Source: Candidatus Aminicenantes bacterium (GTDB lineage: Bacteria > Acidobacteriota > Aminicenantia > Aminicenantales > JAFGAV01). From it: a stretch of DNA of 64,000 nucleotides. The stretch's first letter is position 1, and each line of letters begins with the position of its first letter. The stretch covers positions 588,744 through 652,743 of the forward strand of contig OY970122.1 in assembly GCA_963705895.1 (NCBI GenBank). The letters are read 5' to 3'. Under the pieces are notes generated by a model. It saw only the letters and a program-made list of their open reading frames with translations. It searched no databases and was not told the origin of the DNA. Both the position numbers and the translations under genes were made by a program. Of this stretch, positions 1 to 64,000 are shown in pieces.

Positions 1-1104
1 AGGCAGCGAGGTGGCGGCCGTGACGATCTTGGCCAGGAGAACCCCGAGCAGGATGCCGATCAGGCCGCCCGCGGCCGAGATGGCCGACGATTCGATCAAG
101 AACTGAAGGAGGATGTCCCGGCGCTTGGCTCCCACGGCTATCCGGATCCCGATCTCCTTGGTCCGCTCCGTGACCGAGACGAGCATGATGTTCATGACCA
201 CGATCCCGCCCACGATCAGGGAAATGGCGGCGATGGCGATCATGGCGAAGTAGATGCCCCCGGTGGCCGTCTTGTAGAGCGAGATGAACGTATCCGAGGT
301 CTGGAAGGAGAAATCGTCCGGCTTATCGAAGGTCACGTGCCTCTTGGAGCGGAGGACGGTCCGGACCTCTTCCTGGGCGCGGGCCATATCGTCCTGGCTG
401 GCGGTGTGAATGCTGATCGTGATCGTCCGGCGTGAGCCGTAGATCTTCTGGAAGGTCGTGATGGGGATGCGGACGAAGTTGTCCTGGCTGAAGCCCAGCA
501 TCTTGCCCTTTCGCTGGCCGAGGCCCACGACCTGGAAGTTGTCGGCGCCGACCTTGAGCCACTTGCCCAGGGGGTCGAGCCCGGCGAACAGCCCGTCGGC
601 GATGTCCGCGCCGATGATGCACACGTTGCGGGCGTGGTCCACATCCTCGCGCTGGAAGTGGCGGCCCTGGTCCAGCTCCAGGACCGAGCCGATCAAATGG
701 CTGTTCGAGGTCACCCCGCGGATCTCCACGTCCTTGAGGCTCTTGCTCCGGTACTTGACCGTGCCGTTCGTGCTGACGTTGGCCCCGACGAGCTCGCAGG
801 ACCTGCATTTCTCGCGGAGCAGGTTCATATCGTCCAGGGTCAGGTCCTTGCGCTTGAGCTGTTCCTTGAAGTCCTTGAGGGACGTGCCCACGAAGGAGAA
901 CTTGGAGACGGCGAAATCGTTAGCCCCGTAGAAGGACATCTTGGTGTAAACGTAGTTGTTCAGCCCCTGAATGACCGAGATTACGGCGATGACCGTCAGG
1001 ACGCCGATGATGATCCCGAGCAGGGTCAAAAAGGTGCGCAGCTTGTTGCCCCACAGGGAGGCCATCCCCATGGACAGCGATTCTCTTACGTTGATATTGG
1101 CCAT
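1..1104 (-). CDS. ABC transporter permease, FtsX/MacB family (partial; C-terminal part runs off the window start)
   Basis: Reverse translation from the ATG at 1102-1104 reads [35 protein letters not shown]... through the typical MacB periplasmic domain and the C-terminal FtsX TM bundle (...[21 protein letters not shown]...). Open to position 1; not in the ORF track because the stop is outside the window. Confidence 0.75.
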
Positions 1105-1236
1105 TTGTCTCGGTCCTTAATAATAATGTATACGAGCCCCCGTTTCAAAAGTTTCGAGTGGGCGGGCACGTATTTCCCCCGGCGGCGCTGTTTCTTGACA
1201 ATTTCTGCCCGAAAAGGACAAAATGAAAAGGATCGC

Positions 1237-1815
1237 ATGTCGGAAGCCCGAAAGATCGCCTGTCTTTATTTCGAGGAGCCGGGACCGCTCAATACCCGGG
1301 CAACCCTCGAACGCGCCGCCGAGCGCGCCGCGGAGTTGGACGTGCGGAGCATCGTTGTGGCCTCGTCCTCGGGCCGGACGGGGATGCTGGCCGCCGGACT
1401 TTTCCCGGGCCGCAACCTCGTCGTCGTGACGCATTCGACGGGTTTCGCCCAGCCCGATGTTCAGGAGATGCCGGCCGAGTCCCGTCGAGCACTGGAGCAG
1501 GCCGGGGCCAGGGTCCTTACCGCCCAGCACGCCCTGGGCGGCGTCGGCCGGGCCGTCCGCAAGAAGCTGGGGACCTATGAGGTCGACGAGATCATGGCCT
1601 TCACCCTCCGCGTTCTCGGCCAAGGTAGCAAAGTAGCCGTCGAGGTCTCACTCATGGCCGCCGACGCGGGGCTCGTATCGACCCGGGAGCCCTGCATCGC
1701 CGTGGGCGGGACGGGCGGCGGCGCCGACACGGCCCTCCTCCTCCGGCCGGCCAACGCCCAGAATTTCTTTGACCTTCGGGTCATGGAATTCCTGGCCAAG
1801 CCGAGGCAGTGGTGA
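1237..1815 (+). CDS. pyruvate kinase C-terminal (alpha/beta) domain-like protein, standalone; hypothetical
   Basis: In-frame ATG at residue 202 of the 634..1815 ORF, which otherwise overlaps the opposite-strand permease gene. MSEARKIACLYFEEPGPLNTRATLERAAERAAELDVRSIVVASSSGRTG... resembles the pyruvate kinase C-terminal domain. Confidence 0.5.
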   Translation: MSEARKIACLYFEEPGPLNTRATLERAAERAAELDVRSIVVASSSGRTGMLAAGLFPGRNLVVVTHSTGFAQPDVQEMPAESRRALEQAGARVLTAQHALGGVGRAVRKKLGTYEVDEIMAFTLRVLGQGSKVAVEVSLMAADAGLVSTREPCIAVGGTGGGADTALLLRPANAQNFFDLRVMEFLAKPRQW

Positions 1816-1851
1816 GCCCTCGATCCTCAAGGATTACCCAAGGAGTCATTG

Positions 1852-2433
1852 ATGGTCCAGAAGAGAATCGTCCCGCTAATCATCGTTCTTTCCCTTCTCG
1901 TGTCCGTGCCCAGCGTGTTCGGACAAGTCGGCTTGTACGGCGGGTTCTTCGGCGGCTACTCGTCGCAGAAGCCGAGCCTCCCGGACGCGAGCACTCTGTT
2001 CAACACGAACACCACGTTTTGCTACGGCTTGCGCCTAGGGGTGAAGATCCTGATGATCGACATCGAGGGCACCTATATGCAGGCCTCCCACAACATCAAC
2101 TGGCAGAGCGGCCTCCTTCCGGATTGGAACGGAAGGCAAGTGGATTATAATTATGTCGGGGTTAACCTGAAGTATCTCTTTTCCTTGCCCGTGATCACTC
2201 CTTACCTGACCGTCGGGTACGGCTATTACTCGGCCAGCATCTGGCAGAAAGACAAGGGCAGTGACGGCGGCTGGAATTTCGGCGGCGGGCTCGAAGTCCG
2301 CCTGGGCAAACGGATCGGGATCGTCGTCGAGGGAAAATACCACCACGCCGTCGTGGACCTGAATATCCTGCACTTCCAGCTGGGTCTGGGCGATTTCACC
2401 CTGACCGGAGGCCTGAACGTCTACCTCTTCTAG
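1852..2433 (+). CDS. outer-membrane beta-barrel protein (OmpA-like/porin-family barrel), signal peptide
   Basis: AAGGAG RBS 7 nt upstream of the ATG. Signal peptide MVQKRIVPLIIVLSLLVSVPSVFGQ, alternating Gly/aromatic beta-strand pattern, C-terminal ...NVYLF with terminal Phe typical of outer-membrane proteins. Confidence 0.6.
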   Translation: MVQKRIVPLIIVLSLLVSVPSVFGQVGLYGGFFGGYSSQKPSLPDASTLFNTNTTFCYGLRLGVKILMIDIEGTYMQASHNINWQSGLLPDWNGRQVDYNYVGVNLKYLFSLPVITPYLTVGYGYYSASIWQKDKGSDGGWNFGGGLEVRLGKRIGIVVEGKYHHAVVDLNILHFQLGLGDFTLTGGLNVYLF

Positions 2434-2460
2434 CCCGCTCGCGTCGCCCGTAGATTCCCG

Positions 2461-3210
2461 ATGACCATCCGCCTCAACAAGTTCCTGGCCCGGGCCGGGA
2501 TCGCCTCCCGTCGGGAGTCCGATCGGCTCATCAGCGCGGGCCGGGTCAAGATCAACGGCCGGGTCGTTTCCGAGCTGGGAACCCAGGTAGACGAGGAACG
2601 CGACCGCGTCGAGGTGGCCGGCCGGACCGTTCCCGCCCGTCAACGGATGGTTTACATCCTGCTGAACAAGCCGGCCGGGTTGCTCGTGACCATGAAGGAT
2701 CCCCTGGGCCGGCCGACGATCCGAAAGCTTCTGCCCGGATTGCCTCCGGGAGTCGTCCCGGTGGGACGGCTGGACTTCGACAGTGAAGGTCTCCTCCTTC
2801 TGACGAATGACGGTGAGCTGGCCTTTCGTTTGACGCATCCCCGCTATGAGGTCCCCAAGACATACATCGTCCGTGTCGACGGTCCGATCGAACCGGAAGC
2901 CGTCGCCCGCTTGGCCAAGGGCGTCGTCCTCGAGGGGGTCAAGGCCGTCCCCGACAAGGTCGTCCTGCTCGAAAGCGGCACGGGGCACACTCAATTGCGG
3001 GTCGAACTCCATGAAGGGCGGAACCGGGAGGTTCGGCGGATGATCGAAGCGGTCGGCCGTCGAGTGACGAAGTTGAGGCGCGTGGCTTTGGCCGGGCTGA
3101 CCCTGAGGAACGTCCCCTGCGGCGAGTGGCGGACGCTCACCGGCCGCGAGGTCTCATCTCTCCAGAAAATGGTCGGGCTGACCGGCCCTCGCCGCCCGCC
3201 GGGCGAATAG
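2461..3210 (+). CDS. rluB: pseudouridine synthase, RsuA/RluB family (S4 domain + catalytic domain)
   Basis: N-terminal S4 motif MTIRLNKFLARAGIASRRESDRLISAGRVKINGRVV followed by the PSUS core ...VYILLNKPAGLLVTMKDPLGRPTI...GRLDFDSEGLLLLTNDGELA. Confidence 0.8.
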   Translation: MTIRLNKFLARAGIASRRESDRLISAGRVKINGRVVSELGTQVDEERDRVEVAGRTVPARQRMVYILLNKPAGLLVTMKDPLGRPTIRKLLPGLPPGVVPVGRLDFDSEGLLLLTNDGELAFRLTHPRYEVPKTYIVRVDGPIEPEAVARLAKGVVLEGVKAVPDKVVLLESGTGHTQLRVELHEGRNREVRRMIEAVGRRVTKLRRVALAGLTLRNVPCGEWRTLTGREVSSLQKMVGLTGPRRPPGE

Positions 3211-3233
3211 CCGACGGCCCGGGGCTGGCCCGA

Positions 3234-5678
3234 TCAATCGGACTTTTCCGGAGCCGAACCCGCTTCCTTGAGCGTCTGAGCCAGACGCTGGAGCTCCTGA
3301 TCGACGAGGAAGTGGACCGTTCCCTCCTCGAAGCTGCCGTCCTCTTGGCGTGCCCCGGCCTTCACTCCGGTCAGGATCTCGATGCCGCGGTCGATGGAGT
3401 CAACGGGGTAGATGTGGAACCGGCCTTTCTTGACGGCCTCCACGACCTCCGGCCGGAGCATCAGGTTCTGGACGTTCTGGTGAGGCATGATGATCCCCTG
3501 GGTCCCGGTCAGGCCTTTGGACTTGCAGACGTCGAAGAAGCCCTCGACCTTCTCGTTGATCCCGCCGATGGGCTGGATTTCTCCCATCTGGTTCAAGGAG
3601 CCGGTCACGGCCAGGTCCTGGCGCAGGGGGAGCCGCGACAGGCTGGACACGATGGCGTAGACCTCGGTCGAGGAGGCGCTATCGCCGTCGACCCCGCCGT
3701 AGCTCTGCTCGAAGGCGATGCTGGCCGACATGGACAGGGGCTTGTTCTGAGCGTACTGGCCGCGAAGGTATCCGGCCAGGATGAGCACGCCCTTGTTGTG
3801 GGTCCGGCCGCTCAGGTCGGCCTCGCGCTCGATGTTGATGATGCCCGTTCGCCCGACCGAGGTCTGGGCCGTGATGCGAGTCGGCTTGCCGAAGGCGAAC
3901 TGGCCCATGTCGTAAACGGACAGGCCGTTGACCTGGCCGACCACGGCTCCCTGGGTGTCGATAAGGATGCTGCCCTCATCGATCATCTCCTGGATCTTGT
4001 CCTCAATGAGGCTGACCCTCTCGAACCGTTCCAGGACGGCCCGGTCCACGTGCTTGCGCGTGACCGTGTCCTTCTTGTCCTTCGTCGCCCAGTAGCTCGC
4101 CTCGCGGATCACATCGGCGATGATATTGAACCGGGTGGAGACCTTCTTCTGGCGACCGGCCACCCGGGTGCCGTACTCGATCACCGCGGCGATGCCCTCC
4201 CGGTCGAAGGCGTTCAGCCCGTCCTCCTTGCAGATCTTTTGGATGAAGCTGGCGTAGTCGCCCACGGTCTGGTCCGTCTTATCGATCTCGGAATCGAACT
4301 CGGCCTTGATCTTGAAGATCTTGCGGAACTCCGTGTCCATGAAATAGAGGAGGTTGTAGATCTCGTCCTCGCCGATCATGACCACTTTGACGTTGACCTT
4401 GATGGGCTGGGGCTTGAGACTCTTGGGGCTGAAGAGGAACAGCGAAGCGAAATTCTGGATCTCGAAGGTCTGGTTGCGGAGGGTCCTTTTCAAGGTAGGC
4501 CAGACTCCCGATTCGACGAGCGCGTCCAGGGCGTTGATGATGAGATATCCGCCGTTGGCCTTGAGGAAGGAGCCGGCCTTGATCCGGGTGAAATCGGTCT
4601 GCCAGGCGCCGAAGCGGGCGGGCGCGGATTCGATCGAGCCGAAAAGGTTCATGTAGCTCGGGTTGTTCTCGATGATCACCGGGGCGTGGGTCATCTCGCT
4701 GTTGTCCACGAGAAGGTTGACCCGGTATTCGAGGAAGGGGTCGATGAGCTCCCGTTCCCGCTCGGGAACCTCGTCCTCCTTCTTGGGTCCCTTGAACAGG
4801 TCGATGTTCTTGATGAGGTTATCCTCGACCTCGCCGAAATAATCGACGGTTTGGGGGTAGGGGAAATCGGCGCGCAGGCCGTTCACTCCGTCGTTGATGA
4901 CCGGAGTGATCGCCTCTTCGTCCCAGGACTTGAGGTGGGTCCGGGTGTCCTCCTCTATGTCCCGCAGGCTGCCGAAGACCTGCTCCAGCTTGTCCGATAG
5001 CTCGTCGTAGCGTTTCTTCAGGTCGTCCAGGGCCTCGGGCGGGAACTTCTTGTCCTTGACCAGGGCTTCCAGCTTGGGGAAGGGGGTGGGCACGCCCTCG
5101 ATCACCGGGATGAGGTCGGGTTTGACGAACAGGCCCATCTGGACCTGGATCACCGAAAACCCCTTCTGGGCCACTTCGTCCTCGAAGGCTTTGAGGATGT
5201 TCTGCTGCTGCTTCTGGTGGGACTCGATGATCTCGTTCCGCCGGCCGGAGTAGTACTGGCTCTTGACCAGTTCGGGCACGTTCTGCTTGAGGCGATCGAT
5301 GAGCTTGTTCAGGCTCTCGACGAAAAGCTTGCCCTTGCCCGCGGGCAGGACGATCAGCCGCGGCTCGTCGGTGTTCTTGAAGTTGTTGACGAAGAGGATG
5401 TCATCGGGGATGGGTTCGCCCTTCTTCAACCGCTCCAGAAGCTGCTTGATGGTCGTGGTCCGGCCCGTGCCGACCATGCCGCTGATGAAGATGTTGTAGC
5501 CCAGGGTCTTGATGTCCAGGCCGGTCTTGAGCGACCGGAGGGCCCTCTGCTGGCCGATGATCTCCGCGCAGGGCTCATACTGGGAGGTGGTGGGAAAAAG
5601 GATCTTGTCCGCGGGGCAGGTCCAGCGAAGCTTATTGGGAGTGAGTTCCGGAAACTTGTCCGCCTTCTTGAGGTCCAT
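3234..5678 (-). CDS. Lon-like ATP-dependent protease (AAA+ ATPase + S16 peptidase domain; LonB/LonC/YcbZ-like)
   Basis: Walker A ISGMVGTGRTTTIKQLLERL; C-terminal S16 protease region ...GPSAGIAMFTS...GEIQPIGGINEKVEGF.... Start placed at the ATG (MDLKKADKF) preceded by AAGGAG 6 nt upstream; the ORF is open further to 5744 (alternative start). Confidence 0.75.
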   Translation of the reverse strand: MDLKKADKFPELTPNKLRWTCPADKILFPTTSQYEPCAEIIGQQRALRSLKTGLDIKTLGYNIFISGMVGTGRTTTIKQLLERLKKGEPIPDDILFVNNFKNTDEPRLIVLPAGKGKLFVESLNKLIDRLKQNVPELVKSQYYSGRRNEIIESHQKQQQNILKAFEDEVAQKGFSVIQVQMGLFVKPDLIPVIEGVPTPFPKLEALVKDKKFPPEALDDLKKRYDELSDKLEQVFGSLRDIEEDTRTHLKSWDEEAITPVINDGVNGLRADFPYPQTVDYFGEVEDNLIKNIDLFKGPKKEDEVPERERELIDPFLEYRVNLLVDNSEMTHAPVIIENNPSYMNLFGSIESAPARFGAWQTDFTRIKAGSFLKANGGYLIINALDALVESGVWPTLKRTLRNQTFEIQNFASLFLFSPKSLKPQPIKVNVKVVMIGEDEIYNLLYFMDTEFRKIFKIKAEFDSEIDKTDQTVGDYASFIQKICKEDGLNAFDREGIAAVIEYGTRVAGRQKKVSTRFNIIADVIREASYWATKDKKDTVTRKHVDRAVLERFERVSLIEDKIQEMIDEGSILIDTQGAVVGQVNGLSVYDMGQFAFGKPTRITAQTSVGRTGIINIEREADLSGRTHNKGVLILAGYLRGQYAQNKPLSMSASIAFEQSYGGVDGDSASSTEVYAIVSSLSRLPLRQDLAVTGSLNQMGEIQPIGGINEKVEGFFDVCKSKGLTGTQGIIMPHQNVQNLMLRPEVVEAVKKGRFHIYPVDSIDRGIEILTGVKAGARQEDGSFEEGTVHFLVDQELQRLAQTLKEAGSAPEKSD

Positions 5679-5784
5679 GAAGATCTCCTTTGCCGCGCAG
5701 GCCGTCGGGATGAACATTTTTGCATAGATATCGGGGAAAAACAACCCGTGAAAACTCGTGCAAATCGGCGGATGATTTGCTACA

Positions 5785-6936
5785 ATGGGGCGAACATCGG
5801 AGGCTTATGCCGTGGACACTGAGATTCGCATCGATAAAGTCAGAACCCGAAGAGAGTTCAAGCTCTACCGCGATTTTCCCCGCGCCGTCTATAAGAATGA
5901 CTCGAACTGGGTCCCGCCTCTGAACATGGATTTCAAGGAAAAGCTGGACAGGAAAAAGAATCCCTTCTTCGAGCACGCCGACCGCGAGCTGTTCCTGGCC
6001 TATCGCGGCAATCGCGTCGTGGGCCGCGTCCTGGGCATCGTCGATGACAACCACAACGCGTTTCATGACGAAAAGGTCGTTTTCTTCGGACAGTACGAGA
6101 GCTTCAACGAGCCGGACGTGACCAGGGCTCTGCTCCACGCGGTCGCGGCCTGGGGCCGCGACAAGGGCATGACCATCCTCCGGGGGCCGGTCAATATCTC
6201 CCTGAACGACGAATGCGCCATGCTCATCGAGGGCTTCGATTCCCCTCCCGCGGTCATGATGCCGTACAACCCCGAGTATTACAACGACCTCATGGGTCAG
6301 TTCGGCCTGGTCAAGGCCAAGGACCTTCTGGCTTTCATAATGCACCGTGACCACAAGACGGTCGCCGACGTCAAGACCATCGTCGACAAGTTCCAGCGCG
6401 AGAGCAAGATCACCGTCCGCCCATTCACCATGAAGGAATGGAAGCGGGAAGCGGAGATCATCAAGTTCCTCTACAACAACGCCTGGGAACGGAACTGGGG
6501 CTTCGTCCCCTGGACGGAGCGCGAGATGGACCATATGGTCAAAACTCTCCGGCCCCTGGGCGACGCGGACATCATCGGCATCGCCGAGGATGAAGGCAAG
6601 CCCATCGGCTTCGGGTTCGCTTTCCCCAACTACAACGAAGTCCTGATCAAGATGAACGGCCGACTGACGCCCTTGTCCATGCTCAAGTTTCTTTGGCTGC
6701 GGAAACGAATCAAGGGGGTCCGCATCCTGGTCTTCGGCGTCCTTAAGCCCTACCGCCTGACCGGGGTGAGTTACTTGCTCTTTTCCTTTCTCCAACAGAA
6801 CATCCTGCGCAAGCGATACCAATGGGCCGAGACGTCCTGGCAGCTCGAGGACAATGAAGCCGTCAACAAGTTCGTGATGTCGGTCGGCGGCAAGGTCTAT
6901 AAAAAGTACAGGATCTATGAGAAGAAGCTGGCCTGA
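5785..6936 (+). CDS. GNAT-fold N-acyltransferase-like protein (hypothetical, about 380 aa)
   Basis: Long ORF with coding-like composition, divergent from the Lon-like gene. Central region (…VVFFGQYESFNEPDVTRALLHAVAAWGRDKGMTILRGPVNISLNDECAMLIEGF...) looks like an acyl-CoA N-acyltransferase fold; not identified more precisely. Confidence 0.5.
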   Translation: MGRTSEAYAVDTEIRIDKVRTRREFKLYRDFPRAVYKNDSNWVPPLNMDFKEKLDRKKNPFFEHADRELFLAYRGNRVVGRVLGIVDDNHNAFHDEKVVFFGQYESFNEPDVTRALLHAVAAWGRDKGMTILRGPVNISLNDECAMLIEGFDSPPAVMMPYNPEYYNDLMGQFGLVKAKDLLAFIMHRDHKTVADVKTIVDKFQRESKITVRPFTMKEWKREAEIIKFLYNNAWERNWGFVPWTEREMDHMVKTLRPLGDADIIGIAEDEGKPIGFGFAFPNYNEVLIKMNGRLTPLSMLKFLWLRKRIKGVRILVFGVLKPYRLTGVSYLLFSFLQQNILRKRYQWAETSWQLEDNEAVNKFVMSVGGKVYKKYRIYEKKLA

Positions 6937-7058
6937 GCCTGGAGAACGGGCCGCGGGCTGAGCACCGGGGCCGAGGGGGTCGGGCTGTGCCGTTCGAGAA
7001 CATCCTGGTCAAAAAGGCGGACGGGAGTGGAGCGGCAAATAGCCGCAAGGAGAGTGCT

Positions 7059-7529
7059 ATGGAGAAATTCGAGGGCAAACTTCAGGCCAAGGGATTCAAG
7101 ATCGCCGTCGTCGTCAGCCGATTCAACGGATTTCTGACCGAGCGGCTCTTGGAAGGGGCCCTGGACGCCCTGACCAAGCTCGGGGCGGAGCCGACCGACG
7201 TGACCGTCTATAAGGTCCCCGGTGCATTCGAGATCCCGATCGTGGTCAAAAAGATCGCTAAAGCCAAGAAAGCGGACGGCGTCGTCTGCGTGGGCGCCCT
7301 GGTCCGGGGCGATACGCCTCACTTCGATTTTCTCAGCGCCGAGGTGACCAAGGGCATCGCTCAGATCTCGCTCCAGGACGGCCTGCCTTGCTCGTTCGGG
7401 ATCCTGACCGTGGACACCGTCGAACAGGGCATCGAACGGGCGGGCGCCAAGTCCGGGAACAAGGGCTGGGACGCCGTGATGACCCTGGTGGAAACGCTGA
7501 ACCTGCTCAAGAGTTCGGGTTTGGCCTGA
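7059..7529 (+). CDS. ribH: 6,7-dimethyl-8-ribityllumazine synthase
   Basis: MEKFEGKLQAKGFKIAVVVSRFNGFLTERLLEGALDAL...GAFEIPIVVKKIA...ALVRGDTPHFDFLSAEVTKGI is canonical RibH. AAGGAGAG RBS immediately upstream; classic ribH-nusB arrangement. Confidence 0.9.
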   Translation: MEKFEGKLQAKGFKIAVVVSRFNGFLTERLLEGALDALTKLGAEPTDVTVYKVPGAFEIPIVVKKIAKAKKADGVVCVGALVRGDTPHFDFLSAEVTKGIAQISLQDGLPCSFGILTVDTVEQGIERAGAKSGNKGWDAVMTLVETLNLLKSSGLA

Positions 7530-7544
7530 GCGTCCGACCGCATC

Positions 7545-8069
7545 ATGGGGGTTCGCCGAAAATCCAGAGAAGCCGCGCTCCAGCTTCTCTACCAGGCCGA
7601 GTTCGAGGAATCGGCCTCGAAGGCGGAGCTGGCCCGGTTTTGGGCGTCCCGTAAAGAGGACCGCTCGGTTCGCGAGTATGCCGATGAGCTCGTCCTGGGC
7701 ATCCTGGAGCATCGCGACGAGCTGGACAAGATGATCCAGGCGGTTTCGAAGAATTGGCGGGTTAGCCGGATGCCGATCATCGACCGCAACATCCTGCGGC
7801 TGGCGTCCTACGAGATGCGCTATGTGCCGGGGCTGGCTCCGGCCGTTGTCATCAACGAAGCCATCGAGATCGCCAAGCGTTACAGCGGCCAGGAAGCGTC
7901 CGTGTTCGTCAACGGCATCCTGGACGGGATCCGAAAGAGTGTCGAGCGTTCCGCGCCGCCCGCCGAGGGCGACCAACCTCCCCAAAAAGGAAAACGGAAT
8001 GAAAAAGGAACAGAGCCCGAAGCCCCCCGCCCCTCCGGCCGCGGGTCCCGGCGAAAGCAGCCTGAGTGA
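7545..8069 (+). CDS. nusB: transcription antitermination factor NusB (with low-complexity C-terminal extension)
   Basis: RRKSREAALQLLYQAEF...NWRVSRMPIIDRNILRLASYEM...VVINEAIEIAKRYSGQEASVFVNGILD is canonical NusB, directly downstream of ribH. The Pro/Gly/Arg-rich tail overlaps the lysS start. Confidence 0.85.
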   Translation: MGVRRKSREAALQLLYQAEFEESASKAELARFWASRKEDRSVREYADELVLGILEHRDELDKMIQAVSKNWRVSRMPIIDRNILRLASYEMRYVPGLAPAVVINEAIEIAKRYSGQEASVFVNGILDGIRKSVERSAPPAEGDQPPQKGKRNEKGTEPEAPRPSGRGSRRKQPE

Positions 8070-9528
8070 CCAGGAAGAGGCGCGCCGCGAGAAGCTGGCC
8101 AAGCTGGCGGAGCTCGGGGTCGATATCTTTCCGGTCAAGGTCGACCGGACACACTCGGTCTCCGACGTCGTTCGCGAGTTCTCCGCTCTGACCAGGGAGG
8201 AGCTTGAGACGCGGGCGGCGAGCGTGGCCGTTCCCGGACGGATCATGTCCATCCGGCGCATGGGCCGGGCCACCTTTTTCCACATCTCGGACGGGCGAGT
8301 CCGCCTCCAGGCCTACATCCGCGCCGACGTCGCCGGAACCAAGGCCTACGAGATTTTCAGCCTGTTCGACATCGGCGATCTGACGGCCGTCAAGGGTAAG
8401 CTGTTCAAAACCAAGACCGGCGAGCTGACGGTCCTGGTCGAGGGTCTGACCTTCCTGGGCAAGAGCCTCCACCCCCTGCCGGAGAAGTGGCATGGCCTGC
8501 AGGACATCGAGCTCCGCGTCCGGAAGAGATATCTCGACCTGATCATGAACCCCGAGGTGGGCGAGGTCTTCCGCCTGCGGAGCGCCGTCATCGCCCGCGT
8601 CCGCAAGTTCTTCGACGCCCGGGGCTACATGGAGGTCGAGACGCCCATGATGCAGGCCTTGCCCGGCGGCGCCCTGGCCCGGCCGTTCGAAACGTTCCAC
8701 AATGCTCTCGGGCTCGAGCTCTTCCTCCGCATCGCCCCCGAGCTGTACCTCAAGCGGCTCGTGGTGGGAGGGTTCGAGAAGGTCTATGAGATCAACCGCA
8801 ACTTCCGGAACGAGGGCATCGACGCCGAGCACAACCCGGAATTCACCATGCTCGAGTTTTACGAGGCCTACGCCGATTACGGCGACATGATGAACATGAC
8901 CGAAGAGCTGTTCCTCGAGCTGTCGACGACCCTCCTCGGCAAGGACGAGGTCCGCTTCGGGGAGGAAACGATCTCCTTCAAGCGGCCCTGGAAACGGATC
9001 AAGTTCATGGAGGCCGTCAGCACGTTCAGCGGTTTGGCTCCCAGCCGGTTTGCCGACCGACAAGGAGTCGTGGAATACGCCGGGACCCTGACTCCGGATA
9101 AGCCTCCTCTGACCTACGGCAAGGCCCTGGACATCATCTTCGACAAGCACGTCAAGCACAACCTCGTCCAGCCGACATTCGTCACGAACCCGCCCATAGA
9201 AGTCTCTCCCTTGGCCAAGCCGGCCCGGGACAACCCGGATGAGGCCGAGCGGTTCGAGCTCATAGTGGCCGGGATGGAGCTGGCCAACGCCTTCAGCGAG
9301 CTCTCCGACCCGGTCGACCAGCGGCGCCGGTTCGAACAGCAGGCCGAGGAAAAGAAACGGGGGGTTACCGAGGCGCACCCCATCGACACGGACTACATCG
9401 AGGCCCTGGAATACGGATTGCCGCCCACCGGCGGGGAGGGGATCGGCATCGACCGGCTGGTCATGCTTTTGACGAACCGGCGCTCGATCCGCGACGTCAT
9501 CCTCTTCCCCCTGCTTCGGCCGCGCTGA
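7999..9528 (+). CDS. lysS: lysine--tRNA ligase (class II)
   Basis: Start taken at the in-frame ATG (MKKEQSPKPP...) within the 7822..9528 ORF; upstream of it the frame overlaps nusB. Anticodon-binding and class II motifs: ...ELETRAASVAVPGRIMSIRRMGRATFFHISDG..., ...FRNEGIDAEHNPEFTMLEFYEAYADY..., ...GIGIDRLVMLLT.... Confidence 0.9.
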   Translation: MKKEQSPKPPAPPAAGPGESSLSDQEEARREKLAKLAELGVDIFPVKVDRTHSVSDVVREFSALTREELETRAASVAVPGRIMSIRRMGRATFFHISDGRVRLQAYIRADVAGTKAYEIFSLFDIGDLTAVKGKLFKTKTGELTVLVEGLTFLGKSLHPLPEKWHGLQDIELRVRKRYLDLIMNPEVGEVFRLRSAVIARVRKFFDARGYMEVETPMMQALPGGALARPFETFHNALGLELFLRIAPELYLKRLVVGGFEKVYEINRNFRNEGIDAEHNPEFTMLEFYEAYADYGDMMNMTEELFLELSTTLLGKDEVRFGEETISFKRPWKRIKFMEAVSTFSGLAPSRFADRQGVVEYAGTLTPDKPPLTYGKALDIIFDKHVKHNLVQPTFVTNPPIEVSPLAKPARDNPDEAERFELIVAGMELANAFSELSDPVDQRRRFEQQAEEKKRGVTEAHPIDTDYIEALEYGLPPTGGEGIGIDRLVMLLTNRRSIRDVILFPLLRPR

Positions 9529-9529
9529 G

Positions 9530-10747
9530 ATGAACTACGAGCTCTTTATCGCCAAGCGCTACCTGACGGCCAAACGCAAGCAGGCCTTTGTTTCAGTCAT
9601 CACCTTCATCTCCGTCCTGGGCATCACCATCGGGGTCATGGCCCTCATCATCGCTCTGGGCCTGATCACCGGCTTTCAGGAGGACGTCCAAAACAAGATC
9701 CTCGGCGCCACATCGCACATCATGGTCTCGGACCTGACGGGGGAGGGGTTGCGCGATTACGGCCCTCTCCAGGAGAAGATCGAGCGCTTGCCCGGCGTCA
9801 TATCGGTGACCCCGGTCGCCTACAACACCGTGCTTCTCTCCGGCTTCGCTAAGAGCTCCGGGGCCGTCCTCAAGGGGATCGACTTCAGCCGGGAGAAGAA
9901 GCAGGCGCCCTGGCTCGAGAAGCTCGACGCCGGCCGCCTGCCGGATGAAGCTTCCCGGGAGGGAATTCTCATCGGCAGTCAGCTGGCGGCGCAGGTGGGT
10001 GCCGGCGTGGGCGACGCGGTGACGGTCTACACGGCTTCCTCGAGGCTTTCGCCCCTGGGTCCTTTGCCCAAGCTCCGAAAATTCATCGTCACGGGGATAT
10101 TCTCCACGGGCCTTTACGAATTTGATGCTTCGACGGCCCTGGTCACCCTGAGAACGGCTCAGAAGTTCTTCAAGCTGGAGAGCCGCATCAGCTACCTCGA
10201 GGTCATGCTCCGGGACATCTTCCAGGCCGACCGACTCGGGCGGGAGATTCAGAATCTCGCCCCGGCTGCGGTCTACATCACGACCTGGATGGAGCTCAAC
10301 AAGCCGCTCTTCTCCGCGCTCAAGCTCGAGAAGAACATCATTTTTCTGACCATCACCCTGATCGTCCTCGTGGCGGCCCTCAACATCATCGCGACGCTCA
10401 TCCTCATGGTTATGGAAAAGACCCGGGACATCGGGATCCTCATCGCCCTGGGCGCCACGTCCCGCAATATCCGCAAGGTCTTCTTCCTCCAGGGAGCGAT
10501 CATCGGCCTGCTGGGCACGGGGGCGGGACTGGCCCTCGGCCTGGGATGGTGCGCCCTGGCCAACACTTTCAAGCTCATCCGTGTTCCGGTGGCCATCTAT
10601 CAGATCTCGTATGTTCCCTTCCATATCAAACCGGCCGACCTCCTGGCTATCATCGGCCTGTCACTCCTCATCAGCCTGGGCTCCACGCTGTTCCCTTCAC
10701 GGCGGGCGGCGCGCGTGGACCCGGTGACGGCGTTGAAGTATGAATAG
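9530..10747 (+). CDS. lolC: lipoprotein-releasing system permease LolC/LolE (FtsX family)
   Basis: MNYELFIAKRYLTAKRKQAFVSVITFISVLGITIGVMALII... with a periplasmic domain and C-terminal FtsX TM helices; immediately followed by lolD. Confidence 0.8.
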   Translation: MNYELFIAKRYLTAKRKQAFVSVITFISVLGITIGVMALIIALGLITGFQEDVQNKILGATSHIMVSDLTGEGLRDYGPLQEKIERLPGVISVTPVAYNTVLLSGFAKSSGAVLKGIDFSREKKQAPWLEKLDAGRLPDEASREGILIGSQLAAQVGAGVGDAVTVYTASSRLSPLGPLPKLRKFIVTGIFSTGLYEFDASTALVTLRTAQKFFKLESRISYLEVMLRDIFQADRLGREIQNLAPAAVYITTWMELNKPLFSALKLEKNIIFLTITLIVLVAALNIIATLILMVMEKTRDIGILIALGATSRNIRKVFFLQGAIIGLLGTGAGLALGLGWCALANTFKLIRVPVAIYQISYVPFHIKPADLLAIIGLSLLISLGSTLFPSRRAARVDPVTALKYE

Positions 10748-11426
10748 CCTGCTCCGCGTCGAGAACCTGGCCAAGGATTATCCCTTGCCCGGGGGCTGGT
10801 ATGCCGTCTTTCGGGGGCTGAATTTCGGGGTCGAACGTGGGACGCTGGCGGCGATCATGGGCGCTTCCGGCGTGGGCAAGACGACGCTCCTTAACCTGTT
10901 GGGGGCCCTGGATAAGCCCAGCGCGGGCAAGGTTTTCCTCGAGGACGAGGACGTCTTCGCCAAAAACGAGTTCGAGCTGGCCGCGTTCCGAAACCGGCGG
11001 GTCGGGTTCGTCTTTCAATTTTTCCACCTTCTTCCCGAGTTCTCCGCCCTGGAAAATGTGGCCTTCCCCCTGATGATAGGCGGCGCCTCCAAGGAGGAAG
11101 CCCTGGAGCGCGCTCGGGAGATGCTGGCCGAGGTCCGGCTCGGGGACAAGACAGGCTCCCGGCCCGCCCAGTTGTCGGGCGGCGAACAGCAGAGGGTCGC
11201 CATCGCCCGGGCCCTGGTCAACCGTCCCTGCCTGCTCCTGGCCGATGAACCCACGGGCAACCTTGACTGGAAGGCGGGGGAGAGGGTGCTCGAGCTCGTC
11301 CTGGAGCTTCACCACAGCCGGGGACTGACGTCGCTCGTCGTCACCCACAACGAAAAAGTGGCTGCTTTCTGCCAAGAACAGTTCCTGATGGAAGCCGGGG
11401 AGTTGAAACGAATCGTTCCTGATTGA
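10740..11426 (+). CDS. lolD: lipoprotein-releasing system ATP-binding protein LolD
   Basis: Walker [16 protein letters not shown], signature [15 protein letters not shown], Walker [13 protein letters not shown]; 8-nt overlap with the upstream permease gene. Confidence 0.8.
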
Positions 11427-11501
11427 TGTTCTTTCGGGTATGAGGCCTGGGTCCTGTTTCCTTTTGAAAAAACCCCTTTAATATGGTATAAGAGGAAAGT
11501 T

Positions 11502-13805
11502 ATGAAGAAAGCTTTTTGGCTGGTTGTGCTCATTCTCCTCCCCCTTTCCCTGTACAGTCAGGAACTCATCGAAAAGCTCGAGGTCGTCGGCAATAACCGG
11601 GTCACTCTGGAAACGGTGATGTACTACATCACCGCCCGGGAGGGCGACTATTTCAAGGAAGAGGACCTGAAAAAGGATTTCCAGGTCCTGTGGACCACTG
11701 GTTTTTTCTCCGATGTCCGGGTCGAGCAGGCGGATGGCCAGCGGGGCAAGATCGTCCGGTTCATTCTTAAGGAAAACCCGGTCGTCAAGGACATCGTCTT
11801 CAAGACGGGCAAGAAGCTCAAGGAAGACGATATCATCAGCAAGCTCAAGGAAAAGGACGAATACATCCTTCCTTATTCTTATTACAGCCCCTTCAAGATC
11901 CTTCGGGTCCGAAGAACCATCGAGGACCTTCTCTCGGAGAAGGGGCTCCAGGCCGGGACCGTGGCCGTGGAGGAGGCCTCCAAGGGCAAGAACGAGGTCG
12001 AAGTCCAGTTCCGGATCAACGAGGGCTCCAAGGTCCTCGTGGGTCAGGTCGTTTTCGAGGGCCGGCCCAAACTGCCCGAGAGCGAGCTGAAGGGAGCCCT
12101 GAGCGACAACCAGGAGCACAGCCTCTTCAGCTGGATCACGGGCAAGGACGTTTACAAGCAGAACAAGCTTCCCGAGGAGCTGGACCTGGTCAAGAAACGG
12201 CTCCAGGAAAACGGCTACATGGAGGCGACGATCGGAGAGCCCCGGACCGAGGAGATGACCCGCCGGACGATCTTCTTCAAGACCCAGAAGATGATGCGAA
12301 TCGTGATCCCCGTCGACGCGGGCTATCTCTACCGGGTGGGCACGGTCGACGTCGAGGGGGTCAAGTCGATCAGACCCGACCTGGTCAAGACTTTGATCGG
12401 CTTTCGCCCGGGAGAGATCTACAGCACCAAGGTCCGGGAAAAGGCCGTTGAGGACATCGGCAAGTTCTTCCGCAACGGCGGGTACCTCTACTGCCAGGTC
12501 GCGCCCGTCGAAAACCTAGACCCCAAGAACAAGCTGGTCAACGTCACCTTCAACATCATGGAGGGCGAGGTCTGCTACCTCAATCGCCTAAATTTCCGGG
12601 GAAACATTTACACCAAGGACAAGGTCATGCGGCGGGAGATGCTCCTCCGGGAGGGCGACCGGCTGAGCCTGGCCCTGTTCACGGACAGCATCCTGCGCAT
12701 CCGGCAGGTGGGCCTGGTGGACATCGAGAAGGACCCCGACATCAAGCCCCTTCCCGAGGACCCGACCAAGTTCGACGTCACGGTCAACGTCAAGGAGCTC
12801 CAGCGCAACAACATCCAGTTCACGGCCGGATACAGCGGTTATGAGGGATACTTCGTGGCCCTGACCTACGAGACCGTCAACTTCCTGGGAGCGGGGGAGA
12901 ACCTCAACCTGACCGTCCAGACGGGGAAGCTGGTCCGAAACTACTCGTTCGGCTTCACCGAACCCTATGTCTTCGATTATCCCATCAGCTTGGGGTTCAA
13001 CGTCTTTGACCGAAAAATAGAGTACCCCTCGATCTATACCCAAAAAACGAAGGGCATCGACCTCTCCTGCGGCGCGCGGCTGATCGGGTATTGGCGTATG
13101 AATGCCGTCTATACCTTCCAAGATGTGGACCTGTCTCTGCCTTCGGATTCGACGCTCGACCCTACCTATTACGGCCTTTACGGAGTCGGCAAGTACACGG
13201 AAAGCAGCATCACGCCCGAGGTCTATTATTCCACGATCGATAGCCCGTTGACTCCCAGCCGGGGGACGATGTACCTGGTCTCGTTGAAGTACGCCGGGAC
13301 GTTCCTGGGCGGCGGCGTCCACATCTACAAGCCCAGCTTCAAGTTCACTCACTACCAGCCCACGTTCAGCGGCCAATCCATCGGCGTGCACGTTGAGTAT
13401 GAGTATATTCACACCTTGAGAACGGGCGGGTTCGTTCCCTACTGGGAACGGTTCTTCCTGGGCGGGGAGCGCGATATCCGCGGCTACGAGATCTACACCA
13501 TCGGGCCGCGGTCATCCTCAGGGACCCTGATCGGCGGGGACAAAGCCTTCATCATCAACGCCGAGTACATCATCAACGTCGGGGGCCCGCTGTACATCAT
13601 CCTCTTCCACGATATGGGCAACTCCCTAGCTGCCTCGCAAAAGATCGACTTCAAGAACCTCTACTCCTCGAGCGGCATCGAGGCCCGGATCTTCGTCCCG
13701 GCCCTGAGAGTTCCCTTTCGACTGATTTTCGCCTATAATAATCGGAAAATTTACGCGGACGATTCGAACTTCGCTTTTCGTTTCGCTCTGGGCACGACAT
13801 TTTGA
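11502..13805 (+). CDS. bamA: outer membrane protein assembly factor BamA
   Basis: Signal peptide MKKAFWLVVLILLPLSLYSQ; POTRA repeats (IEKLEVVGNNRVTLETVMYYI...); C-terminal Omp85 barrel ending ...FALGTTF. GAGGAAAG RBS upstream; followed by skp. Confidence 0.9.
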   Translation: MKKAFWLVVLILLPLSLYSQELIEKLEVVGNNRVTLETVMYYITAREGDYFKEEDLKKDFQVLWTTGFFSDVRVEQADGQRGKIVRFILKENPVVKDIVFKTGKKLKEDDIISKLKEKDEYILPYSYYSPFKILRVRRTIEDLLSEKGLQAGTVAVEEASKGKNEVEVQFRINEGSKVLVGQVVFEGRPKLPESELKGALSDNQEHSLFSWITGKDVYKQNKLPEELDLVKKRLQENGYMEATIGEPRTEEMTRRTIFFKTQKMMRIVIPVDAGYLYRVGTVDVEGVKSIRPDLVKTLIGFRPGEIYSTKVREKAVEDIGKFFRNGGYLYCQVAPVENLDPKNKLVNVTFNIMEGEVCYLNRLNFRGNIYTKDKVMRREMLLREGDRLSLALFTDSILRIRQVGLVDIEKDPDIKPLPEDPTKFDVTVNVKELQRNNIQFTAGYSGYEGYFVALTYETVNFLGAGENLNLTVQTGKLVRNYSFGFTEPYVFDYPISLGFNVFDRKIEYPSIYTQKTKGIDLSCGARLIGYWRMNAVYTFQDVDLSLPSDSTLDPTYYGLYGVGKYTESSITPEVYYSTIDSPLTPSRGTMYLVSLKYAGTFLGGGVHIYKPSFKFTHYQPTFSGQSIGVHVEYEYIHTLRTGGFVPYWERFFLGGERDIRGYEIYTIGPRSSSGTLIGGDKAFIINAEYIINVGGPLYIILFHDMGNSLAASQKIDFKNLYSSSGIEARIFVPALRVPFRLIFAYNNRKIYADDSNFAFRFALGTTF

Positions 13806-13866
13806 TGGTTTCAGACAGCCGAAGAAGCGTTTGTTCCAATCGATGATCGACAAAGGAGGTATATCG

Positions 13867-14412
13867 ATGACAAAGTCAAAGGCAGTCTACACGATCCTTC
13901 CCCTTTTTCTCACGGTTCTCTTCGTCTCGGCCGGCCTGGCCCAGCAGGGGGTGAAGATCGGCGTGATCAACTCCCAGGATGTCCTGGAGAAATCCGTCGA
14001 AGGCAAGAAGGTCATCGCCCGGCTCCAGGAGACGGACAAGAAGAACCAGACCCTCATGGCCAAGACCGATGACGAGATTCGGGCGCTGGAGACCAAGCTC
14101 AGCACCCAGCGGTTGACCCTGAGCGAGGAAGCCCTGGTCCAGCTCAGTTCCGACCTGGACAAGAAGAAGAAGGATCGGACCCGGTTCGCCGAGGACGCCA
14201 CCCGGGACATCCAGGAACTCCAGCAGAGGCTTTACCTCAAGCTCCAGTCGGAGCTCCTGGTCATCATCGAGGGCATCGGCAAGGAAAAGGGTTATGACCT
14301 GATCCTCGACCTGGGCAAGAGCGGGGCCGTCTTCTTCAACCCGGCCATAGACATCACGACCGAGGTCATCAAGCGCTACGACGCCAGCAAGGCCACGCCC
14401 CCGGCCAAATAA
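13867..14412 (+). CDS. skp: periplasmic chaperone Skp (OmpH family)
   Basis: AAGGAGG RBS then MTKSKAVYTILPLFLTVLFVSAGLAQQGVKIGVINSQDVLEKSVEGKK...; coiled-coil-rich; position after bamA. Confidence 0.75.
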   Translation: MTKSKAVYTILPLFLTVLFVSAGLAQQGVKIGVINSQDVLEKSVEGKKVIARLQETDKKNQTLMAKTDDEIRALETKLSTQRLTLSEEALVQLSSDLDKKKKDRTRFAEDATRDIQELQQRLYLKLQSELLVIIEGIGKEKGYDLILDLGKSGAVFFNPAIDITTEVIKRYDASKATPPAK

Positions 14413-14420
14413 GGCGGGAC

Positions 14421-14876
14421 ATGCTGTTCAAGATCGAGGATATTCAGAGATTCCTCCCGCATCGCTATCCCTTTCTCCTGGTCGACCGCGTCCTGGAGAT
14501 GGAAGCCGGCAAGTCCATTACGGCCCTGAAGAATGTCACGGTCAACGAGTCCTTTTTTCAGGGCCATTTTCCAAGGCTCAAGATCATGCCCGGCGTCCTG
14601 ATCGTGGAAGCCATCGCCCAGGCGGGAGGAATTCTCCTCTATCATTCGATCCCCAACCCGGAGGACAAGGTCGTCGTCCTCAGCAAGATCGATAATACCA
14701 GGTTCCGCCGACCGGTGGTGCCCGGGGACCAGCTTCAACTCGTGGCTCGGATCATCAAGCTTAGAAGCCGCATTTGCCATCTCTCAGGCCAAGCTTCCGT
14801 CAACGGGGAAGTGGTGGTGGAAGGCGAGCTCATGGCTTCGCTGCTCGCCCTTGAGGAGATGAATGACCGGTCCTGA
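14421..14876 (+). CDS. fabZ: 3-hydroxyacyl-ACP dehydratase FabZ
   Basis: LPHRYPFLLVDRVLEMEAGKSITALKNVTVNESFFQGHFPRLKIMPGVLIVEAIAQAGG is the canonical FabZ hot-dog fold. Confidence 0.9.
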   Translation: MLFKIEDIQRFLPHRYPFLLVDRVLEMEAGKSITALKNVTVNESFFQGHFPRLKIMPGVLIVEAIAQAGGILLYHSIPNPEDKVVVLSKIDNTRFRRPVVPGDQLQLVARIIKLRSRICHLSGQASVNGEVVVEGELMASLLALEEMNDRS

Positions 14877-15687
14877 CGTCGTCATCCATCCCACCGCGAC
14901 CGTCCACCCCCAAGCGCAGTTGGAGGAAGGCGTCCAGGTGGGGCCCTATTGTCTCATCGGTCCCCGGGTTGTTCTTCACCGGAACGTCCGGCTGGAAGGG
15001 CATGTCGTCATCCAGGGCCGGACCGAGGTGGGGCCGGACTGCCTCTTCTCTCCCCATTCGGTCATAGGCACCGAGCCCCAAGATGTTGCCTATAAGGGTG
15101 AAGAGACGCGAGTTGAGATCGGGAGCGGGAACGTCTTCCGGGAGTTCGTTAGCATCCACCGTGGAACGGCCGGGGATGAAGGGCTGACCCGCCTGGGCGA
15201 CAAGAACTACCTGATGGCCTTCGCCCACGTGGGCCATGACTGCCGGATCGGCAACGAAACGGTGCTCACCCACGGCGTCACCCTGGGCGGGCATGTCGCG
15301 GTCGAGGATTTCGCCAACATCGGCGGGCTGACCGGAGTGCACCAGTTCTGCCGGATCGGCCGCTATGCCTTTATCGGAGGTTATACCGTCCTGACCCAGG
15401 ACGTCGTTCCCTTTGCCAGGGTGGCCGGAAGCCGGCCCGCCCACTTTTTTGGGTTGAACCTGGTCGGCCTCCGGCGGCGGGGTTTCACCAAAGAGCGTCT
15501 CCGGGAACTGAAGGACATCTTCAAGGTCATGTTCTATTCCGACCTGAACGCCAGTCAGGCGGCGGACAAGATCAAGGCCGACTTCCCGGCGAACGAGGAT
15601 GGACAGGAGCTGCTTCGCTTCATCAGCTCCTCCAAGAGAGGTTTCGTCAAAAAGGTGTCCGACCAATGGGACCTCGAATCGGGCTGA
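14863..15687 (+). CDS. lpxA: acyl-ACP--UDP-N-acetylglucosamine O-acyltransferase LpxA
   Basis: Left-handed beta-helix hexapeptide repeats (IHPTATVHPQAQLEEGVQVGPYCLIGPRVVLHRNVRLEGHVVIQG...), ...GDKNYLMAFAHVGHDCRIGN...; 14-nt overlap with fabZ. Confidence 0.9.
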   Translation: MTGPDVVIHPTATVHPQAQLEEGVQVGPYCLIGPRVVLHRNVRLEGHVVIQGRTEVGPDCLFSPHSVIGTEPQDVAYKGEETRVEIGSGNVFREFVSIHRGTAGDEGLTRLGDKNYLMAFAHVGHDCRIGNETVLTHGVTLGGHVAVEDFANIGGLTGVHQFCRIGRYAFIGGYTVLTQDVVPFARVAGSRPAHFFGLNLVGLRRRGFTKERLRELKDIFKVMFYSDLNASQAADKIKADFPANEDGQELLRFISSSKRGFVKKVSDQWDLESG

Positions 15688-16475
15688 TCGCCGGGTCCGG
15701 AGAATTCTCCCTTTTCGTGCTGGATGAAGCCCGACGAAGGGGTTTCTTTTGCGCCGTCCTGGCCGTTCCGGGCGAGGCCGCGGACGAGCTCGAGGCCCGG
15801 GCGGATGCTTGCCTCCGCTCAGACCCCGGCCGGGTCGCCGAGGCTGTCGCGTTCTTCCGAAAGCACGAGGTCCGGGACATCATGTTTGCCGGGAAGATTG
15901 ACCCCTCCGCCGTTTTTCAGACCGAGGGGCAGGATGAAACGGCCCGGAACCTGGTTAAAACCCTTGGGGACAAGAGGCCTTCGGCTCTGATCCGACGCGC
16001 CATCGATTTCTTGACCGCTCAGGGCTTCTCCGTCATGGACCCGGAGCCGTTCCTCGGTTCGCTTCTGTGCGAGGAAGGTCTCCTGACCGCGCGGGTTCCG
16101 TCCCCGGAGGTGATGGCCGACGTCGACTTCGGCTGGCCCCTGGCCCGGACCATCGCCGACCAGGATATCGGCCAAACCCTCGTCGTCAAGGACGGCTTGG
16201 TCGTCGCCGTCGAAGGCCTGGAGGGGACGGATGAGGCCGTTCGCCGCAGCGGCCGCTTGGCCGGCCCGGGCACGGTCGTGCTCAAGGTCGGTCGAACATC
16301 CCAGGACCGGCGGGTCGACCTCCCGGCTGTGGGCTTGACCACGGTCCGCAGCCTGATCGAGGCCGGCGCCTCGGCCCTCTGCCTCGAAGCGGGCCGAGTG
16401 CTCGTTTTCCGAAGAACGGAGGCCGCGGCCCTGGCCGAGTCCAGCGGGGTGGTCATGATGGCCCGGCGAGGCTGA
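15666..16475 (+). CDS. lpxI: UDP-2,3-diacylglucosamine hydrolase LpxI (DUF1009 family)
   Basis: N-terminus MGPRIGLIAGSGEFSLFVLDEARRRG matches the LpxI M..IGLIAG.G.LP start; about 270 aa; sits directly after lpxA. Confidence 0.7.
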   Translation: MGPRIGLIAGSGEFSLFVLDEARRRGFFCAVLAVPGEAADELEARADACLRSDPGRVAEAVAFFRKHEVRDIMFAGKIDPSAVFQTEGQDETARNLVKTLGDKRPSALIRRAIDFLTAQGFSVMDPEPFLGSLLCEEGLLTARVPSPEVMADVDFGWPLARTIADQDIGQTLVVKDGLVVAVEGLEGTDEAVRRSGRLAGPGTVVLKVGRTSQDRRVDLPAVGLTTVRSLIEAGASALCLEAGRVLVFRRTEAAALAESSGVVMMARRG

Positions 16476-16491
16476 AAGCCAAGAGGAGATC

Positions 16492-17406
16492 ATGGACAAA
16501 GTCCGAGTGGGCATCATCGGCGTGGGATACCTGGGCACGCAGCACGCCCGCATCCTGTCCTACCTCGAGGAGGCGGAGCTCAAGGGCGTGGCCGACATCA
16601 ATTTCAAGAAGGCCCTGGAGATCGGCAATCGCCACGGCGTGCAATACTACTCAAACTATGAGGAGATGCTGGACGACATCGATGCGGCCATCGTGGCCAC
16701 GCCCACCACGGAGCACTTCGCCATTTCGCTGGACCTCCTCCAACGAGGGAAGCATGTCCTGGTGGAGAAGCCCATAACCGAGACCGTGGAGCAGGGCGAA
16801 CAGCTGGTCGAGGCCGCCCGGGCGAACAGGCTGATCTTTCAGGTGGGGCACCTGGAACGGTTCAACCCCGCCGTGGAGGCGCTGGAGGGTTTGATCTCCG
16901 AGCCGAAGTTCATCGAAGTCCAGAGGCTGGGGTCGTTCTCCGCCCGGTCGCTGGACGTGGACGTCGTCCTGGACCTGATGATCCACGACTTGGATATCAT
17001 CCTGTCCCTGATCAAGGATGAGGTGTCGGTCATCCGGAGCCAGGGCATCCATGTCCTCTCCGACAAGATCGACATCGCCAACGCCCGGATCGAGTTCAAG
17101 TCCGGCTGTATCGCTACCCTGACCGCCAGCCGCGTCCACCAGGGCAAGGTCCGCAAGCTTCGCGTCTTCGAGCCCACGTCCTACTACTCCGTGGACTATA
17201 TCGACCAGGACGTCAAGATCTTTCCTCTGAACAGCGGCCCGACCGAGGTCAAGACGCTCAAGATTCCGAAGGAAGAGCCGCTCAAGAAAGAGCTTCAGAA
17301 TTTCCTGCGCTGTCAGGTCGAAGGCCGACAGGGAAAGGTCACCGGGGAGGAAGGCCTGCGGGCCCTTCGTCTGGCTCACGCCGTGCTGAAGGAAACCGAG
17401 CTCTAG
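16492..17406 (+). CDS. Gfo/Idh/MocA-family NAD(P)-dependent oxidoreductase (possibly GnnA-like UDP-GlcNAc 3-dehydrogenase)
   Basis: Rossmann start MDKVRVGIIGVGYLGTQHARIL...AIVATPTTEHFAISLDLLQRGKHVLVEKP; located in the lpx cluster. Confidence 0.7.
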   Translation: MDKVRVGIIGVGYLGTQHARILSYLEEAELKGVADINFKKALEIGNRHGVQYYSNYEEMLDDIDAAIVATPTTEHFAISLDLLQRGKHVLVEKPITETVEQGEQLVEAARANRLIFQVGHLERFNPAVEALEGLISEPKFIEVQRLGSFSARSLDVDVVLDLMIHDLDIILSLIKDEVSVIRSQGIHVLSDKIDIANARIEFKSGCIATLTASRVHQGKVRKLRVFEPTSYYSVDYIDQDVKIFPLNSGPTEVKTLKIPKEEPLKKELQNFLRCQVEGRQGKVTGEEGLRALRLAHAVLKETEL

Positions 17407-17539
17407 CCTGCGATCGCGGACGGCGAGCCCGCCTCAAGAATCTACGATTTTCCCCCTGTCCTGTCCCGGACTCAGCTCCCTGGAGAGAGCTCTCGGAATG
17501 ACCTCGTTGTCGGCGGCCGATCGTTTTGATGCCCTGGCC

Positions 17540-18961
17540 CTAACGGATGGTCTTGACCCATTGCCTGGCCGGGGGCGTATCCTTCAACTGCATCTCGTTG
17601 AGCAAGGCGGCCTTGGGCCAAAGCTCCTTGTTCATCCCCGCGGCCTGGAAGATCGCTTGAAGGTCCTTGTCTCCGGCGGCCCGGATGATCTTGATCCGGT
17701 GCGGAGAGCGGTTGATGCGGGCCGGGTCGTTGAGCTCCTGGAATGAGCGGACGATTCCGCGGAAGGAAGGATCATGGCGCTCGAAAACGCCCGAAGCGCT
17801 CAGGGCGGCCAAAGTGTAGACGAACCCGCCCTTCCGGACGAAGGACATTCTGACCCTGAGGGCGTCCTTATCCTGGCGAGTGACGTCGAAGACCTGCTCG
17901 TACGCGGTCAAGCCGTTGACCGTCAGGCTGGATTCGCCCAGGAGCTTCCGGTCCTTGAGCTCCGAGGCTTTGCGCTCGGCGTAGGACTTCAAGCCTTCGG
18001 CCGTCTTCTCGGCCTGAAGAACGAAGGCCGCCTGCTCATCGGCCGAGGCCAGGGTCACCTGGTTCGATGTATTCTGGATCTTCCACCCCCGGGGATAGGC
18101 CAGGGAGAATCGAAGCGTGGGTTGGTAGAAGACGTTTCCCTCGACGTAGCCTTGGCGCGGGTCATCGCCGTAGATGATGCCGTCGACCGTCTGGAGGTAG
18201 ACGTCCCGGCGGACGGCCAGGGACGCGTCGCCTGCGGCCAGCATCCCCGAGACATTCTTGATGCGCTCGCTGTTAAGGGGATGAGTGGACAGGAACCCCG
18301 GCAGGGAGGTCCCCCCGGACATATCGCCCAGCCGCTCGAGAGTGGAGAAGAAATTGATCATCCCGGCCGGGTTGAAGCCCGCCCGGCGGGCGTACTCCAC
18401 GCCCAGGGCGTCGGCCTGCCGCTCATCGTCGCGGCTGAATTTCAGGTAGAGGAGCTGGATCCCGAGGCCGGCCACGCCCGAGATCTCGGCGAACGTTTCG
18501 CTGAGAGCGCTGCCCACGGCCAGGCCGACCTGGATAAGGATCATCTCGCTCATCCGGCGCACCGTGTGGCGGGCGGCGACATGGCCCAGCTCGTGGCCCA
18601 GGACCACGGCCAGTTCGGATTCGGTGTTGATCAGGGCCAGCGCGCCCCGGGTGATGTAGATGTAGCCCCCCGGGGCGGCGAAGGCGTTGACCACCGAGGT
18701 ATCAAGGACCTGGAAAGCATAGGGCAGGTTGGGCCGGTGGCTGAAGGGCACGATGCGACCCCCGACCCCGGCCACGTAGGCGCCCAGCCCTCCCTCGTCA
18801 TAGACCCCGAACTGGCCGCAGATCTGGGCGTTTGTTTCGCGGCCGAGCTCGATCTCGCCCTGTTCGGAGATGAGACTCAGCTCCTTCTTGCCGGTCACGG
18901 GGTTGACGGCGCACGAGGCGAGCAAGGTCGCGAAAAGAATCACCGCCGCGATGCGGCGCAT
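17540..18961 (-). CDS. M48-family zinc metallopeptidase lipoprotein (BepA/Ste24-like)
   Basis: Lipoprotein signal MRRIAAVILFATLLASC (lipobox LLASC) and HELGH zinc motif (...LAVVLGHELGHVAARH...). The ORF extends upstream to 19003; the internal ATG at 18961 was chosen for the signal peptide. Confidence 0.75.
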   Translation of the reverse strand: MRRIAAVILFATLLASCAVNPVTGKKELSLISEQGEIELGRETNAQICGQFGVYDEGGLGAYVAGVGGRIVPFSHRPNLPYAFQVLDTSVVNAFAAPGGYIYITRGALALINTESELAVVLGHELGHVAARHTVRRMSEMILIQVGLAVGSALSETFAEISGVAGLGIQLLYLKFSRDDERQADALGVEYARRAGFNPAGMINFFSTLERLGDMSGGTSLPGFLSTHPLNSERIKNVSGMLAAGDASLAVRRDVYLQTVDGIIYGDDPRQGYVEGNVFYQPTLRFSLAYPRGWKIQNTSNQVTLASADEQAAFVLQAEKTAEGLKSYAERKASELKDRKLLGESSLTVNGLTAYEQVFDVTRQDKDALRVRMSFVRKGGFVYTLAALSASGVFERHDPSFRGIVRSFQELNDPARINRSPHRIKIIRAAGDKDLQAIFQAAGMNKELWPKAALLNEMQLKDTPPARQWVKTIR

Positions 18962-19007
18962 TATCCGGACTCCGCCGTCCGCCCGCTGAATATCGGGCGT
19001 CATCGAA

Positions 19008-19742
19008 CTATTTGCTGGAGCGCTTGAAGAACGAGTCTTCCAGCCCGGTATTGAACACGGTCTTGGTGATCTTCATCCTGATGAAATCCTGGCCGTCCAC
19101 GAGGATATTGATGGATTTGGGCACGGACAATCCCTGCTCGGGCTGATAGTCCAAGGTGAAGGTTTCCGAGATCGCCTCGGTTCCGGCCGCAGTGGTGGTC
19201 TTGGCCCGTGTCTTGAAGGTCAGGTAGGTTTCGGGGTCGAGATACATCGTGGCCCGGAAGCCGTCCTTGAACACCTGATCCACGACGATGTACTCTTTGT
19301 CGTTGATCTTCTCCTTGGGTTTCAGCTCATAGCTGATGCCGTACTTGGCCGGGTTGAACAGGGCTTCGTTGCCTATGCCCTGTCGCTTGAGATCGGCGCC
19401 CTGCTGTTCGTTCATGAGCTCTTCCGTGCCGGTCTGGGGGTTGACCCACCAGGCGCTCTCGCCGTCGTAGGCTTGGGTGATGACCATGCCCATCATTTCC
19501 ATGTCGAGACGGATAAGGCCGGGTTCCTTTTGGTACATCGTGACGGTTCCGTTCATCCCGAACTGGACCATTTCCGCCGTGCCGGAGTAGGTTGAATCCT
19601 TGATGGCCTCCATGGCCGGCCGGCCGCCCAGGGCGGCGACCATCTTGTCCATGACTTCCTGGACGGTTTGGGCCCTGAGTGACGCAGCGGCCAGGCTCGC
19701 CGCCAATATCGCCAGCACGGTGCACAGGATCGTCTTTTTCAT
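19008..19742 (-). CDS. LolA-like / outer-membrane lipoprotein-sorting family periplasmic protein (hypothetical)
   Basis: Signal peptide MKKTILCTVLAILAASLAAASLRAQ; about 240-aa soluble beta-rich protein sitting next to a lipoprotein peptidase. Confidence 0.5.
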   Translation of the reverse strand: MKKTILCTVLAILAASLAAASLRAQTVQEVMDKMVAALGGRPAMEAIKDSTYSGTAEMVQFGMNGTVTMYQKEPGLIRLDMEMMGMVITQAYDGESAWWVNPQTGTEELMNEQQGADLKRQGIGNEALFNPAKYGISYELKPKEKINDKEYIVVDQVFKDGFRATMYLDPETYLTFKTRAKTTTAAGTEAISETFTLDYQPEQGLSVPKSINILVDGQDFIRMKITKTVFNTGLEDSFFKRSSK

Positions 19743-19854
19743 GGTTTCCTCCTTGTTTCTCTTCTTTATTCTATAGAAAACTGTTCGGCATGTGAAGAGA
19801 ATTCACGGACCGGGCCGGCCCCGGCCGCGGTTGATTTGATCCCGGAAAGACATT

Positions 19855-21231
19855 ATGATGGCTCGGAACCCGGCCGGAAGGCGGGGCCGCGGAGCGTTCG
19901 GGAAGGAGATTTCACCCCTGAAAAGGTCTCTCGGGACATTCGACGCCGTCCTGATCGTCACGGGGGCCATCATCGGCGCGGGCATTTTCATGAACCCCGC
20001 GGAAAGCGCCCGACACCTCGCGACCCCGGCCCAGCTCCTGTTCGTGTGGGGCCTGGGGGGCTTCGTCGCCCTTCTGGGGGCGATCTGCTTCGCCGAATTG
20101 GGAGGTATGTTCTCCCAGTCGGGGGGCCAGTACGTGTACCTGGAGAAAGCCTTCTCCCCGTGGCTGGGGTTCCTTTTCGGCTGGACGCTCTTCAGCACCA
20201 TTCAGACCGGGGCCCTGGCCGCCGTGTCCTACACGTGCGCCCGGTTCATCGGGCATTTTTTCCCGATGTCCGGCCTCCGGACAAGCCTCCTCGCCGCCGG
20301 CCTTATCCTCCTCCTCTCTTTCGTCAATTATCTCGGCATCAAGCCGGGCAGTATCGTCCAGACGGTTTTTAATACCCTAAAGATCGTGGCCCTCATCGCT
20401 CTCATTGTCCTCGGGCTCGTCGGACATCGGGCTGCGGGGTTCAACCTGGGACAGGTCTTTCCGGGCGGCTTGTCGCTCAGGATGCTGAGCCTTATGGGAC
20501 TGGCCTTGATGCCGGCCCTTTTTTCCTACGGCGGCTGGCAGAACCTGAATTTCGTCAGCGGTGAGGTCAAGAATCCTTCGCGAAACATCCCCCTGGCCAT
20601 CCTGAGCGGTGTTCTTCTGGTCGTAGCCGTCTACATGCTGACCAACGTCGTCTACGTCAAGGCTCTCCCCATGGACAAGGTCGCCGCCTCGACGAAGCTC
20701 GCTTCGGACGCGGCGGCGGCCCTGGTCGGTCACTGGGGAGCCCGCTTCATCGCCCTGGCCATCATCGTCTCCACCCTCGGGTTCTTGAGCGTGGTCATCC
20801 TGACCGGTCCGCGTGTCTATGCAGCCATGGCTCAGGAGGGCGCCTTCCTGCCATTTGCCGGCAGGCTCCATCCCCGTTTCCAAACCCCGCATTACGCCAT
20901 CATCCTGCAGGCGGTCTGGGCCTGCGGCCTGCTGTTCACCAAGAGCTACGGCCAGCTCCTTGAGTTCGTGACTTTCGGGGATTGGATCTTCTTCGCCCTG
21001 ACGGCCTTAGCCCTCATCGTCCTGCGCCGCACGCAGCCCGAGATGCCGAGACCGTACCGAGCCTGGGGCTATCCGGGCGTGCCGGCCCTGTTTCTGCTCA
21101 TCTCGACCCTGGTCGTGATCAACGTTTTCCTGATGTCGTTCAGCAAATCTCTCATCGGCCTGCTCATCATTCTTGCGGGCTTGCCGCTTTATTTCATTGC
21201 TCGATCGGCGCGGAGGGAACATGGATTTTAG
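19855..21231 (+). CDS. amino acid permease, APC superfamily
   Basis: About 12 TM segments with APC motifs (LGTFDAVLIVTGAIIGAGIFMNPAE..., ...FSYGGWQNLNFVSGEVKNP...). Confidence 0.8.
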   Translation: MMARNPAGRRGRGAFGKEISPLKRSLGTFDAVLIVTGAIIGAGIFMNPAESARHLATPAQLLFVWGLGGFVALLGAICFAELGGMFSQSGGQYVYLEKAFSPWLGFLFGWTLFSTIQTGALAAVSYTCARFIGHFFPMSGLRTSLLAAGLILLLSFVNYLGIKPGSIVQTVFNTLKIVALIALIVLGLVGHRAAGFNLGQVFPGGLSLRMLSLMGLALMPALFSYGGWQNLNFVSGEVKNPSRNIPLAILSGVLLVVAVYMLTNVVYVKALPMDKVAASTKLASDAAAALVGHWGARFIALAIIVSTLGFLSVVILTGPRVYAAMAQEGAFLPFAGRLHPRFQTPHYAIILQAVWACGLLFTKSYGQLLEFVTFGDWIFFALTALALIVLRRTQPEMPRPYRAWGYPGVPALFLLISTLVVINVFLMSFSKSLIGLLIILAGLPLYFIARSARREHGF

Positions 21232-22315
21232 GACGGTCGCCTATCTCAACTGGGTCAAGATGACCCGGCGGGCCCGGATCAACTTCTGCCGGAGCGGCGT
21301 TCCGGACTGCCGGTTCGCGGAGCTCGGACTCGATCTCTCCTCCCTGGAGCTCGAAGGCGAACACCCCTACGACTTTCCGCCCCTGGCCCGGGCCATTGCC
21401 GGTCGATACGGAGTGAAGCCCGAGAACGTGGTCACGACCATGGGTACGTCCATGGCTCTGTTCATGGTCGGAGCGGCCCTTCTCGACCCGGGAGATGAGA
21501 TCTTGGTCGAGACGCCCGCTTACGAGCCCCTGGCCGAAGTGCCTCGCGCCCTGGGCGCCCGCCTGGTGAGGCTTCCGCGGCGGTTCGAAGCGGGTTACGA
21601 CATCGACCCCGAGGAATTTCGCGGACTGCTCTCGTCCAAGGTTAAGCTCGTGTTCTTGACCAACCTCCATAACCCGAGCGGCGCGCGTCTGGCTCCGTCG
21701 CGGATCGCGGAACTCGCCGGTCTGGCCCGGAAGAGCGGAGTGCCGGTCGTGGTCGATGAGGTCTATCTCGAATTCCTGGGAGAAGACCCCCGGGCCACAT
21801 CGTTCAACCTCGCCGATAACGTCATCGTCGTCTCCAGCCTGACCAAGGTCTTCGGCCTGGGCGGGCTCCGCTGCGGCTGGGTGCTGGCGCCCGAGCCTCT
21901 GGCCTCGAAGCTGCAGAGGATGAAAGATTATCTGTTCGTCGAAGATGTATTTCTCTCCGGGCAGATCTCCGCTCGGCTCTTTCCCGTTCTGGATCGGTTC
22001 CGGGACACGCACCGAAGCCTCATCGATCAAAACCGGACAACCCTCCGGGAATTCATCCGAGGAGAGACACGACTGAGCTGGGTGGAACCCTCGGGCGGGA
22101 TCGTCTGTTTTCCGCGCCTCGAAATGCCCGCGGAATCGCGCCGCTTTGTCGAGTTTCTCCAGGAGAAACACGAAACATCTGTCGTCCCTGGAGATTTTTT
22201 TGAAGCGCCGCGTCATTTCCGCCTTGGGTATTATCTTGACCCGGAGCTGCTGAGACAGGGATTGACGGGCATACGGCGCTGCCTTGATGATGTTCAGACT
22301 GTATCGCCGAAGTAG
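21221..22315 (+). CDS. PLP-dependent aminotransferase, class I/II
   Basis: GGAGGGA RBS then MDFRTVAYLNWVKM...; aminotransferase class I/II signatures (...VKLVFLTNLHNPSGARLAPSRIAELAGLARKSGVPVVVDEVYLEF...SLTKVFGLGGLRCGW...). Confidence 0.75.
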   Translation: MDFRTVAYLNWVKMTRRARINFCRSGVPDCRFAELGLDLSSLELEGEHPYDFPPLARAIAGRYGVKPENVVTTMGTSMALFMVGAALLDPGDEILVETPAYEPLAEVPRALGARLVRLPRRFEAGYDIDPEEFRGLLSSKVKLVFLTNLHNPSGARLAPSRIAELAGLARKSGVPVVVDEVYLEFLGEDPRATSFNLADNVIVVSSLTKVFGLGGLRCGWVLAPEPLASKLQRMKDYLFVEDVFLSGQISARLFPVLDRFRDTHRSLIDQNRTTLREFIRGETRLSWVEPSGGIVCFPRLEMPAESRRFVEFLQEKHETSVVPGDFFEAPRHFRLGYYLDPELLRQGLTGIRRCLDDVQTVSPK

Positions 22316-22658
22316 GGTGTCCGGCCTCCAGCGAGCCGAGGTTTGCCTATCCCAAGTGTGAGCGTGCCGGGCTTTTTGGTTTTTTTCAATTTGGAGGAAT
22401 CTTCTGGTCCAGGGAAAGAACCTTGGGCCCAGGGGCTGCCTTTGGGGGAGGGGAGGGGGGTGGCGAGCCCCTGGGCTAAGGTCAAAGAGACAATTGCAAG
22501 GAGTTGACTCGATGAGATTCCACCGGACTCACGGTCAAGCTCCTCTTTGAAAATCTCATATGCAAATGGCGTGCCAAAAATTCGATTGGCTATTAATTGA
22601 TTGATAATAAATGCTTTAGGAAAACAATACTCCGGTCGGGGTGGAAAGAACGCTATGT

Positions 22659-22767
22659 CCAAAATTTGAACGCAGTTCGTTTTTCTATGCCGTCGGGTTG
22701 ATATCTCTCGAGTTTTTCCTCATTTAGTGTTCAAAAAATGGACATTCAAATTTTGAACACAGCTCGG
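22659..22767. repeat. pair of about 20-bp direct repeats (CAAAATTTGAACGCAGTTCG / CAAATTTTGAACACAGCTCG, 17/20 identical) plus a 9-bp-arm palindrome TGTTCAAAA-N14-TTTTGAACA overlapping the second copy
   Basis: Seen directly in the convergent intergenic region between the aminotransferase (+) and the M14 gene (-). Confidence 0.4.
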
Positions 22768-22925
22768 AAAATATGAAAAGCAAAGCCCTCCTGCCTGAAC
22801 CTCATGTCGGCAGAAGGCTTCATGTGCCCCGTCATTGTTTTGGTCTCTACGGTCTTCCGCCCCGGGAGGCTGGGCGTCAGCGCAAACCGATTCTGATGTA
22901 AAGTTTTATTACAAAAGAGGAACGT

Positions 22926-25900
22926 CTATTTCTTTTTTCCCTCGATTGTCGTTCCCGGCCGGTTGCGGAAAAATTGGATGCGGACCCGGTCCGAGACTTC
23001 TTCCTCAAGCCGCAGGATATCGAAACTCGCCGCGGCGAGGTATTTTATATGGGCCGTCAGGTAGGTCAACCCCTGCTCGGTAAGAAAGTGGAGCCATCCG
23101 TTCTGCGCCGTCTCGTCCATGAGCTCCGGAGTCTCTTCGACATAAGTCGTGCGGGTCCGGCCGATGGGTTTCACCTCCTGGGAGGACGTTCGTTTCACAA
23201 AAAGGTTCAATCCCTCGTGGAGCTCGAGCGGGTCGAGATGAGGTTCCCAGCGCGTGGCCCAGCGGAAGTAGCGGTCATAGAACCGCTTGTTGGATTCCTG
23301 CATGTCGGCCTGGGACTGCATTTCGGCGATGATCGTTTTCTTTAGGGCCAGCGCCGCCTCCTGCCATTGCCGGTAGTAGGGGTTCGTGACGCCGCGGAAG
23401 TAGGCGAACCAGCCCTTGGGAATCCAGTACTCCCGGAAAAGATAGGGGGAGTAATTGGAAAAAGCCTGGACCCATTCGTGGGAGGGATAGCCATGGAGGT
23501 TGAGGTAGATGTCGGGCAGCCATTCGGCGTTGATGTCCCTGCGAACCTTGGCCTCGGGCAGGATGGGCTTGGCCGCGTCGGTCTGATAGCCGATCTCGAG
23601 GCCGAGGGAACTGTAGCGTCCGGCGTGCAGGCTGTGGGAGGGCGTGAGCTTCTGCAGGTCGAAGGCCAGGGAAGCGCCATCCGGGTTCTCCACGGGATGA
23701 AGGACGAAATTGATCTTGCGGGCATAGCCGGCATAGTCCGGATCGCGGACCAGACGTTCGGCGAGCTTCAAAATATAGCTCGTGGACGAGACCTCGTTGG
23801 CGTGCTGGCGTCCGCTGAGATACAGCGTCGGCTTGAAGGTGATGAGTCGCGGCACGGAGACGTAGCCGGCGAGCGGCGTCCGGATTTCAAGGACCGGGAT
23901 CGGCCGGCCTTCGTAGGATGTCCCGGCGGAATAGGCCAGGACCTTTCCCGAAGCCGCCAGCGAGCGGACCGAGTCCCAAACCATTTCGGGAGAGAGGATG
24001 CCCTCGGGAACAGCCGACCCGGATCCCGGGCCGCGGCTCGCGACAGCCGTATCGACCCGGGGAGGCTGAACGGGAAGCATCTCCTCTTTTTCCAGATCCT
24101 TGACCTTCAGCCGGACGGTCACCGCGGCCAGACCGGGAAAACACAGGGCTTGGCTTGTAAGCCCTTTGGCCGAGATCTCCCGGCAGGCTTGGATGACGTC
24201 GATGAGCTCCGTGTAGGCCTCCTCTTTATCAAGCTCGATCCCGACCGTCAGGTTTTCGAGACGGCCCCGGCGGCCGTCATAAACGAGAGCCGGGACGGAC
24301 AGGGCCTTGGCCTTAAAAGAGGGGAAAACGACGGTGCGGGACATCTCCTCATGGCCGGCTTCCTTCCACTTGAGCTCGAGCTGGGGCGCGGGCGCCCGGT
24401 CCTCCTCGAAAGTGACCTTGACCCGGGCCGGTTGACCTTCGCTCGAGGGGTGGATGATGGGCATGACGTTGCCTGGAGCCGAGAAGCGGGTCGTGTCCTC
24501 GGGCAGTGAATCCTCTTCGGTATCGATATCGGTGATGCCGCGCAGAAAATCCAGAGTGTCGAAATAGAGCTCATCGTGCATGGCCTCAAGACTGCTGATG
24601 CGCTCCTCGTCGAGACCCAACCGGATATCGGGCTCGCTGGCCCACAGCTCCACCGTGAGCTTCTTGAAGAAGGGCTGCTTGGAGAACGCAGGGGCGTGGC
24701 CGGTCTTTTTGAGAATGGAGGAATAGACGGGGGCCAAGACTTCATCCTGATAGAACTTCCAGAATTTCTCGAGGTCGCATTCGAGCGGCGCGTCATAGGC
24801 CGCTCCGCCGTCCGCCGTGATCTTGAGCCAGCCGGTCGCGACCTTGACCGTCCCCCATTCGGGAAGAGCCTTGAGGTAGGGCGTCTCTCGGAGGCGCGGG
24901 TCAAAATCCTCGTTGAGCATGACCGCTCCCGCAACGTCGTAGGCGGTGACCCTATAAACGGGCTGGGGTGCGTCCGCCGAGACGAACTCGATCCGCTCCA
25001 GAGGAATCCGAAGATCCCGGGCCAGAAGCTCGTCGATCGGGTAGAGCTCTTGGAGCCAGCGTGTCGGCTCGGAGTAGAACCGCTTCATCCGGCCGAAATC
25101 ATCCTTCTCCGCCGCCCAATGGATGACGATGCGGCCGGGATGTCCGGCCTTGAGCCTGGGGAGGATGTCCTCGAGGAGCCAGAAGAAGCCCTGCTTGTAG
25201 GCCGAATGCACGCGGACCTCGACGCTTTTCGCCCCGAGCTCGGCCGCGGCTTTCTCGAAACGGGCCTTGAGATCCTGCCTCATTCCCGGTGACTCACTCA
25301 GCCCGGCTTCGATCGTCACGGATTCCGGGACGCGGGGGAGCTTCTTGAGCGTGTCTTGAACGAGGGCCAGGGCATCGTCCGCCTCCCAGGAAAAGTCCTT
25401 GGTCTTTTCAAAAAGCGTTTTTCCGGATTGTATGGTCGCGGCCGTGAGCCCGACCTTTTGAGGTTTCAGGGAATTCTTGACGAGCGTCTCCGCCTCCTTG
25501 AGGAAAGCGGGATTTTCCCGAGGTAGGATGAAATCGGCCTGGAAGCTCTCGAGTTCCTTGCCCTTCAGCTCCTCGCCGATCTTTTTCAGCCGGCCGTAGA
25601 AGAACGCCTCGGCGGCTCCGCGTTCTCCGATGAGGAACTTCTCGATATCGGAGGAGACGTCGGAAAGCTGGGCGTTTCCTTTTCCATAGTCCGTCAAGTA
25701 AGGAAATGTTCGGCCGATATAGCGCAGGAGCGCATCGAGAGCGGGAGCGTCGGTTCCCGAGAGGACGAGGGCGCTCGACTTGTGAAAGGCCGCCGGGACG
25801 ATCGTCGCCGACGCCTGGCCCGGCTCCAGGACCGGGGCTTTGAACTTGCCGGTTCTTTGAAGGCTCCGGGTAAGGAGGTTGTCGCCGATGAGCAGGGGAG

Positions 25901-27059
25901 CGGCAAGGGACTTGGGATTGTCGATCTCCTTATCCAGGTAGACCAGGGGGAAGGAGCCCCCGGCCGAGGAAAGAGCGAGCCGTGTCGTCAGGTCGGAAAG
26001 CGACTTTTGAGCGACGTTCTGGGGAACGATGAGGCAAGTCTCGATGTTGTCCGGCAGGCCATCCTGATCACTGTCCGCCAGCGTGGCTTTGGTCGTGAAC
26101 AGCCCCAGGAGGTCGAACTCCTTGCCCTTTGCCTCGGGCCGGGCGGGAGTCTTGTAGCTCGGCGTCAGCAGCCGCTTGGGATAGCCCGTCCGGGGAACGG
26201 CGACCTCGGCACTCGCCGATTCGCCCCTCAGATGAAAGGTTATGAGGCCGCAGCCCGGATAGGACAATATTTCCGTTCGCCGGCCCTCGTTTCTGTCCTT
26301 GGCCAGGTCGCGCAAGGCTTGAACCGCCTTGTCCATGTTTCCCTTCGAGGCGAGGGCGAGGTCGACCTCAAGGTTCTTGATCTGGCCGTTGGCAAAGGAA
26401 AGCCTCTTGAGCGCCTCGTGGGGCGTTTCCTGGGAGGGAAATTCATAGAGAGCCCGGGTGAAGGTGATGCCGGACGCCGTCAATTCCGCCGGACCCAGGA
26501 AACGGACGAGTTCGCCTTCAAGGGCAGGATACGTGGCCCCGTCCTCGCGGCCCCAGATTTCCCAAAAATAGGGCCAGCGAAGGAAAAAGGCCCGGGCGGT
26601 CTTGAGCAGGGTTTCGTCGGAGCCGGCAATCAAGGCCAGCCCTTGCGCTCCCTGCAGGGCGATGGTCGCAACTACTCCCTGCTCGGAGGTCAAAGAGCTC
26701 AGGCCTTTCTCTTTAAGGAGCAATTTTTTAACCGCGGCCAATCTTGAGCCGACAAGGATGACGCTCCCGCCGGGTTTGCGGGCGAGATACTGTGATTCGG
26801 TCAGGACCAGGTCGAAGTCGGCCGCGAGGCTTTCGAGGTTGGCCCGGCCGGCGATATCCGCGGCCGCCGCAGCTTCCTGGGCGGTCGGCTGGTCGGGAAT
26901 GATGATATGAAAGGTGAAACTATCGGCCAGGCCGTCTCCGTCCGCGTCAACGATACCCTTCCCCAGTGCGAAAACGGCGGAGAGGCCGTCGATCTCCCCA
27001 GCGCTGAGGCCGGCCCCGACCGCGGCGAGAATAATGGAAACGATGAGTATTTTTTTCAT
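22926..27059 (-). CDS. large secreted multidomain protein with M14 zinc-carboxypeptidase domain and Asp-rich Ca-binding loops
   Basis: Start at MKKILIVSIILAAVGAGLSAG (signal peptide) with AAGGAGG RBS. M14 motifs near the C-terminus (...LSGRQHANEVSSTSY..., ...INFVLHPVENPDGAS..., ...YLNLHGYPSHEW...); DADGDGLADS and DSDQDGLPDN look like thrombospondin-type-3/dockerin-like Ca loops. The listed ORF continues upstream to 27584 with non-protein-like sequence. Confidence 0.7.
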   Translation of the reverse strand: MKKILIVSIILAAVGAGLSAGEIDGLSAVFALGKGIVDADGDGLADSFTFHIIIPDQPTAQEAAAAADIAGRANLESLAADFDLVLTESQYLARKPGGSVILVGSRLAAVKKLLLKEKGLSSLTSEQGVVATIALQGAQGLALIAGSDETLLKTARAFFLRWPYFWEIWGREDGATYPALEGELVRFLGPAELTASGITFTRALYEFPSQETPHEALKRLSFANGQIKNLEVDLALASKGNMDKAVQALRDLAKDRNEGRRTEILSYPGCGLITFHLRGESASAEVAVPRTGYPKRLLTPSYKTPARPEAKGKEFDLLGLFTTKATLADSDQDGLPDNIETCLIVPQNVAQKSLSDLTTRLALSSAGGSFPLVYLDKEIDNPKSLAAPLLIGDNLLTRSLQRTGKFKAPVLEPGQASATIVPAAFHKSSALVLSGTDAPALDALLRYIGRTFPYLTDYGKGNAQLSDVSSDIEKFLIGERGAAEAFFYGRLKKIGEELKGKELESFQADFILPRENPAFLKEAETLVKNSLKPQKVGLTAATIQSGKTLFEKTKDFSWEADDALALVQDTLKKLPRVPESVTIEAGLSESPGMRQDLKARFEKAAAELGAKSVEVRVHSAYKQGFFWLLEDILPRLKAGHPGRIVIHWAAEKDDFGRMKRFYSEPTRWLQELYPIDELLARDLRIPLERIEFVSADAPQPVYRVTAYDVAGAVMLNEDFDPRLRETPYLKALPEWGTVKVATGWLKITADGGAAYDAPLECDLEKFWKFYQDEVLAPVYSSILKKTGHAPAFSKQPFFKKLTVELWASEPDIRLGLDEERISSLEAMHDELYFDTLDFLRGITDIDTEEDSLPEDTTRFSAPGNVMPIIHPSSEGQPARVKVTFEEDRAPAPQLELKWKEAGHEEMSRTVVFPSFKAKALSVPALVYDGRRGRLENLTVGIELDKEEAYTELIDVIQACREISAKGLTSQALCFPGLAAVTVRLKVKDLEKEEMLPVQPPRVDTAVASRGPGSGSAVPEGILSPEMVWDSVRSLAASGKVLAYSAGTSYEGRPIPVLEIRTPLAGYVSVPRLITFKPTLYLSGRQHANEVSSTSYILKLAERLVRDPDYAGYARKINFVLHPVENPDGASLAFDLQKLTPSHSLHAGRYSSLGLEIGYQTDAAKPILPEAKVRRDINAEWLPDIYLNLHGYPSHEWVQAFSNYSPYLFREYWIPKGWFAYFRGVTNPYYRQWQEAALALKKTIIAEMQSQADMQESNKRFYDRYFRWATRWEPHLDPLELHEGLNLFVKRTSSQEVKPIGRTRTTYVEETPELMDETAQNGWLHFLTEQGLTYLTAHIKYLAAASFDILRLEEEVSDRVRIQFFRNRPGTTIEGKKK

Positions 27060-27158
27060 GCGGCCTCCTTGACACCCTATTTGAACCTTCATTTTGTGAA
27101 GAATCCGCAATCCCGTCAAGAGGACCCTCGAAAAGGCCGTGTTTTTCGTGTATATTCT

Positions 27159-28478
27159 ATGGCTAAATACAATCGCAGCATCGAGCCTAAAAACATGGCG
27201 AAAAAGATAACCGGCCGGCGACCAAGCGCCGTGAGGCGCGTGAGGTCGGTCATAAGTCGCTTGAGCTGGAAGCGGGCTTTCACCGCCATGGGGTACCCCA
27301 ACTATCGGCTGTATTTCCGGGGACAAATCGTTTCTCTTTTTGGGACCTGGATGCAGACAACGGCCCAGGGATTCCTGATCTACGAGTTGACCCATTCGGC
27401 CGCCTACCTCGGCCTGGTCGGGTTCGCCAGCGGACTTCCCACCTGGCTGTTCATGCTTTACGCCGGGGTCATCGCCGACCGTTTCCCCCGGCGCTGGCTC
27501 ATGATCATCACTCAAACGCTTATGGCTTTCCTGGCCTTTGTTCTTGCCTTCCTGACGTTCACCCACTTGGTCCAGCCCTGGCACATCGTGCTCCTGGCCT
27601 TCGCCCTGGGCGTGGCCAACGCCTTTGATGCGCCCGCGCGGCAGGCCATCGTCACGGACCTCGTCGAGGACAAGGCGGACATGCCAAACGCCATCGCCCT
27701 CAACGCGACCATGTTCAACGGCGCGTCAGTTGTCGGCCCGGCCGTGGCCGGCCTGATCTACGCTCTGCTCGGCCCGGGCTGGTGTTTTACAATCAACGGC
27801 CTGTCCTTTTTCGCCGTGATCGTGGCTCTTTGGGCTATGACCCCCGGCCCGCGCGCTATGTCGAAAGCCCGAAAATCGGCCTGGGCGGACATCCGGGAGG
27901 GGGTCAGGTACACCTTTTCCCACCGGGTGATCCTGACCATCATCGGCCTCATCGCCGTGACCAGCCTTTTTGGGCAGACTTTCGTCAACCTCATCCCAGC
28001 CTGGACAGTGAGGGTCCTTGGCGGGAACGCGGCGACCAACGGCCTGCTTTTTTCGGCCAGGGGAGTGGGCGCCTTGGCTTCAGCCCTCCTTATCGCCTCT
28101 TTGGGCCGTTTCAGGTTCAAGGGAAAGCTCCTGACCCTTGGAAGCTTCCTTTTTCCCTTGATGCTAATGGTTTTTTCCCTGACCCGCAGCCTTCCGATGT
28201 CCCTGATCCTGCTTGTGGGGGCAGGCGGCGCGGCCATCCTTGTTTTCAACATGGCCAACGCCCTGGTCCAGACCCTTGTCCAGGACACGCTGAGGGGAAG
28301 GGTCATGTCTATTTACAGTCTGACGTTTTTTGGATTCATGCCCATCGGCTCTCTCTGGATCGGGCTGATAGCCGAGAAGTTCGGAGTCCCCTGGGCTCTT
28401 GTCGTCAACTCGGCGATTCTTTTCATATTTGCTTGTATTATATGGATTTTTGTTCCTTCGATCAGAACCCAGGAATAG
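27159..28478 (+). CDS. MFS transporter
   Basis: Start at ATG (MAKYNRSIEPKN...) inside the 26907..28478 ORF, whose upstream part overlaps the divergent M14 gene. 12 TM, MFS motif ...GVIADRFPRRWLM.... Confidence 0.75.
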   Translation: MAKYNRSIEPKNMAKKITGRRPSAVRRVRSVISRLSWKRAFTAMGYPNYRLYFRGQIVSLFGTWMQTTAQGFLIYELTHSAAYLGLVGFASGLPTWLFMLYAGVIADRFPRRWLMIITQTLMAFLAFVLAFLTFTHLVQPWHIVLLAFALGVANAFDAPARQAIVTDLVEDKADMPNAIALNATMFNGASVVGPAVAGLIYALLGPGWCFTINGLSFFAVIVALWAMTPGPRAMSKARKSAWADIREGVRYTFSHRVILTIIGLIAVTSLFGQTFVNLIPAWTVRVLGGNAATNGLLFSARGVGALASALLIASLGRFRFKGKLLTLGSFLFPLMLMVFSLTRSLPMSLILLVGAGGAAILVFNMANALVQTLVQDTLRGRVMSIYSLTFFGFMPIGSLWIGLIAEKFGVPWALVVNSAILFIFACIIWIFVPSIRTQE

Positions 28479-28628
28479 CCTTGGGACCGGGACTTCACGC
28501 AAACAGCAGCCCTGGAAAAGCTAAATAAACCCCGCCAAGGACTTAGGAACGAACCCAAGTTGCCTCCGTGGGCTGCCTTTCGCGTCGGAAACTCAATTAT
28601 TTGCATCTTTTTCTTTTTCTTGACAAGG

Positions 28629-28657
28629 TTGACACTCTAACCCTGTTAGGCTACAAT
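28629..28657 (+). promoter_or_regulatory. consensus sigma70 promoter P1 (TTGACA - 17 nt - TACAAT) in AT-rich patch upstream of the SpoIID-like gene
   Basis: TTGACA 28629-28634, TACAAT 28652-28657, exact consensus hexamers with 17-nt spacer. Confidence 0.35.
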
Positions 28658-28734
28658 TATTACCTCAGCAAGCGGGATTAATACAAAATATGGTGTATGG
28701 ATCATAAAAAGGTAGCATATCTAGATAATTTTGC

Positions 28735-28764
28735 TTGACAAAGGAAATCTATTTCCATTACAAT
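28735..28764 (+). promoter_or_regulatory. near-consensus sigma70 promoter P2 (TTGACA - 18 nt - TACAAT) with GGAAAT/ATTTCC palindrome in the spacer; 24 nt upstream of the SpoIID-like ATG
   Basis: TTGACA 28735-28740, TACAAT 28759-28764; spacer contains inverted repeat GGAAATCTATTTCC. Confidence 0.35.
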
Positions 28765-28787
28765 TTGACCGGTCCTGATCAGCAACC

Positions 28788-30086
28788 ATGAATAAAACCC
28801 ATATTCGGCATATCAATTATTTTATGCTCTTTTTTCCGCTCCTCTTTTTCCTGGCACGGCCTCCGGAATTCGGCCGCGAGACCATCTTTTTCCGAGGCTT
28901 TTCCATCCCCAAGCCGGCCATTAGGATCGGCTTGGGAATCGGCCTCTCGGATATCACGATTCGTTCATCGTCCGGAATGAAGATCTACGAGGTGAACAAA
29001 GACTATCGGCTACTAGAGCAGGACGTGGCCGAAGCTCAGGTCAAAGGTCACAAGGAAAAGCTGAGCGAAAGGTTCGCGGTCCAGGTCGGCCACGCCAGGA
29101 CCGAGGAGGCGGCGAAAAAGGCGGCCGAGGGCCTTCAGCCCAAGGTCGGGGAAAAGATCACGATCTCGAAAAGCCAGGATGGGGGTCCCTTGGGTTCCTG
29201 GCAGCTCCTGGTCGGGGATTTTCTGACCCGGGGTGACGCCCTCCATTTCATCTCTAAGGTCAACAAACTCGGGCTTAAGGATGTATGGATCGTGCGCCAA
29301 GAGGTCACGGAAAACGACTCCAAGCCGTTCGCACTCTTTATGGACGACCACCTGCTTGACCTCGGCGAGGATGCCGTCCTGTATTTCATACCCGCTAACC
29401 CCCAGAGCTTTCTGTCATTGGAAGGACGGGCTTACCGCGGGATTCTCATCGTCAGGCATACCGCCCAAGGCATCGCCGTGATCAATACCCTGAACGTCGA
29501 CGATTACCTTCAGGGAGTCGTTCCCTGCGAGCTTTCTCCCACGGAATTCCCCGAAATCGAAGCTTTGAAAGCCCAGGCCATCGCCGCCAGGACCTATGCC
29601 CTGAAGAACCTGGGTCGGTTCAAAGAGCTGGGGTTTGACCTGGACGATTCACCCTCTTGCCAGGTTTACAAGGGCCTGGACGCTGAGAACCCCCTCAGCA
29701 CCAGAGCCGTTCGGGAAACGATGGGCCAGGCCGCGCTCTACCATAACGAGTTGATCGATGCCCTCTACACGAGCACTTGCGGCGGCATGACCGAAAACGT
29801 GGAGAACGTGTTTCCCGGCCCAGCCATGCCCTATCTCCGGGGCGTGGAGTGCACGACGGAGCAGGAAGAGGAATGGACGCTCAAGACCGACAGGACCCTG
29901 CTTCCCGTCTTCTGGAACGGCATCGACCTGGGCAAGAAGATTCGCGGCGCTCATGGCCGTGGGCATTGTTCCCCCGAAGGCCGGCCCCGCCTATTTTCGG
30001 GCGGCCGCCGAACCCGGAGAGGCGGCGGACTGGACATGGAATCTCCTGGCCATCCTAGGCCGCAAGAATCCCGCGGCCGACTTTGA
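28788..30086 (+). CDS. SpoIID/LytB-domain protein, N-terminal portion (gene appears split by a frameshift)
   Basis: Signal/TM start, then the SpoIID core (...VDDYLQGVVPCELSPTEFPEIEALKAQAIAARTYALKNLGRF...CQVYKGLDAENPLSTRAVRETMGQAALYHNELIDALYTSTCGGMTENVENVF). Sequence turns Arg/Gly-rich nonsense after about 29945. Confidence 0.6.
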   Translation: MNKTHIRHINYFMLFFPLLFFLARPPEFGRETIFFRGFSIPKPAIRIGLGIGLSDITIRSSSGMKIYEVNKDYRLLEQDVAEAQVKGHKEKLSERFAVQVGHARTEEAAKKAAEGLQPKVGEKITISKSQDGGPLGSWQLLVGDFLTRGDALHFISKVNKLGLKDVWIVRQEVTENDSKPFALFMDDHLLDLGEDAVLYFIPANPQSFLSLEGRAYRGILIVRHTAQGIAVINTLNVDDYLQGVVPCELSPTEFPEIEALKAQAIAARTYALKNLGRFKELGFDLDDSPSCQVYKGLDAENPLSTRAVRETMGQAALYHNELIDALYTSTCGGMTENVENVFPGPAMPYLRGVECTTEQEEEWTLKTDRTLLPVFWNGIDLGKKIRGAHGRGHCSPEGRPRLFSGGRRTRRGGGLDMESPGHPRPQESRGRL

Positions 30087-31002
30087 CGGGAAGCCCCTCG
30101 ACCATGCCGGCTTGGCCTCCCGGCTCGTCGGCGTGCTGGGGTGGCAGGAACGCGTCAAGAACCTCCTCTTGCAGAGCGAGGCGGACCATGTTCTCAGGGA
30201 CTTTCCTGAGATCAAGGGAGAGGATCGCAACAACCTGGCCTACATGATCATCTCCGGGATCTTCCCGCCCCTCGAACGAGTCTCGGGAGCGGAGCCTCCG
30301 GTCTCACGTGCGGAGCTCAGCTTCATCCTCTACAAGGTCCTGGTTCTTCACCAGCCCGTCTTCGAGCGGGCGGTCGTGCGAAAAGTCGATAAGAACCGCC
30401 TTATCCTAAGCCGGGAAGGCCAGGACGAGAGTTTCGTCCTTGCTCCCGACGCCTTTCTCCTGAGGGACCTCGACGATGGGACCTCTTTCGCCTCGCGCCT
30501 CACCATAGAGGGTGGAGAACAGGCGAGCTTCATCCTGTCCGACGGCCAGGTCAAGCTTCTTGAGATCGATTACAGCTCACCCAGCAATGCCCTGGACAAG
30601 TCATCCCCGCTTCACCGCTGGCAGGTAAGGATGTCCCGCGAGGAGCTCGAAACGCGGATCAACCAGTTCTATCCCGTGGGACGGCTCTTGGACCTCATCC
30701 CCAAGGAGCGCGGCGTATCCAAACGGGTCACTGAGCTTGAGATTCGCGGGTCCGCAGGAAGCGAGATCGTCACCGGGTTGAAGATCCGCTGGGCCCTCGG
30801 ATTGCGGGAAACGGCCTTTGTCATCGACCGCGAGATCGACGAAAACGGCCTGGTCAGCCACTTCGATTTTTCGGGGCGAGGCTGGGGCCACGGAGTCGGC
30901 CTCTGCCAGGTGGGCGCCTTTCGTCTGGCTCAAACCGGGCGATCTTGCGCGGATATATTGAAAAAGTATTATCAGGGCATTAAAATAAGCAAAGTCTATT
31001 GA
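29953..31002 (+). CDS. SpoIID/LytB-domain protein, C-terminal portion (+1 frame relative to upstream part)
   Basis: Carries the C-terminal SpoIID signature ...HFDFSGRGWGHGVGLCQVGAFRLAQTGRSCADILKKYYQGIKI. Its frame is open back to about 29810 and overlaps the upstream fragment. Confidence 0.55.
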   Translation: MAVGIVPPKAGPAYFRAAAEPGEAADWTWNLLAILGRKNPAADFDGKPLDHAGLASRLVGVLGWQERVKNLLLQSEADHVLRDFPEIKGEDRNNLAYMIISGIFPPLERVSGAEPPVSRAELSFILYKVLVLHQPVFERAVVRKVDKNRLILSREGQDESFVLAPDAFLLRDLDDGTSFASRLTIEGGEQASFILSDGQVKLLEIDYSSPSNALDKSSPLHRWQVRMSREELETRINQFYPVGRLLDLIPKERGVSKRVTELEIRGSAGSEIVTGLKIRWALGLRETAFVIDREIDENGLVSHFDFSGRGWGHGVGLCQVGAFRLAQTGRSCADILKKYYQGIKISKVY

Positions 31003-31085
31003 CCCTCGGAAGGAGTTGCCGGGAAAGATGACGTCCTTCACGAACTTCGATGTCCTGATAAACAGAAATCCCGCCCGGGCGGGGG

Positions 31086-31964
31086 ATGCGGCCCGATTCG
31101 CCCTGGGGGTTCAAGTTGAGTAACCCCGTTTCCAGGAAAAGGGGAGACCGCCTCGAGTTTCGGGAGTTCTACACTCCCACGAGCGGCCTCTTTTTTCGGG
31201 CGGACAAAGTTCTGTGCAGCCGCACTTCAAGCTTCCAGAAGATCGAGGTCTTTGACCACGATTTCTACGGAAAGGTCCTTTTCCTGGACGGGCTTGTCCA
31301 GACGACGGAAAAGGACGAGTTCTATTACCACGAGATGCTGGTCCATCCGGCCCTCGTTTGCCACCCCTCGCCGGAGAGCGTCCTGATTATCGGCGGCGGG
31401 GACGGGGGAGCCCTCAAGCAGATCCTGGCCTATCCCGTCAAGCATGTCACCCTGGTCGAGATCGACGCCGAGGTCATTGACGTCTGCCGGGAGTTCTTTC
31501 CCTGGCTCAAGCCTTGCCTCAAGGACAAGCGGGCGGAGCTTGTTGTGGCCGACGGGAACGACTTCCTGGCCCAATCCCAGAGGACCTTCGACATCATCCT
31601 GGTCGATTCCTCGGACCCTGTGGGCCCGTCGGCCGTTCTCCACCAGAAGGATTTTTTCGGGAAACTGAAGAAGCGCCTGAAGCCGGGAGGCGTGGCGGCC
31701 AGCCAGTCGGGCTCGCTCCTGCTTCACGGGGCCACCTTCCGTCCCAAGGCCAAGTTCCTCAAGTCGCTTTTCCGCATGGCCCGCTTTTATGTCAGCCCCG
31801 TGCCGACCTATCCCGGCGGGACGTGGGTTTATAATTTCCTGTCCGAGACCGTGGACCCTCTGGACCTGAAGCGAAAGCCGCCCTCGGGGCTCGGGTACTA
31901 TACGCCCGACGTGCACCGGGCCGCCTTCGCCCTGCCCAACCTGCTCCGCAAGCTCGTCGAGTGA
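31086..31964 (+). CDS. speE: spermidine synthase (polyamine aminopropyltransferase)
   Basis: ...FYYHEMLVHPALVCHPSPESVLIIGGGDGGALKQILAYPVKHVTLVEIDAEVIDVCREFFP...DIILVDSSDPVGPSAVL... is the canonical SpeE core. The true start may lie a few codons downstream of 31086. Confidence 0.8.
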   Translation: MRPDSPWGFKLSNPVSRKRGDRLEFREFYTPTSGLFFRADKVLCSRTSSFQKIEVFDHDFYGKVLFLDGLVQTTEKDEFYYHEMLVHPALVCHPSPESVLIIGGGDGGALKQILAYPVKHVTLVEIDAEVIDVCREFFPWLKPCLKDKRAELVVADGNDFLAQSQRTFDIILVDSSDPVGPSAVLHQKDFFGKLKKRLKPGGVAASQSGSLLLHGATFRPKAKFLKSLFRMARFYVSPVPTYPGGTWVYNFLSETVDPLDLKRKPPSGLGYYTPDVHRAAFALPNLLRKLVE

Positions 31965-32143
31965 CCCACGGCCGTCATCCGCTCTATCTCTTCCCAGGCT
32001 CAAAGGACGGACGGGGCTTTCTCCTTCGTCACAAAATTATTTTTTATTGTCATTTTTGCCCTTTTTGTTATCATAGTAAACTCGGTTTTAAGGACGAAGG
32101 TCCCCTGCGGCCGCGTTCGTGAGATTCCCGGCAGGGAGAGACG

Positions 32144-34198
32144 ATGAAAACGAAGCTCGCAGATTACATCCCCAAGTCCAAGCTCTTTTCCCGGAGCAAG
32201 CTCTTCCGGAAAAAGACTCTCGACCAGTGCATGGCCGACGCGGAGGCGCCCGAGTACCAGCTCAAGCGCGTCCTCGGACCGTTCCAGCTCATCCTGTTCG
32301 GGATCGGGGCCATTATCGGGGCCGGCATCTTCGCCACGATCGGCACGGCCGCGGCGGGCGATATGTTCCGGCCGGGCGCGGGGCCGGCCCTGATGGTCTC
32401 TTTCGTCATCACGGCAATCGTTTGCAGTTTCACCGCTCTCTGCTACGCCGAGTTCACCTCGATCGTGCCCATCTCCGGCTCGGCCTACACCTATTCTTAT
32501 GCCACCCTGGGCGAGATCGTGGCCTGGATCATCGGCTGGGACCTGATCATCGAGTATGCGGTGGGCAACATCGCCGTGGCCATTTCCTGGGCCAACTATT
32601 TCAAGACCTTCATCAGGGGCTTCGGCATCAACTTCCCCAATTGGCTGTCCATGGATTACCGTACCGCGGCCAAGATCGTGGACTCGCACGGGGTCAAGGT
32701 GGTCTTTCGCGACGCGCCGCACATCTTCGGTGTGCCCATCATCTTCAACATCCTGGCGGTGGGCATCGTCACCTTTATCACCATCATCCTCGTCTGGGGC
32801 ATCCGGGAGAGCGCCCGGTTCAACGCCATCATGGTCGGGATCAAGATCATCGTCCTGACCTTCTTCATCATCATCGGGTTCTTCTGGGTCAAGCCGGCCA
32901 ACTGGACGCCCTTCGCCCCGAACGGCTGGGCGGGCATCAGCGCCGGAGCGGCCATAGTCTTCTTCGCCTACATCGGGTTCGACGCCGTATCCACCGTGGC
33001 CGAGGAGACACGGAACCCCAAGCGCGACTTGCCCATCGGCATCATCGGCTCGCTCCTCGTCTGCACCGTGTTCTACATCGTCGTCTCGGCCGTGTTCACG
33101 GGCCTCATCTCCTACCCCGAGCTCAAGATGAAGCTGGCCACGGAGCAGGCCGAGCCCCTGACCATGGCCCTCCAGCACGCCGCGCCCAACCTGGGCTGGG
33201 CCGTGGGCATCGTCGCCTTCGGCTCGGTCATCGCCCACACGGCCGTGCTCCTCATTTTTCAGCTCGGCCAGCCCCGCATTTTCTTCAGCATGTCCCGCGA
33301 CGGCCTTCTGCCCAAGACCTTCAGCAAGGTCCACAAGCGCTTCCGGACGCCCTACGTGGCCACCATCCTCACGGGTGTTTTTGTGGCGACGTTCGCCGCG
33401 GTGGCCAGCATCGACGAAATGGTCGACCTGACCAATATCGGGACCCTGTTCGCCTTCATCCTTGTCTGCAGCGGGATCATCGTCCTGCGCAAGACCGAGC
33501 CCGACCGGCCGCGGCCGTTCAAAGTGCCCAGTGGCTGGCTCTGGAGCGCGCTCCTGTTCGCCCTCTTGGCCGTGGCCCTGATCTTCTTCATCCCGGCCTC
33601 TCTTGTGACCAAGCTCATCGTCCTGACCGTGACGGCCGCAGGCTTCGCTTATTTTCGCAACTATCTCTTTCCCATACTGGGTGTCCTATCCTGTCTGTAC
33701 CTGATCTTTTACCTGCCGCCCACGTCCTGGCTGCGGTTCGCGGCCTGGCTCAACTTCGGGTTTTTGATCTACGTCGGCTACGGCGCCATCCACAGCCGGC
33801 TCATGTCGAGCGACATGAAAAAACGCAGCCCCGAGCATCTGGCCTACACTGCCCGCCTGGGCGTGGTCCTGCTTCTCATCGGCGACGGGATGCTGTTCCT
33901 GATGCGGGCCTTCGACCTCTTCCGGAAGGCCGAGCGGAGCCTGACCCAGCTCGCCGGCTGGGAACGGTTCACGACGGCCCTGCACATGACGTTCCAGTCC
34001 AAGCCGTGGCTCCAGATGTCCTGGTTCCTAGTCATTCCCCTCCTGCTCAACACCCTGATCATGTGCCCGCTCATCATTCGCCGCGCGTCCCAGGCCAGCA
34101 GCCAGTCCGAAACCGACCAGAAGACCCGGACCAGCGCGGTCATCGCCAGCGTCGTCGGCGTGCTGAGCTTGATTTACATGATTGTCGTCATTTTCTAA
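32144..34198 (+). CDS. amino acid permease, APC superfamily (cationic-amino-acid-transporter-like, with extra C-terminal TM region)
   Basis: ...LGPFQLILFGIGAIIGAGIFATIGTAAAG..., 12+ TM, 684 aa. The overlapping 716-aa ORF 32119..34269 is an Arg-rich alternate frame. Confidence 0.8.
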   Translation: MKTKLADYIPKSKLFSRSKLFRKKTLDQCMADAEAPEYQLKRVLGPFQLILFGIGAIIGAGIFATIGTAAAGDMFRPGAGPALMVSFVITAIVCSFTALCYAEFTSIVPISGSAYTYSYATLGEIVAWIIGWDLIIEYAVGNIAVAISWANYFKTFIRGFGINFPNWLSMDYRTAAKIVDSHGVKVVFRDAPHIFGVPIIFNILAVGIVTFITIILVWGIRESARFNAIMVGIKIIVLTFFIIIGFFWVKPANWTPFAPNGWAGISAGAAIVFFAYIGFDAVSTVAEETRNPKRDLPIGIIGSLLVCTVFYIVVSAVFTGLISYPELKMKLATEQAEPLTMALQHAAPNLGWAVGIVAFGSVIAHTAVLLIFQLGQPRIFFSMSRDGLLPKTFSKVHKRFRTPYVATILTGVFVATFAAVASIDEMVDLTNIGTLFAFILVCSGIIVLRKTEPDRPRPFKVPSGWLWSALLFALLAVALIFFIPASLVTKLIVLTVTAAGFAYFRNYLFPILGVLSCLYLIFYLPPTSWLRFAAWLNFGFLIYVGYGAIHSRLMSSDMKKRSPEHLAYTARLGVVLLLIGDGMLFLMRAFDLFRKAERSLTQLAGWERFTTALHMTFQSKPWLQMSWFLVIPLLLNTLIMCPLIIRRASQASSQSETDQKTRTSAVIASVVGVLSLIYMIVVIF

Positions 34199-34291
34199 CC
34201 GGCCGCGGTTCAAGCCCCCGCGGTCCGCGGTTCGGAGAGGGAATGGCCAAGGCCGCCGGATTCCGGTAAAATTCGATTCTCGTGACATGAC

Positions 34292-35392
34292 TTGCCGATG
34301 AGAATTAAAACGAAGAACCGACTGCGCGCCCATCCCAGCCCGGCCTCGATCCTCGTCCTGGCCGTGCTCGTTTCGGTTCTGGGCCAAAGCGCTAGAGCCT
34401 CCGACGGCGCGTCGATCGTCGTTAGAGATGACCTCGGCCGCACCGTGACGATTCCAGCCCCGGTCAAGCGGATCATCTCCCTTCAGCCTGAAGCCAGCCG
34501 GATCCTCGCGGCGCTCGGATGCGCGGAAAGCCTCGTCGGGTACGATTATTTTCTCAGGAAATACGACCCGTTCTTTGCCCGGATCTATCCGGGGTCCGCT
34601 GCGTTGCCCGTCGTGGCCTATGAGGACGTCAGCGTCAGTGTGGAGGGCGTGATCCGCCTCGACCCCGATGTGATCATCGCCTCGCCCTACGACGCGCACA
34701 TCCCTGATTCGCTCCAGGAAAAGACAGGGAAACCCGTCGTGGCCATCTCGTCGCTCGGCCGCTTCGACAGGCTTCTCGGCGAGATCCGTCTTCTGGGCCG
34801 CGTGACGGGCCGGAGTGAGAGGGCTGAGGAGCTTGCGGCCTTATTCGGCCGGACGATCGACCGCGTGGCGCGAGCCGTGAGCGCCGTCCCCCTGGAAAAA
34901 AGGCCGAGAGTCTATCTCGCTTTTTGGTCGTCCCTCACGCGGACACCCGTTTTTTATGAGCCCGTGGATGTCGCCGGCGGACGGAATGTCGCCCGAGACC
35001 TGGCTCCCTCATACCCCGGCTCTGATGGGGCGGTCATCTCCCTGGAGAGCCTGGTGCGCTTCGACCCGGACATCATCCTCGTTCACGGCAACTACCGGCC
35101 GGCTGAACGGGAAGTGACCGTGAACCGGATCCTGGCCGACCGTCGGCTGGGGTCGCTCAAGGCCGTCCGCAACAAGCGCGTTTTCTACACGTTCGGCTTC
35201 TGGTCGTGGTGGGACCCGGCCCAAGTGCTGATCGAAACCCTGTATTTGGCCAAGGTCTTCCATCCGGCGCTGTTTCGAGAGGTGAACCTTGTTCGCGAGG
35301 CGAACACGATCTATCATAGATTTTACGGCATCGATGACGGATATTCCGTCCTCAACCAAGCGACGAAGTGCGATGAGTGGCTCAAAAAATAG
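34292..35392 (+). CDS. ABC transporter periplasmic substrate-binding protein, iron-siderophore/heme/cobalamin type (TroA-like/FecB/BtuF)
   Basis: Signal peptide; ...PVKRIISLQPEASRILAALGCAESLVGYD...DPDVIIASP... matches the periplasmic_binding_protein_2 (PBP type 8) fold; followed by a FecCD permease and an ATPase. Confidence 0.7.
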   Translation: MPMRIKTKNRLRAHPSPASILVLAVLVSVLGQSARASDGASIVVRDDLGRTVTIPAPVKRIISLQPEASRILAALGCAESLVGYDYFLRKYDPFFARIYPGSAALPVVAYEDVSVSVEGVIRLDPDVIIASPYDAHIPDSLQEKTGKPVVAISSLGRFDRLLGEIRLLGRVTGRSERAEELAALFGRTIDRVARAVSAVPLEKRPRVYLAFWSSLTRTPVFYEPVDVAGGRNVARDLAPSYPGSDGAVISLESLVRFDPDIILVHGNYRPAEREVTVNRILADRRLGSLKAVRNKRVFYTFGFWSWWDPAQVLIETLYLAKVFHPALFREVNLVREANTIYHRFYGIDDGYSVLNQATKCDEWLKK

Positions 35393-36392
35393 AAACGGAG
35401 GCCTGATCGTCGGCCTGGCCGTGGCCCTGCCGGTGGTCGTCTTCATCATTTCCCTTAACATCGGTTCCTACCCGATCTCCCCCCGGATGCTTCTCAAGGT
35501 GATCCTCTCGGTCATCTCGCCCTCGAGTCATCCCGGCGTCCCGGCCGCGCTCAAGGATATCGTCTTTCAGATCCGCCTGCCGCGGCTTCTCCTGGCCGTG
35601 GCCGTGGGCGCATCCCTGGCCGTCTCGGGCGCCAGCCTCCAGGCTCTGTTCAAGAACCCGCTCGTCAACGAATACATCCTGGGAATTTCTTCGGGCTCGG
35701 CCTTCGGGGCCGCCGTATCCCTTGTCTTCCTGGGCAAAGGCTTCCCGCCTCAGATCGTGGCCTTTGTCTTCGGCATCGCCGCGGTCCTGGGGGTTCTCGT
35801 CATCGCTCGAAGCGCGGGGTCCCACATCGTCGCTCTCCTCCTCACCGGGGTCATCGTCTCGGCCTTTTTTTCCGCGCTCCTGGCCCTGGTCGAGTTCTTC
35901 GCCAGCCCCTACGCACTTCAGGCGCTTTTCTATTGGATCATGGGCAACATGTCCCTGGCCACGTGGAAGGACCTCGCTTTGTCCGTGCCCCTTATGGCCC
36001 TGGGCGTCACCCTCCTCGTCCTTCTCCGGTGGCGGATGAACGTCCTGTCCATGAGCGACGAAGAAGCCAAGGCCATGGGCCTTTCCGTGCGCTGGGAAAA
36101 GATCCTGGTCATCGTGGCCTGCACCCTGGCCACGGCTTCGGCCACGGCCGTCACAGGGATCATCGGCTGGGTGGGTCTTGTCGTTCCTCATCTCGTGCGG
36201 ATGGTGGTCGGTGTTGACAATCGGCGGGTCATCCCCCTGTCCGTGTCGCTGGGGGCGAGCTTTCTCTTGGCCGCGGATGCCCTGGCGCGGAGCCTGGCCT
36301 CGTTCGAGATTCCCCTCGGCATCTTCACCAGCCTGGTCGGGATTCCCTTCTTCCTCTTCCTTTTGAAACGTTCGCGGAGGGTCTGGCTGTGA
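35373..36392 (+). CDS. ABC transporter permease, FecCD family
   Basis: Start at in-frame ATG (MSGSKNRNGGLIVGLAVALPVVVFIISLNIGSY...); FecCD signatures (...RLPRLLLAVAVGASLAVSGASLQALFKNPL..., ...GASFLLAADALARS...). Overlaps the binding-protein gene by about 20 nt. Confidence 0.8.
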   Translation: MSGSKNRNGGLIVGLAVALPVVVFIISLNIGSYPISPRMLLKVILSVISPSSHPGVPAALKDIVFQIRLPRLLLAVAVGASLAVSGASLQALFKNPLVNEYILGISSGSAFGAAVSLVFLGKGFPPQIVAFVFGIAAVLGVLVIARSAGSHIVALLLTGVIVSAFFSALLALVEFFASPYALQALFYWIMGNMSLATWKDLALSVPLMALGVTLLVLLRWRMNVLSMSDEEAKAMGLSVRWEKILVIVACTLATASATAVTGIIGWVGLVVPHLVRMVVGVDNRRVIPLSVSLGASFLLAADALARSLASFEIPLGIFTSLVGIPFFLFLLKRSRRVWL

Positions 36393-37147
36393 GCGTCCGA
36401 GTGCGGGACCTGTCCTATCCGCGTGGAGATTTCCTCCTCCATATCGACGCCCTGCAATTCGAATCCGGCCGTCTGACATCGATCGTGGGGCCGAACGGGG
36501 CGGGGAAGACCACGCTCCTCAAATGCCTGGCCGGGCTGTTCCCCGTAGCCAAGAACCACATCTTCATTGAGGACCGGGACATCGCTACCCTGCGGGAGGC
36601 TGAACGGGCCAGGCTCATCGGCTACGTTCCGCAAGAGCATAACCCCGTCTTCAACTACTCGGTCCTGGATTTCGTGCTCATGGGCCGGGCCGCCTATCTG
36701 CCCCTGTTCTCTTTGCCCTCGGCCGAGGATGAACGGATGGCGGAAGAATCCCTGGCTTTTGTCGGCCTGGAGAGTTTCGCTTCCCGGCCGTATTTCGACC
36801 TCAGCAGCGGCGAGCGCCGGCTCATCCTGATCGCCCGGTCCCTGGCCCAGCGGGCCAAGATCCTCCTGCTTGACGAGCCGACCTCATTCCTGGACCCCAA
36901 GCACGAGATGGAGATCCTGGAGCTCAGCCGAAAGCTGGCTGTGGAACGCGGTCAGACGGTCCTCCTGACCCTGCACAATTTAGACATGGCGGTCAAGTAC
37001 TCCGACAGCCTGGTGTTCATGAAGGCCGGGGGAGTGTTCGCTTCGGGCCTGCCGCAGGACATTTTGAGCGACTCGCTCCTAGAATCCGTCTATGACGTCA
37101 GGATGCGGATCGTCGATTACGAAGGCCGGAAACTCATCCTGCGCTAA
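36389..37147 (+). CDS. ABC transporter ATP-binding protein (FecE/BtuD-like)
   Basis: GTG start overlapping the permease stop (GTGA), GGAGGG RBS; Walker A GPNGAGKTTLLKCLAG, signature LSSGERRLILIARSL, Walker B ILLLDEPTSFLD. Confidence 0.85.
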   Translation: MSVRVRDLSYPRGDFLLHIDALQFESGRLTSIVGPNGAGKTTLLKCLAGLFPVAKNHIFIEDRDIATLREAERARLIGYVPQEHNPVFNYSVLDFVLMGRAAYLPLFSLPSAEDERMAEESLAFVGLESFASRPYFDLSSGERRLILIARSLAQRAKILLLDEPTSFLDPKHEMEILELSRKLAVERGQTVLLTLHNLDMAVKYSDSLVFMKAGGVFASGLPQDILSDSLLESVYDVRMRIVDYEGRKLILR

Positions 37148-37307
37148 GGGAGCTGCCGGGCGTCCATCATCGTAGAGGGTTTCCGGGTTCAACCGGATTC
37201 AGCGATCACTCACGCCGGAATTAACGTCCGATTGGCGCAGGATTGCAGGCAGGGCAACGTCGAGACTCGCACTCTGACCTGCTCAACTCCAACCTGTCTG
37301 CGAACAA

Positions 37308-37343
37308 ATTGACTTTCAATGAAAAAGTAATTACAGTTATTAC
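37308..37343 (+). promoter_or_regulatory. putative sigma70-type promoter with palindromic operator upstream of the mazEF-fusion gene
   Basis: TTGACT - 17 nt - TACAGT, only about 7 nt before the ATG (leaderless-like). Overlapping palindrome GTAATTAC AG TT ATTAC, typical of TA autoregulation operators. Confidence 0.35.
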
Positions 37344-37997
37344 ATGAAATCGACTGAGCTCAAAGTCTCTCGTATCGGAAACTCCCGCGGGGTCCGGCTT
37401 CCTGCGGCGTTGTTAAAACGATATCGCATCGGAGCTGCTGTCCTCATGGAGGAGACGAGCGAGGGTATTTTCCTGCGGCCCGTCGGCCCTGTGGTGGAGA
37501 AGCTTTCATGGGAAGATACGGTCCGCGAGATGGCGGCCGGCCGCGAAGACTGGGGCGATTGGGATGCGGTGGACGCGGACGGATTGGAAAATATTCTGTG
37601 GGCAACCGAAGGCGCCGGGAGAATAACGGAAAAGAAAGCCTGGTATCGGTCGGCTCGGCGAATCAAGCAAGAGACCGTTCTGCGTTATGAGATTCGATGG
37701 GTTTCACTGAATCCGACCCAGGGTGCGGAAATGGGGAAGAAACGTCCAGCGGTCATCGTCAGTCTGGACGCGCTCAATGAAAGATTACAGACCGTGACAA
37801 TCTGCCCTCTGACCAGCCGGTTACATCCCTCCTGGCGCTCCAGGTTGCAGGTCCGATGCAATCGACAAGAGGCCGAAATCGCAGTGGACCAGATAAGAAC
37901 TATCGCCAAATCTCGGCTGGGAGCCAAAATCGCCGCGTTGACAGAAGACGAAGCCTCCGCGTTGAGGCGGATTATCACCGAAATGTATGGCGAGTGA
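37344..37997 (+). CDS. fused MazE-like antitoxin (SpoVT/AbrB) and MazF/PemK-like endoribonuclease toxin in a single ORF
   Basis: N-terminal MKSTELKVSRIGNSRGVRLPAALLKRYRIGAAVLMEETSEGIFLRPV... with acidic EDWGDWDAVDADGLENILW tail (MazE/PemI-like). C-terminal ...RYEIRWVSLNPTQGAEMGKKRPAVIVSLDALNERLQTVTICPLTS... (MazF/PemK-like). No stop or canonical internal start between the two halves. Confidence 0.65.
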   Translation: MKSTELKVSRIGNSRGVRLPAALLKRYRIGAAVLMEETSEGIFLRPVGPVVEKLSWEDTVREMAAGREDWGDWDAVDADGLENILWATEGAGRITEKKAWYRSARRIKQETVLRYEIRWVSLNPTQGAEMGKKRPAVIVSLDALNERLQTVTICPLTSRLHPSWRSRLQVRCNRQEAEIAVDQIRTIAKSRLGAKIAALTEDEASALRRIITEMYGE

Positions 37998-38015
37998 CCC
38001 GAAGCCCCGTTCAAA

Positions 38016-38043
38016 ATCTTGACATCTTTACAAACAGAGTGAT
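38016..38043 (+). promoter_or_regulatory. near-consensus sigma70 promoter (TTGACA - 16 nt - TGnGATAAT) upstream of the integrase remnant
   Basis: TTGACA at 38016-38021 and extended -10 TGATAAT at 38036-38043; a TTG start with GGGGGA RBS follows at 38072. Confidence 0.3.
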
Positions 38044-38071
38044 AATCTCCATCTATATTAACGGGGGATAT

Positions 38072-38206
38072 TTGAAGACAAGACAGGAAGTAGTTTTCGT
38101 CGCGGAACAAAAAGCCGCTTATTCCGCCCGGCCTCAAAGGTTGCTCGATCGACTTCGCGAGGCGTTCCGCATCCGACATTATAGCCGCCGTACGGAAGAG
38201 ACCTAA
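38072..38206 (+). pseudogene. tyrosine recombinase / integrase N-terminal fragment (IntI/XerD-like), truncated after about 44 codons
   Basis: (M)KTRQEVVFVAEQKAAYSARPQRLLDRLREAFRIRHYSRRTEET* matches the conserved integrase N-terminus (IntI1: ...[24 protein letters not shown]...). The rest of the recombinase is absent in all frames downstream. Confidence 0.4.
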
Positions 38207-38326
38207 TGACCGATCGGGCACTCGTTTCACAAGCGTCTAATTCATCACATGAAGTCGCATCCGGGTTGTTATATGGATCTATGTAAACATTGTTAGCTCA
38301 ACGTAAACATTAGAGGGAGACTCTCA

Positions 38327-39490
38327 ATGACAAAGAAGACTACGCCAATCGGAAGTGAAACAGCGGCAAAGAGGGCATACCTGAAGCAATCAGATGTGCC
38401 TTCCGCTTCCTTAGAAGAAGCACTTCGAATGCCAGAGGCAATCCTCGATCATTATGCAGGAAAGGCGACTACACCATTACAGGTTGCCAAAGCCTTGAAC
38501 GTGGATCCAAAAGGCTCACAGATTCGTGTTCTTTCGGGGGCCGCAATGGCTTTTGGCCTCATCGAAGGGGGTGCGCAAGCAACTAACATTTCTGTGACCG
38601 ATCTTGCACGACGAATTCTTCGCCCTAAAGAGGAGAATGATGATCTGGCTGCAAAACGAGAGGCAGTTTTGAAACCCAGAGTTTTCGGTGATTTTCTTCG
38701 CCAATATGACGGTAATGCCTTCCCCCGTCGAGAGATCGCATTGAATGTACTCGAAGAAATGGGAGTACCACGTGAGAAGACAGAGGAGGTTCTTGAACGA
38801 ATTGATGCTAGTGCACGCTCCGTAGGCTTTATCGCGGAGATTAGGGGGAAAAATTATGTCACTCTCCAAGGAGCCGCGACTTCCATTACCGCAGATGTAT
38901 CAAGTTCCGAGATAAGTCCAGAACCCGAGCAAGAGAAACTAACCGCACCGGAGATCAAGAGATTGACGATCCCCCCTCCTATCGTACAGCCGAAAGGAGC
39001 TGCACTTACTGCTGCTATCGCAGACGACCAGAGACGCCGCCGGGTGTTCATTACGCACGGTAAAAACAGAGACTTGGTAGAGCCAATTAAAAAACTCTTA
39101 GAGTATGGTGAGCTAGAGCCAGTGGTTTCTGTCGAGAAGTCATCTGTATCCAAACCCGTCCCTGAAAAAGTTCTGGATGACATGAGGGGCTGTGGAGCGG
39201 CAATTATCCACGTAGAGGTGGAGCAAATGATTGTCGACAGGGAGGGGAATGAACATGTTTTATTAAATCCCAATGTCCTAATTGAAATAGGTGCCGCCAT
39301 GGCTTTCTATGGTCGGCGGTTTATTTTATTAGTCCGGGAAGGGGTGAAACTGCCATCGAATCTTCAGGGCCTTTTTGAGGTACGGTACGGTGGCGATACC
39401 TTGGATGCAACTGCTACTATTAAGCTACTCGAAGCTATTAAAGATATCAAGAACTATGATCTCCCCACACAACCAGAGGTTGAGAGCTAA
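38327..39490 (+). CDS. two-domain protein: unknown N-terminal domain + C-terminal TIR-like nucleotide-binding domain (PF10137 / CAP12-like); candidate defence effector
   Basis: AGGGAG RBS. C-terminus RRVFITHGKNRDLVEPIKKLLEYGELEPVV...NPNVLIEIGAAMAFYGRRFILLVREGVKLPSNLQGLFEVRY matches the VFIVHG...LGLEPI...RQNVIFELGYFIGKLGR.RV..L...GVE.PSD..G pattern of the TIR-like family. Markedly lower GC than flanking genes. Confidence 0.55.
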   Translation: MTKKTTPIGSETAAKRAYLKQSDVPSASLEEALRMPEAILDHYAGKATTPLQVAKALNVDPKGSQIRVLSGAAMAFGLIEGGAQATNISVTDLARRILRPKEENDDLAAKREAVLKPRVFGDFLRQYDGNAFPRREIALNVLEEMGVPREKTEEVLERIDASARSVGFIAEIRGKNYVTLQGAATSITADVSSSEISPEPEQEKLTAPEIKRLTIPPPIVQPKGAALTAAIADDQRRRRVFITHGKNRDLVEPIKKLLEYGELEPVVSVEKSSVSKPVPEKVLDDMRGCGAAIIHVEVEQMIVDREGNEHVLLNPNVLIEIGAAMAFYGRRFILLVREGVKLPSNLQGLFEVRYGGDTLDATATIKLLEAIKDIKNYDLPTQPEVES

Positions 39491-39500
39491 CTAATGAATC

Positions 39501-39526
39501 CAGCGGACGGCTTTCAGCCTCCGCTG
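39501..39526 (+). terminator. stem-loop between the TIR-like gene and the next ORF (possible attenuator/terminator)
   Basis: CAGCGGACGGC-TTTCA-GCCTCCGCTG imperfect inverted repeat 10 nt after the stop; no T-tract; followed by a strong RBS (GAGGGAGGAGG) for the next gene. Confidence 0.25.
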
Positions 39527-39557
39527 TTCCGTACGTAATGAGGGAGGAGGCCTTTGC

Positions 39558-40094
39558 ATGAGGCTATGTGCTTTTGGTGGCGTGGTTCTTGCTATGGTCG
39601 CGCTATCGGGGCAAGCGATGGAATCTCCCGCCCAGAGTCCGACGCCTGCTGAGATCAAGGCTGTGGACGCGTTCATAAAAACCCAAGAGCGACTCCGGAG
39701 CACGCAGTACGTCTCGGATAACTTGCTTGAGTTTCGCGAGGGGCGCCAGTATGCGTTTGACGAAGCCGGCGGGAGCGGCAAGACGATACTCGCTGTGCGT
39801 TATACTTTGGAGGAGGGCAACAACTGGACTCTATTCCTCGCAGCCTTTTCAAGGCCGACAATGAAGTGTCAAGCCCACGCACGGGTGGGTGGCAAGGGCT
39901 ATCGCAACGTTGATATTAGCGGGGTTAAGGGCGATATGATCTATTTGAAGATCGAATTGTACTCAACCTACGACGCTCTCTGTTGTCCCAGCGTCCCTGG
40001 CTCAACAATCTACGAACTGACCGACGATTCGCTCGTCGAAAAGGAACTTCGGGTCGACTGCGAGGGTTGGAGGCCGCCAGAGAGGCGAAGATGA
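39558..40094 (+). CDS. hypothetical secreted protein (signal peptide, 4 Cys)
   Basis: MRLCAFGGVVLAMVALSGQA signal peptide; strong RBS; low GC; no recognisable domain. Confidence 0.45.
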   Translation: MRLCAFGGVVLAMVALSGQAMESPAQSPTPAEIKAVDAFIKTQERLRSTQYVSDNLLEFREGRQYAFDEAGGSGKTILAVRYTLEEGNNWTLFLAAFSRPTMKCQAHARVGGKGYRNVDISGVKGDMIYLKIELYSTYDALCCPSVPGSTIYELTDDSLVEKELRVDCEGWRPPERRR

Positions 40095-40266
40095 ACTTTG
40101 GCTCGTCAGGCACTTGTCAAATGCTATGGAAATATTCGAATATTATAAGAAATAATAACCCAGCAAGGATAAAATGACCGGCTAACCAGGCGCAGTATCT
40201 GACCGCAAATCCACGGTGCACCATTGCGCAAGGTGAGCGTGCCGCCGACCGGACAAGAGGAATATC

Positions 40267-41133
40267 ATGATCGACCCAGGGTTGAGCGGAAAAAGCATGT
40301 TAGTGACGGGCGCCAATAACCCGAGAGGGATCGGTGCGGCGACGGGAAGGGCATTCGCCAGGTTGGGGTGTAAGGTTTTTCTCCATTTCTTCCGAGAGCC
40401 TGCTCCGGCCGGCAAACCGCCTGATATTCCCGGCGAGGAGCTATATCACGCGCTGAATGCCCGATCGGCTGAAGATGTTGTTGAGGAAATCAGAAAAGCC
40501 GGAGGGACGGCGCACAGTTGGGAGGCGGACCTTGCGGATCCAAACACCATTCCCCAACTGCTCGACCAAGCCGAACATGCCGTCGGACCCGTCGAAGTTC
40601 TTGTGAACAACGCAGCGCACTGCGTCTGGGATACGTTCCTCCCGAAGGCAGGCAACGTTTATGAAGAGGACTCCGCTTATCAAGCGCTGCCGCTGACGCC
40701 ATCGAGCCACGATGCGCACTTTGCCATCAACAGCCGGGTGCCGGCCCTGCTTATAGCCGAATTTGCCCGGCGTCGCATTGCCTCCGGGGCTGGATGGGGA
40801 CGGATCATCAACATCAGTACCGACGCGTCTTCTTCGCACCCCGGGGCCATCTCGTATGGCGCAAGCAAACACGCGCTCGAGTCTTACTCGCGAGCTGCTG
40901 CGTTGGAGCTGGCACGTTATGGAATCACGGTCAACGTGATCGCGCCGGGCGCCATTCAGACCGGTTGGATTTCGCCGGCGCTTGAGGCACAGTTAGCCAA
41001 ACGTTTTCCTCTCGGTCGCATTGGTCTCCCGGACGATATCGCAGATGTCGTGGTCTTCCTCGCATCAGAGCAAGCGCGCTGGGTCACCGGCCAAACACTT
41101 TATGTTGGGGGCGGCAATGTCATGCCGCTCTAG
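40267..41133 (+). CDS. short-chain dehydrogenase/reductase (SDR) family oxidoreductase
   Basis: TGANNPRGIGAATGRAFARLG (TGxxxGIG Rossmann), NNAA motif VLVNNAAH, catalytic Y..K (ISYGASKHALE), ...IAPGAIQT.... Confidence 0.8.
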   Translation: MIDPGLSGKSMLVTGANNPRGIGAATGRAFARLGCKVFLHFFREPAPAGKPPDIPGEELYHALNARSAEDVVEEIRKAGGTAHSWEADLADPNTIPQLLDQAEHAVGPVEVLVNNAAHCVWDTFLPKAGNVYEEDSAYQALPLTPSSHDAHFAINSRVPALLIAEFARRRIASGAGWGRIINISTDASSSHPGAISYGASKHALESYSRAAALELARYGITVNVIAPGAIQTGWISPALEAQLAKRFPLGRIGLPDDIADVVVFLASEQARWVTGQTLYVGGGNVMPL

Positions 41134-41187
41134 CGCTCGAGGGTTGGCTAGGGGATAGCTGAACTTGACGGCTGCACATATCACATC

Positions 41188-41718
41188 ATGGCTGAAGTTT
41201 GTCGTTATTTGAAAAACATGAACTTGGAATTCACGACAGTGCTTAATCAAGAACGAGGCACTATCGCGGCACTGCTGAAGCGGGCCTACGCCGATTTGGT
41301 TAAGAGCAATCCATTGCTATGGGAACCTGAGCAGGCGAAATGGGATCAATACGATCATGATGTATTTGCGCAGCCGCAGACTATCGGGGCCTGCATATTT
41401 CTTACCTGGCTGGATGGCCGGATAGCCGGGTTTGGATCGTGGGACCCGCGACAGAGGCCTCGCTTCGGCATCGTCGGACACAACTGTATATTGCCGGAGT
41501 ATAGAGGAAAGGGTTTGGGCAAACTGCAAATTCGTGAAATCCTTCGACGCTTTCAAGAAGTGGCGATTAAGACGGCTAAAGCTTCTACCAATGACAGCCC
41601 CTTCTTTGTTCCCGCTCAGCGGATGTATGAGGCGTGCGGATTCCGAGAAATCCGACGTATTCCCTGGCATCGCGATCCAGGACAGAGGATAATCGAATAC
41701 GAGAAGGAAATCGGCTAA
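41188..41718 (+). CDS. GNAT-family N-acetyltransferase
   Basis: ...FGIVGHNCILPEYRGKGLGKLQIREILRRF... acetyl-CoA binding motif (R/Q-x-x-G-x-G/A); alternative start at 41218. Confidence 0.7.
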   Translation: MAEVCRYLKNMNLEFTTVLNQERGTIAALLKRAYADLVKSNPLLWEPEQAKWDQYDHDVFAQPQTIGACIFLTWLDGRIAGFGSWDPRQRPRFGIVGHNCILPEYRGKGLGKLQIREILRRFQEVAIKTAKASTNDSPFFVPAQRMYEACGFREIRRIPWHRDPGQRIIEYEKEIG

Positions 41719-41791
41719 AAAAGAGCTCCAGCGGACATGGACGAGCCGCGCCGCTGAGCTATGACGTTAGATCGCAGGGGAGGTGGGGAGC

Positions 41792-42178
41792 ATGTCAGAC
41801 GAATCAGCTGTGAGAGAAGTCATCGCCAAGATCGCCGCCGCGTGGCGCCTGAAGCAATTCGACGGGCTTGATGAGTGCTTCCATGAAGACGCTGTTATTG
41901 TTGGGCCGGGCTACGTCGAGGTTGGCCGCGGCAGAGCGAAGTGCGCCGAAAGCTACAGAGAGTTCGCAACCAATGCGGCGGTTCTGTCGTATCACGAGTC
42001 TGGGCATACGCTTCGAATATGGGAGACAACGGCAGTTCACACCTTTGCCTGGGAAATGACATACCAACGCGACCAAGGGCCGAAGCATGAGACAGGCACG
42101 GATCAGCTCGTGTTCCAGCTCAACTCAGCCGGTTGGCAGCTCGTGTGGCGTTATATGTATTTCGAACCATCGAGCTGA
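41792..42178 (+). CDS. NTF2/SnoaL-like fold protein (DUF4440-like), hypothetical
   Basis: GGAGGTGGGGA RBS then MSDESAVREVIAKIAAAWRLKQFDGLDECFHEDAVIVGPG... typical of the SnoaL-like/NTF2 superfamily. Confidence 0.55.
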   Translation: MSDESAVREVIAKIAAAWRLKQFDGLDECFHEDAVIVGPGYVEVGRGRAKCAESYREFATNAAVLSYHESGHTLRIWETTAVHTFAWEMTYQRDQGPKHETGTDQLVFQLNSAGWQLVWRYMYFEPSS

Positions 42179-42213
42179 CCGACTAGAGTACGCTCATGTG
42201 ACAAATCACAAGG

Positions 42214-42687
42214 ATGAATTGCATGTATATCTTAATGATCATTCTGCTGATGTTCGTCTTCCCAATAGCTTCCGTTCTCATGGAGACATTCATTTTCAAG
42301 AGCACCATAGGAACCGCACTCTTAATCGGGAAATGGTTTGCTTTTTGGGCTGTCGGTATCAGGCTAGGCTTAGCTGGTCTACGCCAGATTGTTAGTCCCA
42401 AGTTCACGGCCCAACGGATATTTGGAATCAAGAGCGCTGAACCATTGGTCATAGTTCAAGAGTTAGGGTTCGCAAATCTATCGATCGGCATATTGGGAAT
42501 CATCACCATTTTTAATAGCGCTTGGATTACGCCTGCTGCAATCGCCGGCGGCCTCTTTTATGGACTTGCGGGCATAAGGCATCTAACGAGGAAGAGGAAG
42601 AACCTGCTTGAGAACAGCGCCATGCTCTCAGATTTATTAATGTTCATCATTTTGGCCATCTATCTTATAGTCATCATGGCGCATTAA
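42214..42687 (+). CDS. small integral membrane protein (4 TM), hypothetical
   Basis: Very hydrophobic (MYILMIILLMFVFPIASVLMETFIF..., ...LLMFIILAIYLIVIMAH); lowest GC of the island. Confidence 0.45.
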   Translation: MNCMYILMIILLMFVFPIASVLMETFIFKSTIGTALLIGKWFAFWAVGIRLGLAGLRQIVSPKFTAQRIFGIKSAEPLVIVQELGFANLSIGILGIITIFNSAWITPAAIAGGLFYGLAGIRHLTRKRKNLLENSAMLSDLLMFIILAIYLIVIMAH

Positions 42688-42733
42688 TATTCTGCATCCT
42701 AACACCTGTTCCGCTTGAGGCGGGCGCGGCCGA

Positions 42734-44683
42734 TCATAAGGTCTGTTCCTTGCGGATGATGATCTTAAAAGGGGCGCGAACCAGGACCTTGAACTCTTCC
42801 TCAGGAAGATCCTCCACGAAGCAGGACGGGGTGTCGTGGACGATCAAATAGCGATAGGGGTTCTTTTTCAACCAGTCCAGGCCGATCCTCCTGGGCGGGG
42901 GAAAAATGGGATACACGGTCCGCTCAAGCCTATCGCCAAACATTGGATATTCAAAGTCCTCCGGCGTAAGGATGGTCGCCACCTCGGCCTTGGGGGGGAT
43001 CCATTGGGCCAGATCCCGATACAAGAACTTCTCCGGCCAGTTTTTCATGCGGCGCTCGCTCCGCGTATCTTTCCAAATCGCGTGCGGGCCGACGAGGGGC
43101 TTCTGGACATCGGTCAACACGGTTACGGCCAAGACGGTAATGGCCAAAACGATGACGAATCCCCGGATCGGAATGTGGAAGCGGCCGCGATCGAGCAGGC
43201 CGGCCGCGAGGGGGGCGATCAGGGTCATGACCGGGCAATAGAATCGACCGCGGAAAGGCGTCCACGCCTGGCTCCCCCCGAGGACCAGCACGAAGACGAC
43301 AAACGTCAGCGCCGGGACGAAACGAAGGTCTTTTTTGATCACGCCCATGACGAGCCAGTAAAGCACCAACGGCAGAAACACGCAAAACCCGAGGGGCCCA
43401 TAAAAGGAGCCGGCTTCGGTGGGCACGGGCACGGGAGTGGCGAAGACCAAGGGACTGCCCTTTTTGTCCAGTCTTCGATCGCGGGCCGGGATGTGGAGCG
43501 AATGAAAGACCTTGATCCCCTCGAAATTTCTGGCCTGTTCCACGCGGGCGGCGGCCGTTCTGGGCAGGCCCGTAAAATCTACGAAATCAAAAAGGTCCTT
43601 AGCGGCGTTGGTTCGGATCAGGGTCCAGCTCCAGGGCCGTATATTGTGGAGTTCTCTGTGGACGATCTCTGCCCTGCCCAGCGGCTTGCGATAATAGATC
43701 CAGCCCTGGGCGAAATTGAATAGGCCGAGAAGGACGAACCCGCCCAGGCATGCACCCGCCCAAACCATGAGCCGGCGAAAGGGCCGCGGCGAGCGGGCCA
43801 GGGCGAGATAGGAGAGCCCGATCAAGAACCCGGGGAGGAGCATGACGGCCGTGTATTTCATTCCTAGGGCCAGCCCCATGGCCGCGCCCGACAGGACAAG
43901 CATCCCCTCATGTTTCGTTTTGAGCCCGAGAAGAAGGAGATAGGCCATGGCCGCGACCATGGCCGCCGTAGTCAGATCGTTCTGGGTTGTGGTGGACTGA
44001 AGGACGACTATGGGAAGGGTAAGATAGACGAACGAAGCGAAGGCCGCCTGCGGCCGTAACGCTCCGAACACGCGGGCCATCCCGAAAATTGAGGTCATGG
44101 CCGCCAGGGCGGCGGACCATTGGACGAAGCCCGCCAGGAAGTCGCGGTGAAGGAAGACCATACTCCACAGGCAGCCGATCTCAGCGTTGAAGGGGTAGGC
44201 TGTTTGGGGCAGGCAAGGGCTGGGCCACGGAGCCAGGGAGTGGTGCTGGATCCAGAAGGCGACCCGCGCCAGGTGATAGACCATGCTGTCCATGTTGTTG
44301 GGCGGGACCAGGATGTTGATGATCGCGAGCAGAACGCTGGCCAAGCCCACTGACAAACCCAGCGCCCAGAGGTCAGGCCAAGACTTAAAAGAGGCGGCCA
44401 GCTCCGTTCGCCGGGGGAGGATGATACCTGGGTGGGAAGGCCGTCCAACGAAGCGCCAAACAAGAAAAGCGAGGCAGGCCAGAATGGCATGCGCCGCCAG
44501 CATGGCCCAGGGCCCGACAAGGGCCCCGAGGGACAAGACCTCCGCAGCGAAAACAATATCGGTCCAGACGAGGACGAAGAGTGAGACCAGAAAACCGGGC
44601 AGAGTCGGTGGACGGAGGCTCGCGGTCAGAAGATAGGCAAAGGCAATAACGAGGACGACATCGACGGCGTAGGGCATGGCCAT
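42734..44683 (-). CDS. GT39/GT83-type (ArnT/PMT-like) membrane glycosyltransferase
   Basis: N-terminal multi-TM region with ...MDSMVYHLARVAFW... loop and 12+ TM, then a C-terminal soluble domain; high GC again. Confidence 0.6.
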   Translation of the reverse strand: MAMPYAVDVVLVIAFAYLLTASLRPPTLPGFLVSLFVLVWTDIVFAAEVLSLGALVGPWAMLAAHAILACLAFLVWRFVGRPSHPGIILPRRTELAASFKSWPDLWALGLSVGLASVLLAIINILVPPNNMDSMVYHLARVAFWIQHHSLAPWPSPCLPQTAYPFNAEIGCLWSMVFLHRDFLAGFVQWSAALAAMTSIFGMARVFGALRPQAAFASFVYLTLPIVVLQSTTTQNDLTTAAMVAAMAYLLLLGLKTKHEGMLVLSGAAMGLALGMKYTAVMLLPGFLIGLSYLALARSPRPFRRLMVWAGACLGGFVLLGLFNFAQGWIYYRKPLGRAEIVHRELHNIRPWSWTLIRTNAAKDLFDFVDFTGLPRTAAARVEQARNFEGIKVFHSLHIPARDRRLDKKGSPLVFATPVPVPTEAGSFYGPLGFCVFLPLVLYWLVMGVIKKDLRFVPALTFVVFVLVLGGSQAWTPFRGRFYCPVMTLIAPLAAGLLDRGRFHIPIRGFVIVLAITVLAVTVLTDVQKPLVGPHAIWKDTRSERRMKNWPEKFLYRDLAQWIPPKAEVATILTPEDFEYPMFGDRLERTVYPIFPPPRRIGLDWLKKNPYRYLIVHDTPSCFVEDLPEEEFKVLVRAPFKIIIRKEQTL

Positions 44684-45415
44684 GGACGTGCTGTTCTCGA
44701 AAATACTCGAGTCACTCCTGGCCCCCTAGCCACTCTGAAGACAAAACTAAGCTCGAGAAACATCTACTAAAATACCATTCGGCAAATAGGGAGTCAAGCT
44801 CGCTGCGATGTCAACAAATCCTCGGGGCGGCCAAAACGATGTTCTTTGGGCATAAAACCCTCCCGCGCCGGCTGAAAGACGATGGGCTCCCGCTCGCCCT
44901 GATAATGAAATGATTAACAATGGTCAACGTTCTCCTCAGCCGCCATTGACGCAACCCGCTCAAAGACAAGGGAGGGCGGAGGCTTCTCGGCCGGGAGCAT
45001 CATCTTTATTGTTAAATAGCAGGCTTGGGATATGGGGCATCGTCAGAAGCTGAGTTCCGGCTTGAATTGTCGTTCGCCCCGCGGAAAGAAGTGATAAAAC
45101 GAATAGCCTTCCGAGCGGCGTCTTCATAAATCGGACAGCGCCGAAATCTTGCGCCGGAGAAAAAATCCAATTCTGCCCGCGGAACCGCCCCCTTGGGGAA
45201 ACTTAGCAATTTATTAACAACTTCTTAGCAGGATTTTGACAACTCGAATCCCTTGCAGTCCTAAATTAGGAGCGACCAGAATGAAGACCATCAGAGCACG
45301 GCGTTTGACTTTCCGTCCGAAAGAGACTAGGTTTTTATTAAAGAGGGGGAGTTCATTTTCCAAAGCTTTCAAGCCCTATGATTCGATAGGCACATCTCAA
45401 AAACAGGAGGTTTTG

Positions 45416-47008
45416 ATGAAAGGCAAATTTCTAGGGATCTTGGTGCTTTCGGCTTTTTTGCTGGGATTGCCCTCTATCGCTCGAGGACAGACGCTGACCA
45501 TTCTCCATTCCAATGATACGCACTCGGCGCTCTTTCCCTTCGGCCCCGGGGGCACCGTCGGCGGCATCGAAAGGATGTCTGCGCTCATCAAATCGTTGAA
45601 AGCAAAGAACAATCATGTCCTGACCTTGAATGCGGGTGACGTTTTCGTCGGGTCGTTCGAATTCAACAAGTACCTGGGCTATCCCGAGCTGCAGATCATG
45701 CAGAAGCTGTATGACGCCATGGAACTCGGCAACCACGAGTTCGACCTGGGAGTCGATACTTTGACCGGAATCCTGACCGGTGTCATCCCGGGCGGCCCGC
45801 CGATCAGCCTGCCCATCCTCTGCGCCAACATCGACCTGTCGTCCTATCCCGCTCTGGGTTCGATTGTCAAGCCGTACTTCATCAAGGATTTGGGGAAATT
45901 CAAGATCGGGGTCATCGGCGTGCTCAACACCGACGCCCAAAACTATTCGCCCGAGGTGGCCGCGCTCTTGACCGATCCCTACCAGGCGGCGGGACTTCAA
46001 GCGGCGACCGTGAGAGCCTTGGGCTGCAACATCGTCATCTGCGTCTCGCATCTGGGGCAAATGTACGACGTCCTCGGACTGTCTCAAGTTCCGGGAATCG
46101 ATATCATCGTGGGCGGTCATTCGCACGACGCCTTGAAAAAGCCCGTCCTGGCCGGGGGCAAGATCATCGTCCAAGCCGGTGATTATGGAAGGTATTTGGG
46201 CGAGCTCAGAGTGGCCTTGAACGGGAGCACCGTGGTTTTGCAGGGTTATACCTTGCACCGCATCGACAAGACGATCCCTAAAGACCCCAAACTGGCCGGG
46301 ACGATGGCCGCCCTCCGAAACGGCATCCTCTACGACCCGCGATTCGGAAACGTGCTGACAGCGCGCGTAGCCACGGCCGACAGGCTGATGACGGATTCTT
46401 GGGTCCCCGGAAACCCCTACCGGGATACGCCGCTCGGCAATCTGGTGGCTGACGCCATCAAGACGGAAGTCGTAAACCACGGCTACAGCTTCGACATCGG
46501 CCTGGAAGTCATGGGCTACACGGCCTTCCAGCTTTACAAGGGCAAGATCGTAGGCAATGACATCCTGCGCTGCGTCCCCTACGGCTACGATCCGACGTCG
46601 GGCCTGGACTTCAAGATCGATATCATCGAGATCGACGGCGGCACGCTTCTGGCCTTGCTTGAATACTCGGTGTCGATCGTCGAATATGCGGACGATCTGT
46701 CGCTGGAACCTTCTGGCCTGACTTTCAAGTACGACTCGAGCCAGCCGGCCTCGACGACGCTGGGGGTTCTCAGCCGTATCGACCCGACTTCGGTCATGAT
46801 CAACGGACAGCCGATCGACCCGACGGCCCATTACAAAATCGCCCTCAACGAGCAGATCTACAACACACTCCTGGGTCTAGGGGTGACACCCTATTCGATC
46901 ACCGAGACAGGGCTTTTCGAGTACAACCTTGTCCGTGATTTTGTGCAGGGCCTCAATCATGTCGATTATCAAGCCGAGGGGCGGGTCATCGACACGGCCA
47001 TCAAATAA
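45416..47008 (+). CDS. secreted bifunctional metallophosphoesterase / 5'-nucleotidase (UshA-like)
   Basis: GGAGG RBS, signal peptide MKGKFLGILVLSAFLLGLPSIARG; metallophosphatase motifs ILHSNDTHS, NAGDVFVGS, GNHEFD, GGHSH; 5'-nucleotidase C-terminal domain. The ORF is open upstream to 45236. Confidence 0.8.
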   Translation: MKGKFLGILVLSAFLLGLPSIARGQTLTILHSNDTHSALFPFGPGGTVGGIERMSALIKSLKAKNNHVLTLNAGDVFVGSFEFNKYLGYPELQIMQKLYDAMELGNHEFDLGVDTLTGILTGVIPGGPPISLPILCANIDLSSYPALGSIVKPYFIKDLGKFKIGVIGVLNTDAQNYSPEVAALLTDPYQAAGLQAATVRALGCNIVICVSHLGQMYDVLGLSQVPGIDIIVGGHSHDALKKPVLAGGKIIVQAGDYGRYLGELRVALNGSTVVLQGYTLHRIDKTIPKDPKLAGTMAALRNGILYDPRFGNVLTARVATADRLMTDSWVPGNPYRDTPLGNLVADAIKTEVVNHGYSFDIGLEVMGYTAFQLYKGKIVGNDILRCVPYGYDPTSGLDFKIDIIEIDGGTLLALLEYSVSIVEYADDLSLEPSGLTFKYDSSQPASTTLGVLSRIDPTSVMINGQPIDPTAHYKIALNEQIYNTLLGLGVTPYSITETGLFEYNLVRDFVQGLNHVDYQAEGRVIDTAIK

Positions 47009-47518
47009 GCGGCGCCTTTTAATACGCAGACACTGACCGAACTCGATACCGACGGGACTATTCGGCTGGCTGGCCAGGAATTCCCGATTCGATATGTCCC
47101 GGCGAACTCGGCCGGCGAATTCGGCTCAACGGACAAGCCGATATTTGATCAGGAGCGACGCCGGCGTTTCGGGGAGCTTGACCGCCAGCCCGGCCAGAAG
47201 CTCCCGGCCGCTCTTGAGGAGGGTGAGGCCGTAATCCTCATAAGATATACCATAATCGTGGCCCGGGATTTCGTAAGAATTTGCTTTTTGGCTGCGCCTG
47301 CCTGCGGGCACGATTGCGTCTCGATGATCCCATCCAAGCATCGTGATCAGCATGCTCTGTGCAGCGAAAGGAATCCGGCAAAGGCGCGAAAGCGATTGGC
47401 TTGAGGCGAAGTTCCGCTTATGGCTCGAAAGGATGCATCAAGGCTGGAAAACTCCCGTCATCCAAGGCAAAACTCGCCCTTGATCGGTCAGAGGAGGCCA
47501 ACCGAACAAAGCGCGGCT

Positions 47519-48208
47519 TTATTTCTGGAACTTGTAGCCCGACCAGGCGACGGTGAGCAGGTGTCGGGGATTGCCGGGGTCGGTTTCGATCTTCTGCCTG
47601 AGGTTGTGGATGAAGGTATCGACGGTCCTGGTGCTCGGGAACTTGTCGTAACCCCAGACCTCGCTAAGGATCGTCTCGCGGCTGACGATCTCCCCTTCAT
47701 GGCTTATCAGAAGATGGAGAAGCCCGTATTCCTTGGCCGTCAGGTGCAGTTCCTCGCTGCCCCGGGCCGCGGTCCTTTTCTTGAAATGGACCTGAACGTC
47801 GTCAAAAGCATAATCGTCCAGAGTCACCGGTCCCGGCCGGCTTCGGCGGAGGACGGCATGGACCCGGGCCATGAACTCCTTGGCCCCAAAGGGCTTGAGG
47901 ACGTAGTCGTCGGCGCCGAGCTCCAGCCCCAGGACCTTGTCCACTTCCTCTTTTTTCTGGCCAGTCAGTATGATGATGGGCGTGGCGTTCCCCCTGTCCC
48001 TCATCCGGCGGAGGATCTCCATCCCCGTCAGGTGCGGCAGGACGAGATCCAGGACGACAAGGTCGAGGCTTTCCTTGGAAGCCCGCTCCAACGCTTTCTC
48101 GCCGTCCGTTTCGGACAGCACCTGGAACCCTTCCGCCTCCAGGGCTAGCCGGAGCGTTTCCTGAAGGGCCCGGTCGTCGTCGATCACCAGGACTTTGGGC
48201 ATGTTCAT
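47519..48208 (-). CDS. OmpR/PhoB-family response regulator (receiver + winged-helix)
   Basis: ...KVLVIDDDRALQETLRLALEAEGFQVL...LDLVVLDLVLP...; C-terminal ...LTAKEYGLLHLLISHEGEIVSRETILSEVWGYD...; overlaps the HK gene by 4 nt. Confidence 0.85.
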   Translation of the reverse strand: MNMPKVLVIDDDRALQETLRLALEAEGFQVLSETDGEKALERASKESLDLVVLDLVLPHLTGMEILRRMRDRGNATPIIILTGQKKEEVDKVLGLELGADDYVLKPFGAKEFMARVHAVLRRSRPGPVTLDDYAFDDVQVHFKKRTAARGSEELHLTAKEYGLLHLLISHEGEIVSRETILSEVWGYDKFPSTRTVDTFIHNLRQKIETDPGNPRHLLTVAWSGYKFQK

Positions 48209-50571
48209 TTCCTCGGGAAAGCCAGGCTGAAGACCGTCCCCTGGCCGGGCGCGGGTTCGACCCTGACCGCCCCGCCGTGGGCCTCCATGATATGTTTCAC
48301 GATCTTCAGCCCTAGCCCCACACCTTGGGGATTGTGGCGGCTGGCCGATGCCGCCCGGTAGAACTTATCGAAGACCTTGTCCCGTTCCTCGGGAGGGATG
48401 CCGATGCCCCAGTCCCGGACCCGGACCTCGACCTCGCGGGCTCCGCTGACGATCCGCACCTCAACCTCTTTCCTGCTGACCGAGTACTTAATAGCATTGT
48501 CGATGAGGTTTATCAAGGCCTGCTTGACGGCGTCCCGGTCGAGCCTGAGGATGATGGGCGAGGACGGCATATCCAGGGCGAGCGTGACGCCCTGGGTTTC
48601 GTCGCTGAAGCGGAATAAGCCCACCACTTCCTCGACCAGCGGCTGAAGCACCGTTTCCTGAAAATCGTAGGCTTTGACGTTCTGCTCCATCTTGCCGTAA
48701 TCCAGGATGTTATGGAGAAAGCGCGAGAGGCGGCTGCTCTCGCAGGCCATGATCGCCAGGACCCTCTCCCGGCGCGCCTCGTCCTTGAGCGTCCCGGACT
48801 GGAGGATCTCGACCAGGCCCTGGAGCGAACTCAGCGGCGTCCGGAGTTCGTGGGAGACGCTGGAGATGAATTCGGTCTTGAGCCTGTTCAACTCGTCCAG
48901 CTTTTCCTTGGAGGCCCGCTCGTAGATCACCTCCTCCTGGAGCTTGACCCGCTCCAGATGAACGGCGAGCTCGGCCAGGAGGGCGGAGAGAAACTCGAGG
49001 TCATCGGCCGAGAACCGTTCCCCGGACTTTTTCTTGCCGAGCGCCAGGAACCCGGCGAGCGACGGAGAATTGAAAGCCATGGGCAGGGAGAGCTCGACCC
49101 GGCACCGTTCCAGGAGGTTTTCCCGGGAAAAATCGAGGCCGTCGGTGAAACGTACGGCCTGACGGCGGGCCAGGGGCAGAATGCCGGCGCGGACGGCGGG
49201 CGCCAGGTCTTCGACCACGGCCCCATCCCCTCTCACCAGACTCGCCCCGACCCCGTTTTTGGCGGCGGCATAGACGGCCATGTCCAGGCGCTCTGTCGGG
49301 AGGACCCGGGCGAGCTCACTCTGGAAAAAATCGGCCAAGCGGTCCTCACCCGCCAAGCACTGCGCTTTCTCGCTGAAGTGCAAGACGGCCCGGCGCGAAT
49401 CATAGCTCTGACGGAAAAAAGCCTTATCCACAAAGGCCTGGACCCTTTTCCGGCCAGGGTCGAAGAGCGCGGCCACAACCACCGTCGCGGCCACGGAGAA
49501 GACAATCTCATGCGGTTTGAACCACTGTGCCGAGATAAGCCGGAGCGCCTCCAGGGACAGCAAATAAAAGCTGACGGCCAGGATGGTCAGGATGGCGTAA
49601 ACCAGACTGCGCTTGATGACGAGCTCGATATGCATGAGCTTGAACCTGAAGATGGCCACCGCGAAAGCCAGGGGGATGATAACGAAAAAAACGCTCGACA
49701 GCTCTTCGGATAGCAAAGGCCGCCCCCCGAGGATCCTCGGCAGCTGGTAGAGGAATATGAAGGGCCCCAGTCCGAGGACGAACCCGTAGGACAGCCACAT
49801 GATCTGGGCTTTTTCCTCCCGGCGTTCGGTCTTTCGGAAGCGGAGGATAAGGTAGGGCACGGTGAAGGCGATGGCCGCCACGATAAAAAGGCGCAGGGCA
49901 TAGACGACTTTCAGCTCCCAGCGAAAAACGACCTGGGACCCCCGGAGGAGCGCCGTCAGGTACAGGCTGTCCGCAGTCAGGGACAGCACGGCGGCCGTTC
50001 CGTAGGTCAAAAAGATTGATGATCGCCTGGGGCGGCCAGACAGGGCCAGAGAAAAGTGGAGAAGCAGGGCCGGACAGAGAGGATAGAGGATGTTGAAGAT
50101 GAAACCCGGGAGGTAGGTCAGGCCGCTCTTGCCCACCCCGTAGAATTCGCCGTTGATGATGATGGTGCAGGAGAAACAGACCATGGCCGCGTAGAAGATC
50201 CTGGCCAGGGAATCGTCCCGCTTCAGGACGAAGACGGCCGTCCCGATGCTCAGGTTGACCAGGCCGATGATCAGAAAAATGAACGGAAACGGCGCCTGAC
50301 TGTAGTAGGGCACGAGCCGGACGAAGCGCGCTTCGGTCCGCCCGTCGGAACGTAGCCCTACTGTGACCCATTCACCCACGGATTTGCGGCTGAGGACGAA
50401 ATTCAATTCGTCCGGAGTCAGGATCCGGCTGGCGTCGAGCTGCGTAACGGACGACCGGTTGATCTCCTGAGGAAGGCCAGGCCGGTGTTGCATCAGGGTG
50501 AAGCCAAAAATACTTACCGCGGCCAGCGCCACCCCGGCCAAAAGACTCAGGAAGAAATAACCCCTTTTCAA
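48205..50571 (-). CDS. sensor histidine kinase with N-terminal multi-TM (7TM-type) sensor region, GAF domain, HisKA and HATPase_c
   Basis: Signal/TM N-terminus then 6-7 TM helices; ...SHELRTPLSSLQGLVEIL... (H-box), ...LINLIDNAIKYS... (N-box), ...GVGLGLKIVKHIMEAHGG... (G-box). Confidence 0.85.
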   Translation of the reverse strand: MKRGYFFLSLLAGVALAAVSIFGFTLMQHRPGLPQEINRSSVTQLDASRILTPDELNFVLSRKSVGEWVTVGLRSDGRTEARFVRLVPYYSQAPFPFIFLIIGLVNLSIGTAVFVLKRDDSLARIFYAAMVCFSCTIIINGEFYGVGKSGLTYLPGFIFNILYPLCPALLLHFSLALSGRPRRSSIFLTYGTAAVLSLTADSLYLTALLRGSQVVFRWELKVVYALRLFIVAAIAFTVPYLILRFRKTERREEKAQIMWLSYGFVLGLGPFIFLYQLPRILGGRPLLSEELSSVFFVIIPLAFAVAIFRFKLMHIELVIKRSLVYAILTILAVSFYLLSLEALRLISAQWFKPHEIVFSVAATVVVAALFDPGRKRVQAFVDKAFFRQSYDSRRAVLHFSEKAQCLAGEDRLADFFQSELARVLPTERLDMAVYAAAKNGVGASLVRGDGAVVEDLAPAVRAGILPLARRQAVRFTDGLDFSRENLLERCRVELSLPMAFNSPSLAGFLALGKKKSGERFSADDLEFLSALLAELAVHLERVKLQEEVIYERASKEKLDELNRLKTEFISSVSHELRTPLSSLQGLVEILQSGTLKDEARRERVLAIMACESSRLSRFLHNILDYGKMEQNVKAYDFQETVLQPLVEEVVGLFRFSDETQGVTLALDMPSSPIILRLDRDAVKQALINLIDNAIKYSVSRKEVEVRIVSGAREVEVRVRDWGIGIPPEERDKVFDKFYRAASASRHNPQGVGLGLKIVKHIMEAHGGAVRVEPAPGQGTVFSLAFPRK

Positions 50572-50901
50572 AGGAAGGTTCTGCTCCGTCTGAAATATTC
50601 ATAGCACCCCATTCCGGAATAGTCAATTCTCTAAAACTGATAGAAATGGTTTATACCTTGGGCTTTCTTTTGTAGGCTTAGGTCATTTAGGGAAGGAGAA
50701 GCCTTATGGCTAATCACGATCCAATCAGGAGCCAGGAATGGAGATTAGGGATTATCCGGCACGTCGAGGAGGTGACCCACAATGTTTCCAAAACCTGATG
50801 GGGATAATTAATGCATATATACGCCGGCCCAGACTGAATGGGGAAAGCGATTTCTGTTTTTATGAAAAACGTCCCGGTTGGAGGCTTGTCTCGGGATTAT
50901 T

Positions 50902-52062
50902 TTATCGCTCGGGCAGAAGATTCTCTTTTTTTAAATGGAGGACTCGCTGTCCTTCCGCGTTTTTGATTTCCATGCGGATTTCCCGGATGCCGCTATCGTT
51001 GAGTTGATGGAGAAGATCGAACAGGTCCGACCCGCTCAGCGTTTTCCCGTTCAACGATACGATCTCATCCTCGGGGGCGACACCGGCTCTATCGGCAGGC
51101 GAACCTGTCCAGACACCACGAACCGAGATCTTTCCGCCATCGTTCAAATGAACCTGCATGCCGAAGGAGAATTCGTTGGCCGGAATCGGAGATCCCGATT
51201 GAGGGATGAATCGTATTTCGTCTTTGGGATAATTGATGATCGTTATATATGAGGCCAAAAAATCCCTACCCAGGAGAAGCATCGACAGCACAGAGGGAAG
51301 TTCGGCGGAAAAGGCCAGGAGATTCTGAACTTCCGCGCTTCCCAAGGAGATGGAATCGATGCGCCCCAGGTAGTTGTCCCGGGAGGTTGTCCCGGGCCAG
51401 TGGTAGATATGTCCCTTGGCTTTGATCCAGCCTCCTTTTTCGGAGATTTCCAATTTTTTGAGGATGTCGGGGGGCAAAACCAGGGGATAGGGCTGACCGG
51501 TATCCACCATGGCTTCCGCTTCATAATTTCCGTTCAATTTGCATTTGAGTACCGGAGCAGAATTCACGGGATGATGGGTGAATTTGAGCAAAAAACCTTT
51601 TTGCGGATCTCCCGTGACCGAGGTGTCATTGGAAAGAACGAGAGTTTTCCGATGGTAATCGAGGGTGACCTTGAACCGGTCCAGCAGGTCGGATCCGATC
51701 AAACCGTGGATCGTGACGCCCGGATATGTTTCGAACATCTTAAATAACACCGGAGAGGCAACGCAAAAAACGGAATCAATCCGGTAATTGCCGATATCCA
51801 GACTGTTCATTTTGACCATCGTGCCTTTTCGTTTTAATTGAAGTTTATCCGCGGTTACACTATCCAGCATCGTTACACCGCCGGTATCGACAATAAAATT
51901 ATACTCTTCGGGATGATCGTTGATTTTGCCCTTGATGAAAATAATGTGTCCTTTCAGTTCAAAAGGTATGATGCCTTCCTTATGGGCCGTTTCATTCTGT
52001 GGATAGGCGAAGAGCGCGGAGACGAAGACAAGAACGCTGAAAACAAAGGCGGTTTTTCTCAT
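50902..52062 (-). CDS. secreted retropepsin-like aspartic protease (two DTG motifs) with C-terminal PDZ domain
   Basis: Start MRKTAFVFSVLVFVSALFAYPQ (signal peptide); IVDTGGV and MVDTGQP catalytic motifs; C-terminal PDZ (...ISVRGVWTGSPADRAGVAPEDEIVSLNGKTL...). Confidence 0.6.
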   Translation of the reverse strand: MRKTAFVFSVLVFVSALFAYPQNETAHKEGIIPFELKGHIIFIKGKINDHPEEYNFIVDTGGVTMLDSVTADKLQLKRKGTMVKMNSLDIGNYRIDSVFCVASPVLFKMFETYPGVTIHGLIGSDLLDRFKVTLDYHRKTLVLSNDTSVTGDPQKGFLLKFTHHPVNSAPVLKCKLNGNYEAEAMVDTGQPYPLVLPPDILKKLEISEKGGWIKAKGHIYHWPGTTSRDNYLGRIDSISLGSAEVQNLLAFSAELPSVLSMLLLGRDFLASYITIINYPKDEIRFIPQSGSPIPANEFSFGMQVHLNDGGKISVRGVWTGSPADRAGVAPEDEIVSLNGKTLSGSDLFDLLHQLNDSGIREIRMEIKNAEGQRVLHLKKENLLPER

Positions 52063-52283
52063 GTTGCGACTCGTTGGCTTGGATTTGAAAAGCATCCTAT
52101 CGCATCTCTGCCGGAAAAAGCAACTGTCTGCGTCACCTGTTTTATGGCATCTTCTGTGAAGCAAATCATCATCGTCGTCCTAGCTGGGGGAAGCCCTTTC
52201 CCGGCGAAATAAACGGCAGTGAGGTCAAGACGGGCTAAAACGATAGAAGATGAAAGCGCGGACGCGACCCTGCTCTTTGTTCT

Positions 52284-52460
52284 CTATTTGGTCTTGCGCA
52301 AACCGGCTACTCCGTTAGCTAGAAAAGCACCGGAGGCTACGCCGCTGAAAAAAAAGATAAGGAATTTCGCCAGGGATAATTCACTTTGAGTGAAAAACAC
52401 GACGGCGACGCACAGAAAGACAAGGCTTGAAAGAAAAAAGCTAAAGGAACGTTTTTTCAT
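52284..52460 (-). CDS. small hydrophobic peptide (58 aa, 2 TM), hypothetical
   Basis: Found by reading the minus strand: MKKRSFSFFLSSLVFLCVAVVFFTQSELSLAKFLIFFFSGVASGAFLANGVAGLRKTK with GGAGGA RBS 9 nt upstream. Below the ORF-track length cutoff. Confidence 0.3.
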   Translation of the reverse strand: MKKRSFSFFLSSLVFLCVAVVFFTQSELSLAKFLIFFFSGVASGAFLANGVAGLRKTK

Positions 52461-52568
52461 CTCTTAAATCCTCCGCCTCTCAACATTTAAATAAATAGCG
52501 TCCATTCGAACAATTTAATTTGAATTAAATAGCACAATAATCAAAGGTTATCAATGATGATTCCGTTG

Positions 52569-52994
52569 TCACTTCATCGGTATCGTCCCTTTTACGGTCT
52601 GGGTTTGGTGGGCGCCCTTGGTGGTGTGCACCAGGAAGCCGTCCTGCCCGGGCAGCCAGATTTCAGCCAGCACATAAACTGTGAAGTATTCCGTGTATGA
52701 CGGCTCGAAGTTTCCCACCGCATCGAAGACAAGCTGGGGTTCCGCAAGGGGCGGCTGGGGTTGCGGCAACCTATTGATGAAGGGGACCTGAACTTCCTTG
52801 GCGGTCGAAATATAAAGAAAGCTGATCTTCCCTTCAGCCGTCAAGGCTACTTCGTAATCACCCGCAGGGAACTTTTGGTTTCCCGATTCGAATTTGAACG
52901 GGACCTTGAACGTCCCCTGGGCATAAGCCGAAGCATAGCCTGCGATGAGAACAAGGCCCATGGCCGCGAGAATCCAAACAACTTGACGCTTCAT
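52569..52994 (-). CDS. hypothetical secreted protein
   Basis: AAGGGGAAG RBS; MKRQVVWILAAMGLVLIAGYASAYAQ signal peptide; no recognised domain. Confidence 0.45.
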   Translation of the reverse strand: MKRQVVWILAAMGLVLIAGYASAYAQGTFKVPFKFESGNQKFPAGDYEVALTAEGKISFLYISTAKEVQVPFINRLPQPQPPLAEPQLVFDAVGNFEPSYTEYFTVYVLAEIWLPGQDGFLVHTTKGAHQTQTVKGTIPMK

Positions 52995-53008
52995 CGATCT
53001 TCCCCTTT

Positions 53009-54388
53009 TTACCGGATACTCGCCCACGGCACGCCCGCCACCGGTCCATCATCCGCCGAGGCCAGGGTCGTCGGAACGCCGTTCTTGAGCGCGTCTTCCA
53101 TGGCCATGACGAACGTATCGATCTCCTCGAGCGTGGTGTATACGTTGGGCGAAACCCGGAGGGCCTGGTAATCGAAGACCTGGTTCGGCGGGGCGCCGCC
53201 GACCAGCGGGACGGCGATGATCCGGTACTTGTCCATCAGGAACTTGGCCAGGTCCCTGACGTCGATCCCCTCGACGCTGACGGCGCACACCGCCCACGTT
53301 TCCGGCGGCTCGCCGAGGTTCGACAGGATCTTGACCCGCGGATATTTCTTGAGGGCGTTCGCCCAGCGAAGCGTCAGGTAGCGCAACCGGGCCGCCTTGC
53401 GCTCGCCCCCGATGGCCTGATGGAAGGCCAGAGCTTCGCCCAGGGCCGCCCGGATGGCCCAGGGATGCGTCCCGATGGACTCGAACTTGCGGATATCGTT
53501 GTCCTGCTGTTCGGGGGCGGCCTGCAGAGGCCAGAACCTCGGGATCATTTCCCGGCGTACGTACAGGCAGCCGTTGCCGATCGGCGCCAGCAGCCACTTG
53601 TGAAGGCTGACACCGTAGGCGTCGCACTCGAGGTCCCGCAGCTTGAACGGGAATTGACCCAAGGCGTGGGCGCCGTCGACGATCGTGACGATCCCCTTCG
53701 ATCGGGCCAGGCGGGAGAGCCGCTGAACCGGGAACATCTGGGCCGTCAGGTTGGTCACGTGGCAAAAATGGAAGACCTTCGTCCGCGGGGAGATGGCCTT
53801 CTCGAACCGCTGGTAAAGATCATCCCCAGTCGTCGGCACCGGGAACTGAAGGCGAGTGACCTTGATTCCCTCGCGCCGCAGGCGCTGGTCCCAGGTCGTC
53901 AGCATGCGCGGGTAGTCCTGCTCGGTAGTGATGACCTCGTCGCCGGCCTTGAGGTCGATCCCGTTTTGGACGATCTGCAGCGACTCGCTGGCGCCGCGCG
54001 TCAGGGCCAGCTCTTCCGGTTCGCATCCGAACTCCGCCGCCATCCGGAGACGGATCGTCTCGATGTTCTTGGCGACCATGCCCTGGTAATGGACGGGCAG
54101 CATGTTGATCATTTCCATGTACCGAAACTCCGATTCGAGCACGACCCTGGGGCACGGGGCGGTGAACCCGTTGTTCAAGTTGATAAGTTCGCGGTCGAGC
54201 TTGAAGGCGAGCTGGATCTCCCTCCAGTAGAACTCGTCCCTGGCCACTTCCTCGGGCAGACGGTCCGCGACCGATTGCGAAGCGGCCTCGACCCCCTCGA
54301 GTCCGCCGGGCTTGAGCGCATATCCCGCCGCCCCCACGGCTCCGCACAAACGCAGAAACGATCGTCGATTCAACATCTCAGACTTCAT
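53009..54388 (-). CDS. Tat-signal class V aminotransferase-fold PLP enzyme (cysteine desulfurase/isopenicillin-N-epimerase-like)
   Basis: Twin-arginine signal MKSEMLNRRSFLRLCGAVGAAGYA; class V fold (...FHFCHVTNLTAQMFPVQRLSRLARSKGIVTIVDGAHALGQFPFKLRDLECDAYGVSLHKWL...) with PLP-lysine context SLHKW. Confidence 0.75.
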   Translation of the reverse strand: MKSEMLNRRSFLRLCGAVGAAGYALKPGGLEGVEAASQSVADRLPEEVARDEFYWREIQLAFKLDRELINLNNGFTAPCPRVVLESEFRYMEMINMLPVHYQGMVAKNIETIRLRMAAEFGCEPEELALTRGASESLQIVQNGIDLKAGDEVITTEQDYPRMLTTWDQRLRREGIKVTRLQFPVPTTGDDLYQRFEKAISPRTKVFHFCHVTNLTAQMFPVQRLSRLARSKGIVTIVDGAHALGQFPFKLRDLECDAYGVSLHKWLLAPIGNGCLYVRREMIPRFWPLQAAPEQQDNDIRKFESIGTHPWAIRAALGEALAFHQAIGGERKAARLRYLTLRWANALKKYPRVKILSNLGEPPETWAVCAVSVEGIDVRDLAKFLMDKYRIIAVPLVGGAPPNQVFDYQALRVSPNVYTTLEEIDTFVMAMEDALKNGVPTTLASADDGPVAGVPWASIR

Positions 54389-54695
54389 GCTTGACCTCCT
54401 CGAACTCCGGTTTACGAGGATTGTAGTCCACGTCTCAAAAGGACGTCAAGGAATGCTTGGAGGAATGCCCTCTCCAAATCTGATAAGCAAGGAGGGTCTC
54501 GGACGGCCTGCACCCGTTTTCCATGGAGGACTCATGAAATAAAGGTCAAGGAAGGATTGCTGATAATCCTACCGGCGGTGATCGGAGCGCCAGGCCGGGT
54601 TCAAGGATGCGAACGAGATCGGGCCCGTCATGAGGACCCTGATCTATTGGCACCGGGACAGGATGGGGGTGGCGATCAAGCCGACTCGGCCTTGT

Positions 54696-55388
54696 TCAGG
54701 ACAGAGAATAATCCGCGGCAGCCCGGGCATGGATGGCCGTCGTGTCGAAAAGAGGAATTTCGTAGTCCTCCTGTTTCACCAGCAGGGGAATTTCCGTGCA
54801 GCCCAGGATGATGCCTTGGGCGCCTCCGTCCTTGAGCCTGGAGATGATCTCCTGAAATATCTTCTTCGATTTCTCTTTGATCTGACCCAGACAGAGCTCA
54901 TCGTAAAGAATGGCGTGAATGAGTTCCCGATCCTTTTCTTCGGGGATCATCACCTCGAGGCCGTGTCTTTTCCGCAACCTCCCCTTATAGAAATCCTGCT
55001 CCATGGTGAAACGGGTCCCCAGGAGGCCCACCCTCGCGAGGGAGCGCGATTTGACGGCTTCGGCCGTGACGTCGGCGATGTGGAGAAGAGGGATGCGGAT
55101 GGAATCCTGAACCCGGTCGGCCATCATGTGCATGGTGTTGGTGCAGATGACGAGCAACTCCGCGCCGGCTCTCTCGACCCTTTGGGCGGCGTCGATCATC
55201 AACACGGTCAACTCCTCCCATCGGCCCTCGTGCTGCCGGCTCTCCACCTCTTGAAAATCAACAGAATACAGGACAATTTTGGCCGAATGGAATCCGCCCG
55301 CTTTTTCTTTCACGCGCTGGTTGATGATTCGGTAGTATTCGAGAGTGGATTCCCAGCTCATTCCGCCCACCAGGCCGATGGTTCTCAA
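54696..55388 (-). CDS. aspartate/glutamate racemase-family protein (amino-acid racemase)
   Basis: MRTIGLVGGMSWESTLEYYRIINQ... and ...GAQGIILGCTEIPLL... (two Cys/Thr catalytic motifs of the Asp/Glu/hydantoin racemase family). Confidence 0.8.
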   Translation of the reverse strand: MRTIGLVGGMSWESTLEYYRIINQRVKEKAGGFHSAKIVLYSVDFQEVESRQHEGRWEELTVLMIDAAQRVERAGAELLVICTNTMHMMADRVQDSIRIPLLHIADVTAEAVKSRSLARVGLLGTRFTMEQDFYKGRLRKRHGLEVMIPEEKDRELIHAILYDELCLGQIKEKSKKIFQEIISRLKDGGAQGIILGCTEIPLLVKQEDYEIPLFDTTAIHARAAADYSLS

Positions 55389-56072
55389 CTTTTCCTCCGA
55401 AACCGTCTTTTACTGATGGCTACGATTCATCATTATATAAGAAAAACGAATAAAAGCGGCAGAGGGAATTCCGCTAGCACAATGTCCAATTGAAATCCCT
55501 CCTATCCGATTCCAATGCCCCCGGTTTTTTGAAAACCAAAGGCAGCAAGTGTTGTTGATACCGACAAGGTGTTCCGTCCGGCAGCCCCGCGCGAGAACAT
55601 CTTTTTTTAGCGCCGCCGGACCGGCCTTGAACGCATATCTCAAGTAGGTTGAGCGTTCCCACTATCAAGAGATGATGCCGATGACGGGGACCGGGCCATA
55701 CCCCGCCTCGATAACGTTTCTCGGATGGCCCGATTCTTGCTAATCTATGGGGGTGCCTTGATTTATCCAGAGTTTTTCTGGAAGGCATGTATGTTTTCTT
55801 TACTTTTATGAATAACGACGAAAAAATATTTACCCGCTCGGCCTTCCCGAGGACCTACGACCGTGGGGCCAACTGTTCATCCGGCAATCTCAAATGACGG
55901 GTGTTGATTTATGATGGGGACAGAGCGGGCCGATGAAAACGAGACTCGAGCTGGAGCAGTTCGTTCGGGCCGCCCTGGCGTTGTGCCCAAGAATCCCGGC
56001 ATCAGCCGAACAAATAAAAATGAATGGGGAGGCCGGACTCCGTTTCTGATTTCAATCTGGGAGGAACACACG

Positions 56073-56678
56073 ATGGAACGAAGAGAGTTCTTTGAGTCGG
56101 TGGGAAAGTGCGGTCTGTGCGCCGGGCTGGCTCCGGCCCTGGGTCTGGTCTCGGTCTTCGGCGGTCAGGAAAAACCCGCGGCGGCGGAGCCGGAGGCGCC
56201 TTCACATTCGCTGAAGGAGCGTGTGGATTTCGCCGAGAATTGGGTCCGCAATTTCATGCGGGCGCTCGATGAAAACCTGGATGGACCGGTCCGAGCCAGG
56301 GTCATGGAAGCCAACGGCCGGGCTTGCGCCCTTGACTACATGAAGAAGGCCGACATCCAGATCAAGCCCGTGGCATTCGACCAATGGCTGGAGAGGGTCC
56401 AAAAGCGGCCTAGCGACGGAACGGTCCGGGTCGAGGGCCGGACCATCTATTATCAATACCTCACCAACTATCAAGGCAAGCCCGCGCCCGAGGGAAGCTG
56501 CCTTTGCCCTCTGGTCGAAACCAAGCCGGCGGGGCTGTCAGGGACATACTGCCATTGCTCGGTCGGATACATCAAGGAGTTTTTCAGCCGGACCTTCGGC
56601 CAGCCGGTCAAGGTCGAGATCGTGAGCGCCACCCTGCGGGGCGGCAAACGCTGTCAGTTCAAGATCGAGTTGGCTTAG
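56073..56678 (+). CDS. Tat-signal hypothetical protein with C-terminal Cys cluster (CxCP...YCHCS)
   Basis: GGGAGGAA RBS; MERREFFESVGKCGLCAGLAPALGL (RR-motif signal); possible metal-binding Cys pairs. The ORF is open upstream to 55911. Confidence 0.5.
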   Translation: MERREFFESVGKCGLCAGLAPALGLVSVFGGQEKPAAAEPEAPSHSLKERVDFAENWVRNFMRALDENLDGPVRARVMEANGRACALDYMKKADIQIKPVAFDQWLERVQKRPSDGTVRVEGRTIYYQYLTNYQGKPAPEGSCLCPLVETKPAGLSGTYCHCSVGYIKEFFSRTFGQPVKVEIVSATLRGGKRCQFKIELA

Positions 56679-56789
56679 TCGACTCAGGACGCTCCGTCCG
56701 GGCCAGTCCGTTTGGGTCAGGCCTAATGACATCCCAATTCCGTGGGAGTGGTTTCTTCACGGGTACTTCGTTTTCTGCTGAGCCGGCGC

Positions 56790-56927
56790 GTGACTATCAG
56801 TCTGGGCGTCGCCACCGTCATCCCCGACCGCAGCTCCGACGCGCTGACCCTGCTGACGATGGCCGACCAGGCGCTTTACAAGGCCAAGGTCAATGGCCGG
56901 GACCGGATGGAGGGCCCGGCCGGCTGA
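56790..56927 (+). pseudogene. GGDEF (diguanylate cyclase) domain C-terminal fragment
   Basis: ...VTISLGVATVIPDRSSDALTLLTMADQALYKAKVNGRDRM matches the last about 45 residues of a GGDEF domain (TvSiGvA...LL..AD.ALY.AK..GRNR). No upstream part exists in any frame. Confidence 0.35.
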
Positions 56928-57109
56928 CCGTCTTGTCCCGGCCATCCGATGCAATGGTCCCATCTTTGACCTAGGAAAAAGGAATACATCCCGTTTTTTC
57001 ACCATTGAGACCTGAGTTTCCGCGCGCGATCTCCGGGCCTTTCGCCTCGAAAAGGCACGAGAGGCGTCATCGTTTGACCGACTCGGAATCCGGGTGCTAA
57101 AATTCGGTC

Positions 57110-58237
57110 ATGAAGAAAGGCCCCAGGACTCAGCATAAAATTTCAGCGCCGAGACCGGCCCGGCGCGCTCTCTCCGCTCTCCTGTTCTTGCTTTCGGTCG
57201 CCGCTCTCGGCTTTGGACCCTGGGGATCCGCGCAAACCCACGCTCCCGCCGAAAAGCCGCCGGCCCATCATACGGCCCATGGGTTCCGCAACCTTTATCC
57301 CGACACCCATCGCCTGGGCGTGATCACGTCGCTGCGCTATCTGCTCGGCTTGTATCCCAGGGAGATCCCGGCCATTCCTCCGGACCAGGTCCCGCCATAT
57401 AAGCCGGACATCGTCGCCCCCAACCTCGGCCTCATCCACCATCCCGACCCGGGACGCATCCAGCTCACCTGGATCGGACATTCCTCCTTCCTGCTTCAGC
57501 TTAACGGGCTCAACATCCTGCTCGACCCGGTTTATAGCGAGCGGGCCTCGCCGTTCTCGTTCGCCGGCCCAAAAAGGCTAGTCCCTCCGGGGGTCCGTTT
57601 CGACGATTTGCCGCCCATCGATGCGGTCATCATCAGCCATAATCATTTCGACCACCTGGACAAGCCAACCATCAAGCGGCTGGGAAACAAGCCCCGCTAT
57701 TTCATCCCGCTCGGGCTCCGGACCTGGTTCAGCCGCCTGGGGATCGACCGGGTCTCGGAGCTGGACTGGTGGCAGAAGTCATTCATCGGCGAGACAGTGC
57801 TGTGCTGCGTCCCCGCACTGCATTGGTCGGGACGGGGGCCGTTCCGGCGGAACCATGAATTGTGGGCGGGCTGGGTCATTGAAACTAAAAAGGGCCGGAT
57901 CTACTTCGCCGGCGACAGCGGCTATTCTCCTTATTATAAGGAGATCGGAACGCGGCTCGGTCCGTTCCGATTGTCAATGATCCCCATCGGGACCTACCGG
58001 CCGGCCTGGTTCTTCAAGCCCATGCACCAGGATCCGGCCGAGGCCGTGCAGGCCCACCGGGACGTCGGTTCGGCTTTTTCCGTCGGGATGCACTGGGGGA
58101 CCTTCCGAACGAGCACCGAGCCTTCGGGGGAGCCGCCAATCTTTCTGAAAAAGGCCTTGGCCGAAGCCGGCCTGCTCGAAGACCGGTTCGTAGTTATGAA
58201 GTTCGGTCAGACCCTGGTGCTTGACTGGCAGCCTTGA
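57110..58237 (+). CDS. MBL-fold metallo-hydrolase (NAPE-PLD-like Zn-dependent hydrolase), secreted
   Basis: Signal peptide; ...IQLTWIGHSSFLLQLNG...DAVIISHNHFDHLD... (HxHxDH motif) ...YFAGDSGYSP.... Confidence 0.75.
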   Translation: MKKGPRTQHKISAPRPARRALSALLFLLSVAALGFGPWGSAQTHAPAEKPPAHHTAHGFRNLYPDTHRLGVITSLRYLLGLYPREIPAIPPDQVPPYKPDIVAPNLGLIHHPDPGRIQLTWIGHSSFLLQLNGLNILLDPVYSERASPFSFAGPKRLVPPGVRFDDLPPIDAVIISHNHFDHLDKPTIKRLGNKPRYFIPLGLRTWFSRLGIDRVSELDWWQKSFIGETVLCCVPALHWSGRGPFRRNHELWAGWVIETKKGRIYFAGDSGYSPYYKEIGTRLGPFRLSMIPIGTYRPAWFFKPMHQDPAEAVQAHRDVGSAFSVGMHWGTFRTSTEPSGEPPIFLKKALAEAGLLEDRFVVMKFGQTLVLDWQP

Positions 58238-58339
58238 GCGGCGAGTTCCGCCCATCCCGCGGCTCCTTCCAAGCCCTTGTTTTCTGCGGACGCTCCGCCC
58301 TCGGAGAGAAGCCGCGGGGTGCTCTTGACCCTGGGGCTT

Positions 58340-58915
58340 TTATTTGAGGACGAGGGCGCACTCGCCGGTGAGTTCGGAGTTCTTCTTATCCCTCACTTTG
58401 AAAAGGACCGTATCCCCCTTTTTGAAGCCGGGGTTCTTGAAATAGAACCTGGTCTTGAACCCCACATAACCGTTGATCGAGCCTTCATCCCCGGCGATCC
58501 TGTCCTTCAGGCCGAGAACGGGGAAGAAGTCGTACTGGTCGCGAAATTGGTATAACCTCATGACCGAAGAGATGACTCCCTCCTTGCCCAGGCGCCGGTA
58601 GATGTCCCGGTCGTTCGTTTCGCCCATGTATTTTTCCCGAAGCTCTTGGACCGACGGCATCTTGGACTCCTGGCCGTTGTAAACCATCACGATGTCATCC
58701 CGGCTTATGGTGATGTTCTGGTCCTTTTTGCCGCCCATGAAGGCCATGAACATCACGTAGGGGCTGTCGAGCTTCAGGTCGGCCAGACTGGCGTCGATCA
58801 CCAGGACGATGGGCCCCTGCTCATTGGAAAAAGCGCCCATGCCCAGGTCCTTGGTCTGCGGGTAGGCGACCGCGCAAAGGATTAGAAAAAGACAGGCATA
58901 TCTTAAGAATTTCAT
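58340..58915 (-). CDS. hypothetical secreted protein
   Basis: MKFLRYACLFLILCAVAYPQ signal peptide; no recognisable domain. Confidence 0.4.
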   Translation of the reverse strand: MKFLRYACLFLILCAVAYPQTKDLGMGAFSNEQGPIVLVIDASLADLKLDSPYVMFMAFMGGKKDQNITISRDDIVMVYNGQESKMPSVQELREKYMGETNDRDIYRRLGKEGVISSVMRLYQFRDQYDFFPVLGLKDRIAGDEGSINGYVGFKTRFYFKNPGFKKGDTVLFKVRDKKNSELTGECALVLK

Positions 58916-59033
58916 ATGAACCTCCTTGGTCATTTCCGTCCATCCTTCGCTCCTCCTCGAGGGGCGGAGGTCCTACAACTTTATAACGCCCAAGGAGCGC
59001 CCTTCGTTTCAAGGGCCCGTGGCCGTCCCCGGC

Positions 59034-60509
59034 CTAGAACCTCATATCCAGGGCGGCCCCTACCCGGGACAACTTGGCCACGACCGGAAGGTGGCCGTTG
59101 AATCCTTGATGAAGGTCGTACCATCCGTACTCCACTCGCAGTCCCAGGTTCTGGGCCAGGGGGAGGGTGTAAGCGGCCTTGATGTAGGTCCAGAAGTCAT
59201 GACCCTCGTCCGCCTCGACGGGAGCCGCGCCGTTGATCGAGTAAAGTTGGAATCGTCCGAATCGCACGGCCAGGGTCCCGAACTTTGGATGACGGAGCCA
59301 GGCTTCGGCCTTGGCCATGCCGCCCCAATCGTAGTTGTAATCCCGGTCCTCCACTCGAACGTAAGGGTTTTTCACTCCTCCAATGGGGACGAACCCCAAC
59401 TGCAGTGAAGTCGTAAGCTCGAAGTCGCCGCCCAGGGGAAACAGCGAAACAAGCCCTCCGCTAAAGGACATCCCCCCCATGTGAATGGTCTCGCTGTTGA
59501 AGTAATCGTAATTCTGGAAGAGACCGATGACGCTCTTACTACGGCCGGACGAGCCGAGCTCCTTGCCCCACAGCAGTCCGTAAGTGCTGATGCTGAAAAG
59601 AACCTGAGCGGGACTATTCACTAGTTTTTGCCCGTAACGGACCTCTCCATTGAGGAAGAAGAGATCATAGGGCTTCTGGGAATAGATCTCGGACGATCCC
59701 ACTCCGTAGGTCAGATCGTAATCCACGCCGGGGCTGAACTTCATCCCCGAGAAGCCGCCCGTCTCCGAGATCAGGGATCCGCCGACCGAGGCAGTCCCCT
59801 CCAACGGTTCATGAGTCTCCCGGTTTGTCGAGGAAACCCGCGCCGCGTCCCCGTAGATCAATCGGTTGAAGCCGCGAATGGGGTCGATCACGAAGGCCAG
59901 GATCTCGCGCCAGACCCTTTTCCCGCCGGTGGCCGTGTCATCCAGGACCTGGGACGACAGGCGGTACTCGATCTCGCCCAAATTCGCGCCGCCCAGGCCG
60001 GTCATGAGCAGGTCGTTCTTGCTCGGTTGATCGTTCTCCATGAAGTAGCCCCACATCACATAGCCGAGCAAAGAGTAGGGCAGGGATTCCCAAAAGTTCA
60101 TCCCGAGCGATCGGGCGGCGTTGAAATACTGGGAACCATGATAGGGATGTCCGATGAAACTGGTGCCAAAAGTATCCGGGCACCAGATCCATCCATTCTT
60201 AAGGTTGTTCTTCCACGTCGTCCAGCTGATGCGGGCATAGGGCCGGTTCAAGATGAATCTGTCCATGGCCCAAACGCCGATGTTGATGGAGAACGTTTCC
60301 AGGGCGGCGATCCACGGCCGTTTTATGACGGCGGTCTCGCTCGAAGACGGATCCCCTTCAGGCGGGGTCGACACGGAGTTGGTGAAGACCCCGCCGCCCG
60401 GGTCTTTGGCGTAAGGGCTCAGGCTGAATTCCCGATCAGGAACGGCTGCCGCCAAACAAAAGGAAAGAGCAAAGAATAGACCCAGAAACGCCGCAATACC
60501 CTTTTTCAT
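59034..60509 (-). CDS. putative outer-membrane beta-barrel protein, hypothetical
   Basis: Signal peptide MKKGIAAFLGLFFALSFCLAAA; Gly/aromatic-rich alternating strands; C-terminal ...ALDMRF. Confidence 0.5.
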   Translation of the reverse strand: MKKGIAAFLGLFFALSFCLAAAVPDREFSLSPYAKDPGGGVFTNSVSTPPEGDPSSSETAVIKRPWIAALETFSINIGVWAMDRFILNRPYARISWTTWKNNLKNGWIWCPDTFGTSFIGHPYHGSQYFNAARSLGMNFWESLPYSLLGYVMWGYFMENDQPSKNDLLMTGLGGANLGEIEYRLSSQVLDDTATGGKRVWREILAFVIDPIRGFNRLIYGDAARVSSTNRETHEPLEGTASVGGSLISETGGFSGMKFSPGVDYDLTYGVGSSEIYSQKPYDLFFLNGEVRYGQKLVNSPAQVLFSISTYGLLWGKELGSSGRSKSVIGLFQNYDYFNSETIHMGGMSFSGGLVSLFPLGGDFELTTSLQLGFVPIGGVKNPYVRVEDRDYNYDWGGMAKAEAWLRHPKFGTLAVRFGRFQLYSINGAAPVEADEGHDFWTYIKAAYTLPLAQNLGLRVEYGWYDLHQGFNGHLPVVAKLSRVGAALDMRF

Positions 60510-60573
60510 TCACTTCCTCCTTTTTGATTGTGGATGATGTTCGCGGAGACAGCCCGTCGGCCCGACGGGTTCC

Positions 60574-62283
60574 TCATTTCGAAACCTCCGCGATGTATAT
60601 CGAGAACGGCTCCATCGAAATATGGCTCCACGCACCGGCTTGCGGTGATGCGCTCAAGGTCGTCAGCAGTGGGCTCACCTTCGCGGAGGGAAAGCCCATC
60701 GGCGCCAAGTCGAAAACCACGTCTTGCTTGGTCCCGGACATGTTCAGCACGACCAGCACCGCCCCATTCTTATGGCGGCGAAGATAGGAAAGAACGTAAG
60801 GGTCGTCCGGGTTCAAGGCAACGTAATCTCCTTCGAGAAGCGCCCGGTTCTGATGGCGCAGCTTAAGCACATGTCTGTAAAACTGCAGGATCGAGTTCGG
60901 ATTCTTTAACTCGTCCGCGACATTGTGCGTCTTGGAGCTGGGCGGCACCGGCAGCCAGGGCGCAGCCTGGCTGAAGCCGGCGTTGGGCGCTTCGCTCCAC
61001 TGCATGGGTGTGCGCTCGCCGTCCCGGCCTTTCTCCTTCGGCCAACCCATTTTCCCGACCGGGTCTTTGACATCTTCCTTCCGTTGGGGGTCGTTGTTCT
61101 CCATCCCGATCTCTTCGCCGTAATACATGATCGGTGTGCCGCGAAGCGTGAGATAGAGTCCCGCCATCAGTTTGGCGATCTGGTCGTTGTGTTGACCGTC
61201 ACCATAGCGAACGTAGGAACGGACGATGTCGTGATTGCTGATGACAAACACAGGCCACTCGCCGGTCGATTCCACGATCCCGATCTGTTTGCGAAAGTCC
61301 GGGGCCGAAAGCTTGTTGATCGTGCCGAACATGAAATCCATGGGCAGCTGGATCTCATCGTCGTGGGTGCCGTAATACTCCTTCAGCTCGGCGATGTTTT
61401 GCGTCCAGGTTTCGCCGATCAAAACGGCATTGTTCTCGTCCGCAACCTGCCGCAGCCTGCGGAGAAGGTCATGGACCTGCGGCAGCTTGTCGTTGTACGT
61501 GTTGTTCATGTTGGAATCGCCGAACACATTTGTGCCCGGGGACGTGGGATTGTCGTGCAATTTCGGGTCCTCGAACAGAGTATCTACGGCGTCCAACCTG
61601 AAACCGGAGACGCCGTGCCTGTACCAAAAGCGGGTCACATCGAACATGGCCTTCTCGACGGCAGGGTTGCGCCAGTTCAGATCCGGCTGCTCAGGAGCGA
61701 AGTAGTGGTAGTAGTACTGGCCGGTGGCGGGGTCAAGTTTCCAGGCCGGACCGCCGAAGCCGGAAAGCCAGTTGTTCGGAGGCTGGCCGGGGCCCTTGCC
61801 GTCGCGCCAGATATACCAATCGCGGTGCGGGGAAGTGCGCGACGACTTCGAATCCAAAAACCACTTGTGCTGGTTGGAGCTGTGGTTGATCACGAAGTCC
61901 ATGATGATGCGGATTCCCCGTTTGCCGGCTTCTTTCGCCAGATAGTCGAAATCCTTCAGCGTCCCGTACATGGGATCGATGTTTTCGTAATCGGAGACGT
62001 CGTAACCAAAATCCGCCTGCGGCGACGGATAGCAGGGAGAGATCCAGATGGCATCGACACCCAGGCCCTTCAGGTAGTCGAGCTTGGACGCGATTCCCTG
62101 CAGGTCGCCGACTCCGTCGTCGTTGCTGTCGGCAAAGCTCCGCGGATAGATCTCATAAAACACAGCATCTTTCCACCACGGGTGACCCTCCGCATCGACT
62201 GTCTTACCCTGTGCGTTGGCCAGGGACGACGCGAAGCAGAGAAAGATGGCCAGCAAAACTGGCGACGCAAGTTTCTTTAACAT
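60574..62283 (-). CDS. secreted GH13 alpha-glucosidase (oligo-1,6-glucosidase / alpha-amylase family)
   Basis: Signal peptide; GH13 conserved regions GVDAIWISP, RGIRIIMDFVINHSS, GFRLDAVD (nucleophile), IGETW, ISNHD. Confidence 0.85.
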   Translation of the reverse strand: MLKKLASPVLLAIFLCFASSLANAQGKTVDAEGHPWWKDAVFYEIYPRSFADSNDDGVGDLQGIASKLDYLKGLGVDAIWISPCYPSPQADFGYDVSDYENIDPMYGTLKDFDYLAKEAGKRGIRIIMDFVINHSSNQHKWFLDSKSSRTSPHRDWYIWRDGKGPGQPPNNWLSGFGGPAWKLDPATGQYYYHYFAPEQPDLNWRNPAVEKAMFDVTRFWYRHGVSGFRLDAVDTLFEDPKLHDNPTSPGTNVFGDSNMNNTYNDKLPQVHDLLRRLRQVADENNAVLIGETWTQNIAELKEYYGTHDDEIQLPMDFMFGTINKLSAPDFRKQIGIVESTGEWPVFVISNHDIVRSYVRYGDGQHNDQIAKLMAGLYLTLRGTPIMYYGEEIGMENNDPQRKEDVKDPVGKMGWPKEKGRDGERTPMQWSEAPNAGFSQAAPWLPVPPSSKTHNVADELKNPNSILQFYRHVLKLRHQNRALLEGDYVALNPDDPYVLSYLRRHKNGAVLVVLNMSGTKQDVVFDLAPMGFPSAKVSPLLTTLSASPQAGAWSHISMEPFSIYIAEVSK

Positions 62284-62473
62284 AGAGTGCCGTCTCCATC
62301 AAAAGCCATGACTGTGAGGATTAGAGTGTTTTTGCTTCTGCTGTGCACCGCAGCCAGGGTCGTGTTTCTGAGATCATTGGATTTCCCTTTTTCCTTGGCG
62401 CAGTGAATGGCCGCTCGGGGTGAGGAATATGCCTTCCTTTTCATGAGGAGATACTACCGCCGGCTGAGCGGCG

Positions 62474-62710
62474 ATGTCAATAAGCGCTCGGGGCGCCAAG
62501 AAGCTGATCCCCTGCCTGGCCTCCGGCGGGCGGGTCGTCATCATCGAGTATATTCCCAAGCCTGTGTCGGAACGGCCTTGGGGTCCGCCGCCCGAGCAGC
62601 AGTTCCCATGAGAGCAGATGGACAAAGAGATGGCTGCGGGTGGCTTCAAGGTCCTCCAGGCGTACGACTTCCTGCCCGAACAGTTCTTCGTGATCTACGT
62701 TCTGCGATAG
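62474..62710 (+). pseudogene. class I SAM-methyltransferase C-terminal remnant, frameshifted
   Basis: Two short adjacent frames read ...KKLIPCLASGGRVVIIEYIPKPVSERPWGPPPEQQFP* and MDKEMAAGGFKVLQAYDFLPEQFFVIYVLR*, together resembling the C-terminus of a methyltransferase. No N-terminal part present. Confidence 0.3.
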
Positions 62711-63007
62711 CGGACAACGACTCCGCCAAAACATAGCTCTTTTCGGGATCAAGATAGGCGAGTTGGATCTGAAAAAAGCCGGATACTAGGCCTAAATTAA
62801 TTTAAATCAATAAGATGGCTTGGCCCAACTGCAAGTTTTCGGTTCACCCTTTGGGGTGAGAAGGGGGAGCTATTTTCTAACCTCACTTTTCATCTCCGTT
62901 GAGTATTGCTCGAGGTTCTTCATGCGCACATAATAAACGCGAGGAGGGCGATCCGGTATGCGTTCCTCTGTGCCCGGGACTCTGGAACTATTCTGGCGCC
63001 GATGCCT

Positions 63008-64000
63008 ATGAAAACCCGCGCGAGATTGTCGATCCTACTATTACTGGCACTCCTTGTGCATGCCCTGGGGCTGCGTCTTGTCTCGCAGGAGACCCTGCTA
63101 TTTCGCCGCTACAGCATCGACCAGGGTTTGTCCCAGAACTCGGTCTACGCCATCCTGCAAGACAGCCGCGGGTTCATGTGGTTTGGGACCCAGGATGGAT
63201 TGAACCGCTTTGACGGTTCTACATTCAGGGTCTTCAGTCCGAGCTTGGACGACCGCTCCGCCTTAAGCAACGGCTACGTGACCGCCTTGGCTGAGGACGC
63301 CCAAGGCTTTCTGTGGGTGGCGACGGACGACGGGAGCCTGAACCGGTACGACTCGGCTTCGGAAAAATTCCAGCGTTTTCGGCCCAACCTGGAGCATCCG
63401 TCCAGGCGGGAAAGACCGATCATCACTTCGCTTCTTGTCGACAAGAGCGGCCGGTTGTGGGTCGGGACCTCGAACGGGCTAGCTCGGTTCGATCCGACCT
63501 CCGAATCCTTCAGCCGCTTCCAAAACTCACCCGAAAATCCCAGCAGCCTGAGCGGGGATTCGGTTTCGGTCCTCTATGAGAGCCCGCAGGGGGATTTTTG
63601 GGTCGGCACCCAGGGCCTCGGCTTGAACCGCTTCGACCCGGCCAGCGGCCGAGCTGTTCGTTTCCTGCCCGGAACAAGCGTCCGGGCGATCCTCGAGGAC
63701 AACGGCCTTCTTTGGGTGGGCACGGACGACGGGCTGGTGCGGCTTGAGCCGCGCTCCGGCCGGGAGGAAGTATTCCGGAACGATGTCCGCCGCCCCGACA
63801 GTCTGACCCATAACCGGGTGACGTCCCTGCTCAAGGACCAAAAGCAGGACATCTGGATCGGGACCCATAACGGACTTGATCGCTTCGACCGAAGCACCGG
63901 GCGTTTCATTCATTTCAAGAATGACGTTTCCGAGGACACCAGCCTTTCTGATGACGATATCCTCTCCCTGGGACAGGACCGGAGCGGCGGAGTTTGGGTG
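63008..64000 (+). CDS. sensor/regulator with N-terminal beta-propeller (two-component regulator propeller, Reg_prop repeats), partial; continues beyond window end
   Basis: Read manually from the ATG at 63008: MKTRARLSILLLLALLVHALGL (signal) then repeats ...GFMWFGTQDGLNRFDG..., ...GFLWVATDDGSLNRYD..., ...GRLWVGTSNGLARFDP..., ...GDFWVGTQGLGLNRFDP...; no stop before 64000. Confidence 0.65.
   Translation, partial: MKTRARLSILLLLALLVHALGLRLVSQETLLFRRYSIDQGLSQNSVYAILQDSRGFMWFGTQDGLNRFDGSTFRVFSPSLDDRSALSNGYVTALAEDAQGFLWVATDDGSLNRYDSASEKFQRFRPNLEHPSRRERPIITSLLVDKSGRLWVGTSNGLARFDPTSESFSRFQNSPENPSSLSGDSVSVLYESPQGDFWVGTQGLGLNRFDPASGRAVRFLPGTSVRAILEDNGLLWVGTDDGLVRLEPRSGREEVFRNDVRRPDSLTHNRVTSLLKDQKQDIWIGTHNGLDRFDRSTGRFIHFKNDVSEDTSLSDDDILSLGQDRSGGVWV

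Follow-up and report, generated by a model that had tools for sequence, protein, structure and literature searches.

Clusters of attC sites lacking an integrase (CALIN) have been described, some of them with an intI pseudogene nearby (Cury et al. 2016, PMC4889954). An inverted group of integron integrases, that of the Treponema denticola-type integrons, has been reported as well (PMC3607928, PMC4889954). Cassettes for phage defence (BRiCs) are known from mobile integrons (bioRxiv 10.1101/2024.07.02.601719), and chromosomal integrons have been presented as "biobanks of gene cassettes" whose functions include defence, among others against phages and antibiotics (PMC12614218).

Here we analysed one strand of 64,000 nt from Candidatus Aminicenantes bacterium (GCA_963705895.1, OY970122.1:588744-652743), referred to as the window, with positions counted from its first letter. 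The segment 37148-42733 is probably what remains of a sedentary chromosomal integron, decayed and of the "inverted" type, a kind of element that is already known and that a preliminary description of this DNA had not considered. That description had proposed a decayed integrative element or defence island; the segment is indeed foreign, accessory, decayed and defence-related, but its landmarks point to an integron rather than to an element inserted as a unit.

A foreign low-GC segment

The segment has a GC content of 0.526 against 0.595 in the remaining window, and the lowest value among the same-size stretches elsewhere in the window (n=473) is 0.539. Its tetranucleotide distance to the remaining window peaks at 0.33 (37001-42586) over a background of 0.10-0.16. 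The sliding-window analysis thus found no uniform composition and bore out the sharp drop noted before, GC being lowest and tetranucleotide deviation highest here in the whole window, although the GC of the flanks is about 61-63% and not the roughly 65% first given. GC3 is 0.43-0.64 in the eight genes of the segment, with 0.64 for the DUF4440 gene and 0.56 for the DUF6790 gene, whereas core genes have 0.73 or more (0.73-0.90 for the flanking and core genes of the ABC importer, GT39, lysS, bamA and lolC). The GC of single genes is uneven (TIR 0.48, DUF6790 0.45, GNAT 0.51, SDR 0.59). All eight genes are compositionally foreign, to a degree that varies from gene to gene. Further low-GC patches occur in the window at 22-23, 28-29, 45-46 and 50-53 kb.

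As had been stated, the segment lies between an ABC importer, whose ATPase gene has its stop codon at 37147, and a convergent glycosyltransferase gene (PMT_2/GT39) with its stop codon at 42734. On the left the segment ends exactly at 37148, as the contig of a sister strain (L002) ceases to be similar at 37148/37149. All genes of the segment are on the + strand, and both the earlier gene calls and their shared orientation agree with the ORF and Pfam matches. No tRNA gene was found in the whole 64-kb window and a search for direct repeats flanking the segment returned none, in line with the first reading of its ends; such landmarks would be absent because integron arrays grow cassette by cassette at attI.

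An integron integrase stub beside an attI-like site

An intact relative is provided by a metagenome contig (L020), in which a fused mazEF, the same promoter, an intact intI, three GTTAT-type repeats and the cassettes follow each other in this order. The cassettes are co-oriented, each is closed by an attC, and intI and the seven attC sites share one orientation. Its IntI passes TIGR02249 with 482.9 bits (cut-off 265) and has the IntI-specific insertion (..DRKYPNAPKEWRWQWVFP..) near the C-terminal catalytic domain. In the window, the corresponding features are as follows (the arrow marks the crossover or cassette boundary here and below).

38019..38046, + strand: strong predicted sigma-70-like promoter, TTGACA-16-GATAAT, 11/12 matches
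38057..38266, + strand: remnant of the 5' end of intI (tblastn with L020 IntI, 57% identity, E 1.8e-16)
38262..38298, + strand: putative attI-like site remnant, CGGGTTGTTATATGGATCTATGTAAACATTG↓TTAGCT, aligned to the L020 region directly 3' of the intact intI

The tyrosine recombinase previously described is real, truncated and preceded by its own promoter-like site, but its identity is that of an integron integrase. By alignment, the 210-nt stub is demonstrably homologous to residues 2-68 of IntI. It has lost its start codon, carries two in-frame stops and lacks everything beyond codon ~68, including the IntI-specific insertion and the RHRY catalytic region, and the 64-kb window has no further match to IntI. 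Measured against a complete integron in the sense of IntegronFinder, the locus has no intact integrase gene, only residues 2-68 remaining, and does have at least one attC near intI (41713-41772, 3.4 kb from the stub, detected with the model R1 described below). With intI dead and its deletion junction identical in a related species (L060), local capture would now need an integrase in trans.

The promoter, located 5' of the integrase remnant, faces the attI-like site and the cassettes; it is conserved in L002 and L060 and present twice in L020. Comparison of the two loci places the attI-like site firmly at the position expected from L020. It is identical to the repeat-bearing region of L020 at 27 of 41 columns, a score reached by none of 5000 shuffles, and its crossover would fall between G38292 and T38293. 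Position, architecture and similarity together suggest that 38262-38298 is a remnant of attI.

Proposed cassette genes and recombination sites

Downstream, about four cassettes can be proposed from the following features.

38293..39535, + strand: cassette 1, TIR protein (gene 38327-39490; Pfam PF10137, 9e-18)
39485..39541, + strand: degraded attC of cassette 1, 73% identical to L020 attC 4056-4113
39558..40094, + strand: ORF of a 178-aa protein, putative cassette 2 by its position only
40180..40250, + strand: possible attC remnant, weak, with R''-like GGCTAAC at 40180-40186
40267-41133, + strand: SDR gene (Pfam), with GNAT the likely cassette 3 (40267..41718)
41188-41718, + strand: GNAT acetyltransferase gene (Pfam), likely cassette 3
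41713..41772, + strand: well-preserved attC (covariance model R1, 30.4 bits, E 7e-6)
41783-42178, + strand: DUF4440/SnoaL-like gene (Pfam), with DUF6790 the likely cassette 4 (41783..42687)
42214-42687, + strand: DUF6790 membrane protein gene (Pfam), likely cassette 4
42696..42750, + strand: possible terminal attC remnant, weak; ATCCTAAC complements the cassette 4 start TTAGAT save for one extra base

For the detection of attC sites we used a covariance model (R1) derived solely from five L020 attC sites. Its sole significant match in the 64 kb, on both strands, is 41713-41772, which has an R'' (GGCTAAA), an R' (GTTAGAT) and a 13-bp interrupted stem with single bulged bases, and of which an ortholog is present in L002. 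Across ~468 kb of other loci, significant matches were confined to L020, L054 and L002. The degraded site after the TIR gene gives a partial match of 7.5 bits; its R'' (AGCTAAC) overlaps the stop codon, its R' is mutated to GTAATGA, its stem (CAGCGGA/TCCGCTG) has a 2-nt bulge, and it agrees with L020 attC 4056-4113 at 44 of 60 columns (0/5000 shuffles reach this score). By these alignments, one intact-looking and one degraded attC, 2.2 kb apart on the same strand, are clearly homologous to the attC sites of L020. The pattern CAGCGG-N8-40-CCGCTG is found in ~740 kb only at the L020 attC sites, at 39501 and 41729 of the window, at the L002 ortholog and at one L023 site. Scanning for a simple attC pattern lacked specificity, with 98 relaxed matches in the window, and the folding energies of the intergenic DNA do not differ from those of shuffles.

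The TIR cassette obeys the same boundary rule as the cassettes of L020 (G↓TTCGGC/GCCGAAC, G↓TTGGGG/CCCCAAC, G↓TTAGCT/AGCTAAC), its 5' boundary TTAGCT being the exact complement of AGCTAA in the R'' of its own attC. The limits of the SDR-GNAT block are GTTAGCT, found in L002 directly 5' of the common SDR block, and the attC at 41713. The DUF4440-DUF6790 block begins after G↓TTAGAT, and at its far end ATCCTAAC is followed by a short hairpin and then by a 17-nt imperfect direct repeat across the GT39 stop codon. The boundaries of cassettes 2 and 4 are short, weak motifs; R1 detected neither 40180-40250, which has no recognisable R', nor 42696-42750. At 1-1.5 kb, two-gene cassettes would exceed the usual cassette size.

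The TIR protein (387 aa) combines an N-terminal domain without known function with a TIR domain of the CAP12/PycTIR type. In PADLOC it matches best the single-gene candidate PDC-S35 (6e-12) and also PycTIR (5e-7), and in the PDB it matches PycTIR 8jsj (E 0.004); the best PDC-S35 match spans residues 229-355 only, one model spans 144-350, and the N-terminal ~140 residues match none of the PDC-S35 models. Homologues with 71-83% identity occur across phyla. Assignment of the gene to Pycsar or CBASS was rejected, as Pfam found no cyclase domain (pyrimidine cyclase or CD-NTase) in the neighbouring genes. From its matches, the protein is a candidate anti-phage effector. The 178-aa protein, described before as a small secreted protein, does have a signal-peptide-like N-terminus and matches nothing in Pfam, PADLOC or PDB, and Pfam upholds the TIR-like, SDR, GNAT, NTF2-like (DUF4440/SnoaL) and membrane protein (DUF6790) calls.

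A fused mazEF module

The toxin-antitoxin module precedes the integrase stub.

37309..37337, + strand: mazEF promoter-like site of putative function, TTGACT-17-TACAGT, 9/12 matches, also in L002
37344..37997, + strand: mazE-mazF in a single ORF of 217 aa (Pfam PemK 3e-24, MazE_antitoxin 19.5 bits)

The fusion that had been called was confirmed, with a MazE-like antitoxin at residues ~1-95 and a MazF/PemK toxin at ~114-217. The PemK_toxin match reaches 85.6 bits, while that to MazE_antitoxin is weak (below the Pfam cut-off of 24.7 bits) and lies at the expected N-terminal position. The 217-codon frame is continuous, and ahead of the MazF domain it has no canonical start codon from which mazF could be translated separately. 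The locus therefore has the PemK/MazF-fold toxin and AbrB/MazE-fold antitoxin of a type II MazEF system but not its two separate genes in one operon, antitoxin first. By its arrangement, a single antitoxin-toxin chain should be an auto-inhibited toxin. An inverted repeat (GTAAT..ATTAC) just 5' of the ATG, overlapped by the promoter-like site, is the likely mazEF operator.

The sister-strain allele is likewise in frame and 217 aa long. Among 77 full related loci mazEF is fused in 46 and split in 31, the closest alleles from other contigs being of the split kind, with the two genes overlapping at ATGA. MazE-MazF single-chain fusions are thus widespread; a limited literature search found no paper describing natural ones. 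EzeT of E. coli (PMC4826407) and the HicA-HicB fusion Slr1999 of Synechocystis (PMC4963859) likewise hold antitoxin and toxin in one chain, whereas here the MazE-MazF family is involved, the antitoxin precedes the toxin and the fusion recurs in the loci just counted. As mazEF lies directly 3' of the ABC ATPase gene in the related species L060, L061 and L063, and at the distance of a 1.5-kb insertion in L064, it would be an old resident and not recent cargo.

Variation among related loci

The sister strain L002 has 97% nucleotide identity, the flanks of the segment being 95-97% identical. Comparison with this strain divides the segment in two: 40251-42733 (SDR, GNAT, DUF4440, DUF6790) is conserved, with 94-100% identity over the SDR-GNAT block except for the 5' part of GNAT, and 37149-40250 alone is strain-variable and replaced there, similarity resuming at 40251. 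Of the one insertion of ~5.6 kb first described, the accessory nature stands but not the unity, since 40251-42733 is conserved and mazEF is syntenic in relatives. Between mazEF and SDR, L002 has bSEFIR (3e-121), on the opposite strand, and other genes including a TIR-like protein; no attC or attI is recognisable among these variable genes. As the mazEF-to-attI-proximal block is 82% identical between the two strains and the flanks 95-97%, it looks like a whole-block replacement by homologous recombination.

In the orthologous loci of related species, mazEF is kept after the ABC gene with other content downstream, such as an LmuB-like ATPase in L060. The promoter, attI-like site, TIR gene and half attC are also found in the unrelated contigs L096-L099, which have no integrase and no cassette array, and in L096 this block adjoins a type I restriction-modification system. 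It may thus travel outside attI x attC recombination.

Origin of the segment

An integron is the explanation that the evidence supports best, and we hold it with reasonable confidence. The proposed order of parts is a self-promoted mazE-mazF, the strong promoter, the intI stub, the attI remnant and about four cassettes (TIR protein; 178-aa secreted protein; SDR and GNAT; DUF4440 and DUF6790). From what is known of integron biology, IntI would have joined the folded attC of a circular cassette to attI, the newest cassette landing beside the promoter and older ones being pushed away. The promoter would read through the stub into the TIR gene, whose product may be an NAD-degrading or abortive-infection effector, and mazEF may penalise loss of the region.

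A smaller but real chance belongs to a generic hotspot for defence genes 3' of the ABC importer and mazEF, where unrelated DNA arrives by flank recombination or other mobile elements; the intI stub, the attI-like site, the TIR gene and one attC, as pieces of an integron, would then make up a single imported fragment beside others, with SDR to DUF6790 as older and unrelated acquisitions. The defence genes in the slot do differ: here it holds a PDC-S35-like TIR, in L002 bSEFIR with a TIR-like protein, and in L060 an LmuB-like ATPase. Such traffic would also suit the 82% identity of the variable block between 95-97% identical flanks, the L096 block beside its restriction-modification system without an array, and the variable genes of L002 without attC sites. 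Yet the preserved attC 41713-41772 is inside the block common to both strains, far from the TIR fragment, the genes all run in one direction with little space between them, like those of the L020 array, and the intI deletion junction common to L060 makes the platform an old resident of the site. A hotspot is moreover compatible with an integron origin and not an alternative to it.

The preliminary reading of one decayed integrative element (a prophage-like or ICE-like genomic island), inserted as a single 5.6-kb unit by its own tyrosine recombinase together with its toxin-antitoxin module and cargo, is very improbable. It would account for a recombinase remnant with its own promoter, the toxin-antitoxin module, the foreign composition and the shared orientation, but the remnant resembles an integron integrase and whole islands are not moved by IntI, mazEF is syntenic across several related species and the composition is strongly gene-dependent (GC3 0.43-0.64). 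An integrase-mediated island is largely refuted by the lack of a tRNA or flanking repeats and by L002, which retains one half of the segment and replaces the other. Finally, an ordinary core-genome region whose low GC comes from what its genes encode (membrane or secreted proteins) or from a local bias in mutation, as the other low-GC patches of the window might suggest, is refuted by the lowest GC and highest tetranucleotide deviation of the window and by the partial replacement in a 97%-identical strain, with integron landmarks and close TIR homologues in distant phyla leaving it next to no probability.

Comparison with known integrons

Like sedentary chromosomal integrons and CALIN, the decayed integron proposed here has a fixed chromosomal site across related lineages, small co-oriented genes, mostly uncharacterised, in a compact array, attC sites of R''-L''-L'-R' architecture with bulged bases, an associated toxin-antitoxin module and a decayed integrase. 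Its array is short, with ~four cassettes of which two apparently have two genes. CALIN are defined by at least 2 attC sites on the same strand within 4 kb, with no functional intI nearby; here one attC is significant, and the second, 2.2 kb off on the same strand, has a mutated R' and scores 7.5 bits, so the segment is more eroded than a typical CALIN with its two or more detected attC sites.

As in the inverted integron-integrase group, intI is directed toward attI and the cassettes, both in the intact L020 and in the stub, the latter sharing the + strand with both attC sites and all cassettes. The host differs from that of the Treponema denticola-type integrons, being Aminicenantes, to which the LysS of this genome is closest, the likeness rests on gene orientation, and mazEF is placed directly upstream of the intI promoter here.

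With respect to phage-defence cassettes, the TIR protein matches a candidate family of PADLOC (PDC-S35) and not a validated system, and the bSEFIR of L002 has no recognisable attC. The likeness lies in a single-gene defence candidate occupying the first, best-expressed cassette position here, and in another known single-gene system, bSEFIR, occupying that slot in the sister strain.

Composition and gene content of the segment

The low-GC segment that the preliminary description had placed at 37148-42733 is real, since GC content, GC3 and tetranucleotide distance all deviate there. GC is 0.526 compared with 0.595 in the remaining window, and other windows of the same size never fall below 0.539 (n=473). 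GC3 lies at 0.43-0.64 in the eight genes of this island versus 0.73-0.90 in the ABC importer genes, GT39, lysS, bamA and lolC, and the tetranucleotide distance to the remaining window peaks at 0.33 over a background of 0.10-0.16. The GC of the flanks, formerly given as about 65%, was computed at about 61-63%. The decrease in GC differs between the genes of the island, which argues for a mosaic origin.

All island genes are on the plus strand, bounded by the ABC ATPase gene and the convergent PMT_2/GT39 gene, and ORF and domain calls agree with the gene list already proposed.

Genes of the segment
37344-37997, +, mazEF fusion, a single 217-aa ORF with MazE-like N-terminus and PemK/MazF C-terminus
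+, TIR protein, CAP12/PycTIR-type
+, 178-aa protein with a signal-peptide-like start
+, SDR, GNAT, DUF4440/SnoaL and membrane protein DUF6790, all family matches

The ends were said to lack a tRNA gene or direct repeats and neither was found, as no tRNA occurs in the window and no direct repeats flank the island. The Rfam search of the window gave no match, the 178-aa protein had no PDB match, intergenic regions folded as single-stranded DNA had z-scores never below -1.8, and the 10-mer TCCAGCGGAC, with one mismatch allowed, was not enriched (two exact copies are present).

Other genes of the window include lysS, lolCE and bamA, which shows that the segment lies on the chromosome, and the closest named relatives of LysS are Candidatus Aminicenantes proteins (71-72% identity). 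In lysS itself (7822-9528), the longest ORF has about 80 N-terminal codons beyond the family model and the annotated protein is 509 aa, thus the true start is probably internal. A second compositional anomaly, at 50902-53027 (GC about 0.49, tetranucleotide distance 0.22), contains a 152-aa ORF without family match and, on the minus strand, the gene of a 420-aa retropepsin-like aspartyl protease that has a PDZ domain.

Integron integrase remnant, attI-like and attC sites

Sequence comparison identifies the recombinase stub of the window as an integron integrase remnant. A metagenome scan with the mazEF alleles of the window and of the sister-strain contig L002 returned 80 loci, among them the contig L020. 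There the fused mazEF and the TTGACA...TAATCT promoter both recur, and an intact 344-aa gene comes next. Its product scores 482.9 bits on the integron-integrase model TIGR02249 (cut-off 265) and carries the IntI-specific insertion. By tblastn, residues 2-68 of this IntI align with 38057-38266 of the window (57% identity, E 1.8e-16), where the intI stub has no start codon and two in-frame stop codons, and the sequence beyond codon ~68 is gone. The truncated tyrosine recombinase of the preliminary description is therefore upheld as a remnant, 57% identical to the L020 IntI; the integrative element comprising the whole island is not.

In L020, three GGGGTGTTAT-type repeats come after the intI stop codon, and then co-oriented genes, each of which ends in a site of classical attC layout: R'' (..AAC) and R' (GTT..) enclose an imperfect stem that carries one or two bulged bases and is set off by spacers of 5 nt on the R'' side and 6 nt on the R' side. 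The boundary rule holds there, the first bases of each cassette being complementary to its own R'' box.

Cassette starts (after the slash) and R'' boxes in L020
G/TTCGGC, R'' box GCCGAAC
G/TTGGGG, R'' box CCCCAAC
G/TTAGCT, R'' box AGCTAAC

The contig has two integron platforms in tandem (3426-3625 and 8700-9960). In the first, intI is cleanly absent: its initial 17 nt, behind the promoter, are joined straight to attI, the join running from the GGGGGATAT motif at the intI 5' end to a similar attI repeat. Four or five attC cassettes come next, followed by mazEF, the intact intI and attI with another three cassettes.

An attC covariance model was built from five L020 sites only, with the variable loops of two sites trimmed by hand; aligning long with short attC sites in MAFFT gave a result inconsistent with structure, which was rejected. 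When the whole window was searched on both strands with filters off, the sole significant match was 41713-41772 (+), directly after the GNAT stop codon (30.4 bits, E ~7e-6), and over ~468 kb of other loci the model was significant only in L020, L054 and the L002 ortholog. A second, degraded attC, at 39485-39541 directly after the TIR stop codon, is 73% identical to the L020 attC at 4056-4113, with 0 of 5000 shuffles reaching its score, and its CAGCGG...CCGCTG core turns up across ~740 kb only in these attC sites and at a single unrelated position. The R' box of this second site carries mutations (GTAATGA) and one base is missing from the 3' arm, hence the model picks up only its inner stem (7.5 bits). 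A custom attC architecture scanner, which in strict mode found the L020 sites and none in the island, was dropped as evidence because its relaxed mode gave 98 matches in the window.

Upstream of the TIR gene, 38262-38298 (CGGGTTGTTATATGGATCTATGTAAACATTG followed by TTAGCT) aligns with the last L020 attI repeat and junction, and the TIR cassette opens with TTAGCT, exactly complementary to AGCTAA in its attC. Further cassette boundaries are suggested by weaker motifs at 40180-40250 and 42696-42750, the last cassette start, TTAGAT, matching ATC(C)TAAC at 42696. An imperfect 17-nt direct repeat lies at 42696-42712 / 42733-42749 (ATCCTAACACCTGTTCC / ATCATAAGGTCTGTTCC), its second copy spanning the GT39 stop and last codons, and may represent the far end of the cassette array. 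On our reading of these sites, the array would run from attI through TIR, 178 aa, SDR+GNAT and DUF4440+DUF6790 to the GT39 stop codon.

Variation between strains and species

The Logan contig L002 encodes a GT39 relative 98% identical to that of the window and aligns with it in three blocks.

Blastn blocks between L002 and the window
L002 1-11257 = window 51507-40251, 97.3% identity
L002 14498-15267 = window 38088-37322, 81.7% identity
L002 16527-18775 = window 37148-34900, 95.5% identity

SDR-GNAT-DUF4440-DUF6790 is thus a backbone common to both strains, and the break in the alignment confirms 37148 as the exact left end. The island had been presented as one unit; its left end stands but its unity does not, since only mazEF to just before SDR is replaced in L002. 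In place of the window stub, TIR gene and 178-aa gene, L002 has a 149-aa gene, a 265-aa gene and, on the other strand, a 482-aa protein that matches the known single-gene defence system bSEFIR (PADLOC 3e-121). An extra TIR-like 267-aa gene lies between the ABC gene and mazEF, the variable genes being at L002 11508-12956, 13012-14268 and 15649-16452. The two strains, 97% identical, carry different TIR-family systems in the same slot. The 265-aa gene has a faint DUF4145 match. The two mazEF alleles are 82.7% identical to one another and each is nearer to alleles of other species (85-86.5%), within flanks of 95-97%, which suggests that homologous recombination, not recent integrase activity, replaced the entire block. 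The 5' part of GNAT (41151-41450) is 85% identical to L002 where adjoining 300-nt bins are 99-100%, a patch of local divergence or recombination.

A genome scan with the GT39 protein alone found no relative, one with a GT39 alignment found only 24-40% identity matches in Chloroflexota, Bacteroidales and Spirosomataceae without synteny, and GT39 homologues at 53% identity have unrelated neighbourhoods and hence give no presence/absence information. The GT39/PMT_2 protein (42734-44683) has two paralogs on the 3.31-Mb contig that carries the window (58% and 51% identity), and the neighbourhoods of its homologues in other organisms are unrelated.

Four contigs of related species, L060, L061, L063 and L064 (the last for a shorter distance), are 77-85% identical to the window at the nucleotide level in the genes of the amino-acid transporter and ABC importer. 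In all of them mazEF comes after the ABC ATPase gene, in L064 with a 1.5-kb insertion between the two, and the content downstream of mazEF is different in each. In L060, the slot (7971-14379) holds an LmuB-like 823-aa ATPase (2.4e-26) and genes of 237 aa, 388 aa (37% GC) and 410 aa, the 388-aa one showing weak CARF/HEPN similarity. L060 retains the promoter, a shorter intI stub and an attI-like site, and its stub-attI junction is identical to that of the window, thus the integrase died before these lineages split. No homologues of the cassette proteins were found in any locus retrieved for comparison. The intergenic sequence between GT39 and the 5'-nucleotidase gene (44805-44946) is 78% and 74% identical to L064 4735-4876 and 6498-6611.

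MazE and MazF share one reading frame in the window, and among loci L016-L095 the two are fused in 46/77 and split with an ATGA overlap in 31/77. As the window and L002 alleles group by identity among split alleles and their linkers differ (IKQETVL vs VSQKIIT), the sequences seem to indicate that the fusion arose more than once. No description of natural MazE-MazF fusions was found in a limited literature search, and we flag here a large natural family of single-chain proteins.

Mobility of the TIR gene

The TIR protein matches PycTIR and the PADLOC single-gene defence candidate PDC-S35 (6e-12), for which no mention in a paper was found in our literature search. Contigs labelled Xanthomonadales, Planctomycetes and Azonexus carry homologues 71-83% identical, so that, judged by its distribution, the gene is highly mobile. 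In the unrelated contigs L096 (5740-7190), L097, L098 and L099 (5880-7170) the gene, 71-79% identical at the nucleotide level, follows a promoter and attI-like repeats. Window 38269-39509 has a 79% identical counterpart in L096-L098 that takes in the attI-like site, the TIR gene and no more than the first half of its attC; no integrase or array was found with this block, and in L096 it adjoins a type I restriction-modification system. These blocks indicate that pieces of the platform also move by routes other than attI x attC recombination, which is the main caveat.

The window, L060 and the first L020 platform have modules of promoter, attI and first cassette without integrase, as do the unrelated L096 and L099, next to the TIR gene. 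Perhaps, though we consider it improbable, they represent a recurrent and possibly self-generated state and not random decay. If this is true, integrase-less platforms would retain a defence gene with a strong promoter ahead of it, and cassette exchange could still take place when an integrase acts in trans. On this reading, the adjacent single-chain MazE-MazF, fused in 46/77 related loci, may guard the locus.

Interpretation and relation to known systems

The segment is quite probably an integron remnant. The stub, attI-like site, attC sites and genes all share one orientation, and variation between strains and species is concentrated next to attI. From integron biology (PMC4889954, PMC3607928), the cassettes would have been captured one by one at attI, and the promoter at 38019-38046 (11/12 consensus matches) probably drives the first cassette too, because intI faces attI in this family. 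By their domain families, the TIR protein may be an effector that consumes NAD or brings about abortive infection, and mazEF may stabilise the locus.

The segment is not the integrase-borne genomic island earlier envisaged, as it lacks att repeats and a tRNA and its parts are not inherited together; an eroded integron would explain the absence of a tRNA target and flanking repeats. A prophage or ICE remnant was rejected since the segment has neither structural nor conjugation genes and its integrase belongs to the IntI type, and a Pycsar or CBASS operon since no cyclase gene is present.

Recent papers describe integron cassettes that carry defence genes (10.1101/2024.07.02.601719; PMC12614218). 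Read as an eroded integron, an unexplained low-GC island becomes a defined structure, and offers a case in which defence genes occupy the first cassette position of a chromosomal integron, from an uncultured and poorly studied Aminicenantes-like lineage. Moreover, the intact L020 integrase with its attC and attI sequences forms a lineage-specific set that is directly testable.

The element is known in kind and would not surprise a specialist; the host lineage is uncommon. The island is not a complete integron, because intI is not intact, and it corresponds only in part to a CALIN (an attC cluster lacking an integrase), because only one attC is clearly detected. It is best filed under the inverted-integrase arrangement, among sedentary chromosomal integrons and those CALIN elements in which an intI pseudogene is left.

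Follow-up and report, generated by a model that had tools for sequence, protein, structure and literature searches.

Type II toxin-antitoxin (TA) biology assumes two proteins of unequal stabilities, present in a variable toxin:antitoxin ratio (conditional cooperativity), and classical type II modules are accordingly defined by two genes. CapRel(SJ46) is reportedly an autoinhibited fused toxin-antitoxin that is activated by a phage capsid protein. A toxin joined to its antitoxin has also been described in other families. EzeT of E. coli, a member of the epsilon/zeta family, has an N-terminal cis-acting antitoxin and a C-terminal toxin (Rocker & Meinhart 2015; PMC4826407, PMC4803016). Toxin and antitoxin likewise share one ORF, thought to be a fused bicistron, in the HicA-HicB fusion Slr1999 of Synechocystis (PMC4963859) and in a TA fusion of X. 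oryzae (PMC4861877), and an engineered E. coli MazF-MazE-fragment 'zymoxin' stays inactive as long as its linker is intact (PMC3281143). Reviews treat natural TA fusions as rare one-offs, and note PemK domains merely as occurring in multi-domain proteins. A full-text search of the literature for a natural MazE-MazF fusion found none; what it yielded were engineered fusions and fusions in other TA families.

The locus described here lies in the window, by which we mean the whole 64-kb stretch of DNA that was analysed. It shares with canonical MazEF/PemIK (Kis-Kid; E. coli, B. subtilis, S. aureus, D. radiodurans) the MazF/PemK fold with its Arg/Thr positions, a probable AbrB-type N-domain, an acidic Trp tail and a palindromic putative operator at the promoter. 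It differs from them in being a single polypeptide with an obligate 1:1 stoichiometry, in a basic extension of ~25 aa and in a predicted leaderless mRNA, and its toxin has only about 20-30% sequence identity to characterised MazF. The split sister operons (L022, L023 and others from Gemmatimonadota, Binatia and Eisenbacteria MAGs) have the same operator and promoter, a 111-aa antitoxin and a 106-aa toxin, but consist of two ORFs with an ATGA/GTGA overlap, whereas at the window locus an additional base is present and the toxin lacks a start codon of its own. Two genes, as in the classical definition, are thus found in the sister operons and a single one at the window locus. Among the fusions cited above, EzeT has the same one-chain order and two-gene ancestry; its toxin, however, is a zeta UNAG kinase, it has no DNA-binding domain or type II-style autoregulation, and the folds are unrelated, with no homology to the window protein. 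CapRel(SJ46) resembles what we propose for the window protein in that an autoinhibited toxin carries a covalent antitoxin domain, but there the toxin is N-terminal and of the RelA/SpoT toxSAS fold, again with no homology. The 'zymoxin' is artificial, has another domain order and no AbrB domain, and carries a designed protease site in its linker. Slr1999 and the X. oryzae fusion are isolated, with no or very few fused homologs, in contrast to the MazE-MazF fusions, which form large diversified clades. The features of the window locus are as follows, in order along the DNA.

37309..37314, forward strand: predicted -35 box TTGACT (promoter scan 9/12, 17-nt spacer).
37327..37343, forward strand: putative 17-bp operator GTAATTACAGTTATTAC, that is GTAATTAC-A-GTTATTAC, directly abutting the ATG.
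37332..37337, forward strand: predicted -10 box TACAGT inside the operator, ending 6 nt before the ATG.
37344..37997, forward strand: fused mazE-mazF ORF of 217 aa, with an ATG start and a TGA stop.
37344..37493, forward strand: probable AbrB/MazE/SpoVT-type DNA-binding and dimerisation domain (aa 1-50), with the motif RIGNSRGVRLP.
37494..37601, forward strand: acidic Trp-rich tail, presumed to be toxin-neutralising (aa 51-86; KLSWED...EDWGDWD...DGLENILW).
37602..37661, forward strand: basic C-terminal extension of the antitoxin, now a tether (aa 87-106), homologous to that of free-standing 111-aa antitoxins.
37661..37662, forward strand: site of the one-nucleotide insertion (CGAATC vs. CG-ATC in split relatives).
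37662..37676, forward strand: IKQET, encoded by what were the final five codons of the antitoxin and translated here in the toxin frame (aa 107-111; comparison with L022/L023).
37677..37679, forward strand: codon 112, GTT (Val), the old toxin start of the ATGA overlap by DNA alignment.
37677..37994, forward strand: PemK/MazF endoribonuclease domain (aa 112-217; Pfam, PDB sequence and Foldseek matches).
37743-37745, forward strand: R134, aligned to the RP of S. aureus MazF.
37812-37814, forward strand: T157, aligned to the T of S. aureus MazF.

An earlier note on this DNA had described MazE and MazF domains as one continuous 217-aa ORF that lacks an internal start, and its coordinates, start and stop agree exactly with ours. 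Codons 82-129 indeed hold no in-frame ATG, GTG or TTG. No hidden frameshift or stop was found in the ORF, and the two alternative frames across the junction hold stops. The C-terminal half matches PemK_toxin (PF02452) at aa 114-214 (E=3e-24, 85.6 bits vs. a Pfam cutoff of 23.1), spanning positions 2-108 of the 109 in the model, and the same profile was matched by 116/116 family members. Sequences of solved MazF proteins in the PDB align to aa 108-205 with E about 1e-8. In an AF2 model of the full chain, based on an alignment of 116 sequences, the toxin domain was predicted with moderate confidence (pLDDT 73-81); a Foldseek search with the modelled domain returned 4mzp as the best match (E=2e-8, target TM 0.73), and the top 50 PDB matches were all MazF/PemK-family toxins. 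As modelled, the toxin half has the SH3-like beta-barrel of the MazF/CcdB fold. R134 and T157 are invariant (n=116 sequences) and stand at positions equivalent, respectively, to what we take to be the catalytic Arg (E. coli R29 / B. subtilis R25) and the catalytic Thr/Ser (T52 / T48) of MazF. By these sequence matches the toxin half is a member of the PemK/MazF family, with a predicted RNase activity.

MazE_antitoxin (PF04014) matches aa 9-49 of the N-terminal half at 19.5-20.9 bits, under the Pfam cutoff of 24.7. An exhaustive search with aa 1-112 yielded 357 clusters at 50% identity, nearly all of free-standing proteins of 75-150 aa; a single representative among them measured 217 aa. PF04014 was matched by 44 of 57 stand-alone relatives of this half (best 1e-9), and a profile of the stand-alone relatives found VapB (3zvk, 5e-4), D. 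radiodurans MazE (7d2n, 9e-4) and E. coli MazE (1ub4, 4e-3) in the PDB. Aligned to E. coli MazE by hhalign, the half gave a 93% probability (E=2.5e-7) over MazE residues 4-65, the alignment ending at residue 65, ahead of the known MazF-binding peptide. These results are consistent, at the family level, with the N-terminal half being an AbrB/MazE-type antitoxin. Residues I11, G12, N13, S14, G16 and R18 are invariant in the AbrB domain. In the AF2 monomer model of the full chain, aa 1-60 reached a pLDDT of 29-43, as expected of an obligate dimer fold.

The acidic WGDWD tail to which the earlier note had drawn attention is present as EDWGDWD...ILW, and aa 51-86 carry a net charge of -8. Residues W56, W70, W73, G80 and W86 are invariant, the conserved tail motif reads EDW(G/S)(D/E)WD...W, and HMMER aligns the EDWS of the tail with the TDWG of D. 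radiodurans MazE. From the invariant Trp and Gly residues and this alignment, we infer that aa 51-86 form the toxin-neutralising segment.

The segment that follows the tail was proposed in the same note to be a basic linker of about 30 aa. It is basic (net charge +4 in the window protein), but it is not a new linker; rather, it is the native extension of the antitoxin plus five frame-shifted codons. In free-standing antitoxins the basic extension measures 23-26 aa and carries a net charge of +3 to +10. Distant two-gene relatives (L024-L027) have no basic extension, their antitoxin stopping at the equivalent of W86. The stretch from aa 87 to 112 is the least conserved part of the fused protein (about 60% column identity), and the bridge is 11 residues shorter in the fused homolog L015 (206 aa).

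The origin of the junction can be read from an alignment of the window DNA with the split loci L022 and L023 and the fused loci L088 and L089. The window contains one additional nucleotide about 17 nt ahead of the old toxin ATG (...GGCGAATCAAGCAAGAGACCGTTCTGCGTTAT... vs. ...TGCG-ATCGGCCAAGAAATCATGAGGCGCTAC..., respectively in the window and L022). This extra base at 37661/37662 carries the antitoxin frame over into that of the toxin, five codons ahead of the old start, and the fused protein is made up of antitoxin aa 1-106, five toxin-frame codons and the toxin. Indeed, translation of the toxin frame upstream of the ATG in L022 and L023 gives IGQEI, matching the IKQET of the window protein. 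Codon 112 was GTT, TTC, GTC, ATA, GCC, ATC or CTC in 16 fused DNAs, and never ATG, GTG or TTG. The alignments thus indicate that the ORF was once an operon of two genes overlapping by ATGA, which the insertion of one nucleotide joined, and that the toxin's own ATG decayed after the fusion. A gene pair that had lost its stop and start, one of two possibilities raised in the earlier note, is therefore what these DNA alignments bear out.

To what extent the fusion occurs elsewhere was seen in a search of 5.8 billion proteins, which gave 502 matches to the window protein. The best 120 of these 502 matches all had 100% query coverage and 60-84% identity, and 110 of the 120 were exactly 217 aa long. 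More than 120 distinct fused protein clusters, with 56-99% pairwise identity and almost all exactly 217 aa, were drawn from JGI, ENA, NCBI and Logan. The homologs are thus not all two-gene systems; fused forms of 206 aa and 215 aa also exist. An identical 217-aa protein is encoded on an independently assembled Logan contig. Public databases name the fused proteins simply 'PemK/MazF family toxin'.

A scan of one genome per species detected relatives in 541 or more genomes, every one of them a MAG, spread over Aminicenantes, Gemmatimonadota, Binatia, Eisenbacteria, Verrucomicrobiota, Kiritimatiellia, Armatimonadota, Myxococcota and further phyla. Most relatives in other phyla are ordinary two-gene operons. 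Fused and split classes were assigned by comparing the window protein with the retrieved loci in tblastn: about 20 of these loci consist of one ORF, and in more than 50 a change to the -1 frame separates aa 1-~105 from aa ~107-217. Loci L016 and L024-L027 were considered as fused and rejected, being same-frame two-gene pairs with an intervening stop. The antitoxin of the split operons is typically 111 aa long and the toxin 106 aa (47/50), so that the sum of the two equals the 217 aa of the fused form. The toxin start overlaps the antitoxin stop in 50 split operons, as ATGA (27), GTGA (22) or TTGA (1). Among genome relatives the window has none closer than L022 and L023, both from Aminicenantes; these two are split, with 81-87% protein identity to the two halves of the fused protein.

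We asked how often the fusion arose from a neighbour-joining (NJ) tree of 74 taxa with the junction masked and 100 bootstraps. Monophyly of all fused genes was recovered in 0/100 bootstraps. The main fused clade had a support of 84/100, the window grouped with P0001 in 98/100, and the window and P0001-P0003 grouped with the split L022/L023 in 83/100; a trio of 215-aa fused proteins, positioned among split operons, had a support of 100/100. The tree rejects a single origin and suggests that the fused state was gained, or reverted, more than once; the split L022/L023 represent either the ancestral state or a reversion inside the window's subclade. Independent origins are proposed on the basis of the tree together with the 215/216/217-aa length differences. 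Among 50 split operons, 43 have 5 or more open codons in the toxin frame ahead of the toxin start (median 23.5 codons). A +1 or -2 indel anywhere in this stretch would join the two genes, and the mutational target is large. In the main clade, P0093 and P0100, the frame switch falls within the last ~10 antitoxin codons, with divergence blurring the exact indel.

The leaderless-type promoter and palindrome described in the earlier note were both found, although not at a distance of 7 nt: the operator is immediately adjacent to the ATG, and what lies 6 nt from the ATG is the end of the TACAGT. The operator consists of two copies of the self-complementary octamer GTAATTAC with an A between them, and with up to 3 mismatches allowed the window contains no second site (0 expected by chance). 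Of 77 non-redundant related loci from many phyla, both split and fused, 75 have it, overlapping the -10 box and the predicted transcription start, with positions 1, 2, 8, 10, 11, 16 and 17 invariant; it adjoins the start codon in 56 of the 77, and a TTGAC stands at a fixed 13 nt upstream of it in most. At the window locus the 6 nt that separate the -10 box from the ATG contain no Shine-Dalgarno sequence, and the window mRNA is predicted to be leaderless. Part of the main fused clade has instead a leader of 29-42 nt with a GGAGG Shine-Dalgarno. The operator is probably the binding site of the AbrB-type domain, which would imply autoregulation.

Both folded halves of the fused gene are under purifying selection. 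Between fused genes, dN/dS (Nei-Gojobori) was 0.05-0.29 for the AbrB domain and 0.05-0.22 for the toxin domain, vs. 0.16-1.65 for the bridging segment (aa 87-112). Column conservation was about 86% in both folded domains, with a mean over the fused set of 83%. The conserved layout, the low dN/dS and the identical protein on an independent contig together argue that the ORF is neither a sequencing artefact nor a decaying pseudogene: the fused state is a conserved, selected gene. The other possibility raised in the earlier note, a real fused gene, is thus also correct, and a real fusion and a pair with a lost stop and start are true together.

None of 10 genomic contexts had a partner antitoxin gene beside the fused gene, which is solitary and has different neighbours from one context to the next. 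An upstream FecCD permease and ABC ATPase are common to the window, L088 and L089. The flanking proteins of L088 are 98% identical to those of the window, compared with 84% for the TA protein itself; L089 is syntenic and likewise fused, with a TA protein that is 74% identical. The downstream segment differs among the three, with a CAP12/Pycsar-type TIR protein in the window, a SEFIR/TIR_2 protein in L088 and neither of these in L089, which places the fused gene in a variable hotspot. In L091 the fused gene lies beside BrnTA. A PADLOC search with the fused protein gave no match.

The reading that we favour, with a probability of about 0.7, is that the locus is a real type II toxin-antitoxin of a single chain, maintained by evolution, that arose by a one-base insertion and whose RNase is blocked in cis. 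The chain would run from the AbrB domain through the acidic Trp-rich neutralising tail and the native basic extension, acting as a tether of ~26 aa, to the MazF domain, and would be translated from a leaderless mRNA made at a promoter overlapped by the double-palindrome operator. In this scheme, dimers of the AbrB domain bound to the operator would repress its promoter. The MazF domains may dimerise in turn, with the tail of the same or of the partner chain blocking the RNase. The obligate 1:1 stoichiometry would represent an antitoxin excess compared to the canonical 2:1 toxin:antitoxin ratio (MazF2-MazE2-MazF2), and the RNase would be freed only by proteolysis (Lon/Clp-type) of the N-terminal part or the tether, or by displacement of the antitoxin by a trigger. 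Inhibition in cis, autoregulation and this route of activation are what the sequence leads us to expect. Judging from how strongly the catalytic domain is constrained, the RNase activity is probably still in use. That the engineered MazF tied to a MazE fragment is inert until its linker is cut (PMC3281143) shows by experiment that cis-inhibition and activation by proteolysis are feasible in principle.

It should be noted that structure prediction, proposed earlier as a way of seeing the tail in the toxin groove, gave a usable fold for the toxin and was uninformative on the position of the tail. The full-chain AF2 model from the 116-sequence alignment had a pLDDT of 57 overall, the values for the AbrB domain, the tail and the tether all being under 60, and a single-sequence model of aa 51-217 reached 48.5. 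No degron, protease site or trigger was identified in the fused protein.

How far do other explanations account for the same data? The most prosaic is a sequencing or assembly frameshift error, the window then containing a normal mazEF operon of two genes into which one base was introduced wrongly. The fused and split forms do differ by exactly one base, and many of the related MAGs are long-read assemblies, which are indel-prone. Correcting the frame, however, would leave a toxin with no start codon, GTT standing in place of the old ATG; the identical protein comes from an independent assembly, the syntenic L088 (84%) and L089 (74%) are fused in the same manner, and JGI, ENA, NCBI and Logan all contribute to the more than 120 fused clusters. 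An error is accordingly extremely improbable. A very unlikely explanation, if less so than an error, is that two proteins are made from the one ORF, by constitutive endoproteolysis in the tether or by non-canonical internal initiation; the module would then still work as a MazE/MazF system of two components, with 1:1 synthesis enforced. The tether would lend itself to this, being poorly conserved, predicted to be disordered, rich in Arg and Lys and variable in length (as in the 206-aa and 215-aa forms), but it has no conserved cleavage motif, and the 16 fused DNAs have no start codon at or near codon 112.

Two further explanations concern the use of the fusion. The toxin could be permanently neutralised, MazF never being released, so that the protein serves mainly as an AbrB-type autorepressor or anti-addiction factor. 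Covalent 1:1 linkage amounts to a lasting excess of inhibitor, and by removing the logic of differential stability the fixed ratio may mean that the module is no longer a toxin switch; an activation mechanism is not evident, and repeated, non-monophyletic origin from a large mutational target (43/50 operons) would fit a near-neutral event. On the other hand, the toxin domain (dN/dS 0.05-0.22) is constrained as much as the antitoxin domain, and the invariance of R134 and T157 in 116 sequences down to 56% identity is hard to explain if the RNase is unused. We consider such a disarmed protein unlikely. A CapRel-like toxin, in which a phage or stress factor displaces the cis antitoxin, rather than its being degraded, and which would serve in abortive infection, seems to us quite improbable. 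The position of the fused gene in a variable hotspot beside TIR-domain candidate defence genes (window and L088), the BrnTA neighbour in L091 and the fast turnover suggested by the lower identity of the TA protein (84%) than of its flanks (98%) would all speak for such a role; against it, PADLOC does not match the fused protein, most other contexts contain housekeeping genes, and the protein has no evident trigger-binding domain and is not homologous to CapRel. A broader proposal would be that MazEF has repeatedly been turned by a single-nucleotide frameshift into a covalently autoinhibited 'zymogen' MazF, triggered not by differential antitoxin turnover but by site-specific tether proteolysis or by tail displacement through a phage or stress factor, and acting in uncultured Aminicenantes as a one-gene sensor-effector of defence hotspots. 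This is a speculative idea that we hold only tentatively, with the odds well against it.

The single-chain type II toxin-antitoxin that we favour would be a toxin permanently tied to its own inhibitor, which raises the question of how such a toxin is switched on. The comparison with the split operons suggests a route from an operon to a one-gene module, in which a base is inserted before the ATGA overlap and a pre-existing flexible basic extension becomes the tether. Fused and split pairs that are 81-87% identical allow a direct comparison of toxicity, regulation and activation, and the leaderless promoter-operator common to several phyla is a second directly testable feature. Globally, the fused MazE-MazF clade provides a test of which of the principles of type II toxin-antitoxin biology are dispensable.

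The segment lying 3′ of the FecCD/ABC-ATPase genes (window 37148-40266) is a variable hotspot, as seen from its comparison with L088 and L089, the two loci that carry syntenic fused orthologs. The L088 hotspot contains an additional 252-aa gene and a SEFIR/TIR_2 protein, while that of L089 has a Cys/Met-metabolism gene and lacks any TIR gene. The fused toxin-antitoxin (TA) protein itself is only 84% identical between L088 and the window, compared to 98% for the flanking proteins. Three features lie 3′ of the fused gene in the window or overlap it:

38019-38046, plus strand: sigma-70 promoter-like site close to the consensus (11/12; TTGACA, 16 nt, GATAAT)
38327-39490, plus strand: gene for a TIR-domain protein, 387 aa (Pfam 9e-18)
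37685-38230, minus strand: 181-aa ORF with a GTG start, running across the toxin half of the fused gene and the intergenic stretch 3′ of it

The TIR gene lies directly 3′ of the fused TA gene. Its product has a C-terminal TIR domain of the CAP12/Pycsar type, and its best PADLOC match is PDC-S35, a candidate single-gene system (6e-12). The promoter-like site begins 22 nt past the TA stop codon. Since it is located about 280 nt 5′ of the TIR gene, a transcript from it would either have a long untranslated region or encode a small RNA or ORF missing from the annotation. The minus-strand ORF is probably a spurious shadow ORF.

Other members of the family differ in their surroundings and in their antitoxin-toxin junctions:

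L091, 1768-3148, divergent: fused mazEF gene (P0093, 215 aa) and a BrnT/BrnA pair
L016, 269-925: two-gene pair in the same frame, with a TAG between the genes and a new ATG three codons on

The adjoining BrnT/BrnA toxin-antitoxin pair suggests that L091 harbors a small cluster of TA modules. Further junction layouts occur in L024-L027, where the gene pairs are also in the same frame and the antitoxin is only about 80 aa long, without the basic extension.

Within the main fused clade, a subset of loci (L005, L008-L012, L014 and L015) has the conserved promoter-operator 29-42 nt 5′ of the ATG, with a GGAGG Shine-Dalgarno sequence after this element. From this arrangement, the fused/split mazEF family is predicted to alternate between leaderless and leadered translation.

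Follow-up and report, generated by a model that had tools for sequence, protein, structure and literature searches.

Probable remains of a 'reverse' chromosomal integron platform, with a truncated integrase gene and a predicted attI site, at the head of a low-GC gene island

The segment at 38.01–38.30 kb of the window (the whole 64-kb stretch of DNA analyzed here) very probably represents the decayed remains of the platform of a 'reverse' chromosomal integron, in which the integrase gene, intI, points the same way as the cassettes. As far as can be read from its predicted sites, the locus is a CALIN that has kept its attI along with a fossil of the intI N-terminus. Genomic fossils of this kind are ordinary and known; the layout of its relatives is unusual. 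An assembly artefact of this record can be discounted, because L001 (Logan ERR10755944), a contig that was assembled separately, matches 36487–41987 with 100% identity. The platform and its left flank comprise the following features:

37344..37997, + strand: MazE-MazF fusion, a single open reading frame of 217 aa (Pfam PemK_toxin, E 3e-24; MazE_antitoxin, E 1e-3)
38009..38018, + strand: GTTCAAAATC, forming the left border of the conserved module (relatives are homologous in DNA from 38012–38019 on)
38019..38046, + strand: predicted intI promoter, Pint (-35 TTGACA, 16-nt spacer, -10 GATAAT; 11/12 consensus positions)
38055..38067, + strand: ancestral start codon, now ATA (38055–38057), and a G-run (38063–38067) with a 1-nt deletion, from the alignment of relatives
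38072..38206, + strand: intI 5' remnant, a 44-codon stub open reading frame including its TAA stop (83–84% DNA identity to full-length intI)
38204..38208, + strand: deletion junction TAATG, at which the TAA stop was created (alignment to L047)
38206..38298, + strand: predicted attI, consisting of a conserved spacer, an 18-bp imperfect palindrome (38269–38286) and AACATTG|TTAGCT, with the crossover at 38292/38293 (alignment to relatives)
38303..38311, + strand: second copy of GTAAACATT, ten bases into cassette 1 and within its 5' untranslated part

Integrase remnant, promoter and attI

Scans of genome and metagenome collections yielded 71 related loci. Full-length members among them (for example L002, L008 and L047) are integron integrases, which score 481–487 bits against the TIGR02249 cutoff of 265 and carry the IntI-specific segment ALDRKYPNAPxxWxWQWVFP. 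Window positions 38013–38208 are 83–84% identical in DNA sequence to these full-length intI loci, and residues 1–52 of the L008 IntI align to 38048–38203 with 77% protein identity (tblastn, E 1e-20). In addition, stub residues 24–44 (LLDRLREAFRIRHYSRRTEET) match positions 1–21 of the 85 positions of PF13495 (Phage_int_SAM_4) with 14.9 bits and an E value of 0.037; the shortness of the match keeps the score under the 27-bit gathering threshold, about a quarter of the domain is present, and the domain is truncated. This match, returned by the HMM comparison of the stub with integrase N-termini, and the identity to the L008 IntI support the sequence-only reading that the stub is the N-terminus of an IntI-type tyrosine recombinase. 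Of the double label 'IntI/XerD-type' given there, the IntI part stands and the XerD part has to be dropped, because the closest full-length relatives pass TIGR02249.

The stub had no match in NCBIfam, a word-indexed protein search with its 44 residues found nothing, and a PDB sequence search returned noise only. HMMER, run exhaustively against 1.84 billion representatives, returned 30 matches, the best ten of which are short proteins sharing MLAGGYLQTRQEVVFVxEQKAAYxxRPPKLLDRLREALRSRHYSRRTEQTY; past this shared N-terminus, these ten diverge at different points or jump to C-terminal integrase motifs. TIGR02249 is defined by a tyrosine-recombinase catalytic domain with an IntI-specific extra segment and by a whole-protein score above the curated cutoff, and the stub falls outside the family. 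The stub derives from an integron integrase gene but is not an IntI itself, because the window encodes only residues equivalent to ~1–45 while the full-length relatives pass TIGR02249.

The hexamers TTGACA (38019–38024) and GATAAT (38041–38046) form the σ70-like promoter that had been noticed in the letters alone; it is present as described, faces the TIR-like gene downstream and is the sole match of 11/12 quality that a promoter scan returned between 36.5 and 40.5 kb. We attach significance to Pint because it is conserved in relatives, and not because of its consensus match: the exact combination of TTGACA, a 16-nt spacer and GATAAT recurs in 28 of 28 non-redundant related modules, which had themselves been chosen by the promoter pattern TTGA[CT]A, 14–18 nt, [GT]GATAAT. 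We thus assign 38019–38046 as the predicted conserved promoter of intI, apparently intact in the window. Through the deletion described below it has come to lie ~280 nt from the start codon of the TIR-like gene, and no terminator is predicted between the two. The near-consensus Pint probably still fires, and it is plausible that it now acts as the cassette promoter of the TIR-like gene.

Downstream of the stub, window positions 38206–38294 are 78–82% identical to the regions following intI in L017, L047 and L032, and they also align after intI in L033 and L049. In all relatives the region after intI closes with an 18-bp palindrome and then ...ATTG|TTA. Up to ...TAAACATTGTT the sequence is invariant, and beyond this point all loci diverge, with the divergence starting directly past GTT(A/C/G)G. 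Examples of the site read TTATACAGACTGTATAA-TCATTGTTA, or TTATATGGATCCATCTAA-ACATTGTTA in the sub-clade of the window; the window itself reads TTATATGGATCTATGTAAACATTG|TTAGCT at 38269–38298. An attI is recognized as conserved sequence by intI that ends at G|TT and is followed by cassette-specific sequence, and the window appears to show exactly this succession; we assign 38206–38298 as a predicted attI with a G|TT crossover, bearing the signature expected of such a site. Across sub-clades, four attI sequence variants occur, with the 18-bp palindrome followed by ...ATTGTT or ...ATATGTT (examples at L008 2496, L015 844, L033 990 and L023 705).

The nonamer GTAAACATT occurs exactly twice in the 64-kb window, at 38283–38291 and 38303–38311. 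The two copies are present where the sequence-only reading had placed them, but they differ in nature: the first makes up the conserved right arm of attI, which relatives have as (C/A)TAAACATT, and the second lies in cassette-specific sequence and has no counterpart in any relative. An origin by tandem duplication was not supported by Tandem Repeats Finder, which reported nothing at the two copies. Since they are spaced 20 bp apart (two helical turns), the copies might instead constitute an operator, bound by the N-terminal half of the TIR-like protein in an autoregulatory loop. The copies are exact 9-mers 16–44 nt upstream of the ATG, and the N-terminal ~190 residues of the protein match no family. 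However, the first copy belongs to attI in relatives with unrelated first cassettes and must therefore predate the TIR-like cassette; close 9-nt direct repeats (within ~30 nt) are not rare, the window containing 27 such pairs; and a DNA-binding domain in the TIR-like protein is conjecture. We consider the operator improbable, and we treat the second copy as a product of chance or of a small local duplication, not distinguishable from chance.

The cassette island and its attC sites

The cassette features to which the predicted attI leads are as follows:

38327..39490, + strand: TIR-like protein, predicted first cassette gene (C-terminal PF10137 domain, Pfam E 9e-18)
39485..39541, + strand: predicted attC 1, degenerate, with R' GTAATGA instead of GTTRRRY (model R1, 19.7 bits, E 0.013 over the whole window; marginal alone, R1 E-values being rough after a shortened calibration)
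41713..41772, + strand: predicted attC 2, after the GNAT gene, with R'' GGCTAAA (not ...AAC) and R' GTTAGAT (R1, 28.9 bits, E 6e-5, equally rough; best in the window)

The stub region lies at the start of a low-GC tract (49–56% vs 60–63% elsewhere) that extends from ~37.2 to 42.7 kb and, according to the list of open reading frames and Pfam, is full of small genes, all on the + strand. Their order is MazE-MazF fusion, stub, TIR-like (PF10137), a 178-aa protein, SDR, GNAT, SnoaL/DUF4440 and DUF6790; family searches of the tract genes returned no match for the 178-aa protein. In the TIR-like protein, the PADLOC PDC-S35 and PycTIR effector models match only the C-terminal TIR part, and the N-terminal ~190 residues (38327–38900) belong to no Pfam, NCBIfam or PADLOC family. 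The 64-kb window contains no tRNA genes, so the tract is not a tRNA-targeted island, and an Rfam search of 36.8–43.2 kb found no RNA family. GC content also dips to 49–53% at 22–23 kb, 28–29 kb, 45–46 kb and 50–53 kb, which may reflect further acquired segments. A 59-nt hairpin (37127–37185) with perfectly complementary ends (CGGAAAC...GTTTCCG), situated at the left edge of the island, overlaps the stop codon of an ABC-transporter ATPase gene; it has no match to the attC model.

This model, R1, is a covariance model built from 17 attC sites of related loci only, with no window sequence in it. The seed sites were collected from the relatives by a scan for AAC...GTT hairpins, a scan that is too unspecific in the window itself. 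In the seed alignment, both partners vary in 15 of 22 pairs and 77% of cells are paired, and the observed covariation score was higher than that of every one of 500 shuffles; five pairs (columns 10–14 with 61–65) are out of register and mostly unpaired, which somewhat reduces sensitivity. Applied to the related loci, R1 gave 126 attC matches, almost all on the intI strand. Run unfiltered over both strands of the window (128 kb), it gave two matches with E<1 and no other. Both are situated at gene 3' ends in the low-GC island, directly after the TIR-like and GNAT genes and 2.2 kb apart.

We read the TIR-like gene as the first integron cassette, with its own predicted, degenerate attC. The mutated R'/R'' boxes of the two sites suggest an array that may be drifting, and these two, both degenerate, are the only attC sites detectable. 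Three genes (178-aa, SDR and GNAT) lie between them (39542–41712) with no supported attC in between. More generally, searches at the p178/SDR, SDR/GNAT and SnoaL/DUF6790 boundaries, at the island ends and upstream of mazEF supported no attC, so part of the island may not be cassette-derived. A short palindrome after the SDR gene (41128–41153, CTCTAGCG...GCTAGGG; 9.5 bits, minus strand) could be a collapsed attC, which we do not claim. Far from the island, an isolated palindrome at 28635–28651 consists of R''/R' boxes only (CTCTAAC-3 nt-GTTAGGC; 10.4 bits, E 2.8) and is probably due to chance.

Ordinary terminator hairpins might produce attC-like matches, and the locus would then be a generic horizontally acquired island beside an integrase fossil. 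Indeed, the central stems (CAGCGGAC...CCGCTG) are rich in GC and form hairpins at the 3' ends of genes, the z-scores obtained when the intergenic regions were folded as single strands are unremarkable, and there are two sites only. However, the matches extend across all 61 positions of the model, taking in the extra-helical positions as well as the boxes R'' CTAAC / R' GTTAG; no others reach E<1 on either strand, and both have the orientation that attI predicts. Moreover, they closely resemble bona fide attC sites in arrays beside intact relatives, for example at L015 1300–1357. An explanation by terminators is very unlikely in the light of these properties, and we retain the assignment of both sites as degenerate attC.

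Loss of intI

The stub open reading frame runs over 44 codons from a TTG at 38072 to a TAA at 38204–38206, and its end could be mapped to the base against L047 and L017. In pairwise DNA alignment, window 38140–38208 corresponds to L047 1037–1105, comprising the intI codons ...RRTEETYC, while window 38206–38294 corresponds to L047 2074–2162, a stretch of spacer starting 89 nt past the intI stop codon. Relative to L047, ~968 bp are missing, and the flanks overlap by 2–3 nt (TG/ATG). The TAA stop is composed of the TA of the Tyr-45 codon and an A of the spacer; codon 45 is now joined to a point 89 nt upstream of the attI crossover. The suspicion that this point marks a junction of mobile DNA is correct, but cargo insertion displacing the C-terminus did not take place here; what happened is an internal deletion of ~0.97 kb in an integron platform.

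The 5' end of the gene has decayed as well. Relatives start with ATG TTA ACG GGx GGx TAT (MLTGGY), where the window reads ATATTAACGGGGG-ATAT, and their ATG (MLTGGYLQTR...) is located six codons upstream of the TTG in the window. Given the ATA and the 1-nt deletion in the window, the 'TTG start' and the 'G-rich RBS' are therefore former Leu and Gly-Gly codons: the two elements exist as described from the letters, but they are former internal codons and not translation signals, GGGGGA having encoded Gly-Gly. A pseudogene that continues in frame past the stops was considered, as tblastn alignments reached IntI residue 75 (...KRLIHHMKSHPG resembling ...KRFIHFHNLRHP). It was ruled out, because 38206–38294 is the spacer found after intI of L017 and L047 (78–82% DNA identity); the resemblance is coincidental.

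Based on these comparisons, we conclude that the ancestral locus consisted of Pint, intI (~345 codons), a ~170-nt spacer including attI, and then the cassettes. An illegitimate deletion of ~0.97 kb at 2–3 nt of microhomology removed intI from codon 46 to its end together with the first ~89 nt of the spacer; the start codon changed from ATG to ATA, and a 1-nt deletion shifted the frame. The promoter is still intact, 45 codons survive without function, and of the attI region the final 89 nt are left, as far as G|TT (38292/38293). With such lesions the locus is predicted to be unable to make an integrase. In that case the array would stay frozen as long as no other locus of the genome provides an IntI, and the stub peptide presumably has no function.

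One could argue, on the contrary, that the stub has been retained for a function, as a leader peptide or upstream open reading frame or as a regulatory element of the downstream cassette, since many related loci have independently kept the promoter and ~20–60 codons while losing the body of intI. However, the related loci were sampled with the 5' end as query, so retention of this end is an ascertainment effect. In addition, deletion end-points vary between loci, the peptides diverge immediately past each junction, and the window has both lost the ancestral start codon and undergone a frameshift, which together leave a retained function little likelihood. Least likely of all is a phage/XerD-type integrase split by insertion of the TIR-like gene and its neighbors, with its C-terminal part further away: the stub does match the generic SAM-like N-terminal domain PF13495 and is followed by a low-GC island, but tblastn with three IntI queries detected no C-terminal fragment and no other IntI-like segment in the whole 64 kb (which confirms the earlier remark that the rest of the recombinase is missing), the DNA right after the stub is homologous to the spacer and attI located past the intI stop codon in intact relatives, as expected for an internal deletion, and these relatives are IntI proteins (TIGR02249), not phage or Xer integrases.

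Known integrons and the platforms of related loci

A complete integron has a functional intI adjoining attI and at least one attC, whereas what the window has of intI is a remnant that has lost its start codon, is frameshifted and lacks 0.97 kb. The locus instead holds what characterizes a CALIN or degenerate integron, namely two or more attC sites (R''-L''...L'-R' hairpins) that point the same way and lie no more than a few kb apart, and no functional intI. Stub, attI, the two attC sites and every gene of the island share the + strand, which is the reverse, or inverted, orientation.

The attI boxes of relatives read TTATACGG / TTATATGG / CCATATAA. The class 1 integron platform comprises intI1, the promoter Pc and attI1, which has a core site and direct repeats DR1/DR2; intI1 is divergent from the cassettes, and Pc lies inside intI1. 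Similar to attI1, the sites described here have an inverted core and an upstream direct-repeat-like box and end at G|TTRRRY. Unlike class 1, the clade of the window has a single promoter upstream of intI that points into the array, and its attI sites are not known to have sequence similarity to attI1.

Closer counterparts are the reverse chromosomal integrons ('inverted integrase group') of Treponema denticola, Chlorobium phaeobacteroides and Blastopirellula marina (PMC6557892, PMC3607928, PMC4889954). As in these, intI, attI and attC of the window are on one strand and the cassettes are transcribed in the intI direction; the cassettes are small, unrelated and mostly single genes in a low-GC tract, and a toxin-antitoxin gene is associated with the array. 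Unlike them, the window has an intI cut to 45 codons and two degenerate attC sites left. Judged by gene orientation, the clade shares its reverse layout with Treponema, Chlorobium and Blastopirellula; the inverted-integrase group is reported to be paraphyletic (Cury et al., PMC4889954).

A CALIN is a cluster of attC sites lacking an integron integrase, and loss of intI has been proposed as its origin (Cury et al. 2016, PMC4889954). The window resembles these elements in having two attC sites and no functional intI nearby. Recognizable intI pseudogenes have been reported near only 15 of 279 CALIN, in a screen based on the C-terminal domain with >50% profile coverage (PMC4889954); because that screen uses C-terminal profiles, an N-terminal stub of 45 codons would be invisible to it.

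The non-redundant modules with the promoter of the window comprise 3 full-length, 6–10 internally deleted and 14–16 stub versions. The attI is kept in ~23 of 27 decayed modules, although it is outside the search query. At L005 5941–6243, an in-frame 'mini-IntI' of 100 aa has the N-terminal ~45 residues fused to the last 52; it adjoins a 733-aa helicase-like open reading frame in a deltaproteobacterial MAG.

In the window, the integrase module follows directly on the MazE-MazF fusion. This fusion has a counterpart (63% identity over residues 1–217, full length) right before full-length intI in L014/L015 (L015 5245–5895; L014 2–529), and mazEF and intI are therefore conserved neighbors. In pairwise DNA alignment, homology with relatives sets in abruptly at 38012–38019, at the -35 box. 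In eight other contexts, an attC whose R' box reads GTTRGGYCC ends 2 nt before the same TTGACA of the module:

L022: attC at 2359–2376
L023: attC at 104–175
L025: two attC, at 704–803 and 2406–2517
L050: two attC, at 5890–5961 and 8694–8765
L012 (second module, L012b): attC at 10241–10298
L030: attC at 556–652

Going by these contexts, GTTCAAAATC in the window is possibly the relic of an attC R' box. With an attC at the left and attI at the right, the module is therefore bounded on both sides by crossover points, like a cassette. Moreover, several contigs contain two promoter-intI modules in one co-oriented attC array: L012 (at 5962 and 10301), L015 (672 and 5968), L025/L026 (805 and 2520), L050 (5964 and 8768) and L057 (190 and 2398). 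Usually one or both of the two are reduced to a stub, as in L015, which combines a stub with a full-length intI. Retention of attI, attC sites abutting TTGACA and two modules per array are not explained by ascertainment.

Either the platform moves like a cassette, or cassettes also accumulate upstream of the platform. As a tentative proposal, which we hold to be possible though not likely, the whole platform (Pint, intI and attI) in this clade might behave as a gene cassette within arrays. The ordinary attI × attC reaction would then place a circular [attI-Pint-intI] unit in an attC, giving an integrase-less array a new platform, and surplus integrase copies would later decay by deletion. If this were true, the stub of the window would be one spent platform, whose attI and promoter could serve for docking and expression with an integrase acting in trans. 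A limited literature search found no description of such an arrangement. The family pattern, in which most integrases are deleted, promoter and attI are retained, attC sites abut the promoter and one array holds several platforms, is not established and may deserve study.

For the window itself, the promoter, the integrase stub and the repeats become one fully explained structure, and the island at 38.3–42.7 kb can be re-labelled as an integron cassette array with a TIR-like, defense-type gene as its first cassette. Chromosomal integrons have been reported to store anti-phage genes (bioRxiv 10.1101/2024.07.02.601686), which the TIR-like cassette 1 fits. The locus shows directly how a CALIN-type element arises from a complete integron, and it provides a base-resolved example of a complete integron turning into an integrase-less array.

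Follow-up and report, generated by a model that had tools for sequence, protein, structure and literature searches.

The TIR-like domains grouped in the Pfam family PF10137 belong, where their function is known (Cap12, PycTIR), to NAD+-degrading effectors (Pfam description; PMC9402430). In TIR-STING, the assembly of filaments completes the active site of the TIR domain, which in SfSTING comprises N80 and the catalytic E84 (PMC9402430). On the side of recognition, multi-winged-helix modules of the BrxA type act as DNA-recognition units that are employed repeatedly in different BREX variants, the kinase-bearing PglW among them (PMC12839542). Integron cassettes have been found experimentally to be enriched in small stand-alone anti-phage genes (BRiCs, SCI: Kieffer 2025; Darracq 2025; Getz 2025), and decayed integrases, clusters of attC sites without an integrase and the insertion of cassettes outside integrons are all documented. 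PDC-S35 is a defence candidate put forward by guilt by embedding (Payne et al., bioRxiv 10.1101/2024.01.29.577857). Here we describe a gene, located in a stretch of 64,000 nucleotides that was analysed as a whole (the window), which encodes a tandem winged-helix domain, a disordered linker and a TIR-like domain in this order from the N- to the C-terminus (Table 1). Judged by its sequence, the product is a credible candidate defence protein, as the initial annotation of the locus had suggested.

Domain architecture of the encoded protein

The open reading frame proposed in the initial annotation is real and encodes a protein of 387 aa. It is preceded by a GAGGGAG ribosome-binding site 8 nt 5' of the ATG, and full-length homologues of the product share 71-83% identity with it. 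In order to assess conservation, we aligned 62 diverse members of the family; every residue invariant in this alignment is kept in the window protein. The alignment resolves into two conserved blocks with a variable linker between them. Mean pairwise identity is highest in the TIR-like domain (0.72), reaches 0.59 and 0.57 in the two N-terminal units and falls to 0.13 in the linker.

Table 1. Coordinates of the gene, its domains and the surrounding integron features, counted from the first nucleotide of the window.
Feature	Position	Strand	Remarks
Sigma-70-like promoter TTGACA-16-GATAAT	38019..38046	+	11/12 consensus matches
Tyrosine-recombinase (integron-integrase-like) N-terminus remnant	38072..38206	+	...RLLDRLREAFRIRHYSRRTEET*; same orientation as cassettes
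5' cassette border GTTAGCT	38292..38298	+	attC/attI R' core, crossover between G and TT; cassette starts 38293
Complete gene	38327..39490	+	387 aa; ORF list
N-terminal domain	38369..38881	+	aa 15-185; two winged-helix units
Linker	38882..39031	+	aa 186-235; disordered, poorly conserved
TIR-like domain, Cap12/PycTIR type	39032..39466	+	aa 236-380
Codons N316-V-L-I-E320	39272..39286	+	putative active-site Asn and catalytic Glu
Decayed attC	39485..39541	+	R'' AGCTAAC overlaps stop codon
Well-preserved attC	41713..41772	+	spacer just 3' of GNAT acetyltransferase gene

The C-terminal domain had been assigned to PF10137 at about residues 245-370. Pfam places the family (CAP12-PCTIR_TIR) close by, on aa 239-354 (E=9.2e-18; score 64.8 bits, cutoff 24.7), with a match that spans profile positions 1-117 of 119; the same family is matched by 61 of the 62 aligned members, and no NCBIfam model matches the 387-aa protein. 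The motifs VFITHG, NPNVLIEIGAA and LPSNLQGL, on which the assignment had been based, are present and invariant across the family. By Foldseek, the domain is most similar to the TIR domains of TIR-STING (E about 1e-5 for 9lmq and 7un8) and then to BcmB, DNPH1, MyD88 and SARM1. The family profile matches PycTIR (8jsj, E=2.4e-6) along the motifs NV-x-x-E-x-G and LPS-x-x-x-GL. N316 and E320, in a translation that reads NVLIEIGAA, are invariant in the 62 sequences and have the same spacing as N80 and E84 of SfSTING (N-x-x-x-E). Motif spacing together with the PycTIR alignment suggests that the two pairs are equivalent. The domain is a predicted NAD+ hydrolase. BcmB and DNPH1, which are nucleotide N-glycosidases, have a fold close to this one too, so that a substrate other than NAD+ is possible.

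Nothing in the Pfam, NCBIfam or PHROG collections matches the N-terminal 190 aa, either of the window protein or of the 62 family members, and sequence searches with the N-domain gave no significant match, either to PDB sequences or in these three collections. The initial annotation was therefore right in leaving this region without a family, but its estimate of about 230 aa was too long, the folded part covering roughly aa 15-185. Structure prediction followed by a fold search, which had been proposed as a check, assigned it to a fold. In the AlphaFold model, confidence is high for aa 20-180 (pLDDT above 90) and for the TIR-like domain, and the isolated N-domain is modelled with a pTM of 0.79. 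The model is a confident tandem winged-helix fold with units at about aa 29-98 and 105-178, whose best whole-domain structural matches, over 137-148 residues, are BrxA (BREX) and DNA-recognition domains of the FokI type; against viral proteins the fold search returned just generic MarR and FokI-like matches. The domain carries an invariant NVLEEMGV motif (aa 140-147) and 13 conserved Lys/Arg residues; R34, R67, R96, R118, K151 and R173 are conserved positions. We propose that it is a sensor or DNA-recognition module; by analogy with its structural matches, its ligand could be DNA.

The linker is predicted to be disordered, with pLDDT below 50 for aa 187-224. It had been called proline-rich, which is moderately true of the window copy only, whereas the feature shared across the family, for all its poor sequence conservation, is an acidic composition (mean charge -8).

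An exhaustive search with the N-domain alone yielded 1,277 representative clusters, and the partners of the domain were counted in the best 150 of these. The N-domain is joined to a TIR-like domain in 64 of them. A C-terminal region of at least 110 aa was found in six, four of which are Ser/Thr protein kinases (518-555 aa) with Pkinase standing in place of the TIR-like domain; the N-domain is reused modularly with kinases. It occurs nearly alone, with a tail under 40 aa, in 16 clusters and with a tail of 40-110 aa in 46, several of these tails being truncated or frameshifted TIR copies and others a small recurring C-terminal tail. The remaining 18 clusters appear to be fragments of the N-domain.

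The gene is probably a former integron cassette

The initial annotation had pictured the locus as a defence island, citing a low-GC stretch, a neighbouring toxin-antitoxin gene and an integrase remnant. All three features are there. Over 37.5-39.5 kb the GC content drops to 0.48-0.52, compared with 0.60-0.63 on either side (0.48 for the gene itself against 0.61), the next gene upstream, at 37344-37997, carries MazE and PemK/MazF domains (Pfam), and the remnant is most similar to integron integrases. The generic island, however, does not stand, and its place is taken by what is most likely a decayed array of integron cassettes. The neighbours of the gene in the window, according to Pfam, are MazEF, a 178-aa protein of unknown family, an SDR and a GNAT protein. 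A tRNA-linked island was considered and rejected, as the 64-kb window contains no tRNA genes and no Rfam families.

The integrase remnant is about 44 codons long and gives a weak match to PF13495 (E=0.037). A tblastn search over 7.3 Gb of plasmid sequence returned six weak matches with E from 8e-3 to 7, half of which are annotated as integron integrases (Kovacikia, E=8e-3; Aquabacterium, 70% over 27 aa, E=0.1; IntI1, E=7), the other three being without annotation. The remnant has no NCBIfam match, and no matching integrase was detected in the homologue loci searched. The evidence for an integron-integrase remnant is weak but consistent. The promoter-like site upstream of it is the best between 37 and 43 kb and lies 280 nt upstream of the gene on the same strand; by analogy with the Pc promoter of integrons, its position would suit transcription of the remnant together with the first cassette.

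The borders of the gene are those of a cassette. The AGCTAAC at 39485-39491 is matched exactly, as its reverse complement, by the GTTAGCT that lies 28 nt ahead of the ATG. The imperfect palindrome that follows AGCTAAC keeps the inner hairpin of an attC site, CCAGCGGAC...TCCGCTG, while its R' box has degenerated to GTAATGA instead of GTTRRRY. A scan for attC sites by regular expression and folding proved too unspecific, and we used a covariance model instead, built from ten sites at four unrelated loci. Of its 18 base pairs, 9 show compensatory changes, and it displays the typical attC layout of an R box, a spacer without pairing and an L box that contains bulged bases. Applied to the 64-kb window, the model ranks the site downstream of the GNAT gene at the top (34 bits, E=1.6e-6, full-length match). 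Its third match, at 39490-39536 (+) with 14 bits and E=0.2, begins at the stop codon of the gene, and we estimate the chance of a match of this E-value lying a few bases at most from the stop codon and on the right strand at roughly 1e-5. When the bottom strand is folded, the inner hairpin of this site is retained (z=-3.4) and its R boxes stay unpaired, whereas the intact site of a homologous locus (L010) pairs end to end. These two are the attC-like sites remaining in the window; the model detects none after the 178-aa ORF, the SDR gene or the DUF4440 gene.

Comparison with the loci of homologues (numbered with the prefix L) shows what such a cassette looks like when intact. Around close homologues, runs of small unrelated genes lie on the same strand (SnoaL, cupin, glyoxalase, GNAT, BrnT/BrnA). 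Repeat analysis of L003 uncovered an array of attC sites, in which an element of 126-130 nt is present in more than 20 copies; each copy starts with ...CTAAC TATGCG and ends with ...CGCGGAC GTTAGNC, the signature of attC; the homologue in this locus has GTTAGCT on its 5' side and AGCTAAC overlapping its TAA stop codon. Only where the relative is close (70% identity or more) does its locus contain significant attC sites, and these always lie on the strand of the gene. An intact attC lies directly 3' of the gene in five loci (L002, L003, L010, L011 and L035; 33-69 bits), and in L006 intact sites lie just upstream of it. The combination of GTTRGSY 15-32 nt before the start codon with ...RGCTAA(C) at the stop is found in 13 of the 16 close relatives; cassette borders are absent from L007, L008 and L009 and from all relatives at 64% identity or less. 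Genuine cassette arrays are present in L003, L011, L033 and L034. The DNA similarity between the window and L031 begins exactly at GTTAGCT, and the window sequence 5' of this point has no counterpart in L031 or L032, so that no shared attI can be defined.

As the attC is intact in the five orthologous cassettes, the window copy is best read as an ex-cassette. Most likely, the former cassette has become fixed in a chromosomal integron, now decayed, of a bacterium resembling Aminicenantes. With its attC decayed and the integrase gone, the gene may have fallen silent in this genome or simply be tolerated by it.

Distribution of the family and its genomic neighbours

The family comprises more than 4,800 database proteins, annotated as 'TIR domain-containing / nucleotide-binding protein'. 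Copies in Lysobacterales, Planctomycetota, Azonexus and other groups share 74-82% identity with the window protein. For the LysRS of the host, identity to the nearest named relatives, Candidatus Aminicenantes, is no more than about 70-72%. These identities, together with the low GC content of the gene relative to its flanks, indicate that it has been transferred horizontally across phyla. Its distribution is sporadic. Full-length relatives at 36-65% identity occur, outside cassettes, in Patescibacteria, Bacteroidota, Chloroflexota, Nitrospirota, Actinomycetota and Mycobacterium. As these distant relatives are widespread and not in cassettes, the family is old, with one clade having been captured by integrons.

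An all-against-all comparison of the ORFs within ±6 kb of the gene in 28 loci revealed no conserved neighbour and no conserved partner such as a cyclase, ThsA or an antitoxin. The protein would thus act alone or with unlinked factors. The remark in the initial annotation that no cyclase, SAVED or other partner gene is adjacent holds for the neighbours in the window as well as across these loci. For the context outside cassettes, we classified the 81 nearest neighbours in 22 loci, the majority of which are housekeeping genes, which counts against a role in defence. The few defence genes amongst them comprise Type I, II and IIG restriction-modification, SoFic, patatin, DndB, mad2 and PDC-M50A, and in L031 the gene lies directly 3' of hsdM and hsdS. 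Guilt by association thus supports a defence role to a moderate degree. Toxin-antitoxin cassettes accompany the gene in the window and in the cassette arrays, and being a cassette is a stronger contextual argument for defence than the neighbouring genes are.

Proposed function and alternative explanations

Our best explanation of the locus as a whole, about evenly balanced between right and wrong, is that an ex-cassette in a decayed integron encodes a stand-alone NADase that combines sensor and effector for abortive infection. The tandem winged-helix module would recognise nucleic acid or another conserved cue of infection, and binding would gather the C-terminal Cap12/PycTIR-type domains so as to complete the site around N316 and E320, as in the filaments of TIR-STING. 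The assembled enzyme would then hydrolyse NAD+, and growth would stop before phage progeny are made. It is most likely, as far as comparison of its members can tell, that this very large family protects bacteria from phages. The conservation of the N-domain (57-59% mean identity) and its invariant motif are unusually high for a phage sensor and count against this explanation. A more far-reaching version, possible but doubtful, sees a new single-protein immune system of very wide distribution in which the BrxA/FokI-like sensor would read a conserved feature of invader DNA (a modification, an end or a replication intermediate), the DNA itself would scaffold the TIR NADase, integrons would spread the gene and the sensor would be reused with kinases. 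If this were true, the sensor shared with Ser/Thr-kinase effectors would amount to a new sensor superfamily.

The fold neighbourhood of the C-terminal domain raises an alternative that stays within defence and changes the chemistry, namely that the domain is an N-glycosidase of the MilB/BcmB/DNPH1 type, targeted by the winged helices to (modified) phage DNA or nucleotides. Foldseek ranks the CMP N-glycosidase BcmB and DNPH1 just after TIR-STING, an N-domain of the DNA-recognition type would suit a DNA-directed enzyme, and anti-phage DNA glycosylases are abundant in integron cassettes, though with other folds. The PF10137 match at 65 bits, the finding that, amongst solved structures, the NADases TIR-STING and PycTIR come closest in fold as well as in profile, and the lack of any TIR-like DNA glycosylase in the papers searched nevertheless make it unlikely. 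The same domain could serve outside defence altogether, with the protein acting as a DNA-binding regulator whose TIR-like domain binds a nucleotide, or as an addiction module in which it is a toxin that stabilises arrays or mobile elements. This would account for the source annotation as 'predicted nucleotide-binding protein', for a very high conservation that is atypical of fast-evolving sensors, for the mostly housekeeping neighbours of non-cassette copies and for the toxin-antitoxin cassettes alongside. However, the invariant catalytic Asn/Glu motif points to an enzyme and not to a binding domain, and since the N-domain is swapped onto kinase effectors, the distribution is sporadic and shaped by horizontal transfer, and neither a cognate antitoxin nor a conserved partner appears in the 28 loci, we regard a function of this kind as improbable.

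Bacterial TIR domains often make signalling nucleotides, and the sensor-plus-TIR layout of the protein would be compatible with a Thoeris-like scheme in which it is a ThsB-type sensor that produces a signal for an effector encoded elsewhere in the genome. Such a scheme is very hard to reconcile with a single-gene cassette that crosses phyla, which cannot depend on an unlinked effector, with the 28 loci lacking any conserved neighbour and with the NAD+-degrading activity of Cap12 and PycTIR, and we consider it highly improbable. The state of the window genome, where the integrase is down to about 44 codons, the R boxes of the attC have decayed and just two attC-like sites are left in 64 kb, could also mean that the gene is an inert relic, an unexpressed passenger of a dead integron. 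Here the ORF itself speaks to the contrary, being intact and retaining all invariant residues, unlike the copy in L030, which is pseudogenised, and so do the good ribosome-binding site and the near-consensus promoter upstream on the same strand; we find it quite unlikely that nothing but a relic is left.

A stand-alone sensor-effector for abortive infection, were it confirmed, would be a compact one-gene immune protein with a trigger domain that is absent from domain libraries, and a member of a family that spans thousands of environmental bacteria, reaching from Patescibacteria to Mycobacterium. A second implication would be that integrons beyond those of Vibrio and clinical plasmids carry TIR-type immunity between phyla. 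The alternative fusion of the N-domain to kinases offers a natural experiment on what this domain senses, and the unexpectedly broad, integron-carried spread across phyla makes the protein a good candidate for experiments. A TIR effector on a novel sensor would by itself be no surprise to specialists; new here is a candidate TIR-type abortive-infection effector that has both a new sensor and a new vehicle, the integron.

Comparison with known defence systems

The initial annotation had suggested a PADLOC search and had expected an architecture unlike any described system. PADLOC matched only the candidate PDC-S35 (best E=6e-12) and TIR effectors of CBASS and Pycsar, with nearly all matches within aa 226-376 and thus mostly in the TIR part; without a cyclase, SAVED or ThsA, the architecture does differ from those of experimentally described defence systems. 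Cap12 and PycTIR are nevertheless close, as they share the family PF10137 and the N-x-x-x-E motif with the C-terminal domain of the present protein and provide its best structural and profile matches (9lmq, 7un8 and 8jsj). By analogy with them, the expected mode of action is NAD+ depletion activated by oligomerisation. Unlike these effectors, the protein described here has no STING or cyclic-nucleotide-binding domain, its sensor being a tandem winged helix. The order of TIR-STING is reversed, with the sensor at the N-terminus and the TIR-like domain at the C-terminus, and no STING or SAVED match was found by Pfam in the window protein or the 62 family members. No CD-NTase or pyrimidine cyclase gene lies nearby, in contrast to CBASS and Pycsar. 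The PADLOC match to PycTIR (E=4.8e-7) is restricted to aa 230-375, and the features of Pycsar, an adjacent PycC and a cNMP-binding domain, are absent, as is a match to ThsA, the partner of ThsB in Thoeris, amongst the neighbours in the window.

PDC-S35 resembles the present protein in being a single-gene candidate with a related TIR-like domain. Five of its models match with E from 6e-12 to 3e-6 over aa 226-363, each with part of the model, except that one of the five, PDLC05007, also reaches into the second winged-helix unit (aa 144-350). These models are 231-278 positions long and cover mainly the TIR part, leaving the 170-aa double winged-helix domain uncovered and the N-terminal 140 aa unmatched; a literature search for 'PDC-S35' by name returned nothing.

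The N-domain has no detectable sequence similarity to BrxA (BREX; DUF1819) or to the DNA-recognition domains of FokI and N.BspD6I. DUF1819 is not matched in Pfam, and the neighbours in the window include neither BREX nor restriction genes. Unlike those modules, the winged-helix module here is fused to an enzymatic effector. Short pAgo-TIR systems (SPARTA) offer a parallel in their logic, since nucleic-acid recognition leading to TIR oligomerisation and NAD+ depletion is what we suppose here by analogy; they differ in having Argonaute/APAZ in place of a tandem winged helix as sensor and a TIR domain of another subfamily, and the present protein would have no guide requirement. The literature searched contains no paper describing a fusion of winged-helix and TIR-like domains and no experimental test of any member of the family, nor is the family reported amongst the accessible papers on anti-phage cassettes.

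The likeness to the anti-phage cassettes known as BRiCs and SCI lies in the form of the gene, a compact single-gene cassette bounded by an attC, in arrays that also contain toxin-antitoxin, GNAT and glyoxalase cassettes. Unlike in those cases, the integron in the window is defunct. The BRiC and SCI cassettes that were tested come from chromosomal integrons of Vibrio and from clinical mobile integrons, whereas the present family occurs in environmental Acidobacteriota, Proteobacteria and Planctomycetota. Because the integron defence cassettes tested so far stem from a narrow taxonomic range, a confirmed case in the present family would widen the picture.

Surroundings of the TIR cassette

The sequence upstream of the TIR cassette contains the N-terminal remnant of an integron-integrase-like gene, comprising 44 codons and pointing toward the cassettes in the so-called 'inverted' orientation. 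Judging from its sequence, a putative near-consensus promoter (TTGACA-16-GATAAT) would drive this remnant. Further upstream, antitoxin and toxin domains share one reading frame, and a relative with at least 90% identity occurs elsewhere as a separate 106-aa MazF (protein P0374). The ORF is either a natural antitoxin-toxin fusion or the product of a lost stop codon.

On the downstream side, comparison with Pfam, NCBIfam, PADLOC and PHROGs gave no match for the 178-aa ORF, which forms a singleton cluster in a collection of 15 billion proteins. The attC site following the GNAT gene is the best preserved of the window. Genes for SDR, DUF4440/SnoaL and DUF6790 proteins surround the GNAT gene on the same strand and with tight spacing; they are without detectable attC sites in the window and may represent older, fully decayed cassettes.

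Features flanking the TIR cassette in the window
Feature	Position	Strand	Remarks
MazE (AbrB/SpoVT-type antitoxin) and PemK/MazF toxin domains	37344-37997	+	single uninterrupted 217-aa ORF
Near-consensus putative promoter and integrase-like remnant	38019-38206	+	promoter ahead of remnant
Inverted repeat, 69 nt, perfect-ended (GCGGAAC...GTTCCGC)	38102-38170	+	inside integrase-like remnant
178-aa ORF	39558-40094	+	directly 3' of TIR cassette; signal-peptide-like N-terminus
GNAT acetyltransferase gene and attC 3' of it	41188-41772	+	attC 41713-41772, E=1.6e-6

Homologs in other genomic contexts and domain combinations

Behind the N-domain with its tandem winged helices, a Ser/Thr protein-kinase domain replaces the TIR-like domain in four proteins of 518-555 aa (P0249, P0283, P0327, P0359). 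Other N-domain proteins (P0243, P0298 and P0315, and also P0331 and P0339) have neither a TIR nor a kinase domain. Their C-termini instead bear recurring short tails, about 35 aa long, such as ...hxIxIhIxxDxxxxQIDxIFESMxxHLY; a tail of this kind may serve in oligomerisation or be a third, minimal type of effector.

At locus L012, a close relative, five tandem AAAGGTTTCAGC copies fill the attC position (5315-5400). In a Solirubrobacterales MAG (L030, 10001-11071), the TIR-gene copy is distributed across three reading frames and is apparently a pseudogene. In the Thermodesulfovibrionales locus L014 (around 3620-3700), a tRNA-gene-like sequence, judged by eye, lies immediately upstream of a non-cassette TIR-gene copy, and this position directly 3' of the tRNA-like sequence would suggest an island-type insertion. 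In L031 (region 2422-7164), the closest homolog (82% identity) is located directly 3' of the Type I restriction-modification genes hsdM and hsdS on the same strand, with its cassette borders retained; it could be a cassette inserted at a non-integron site.
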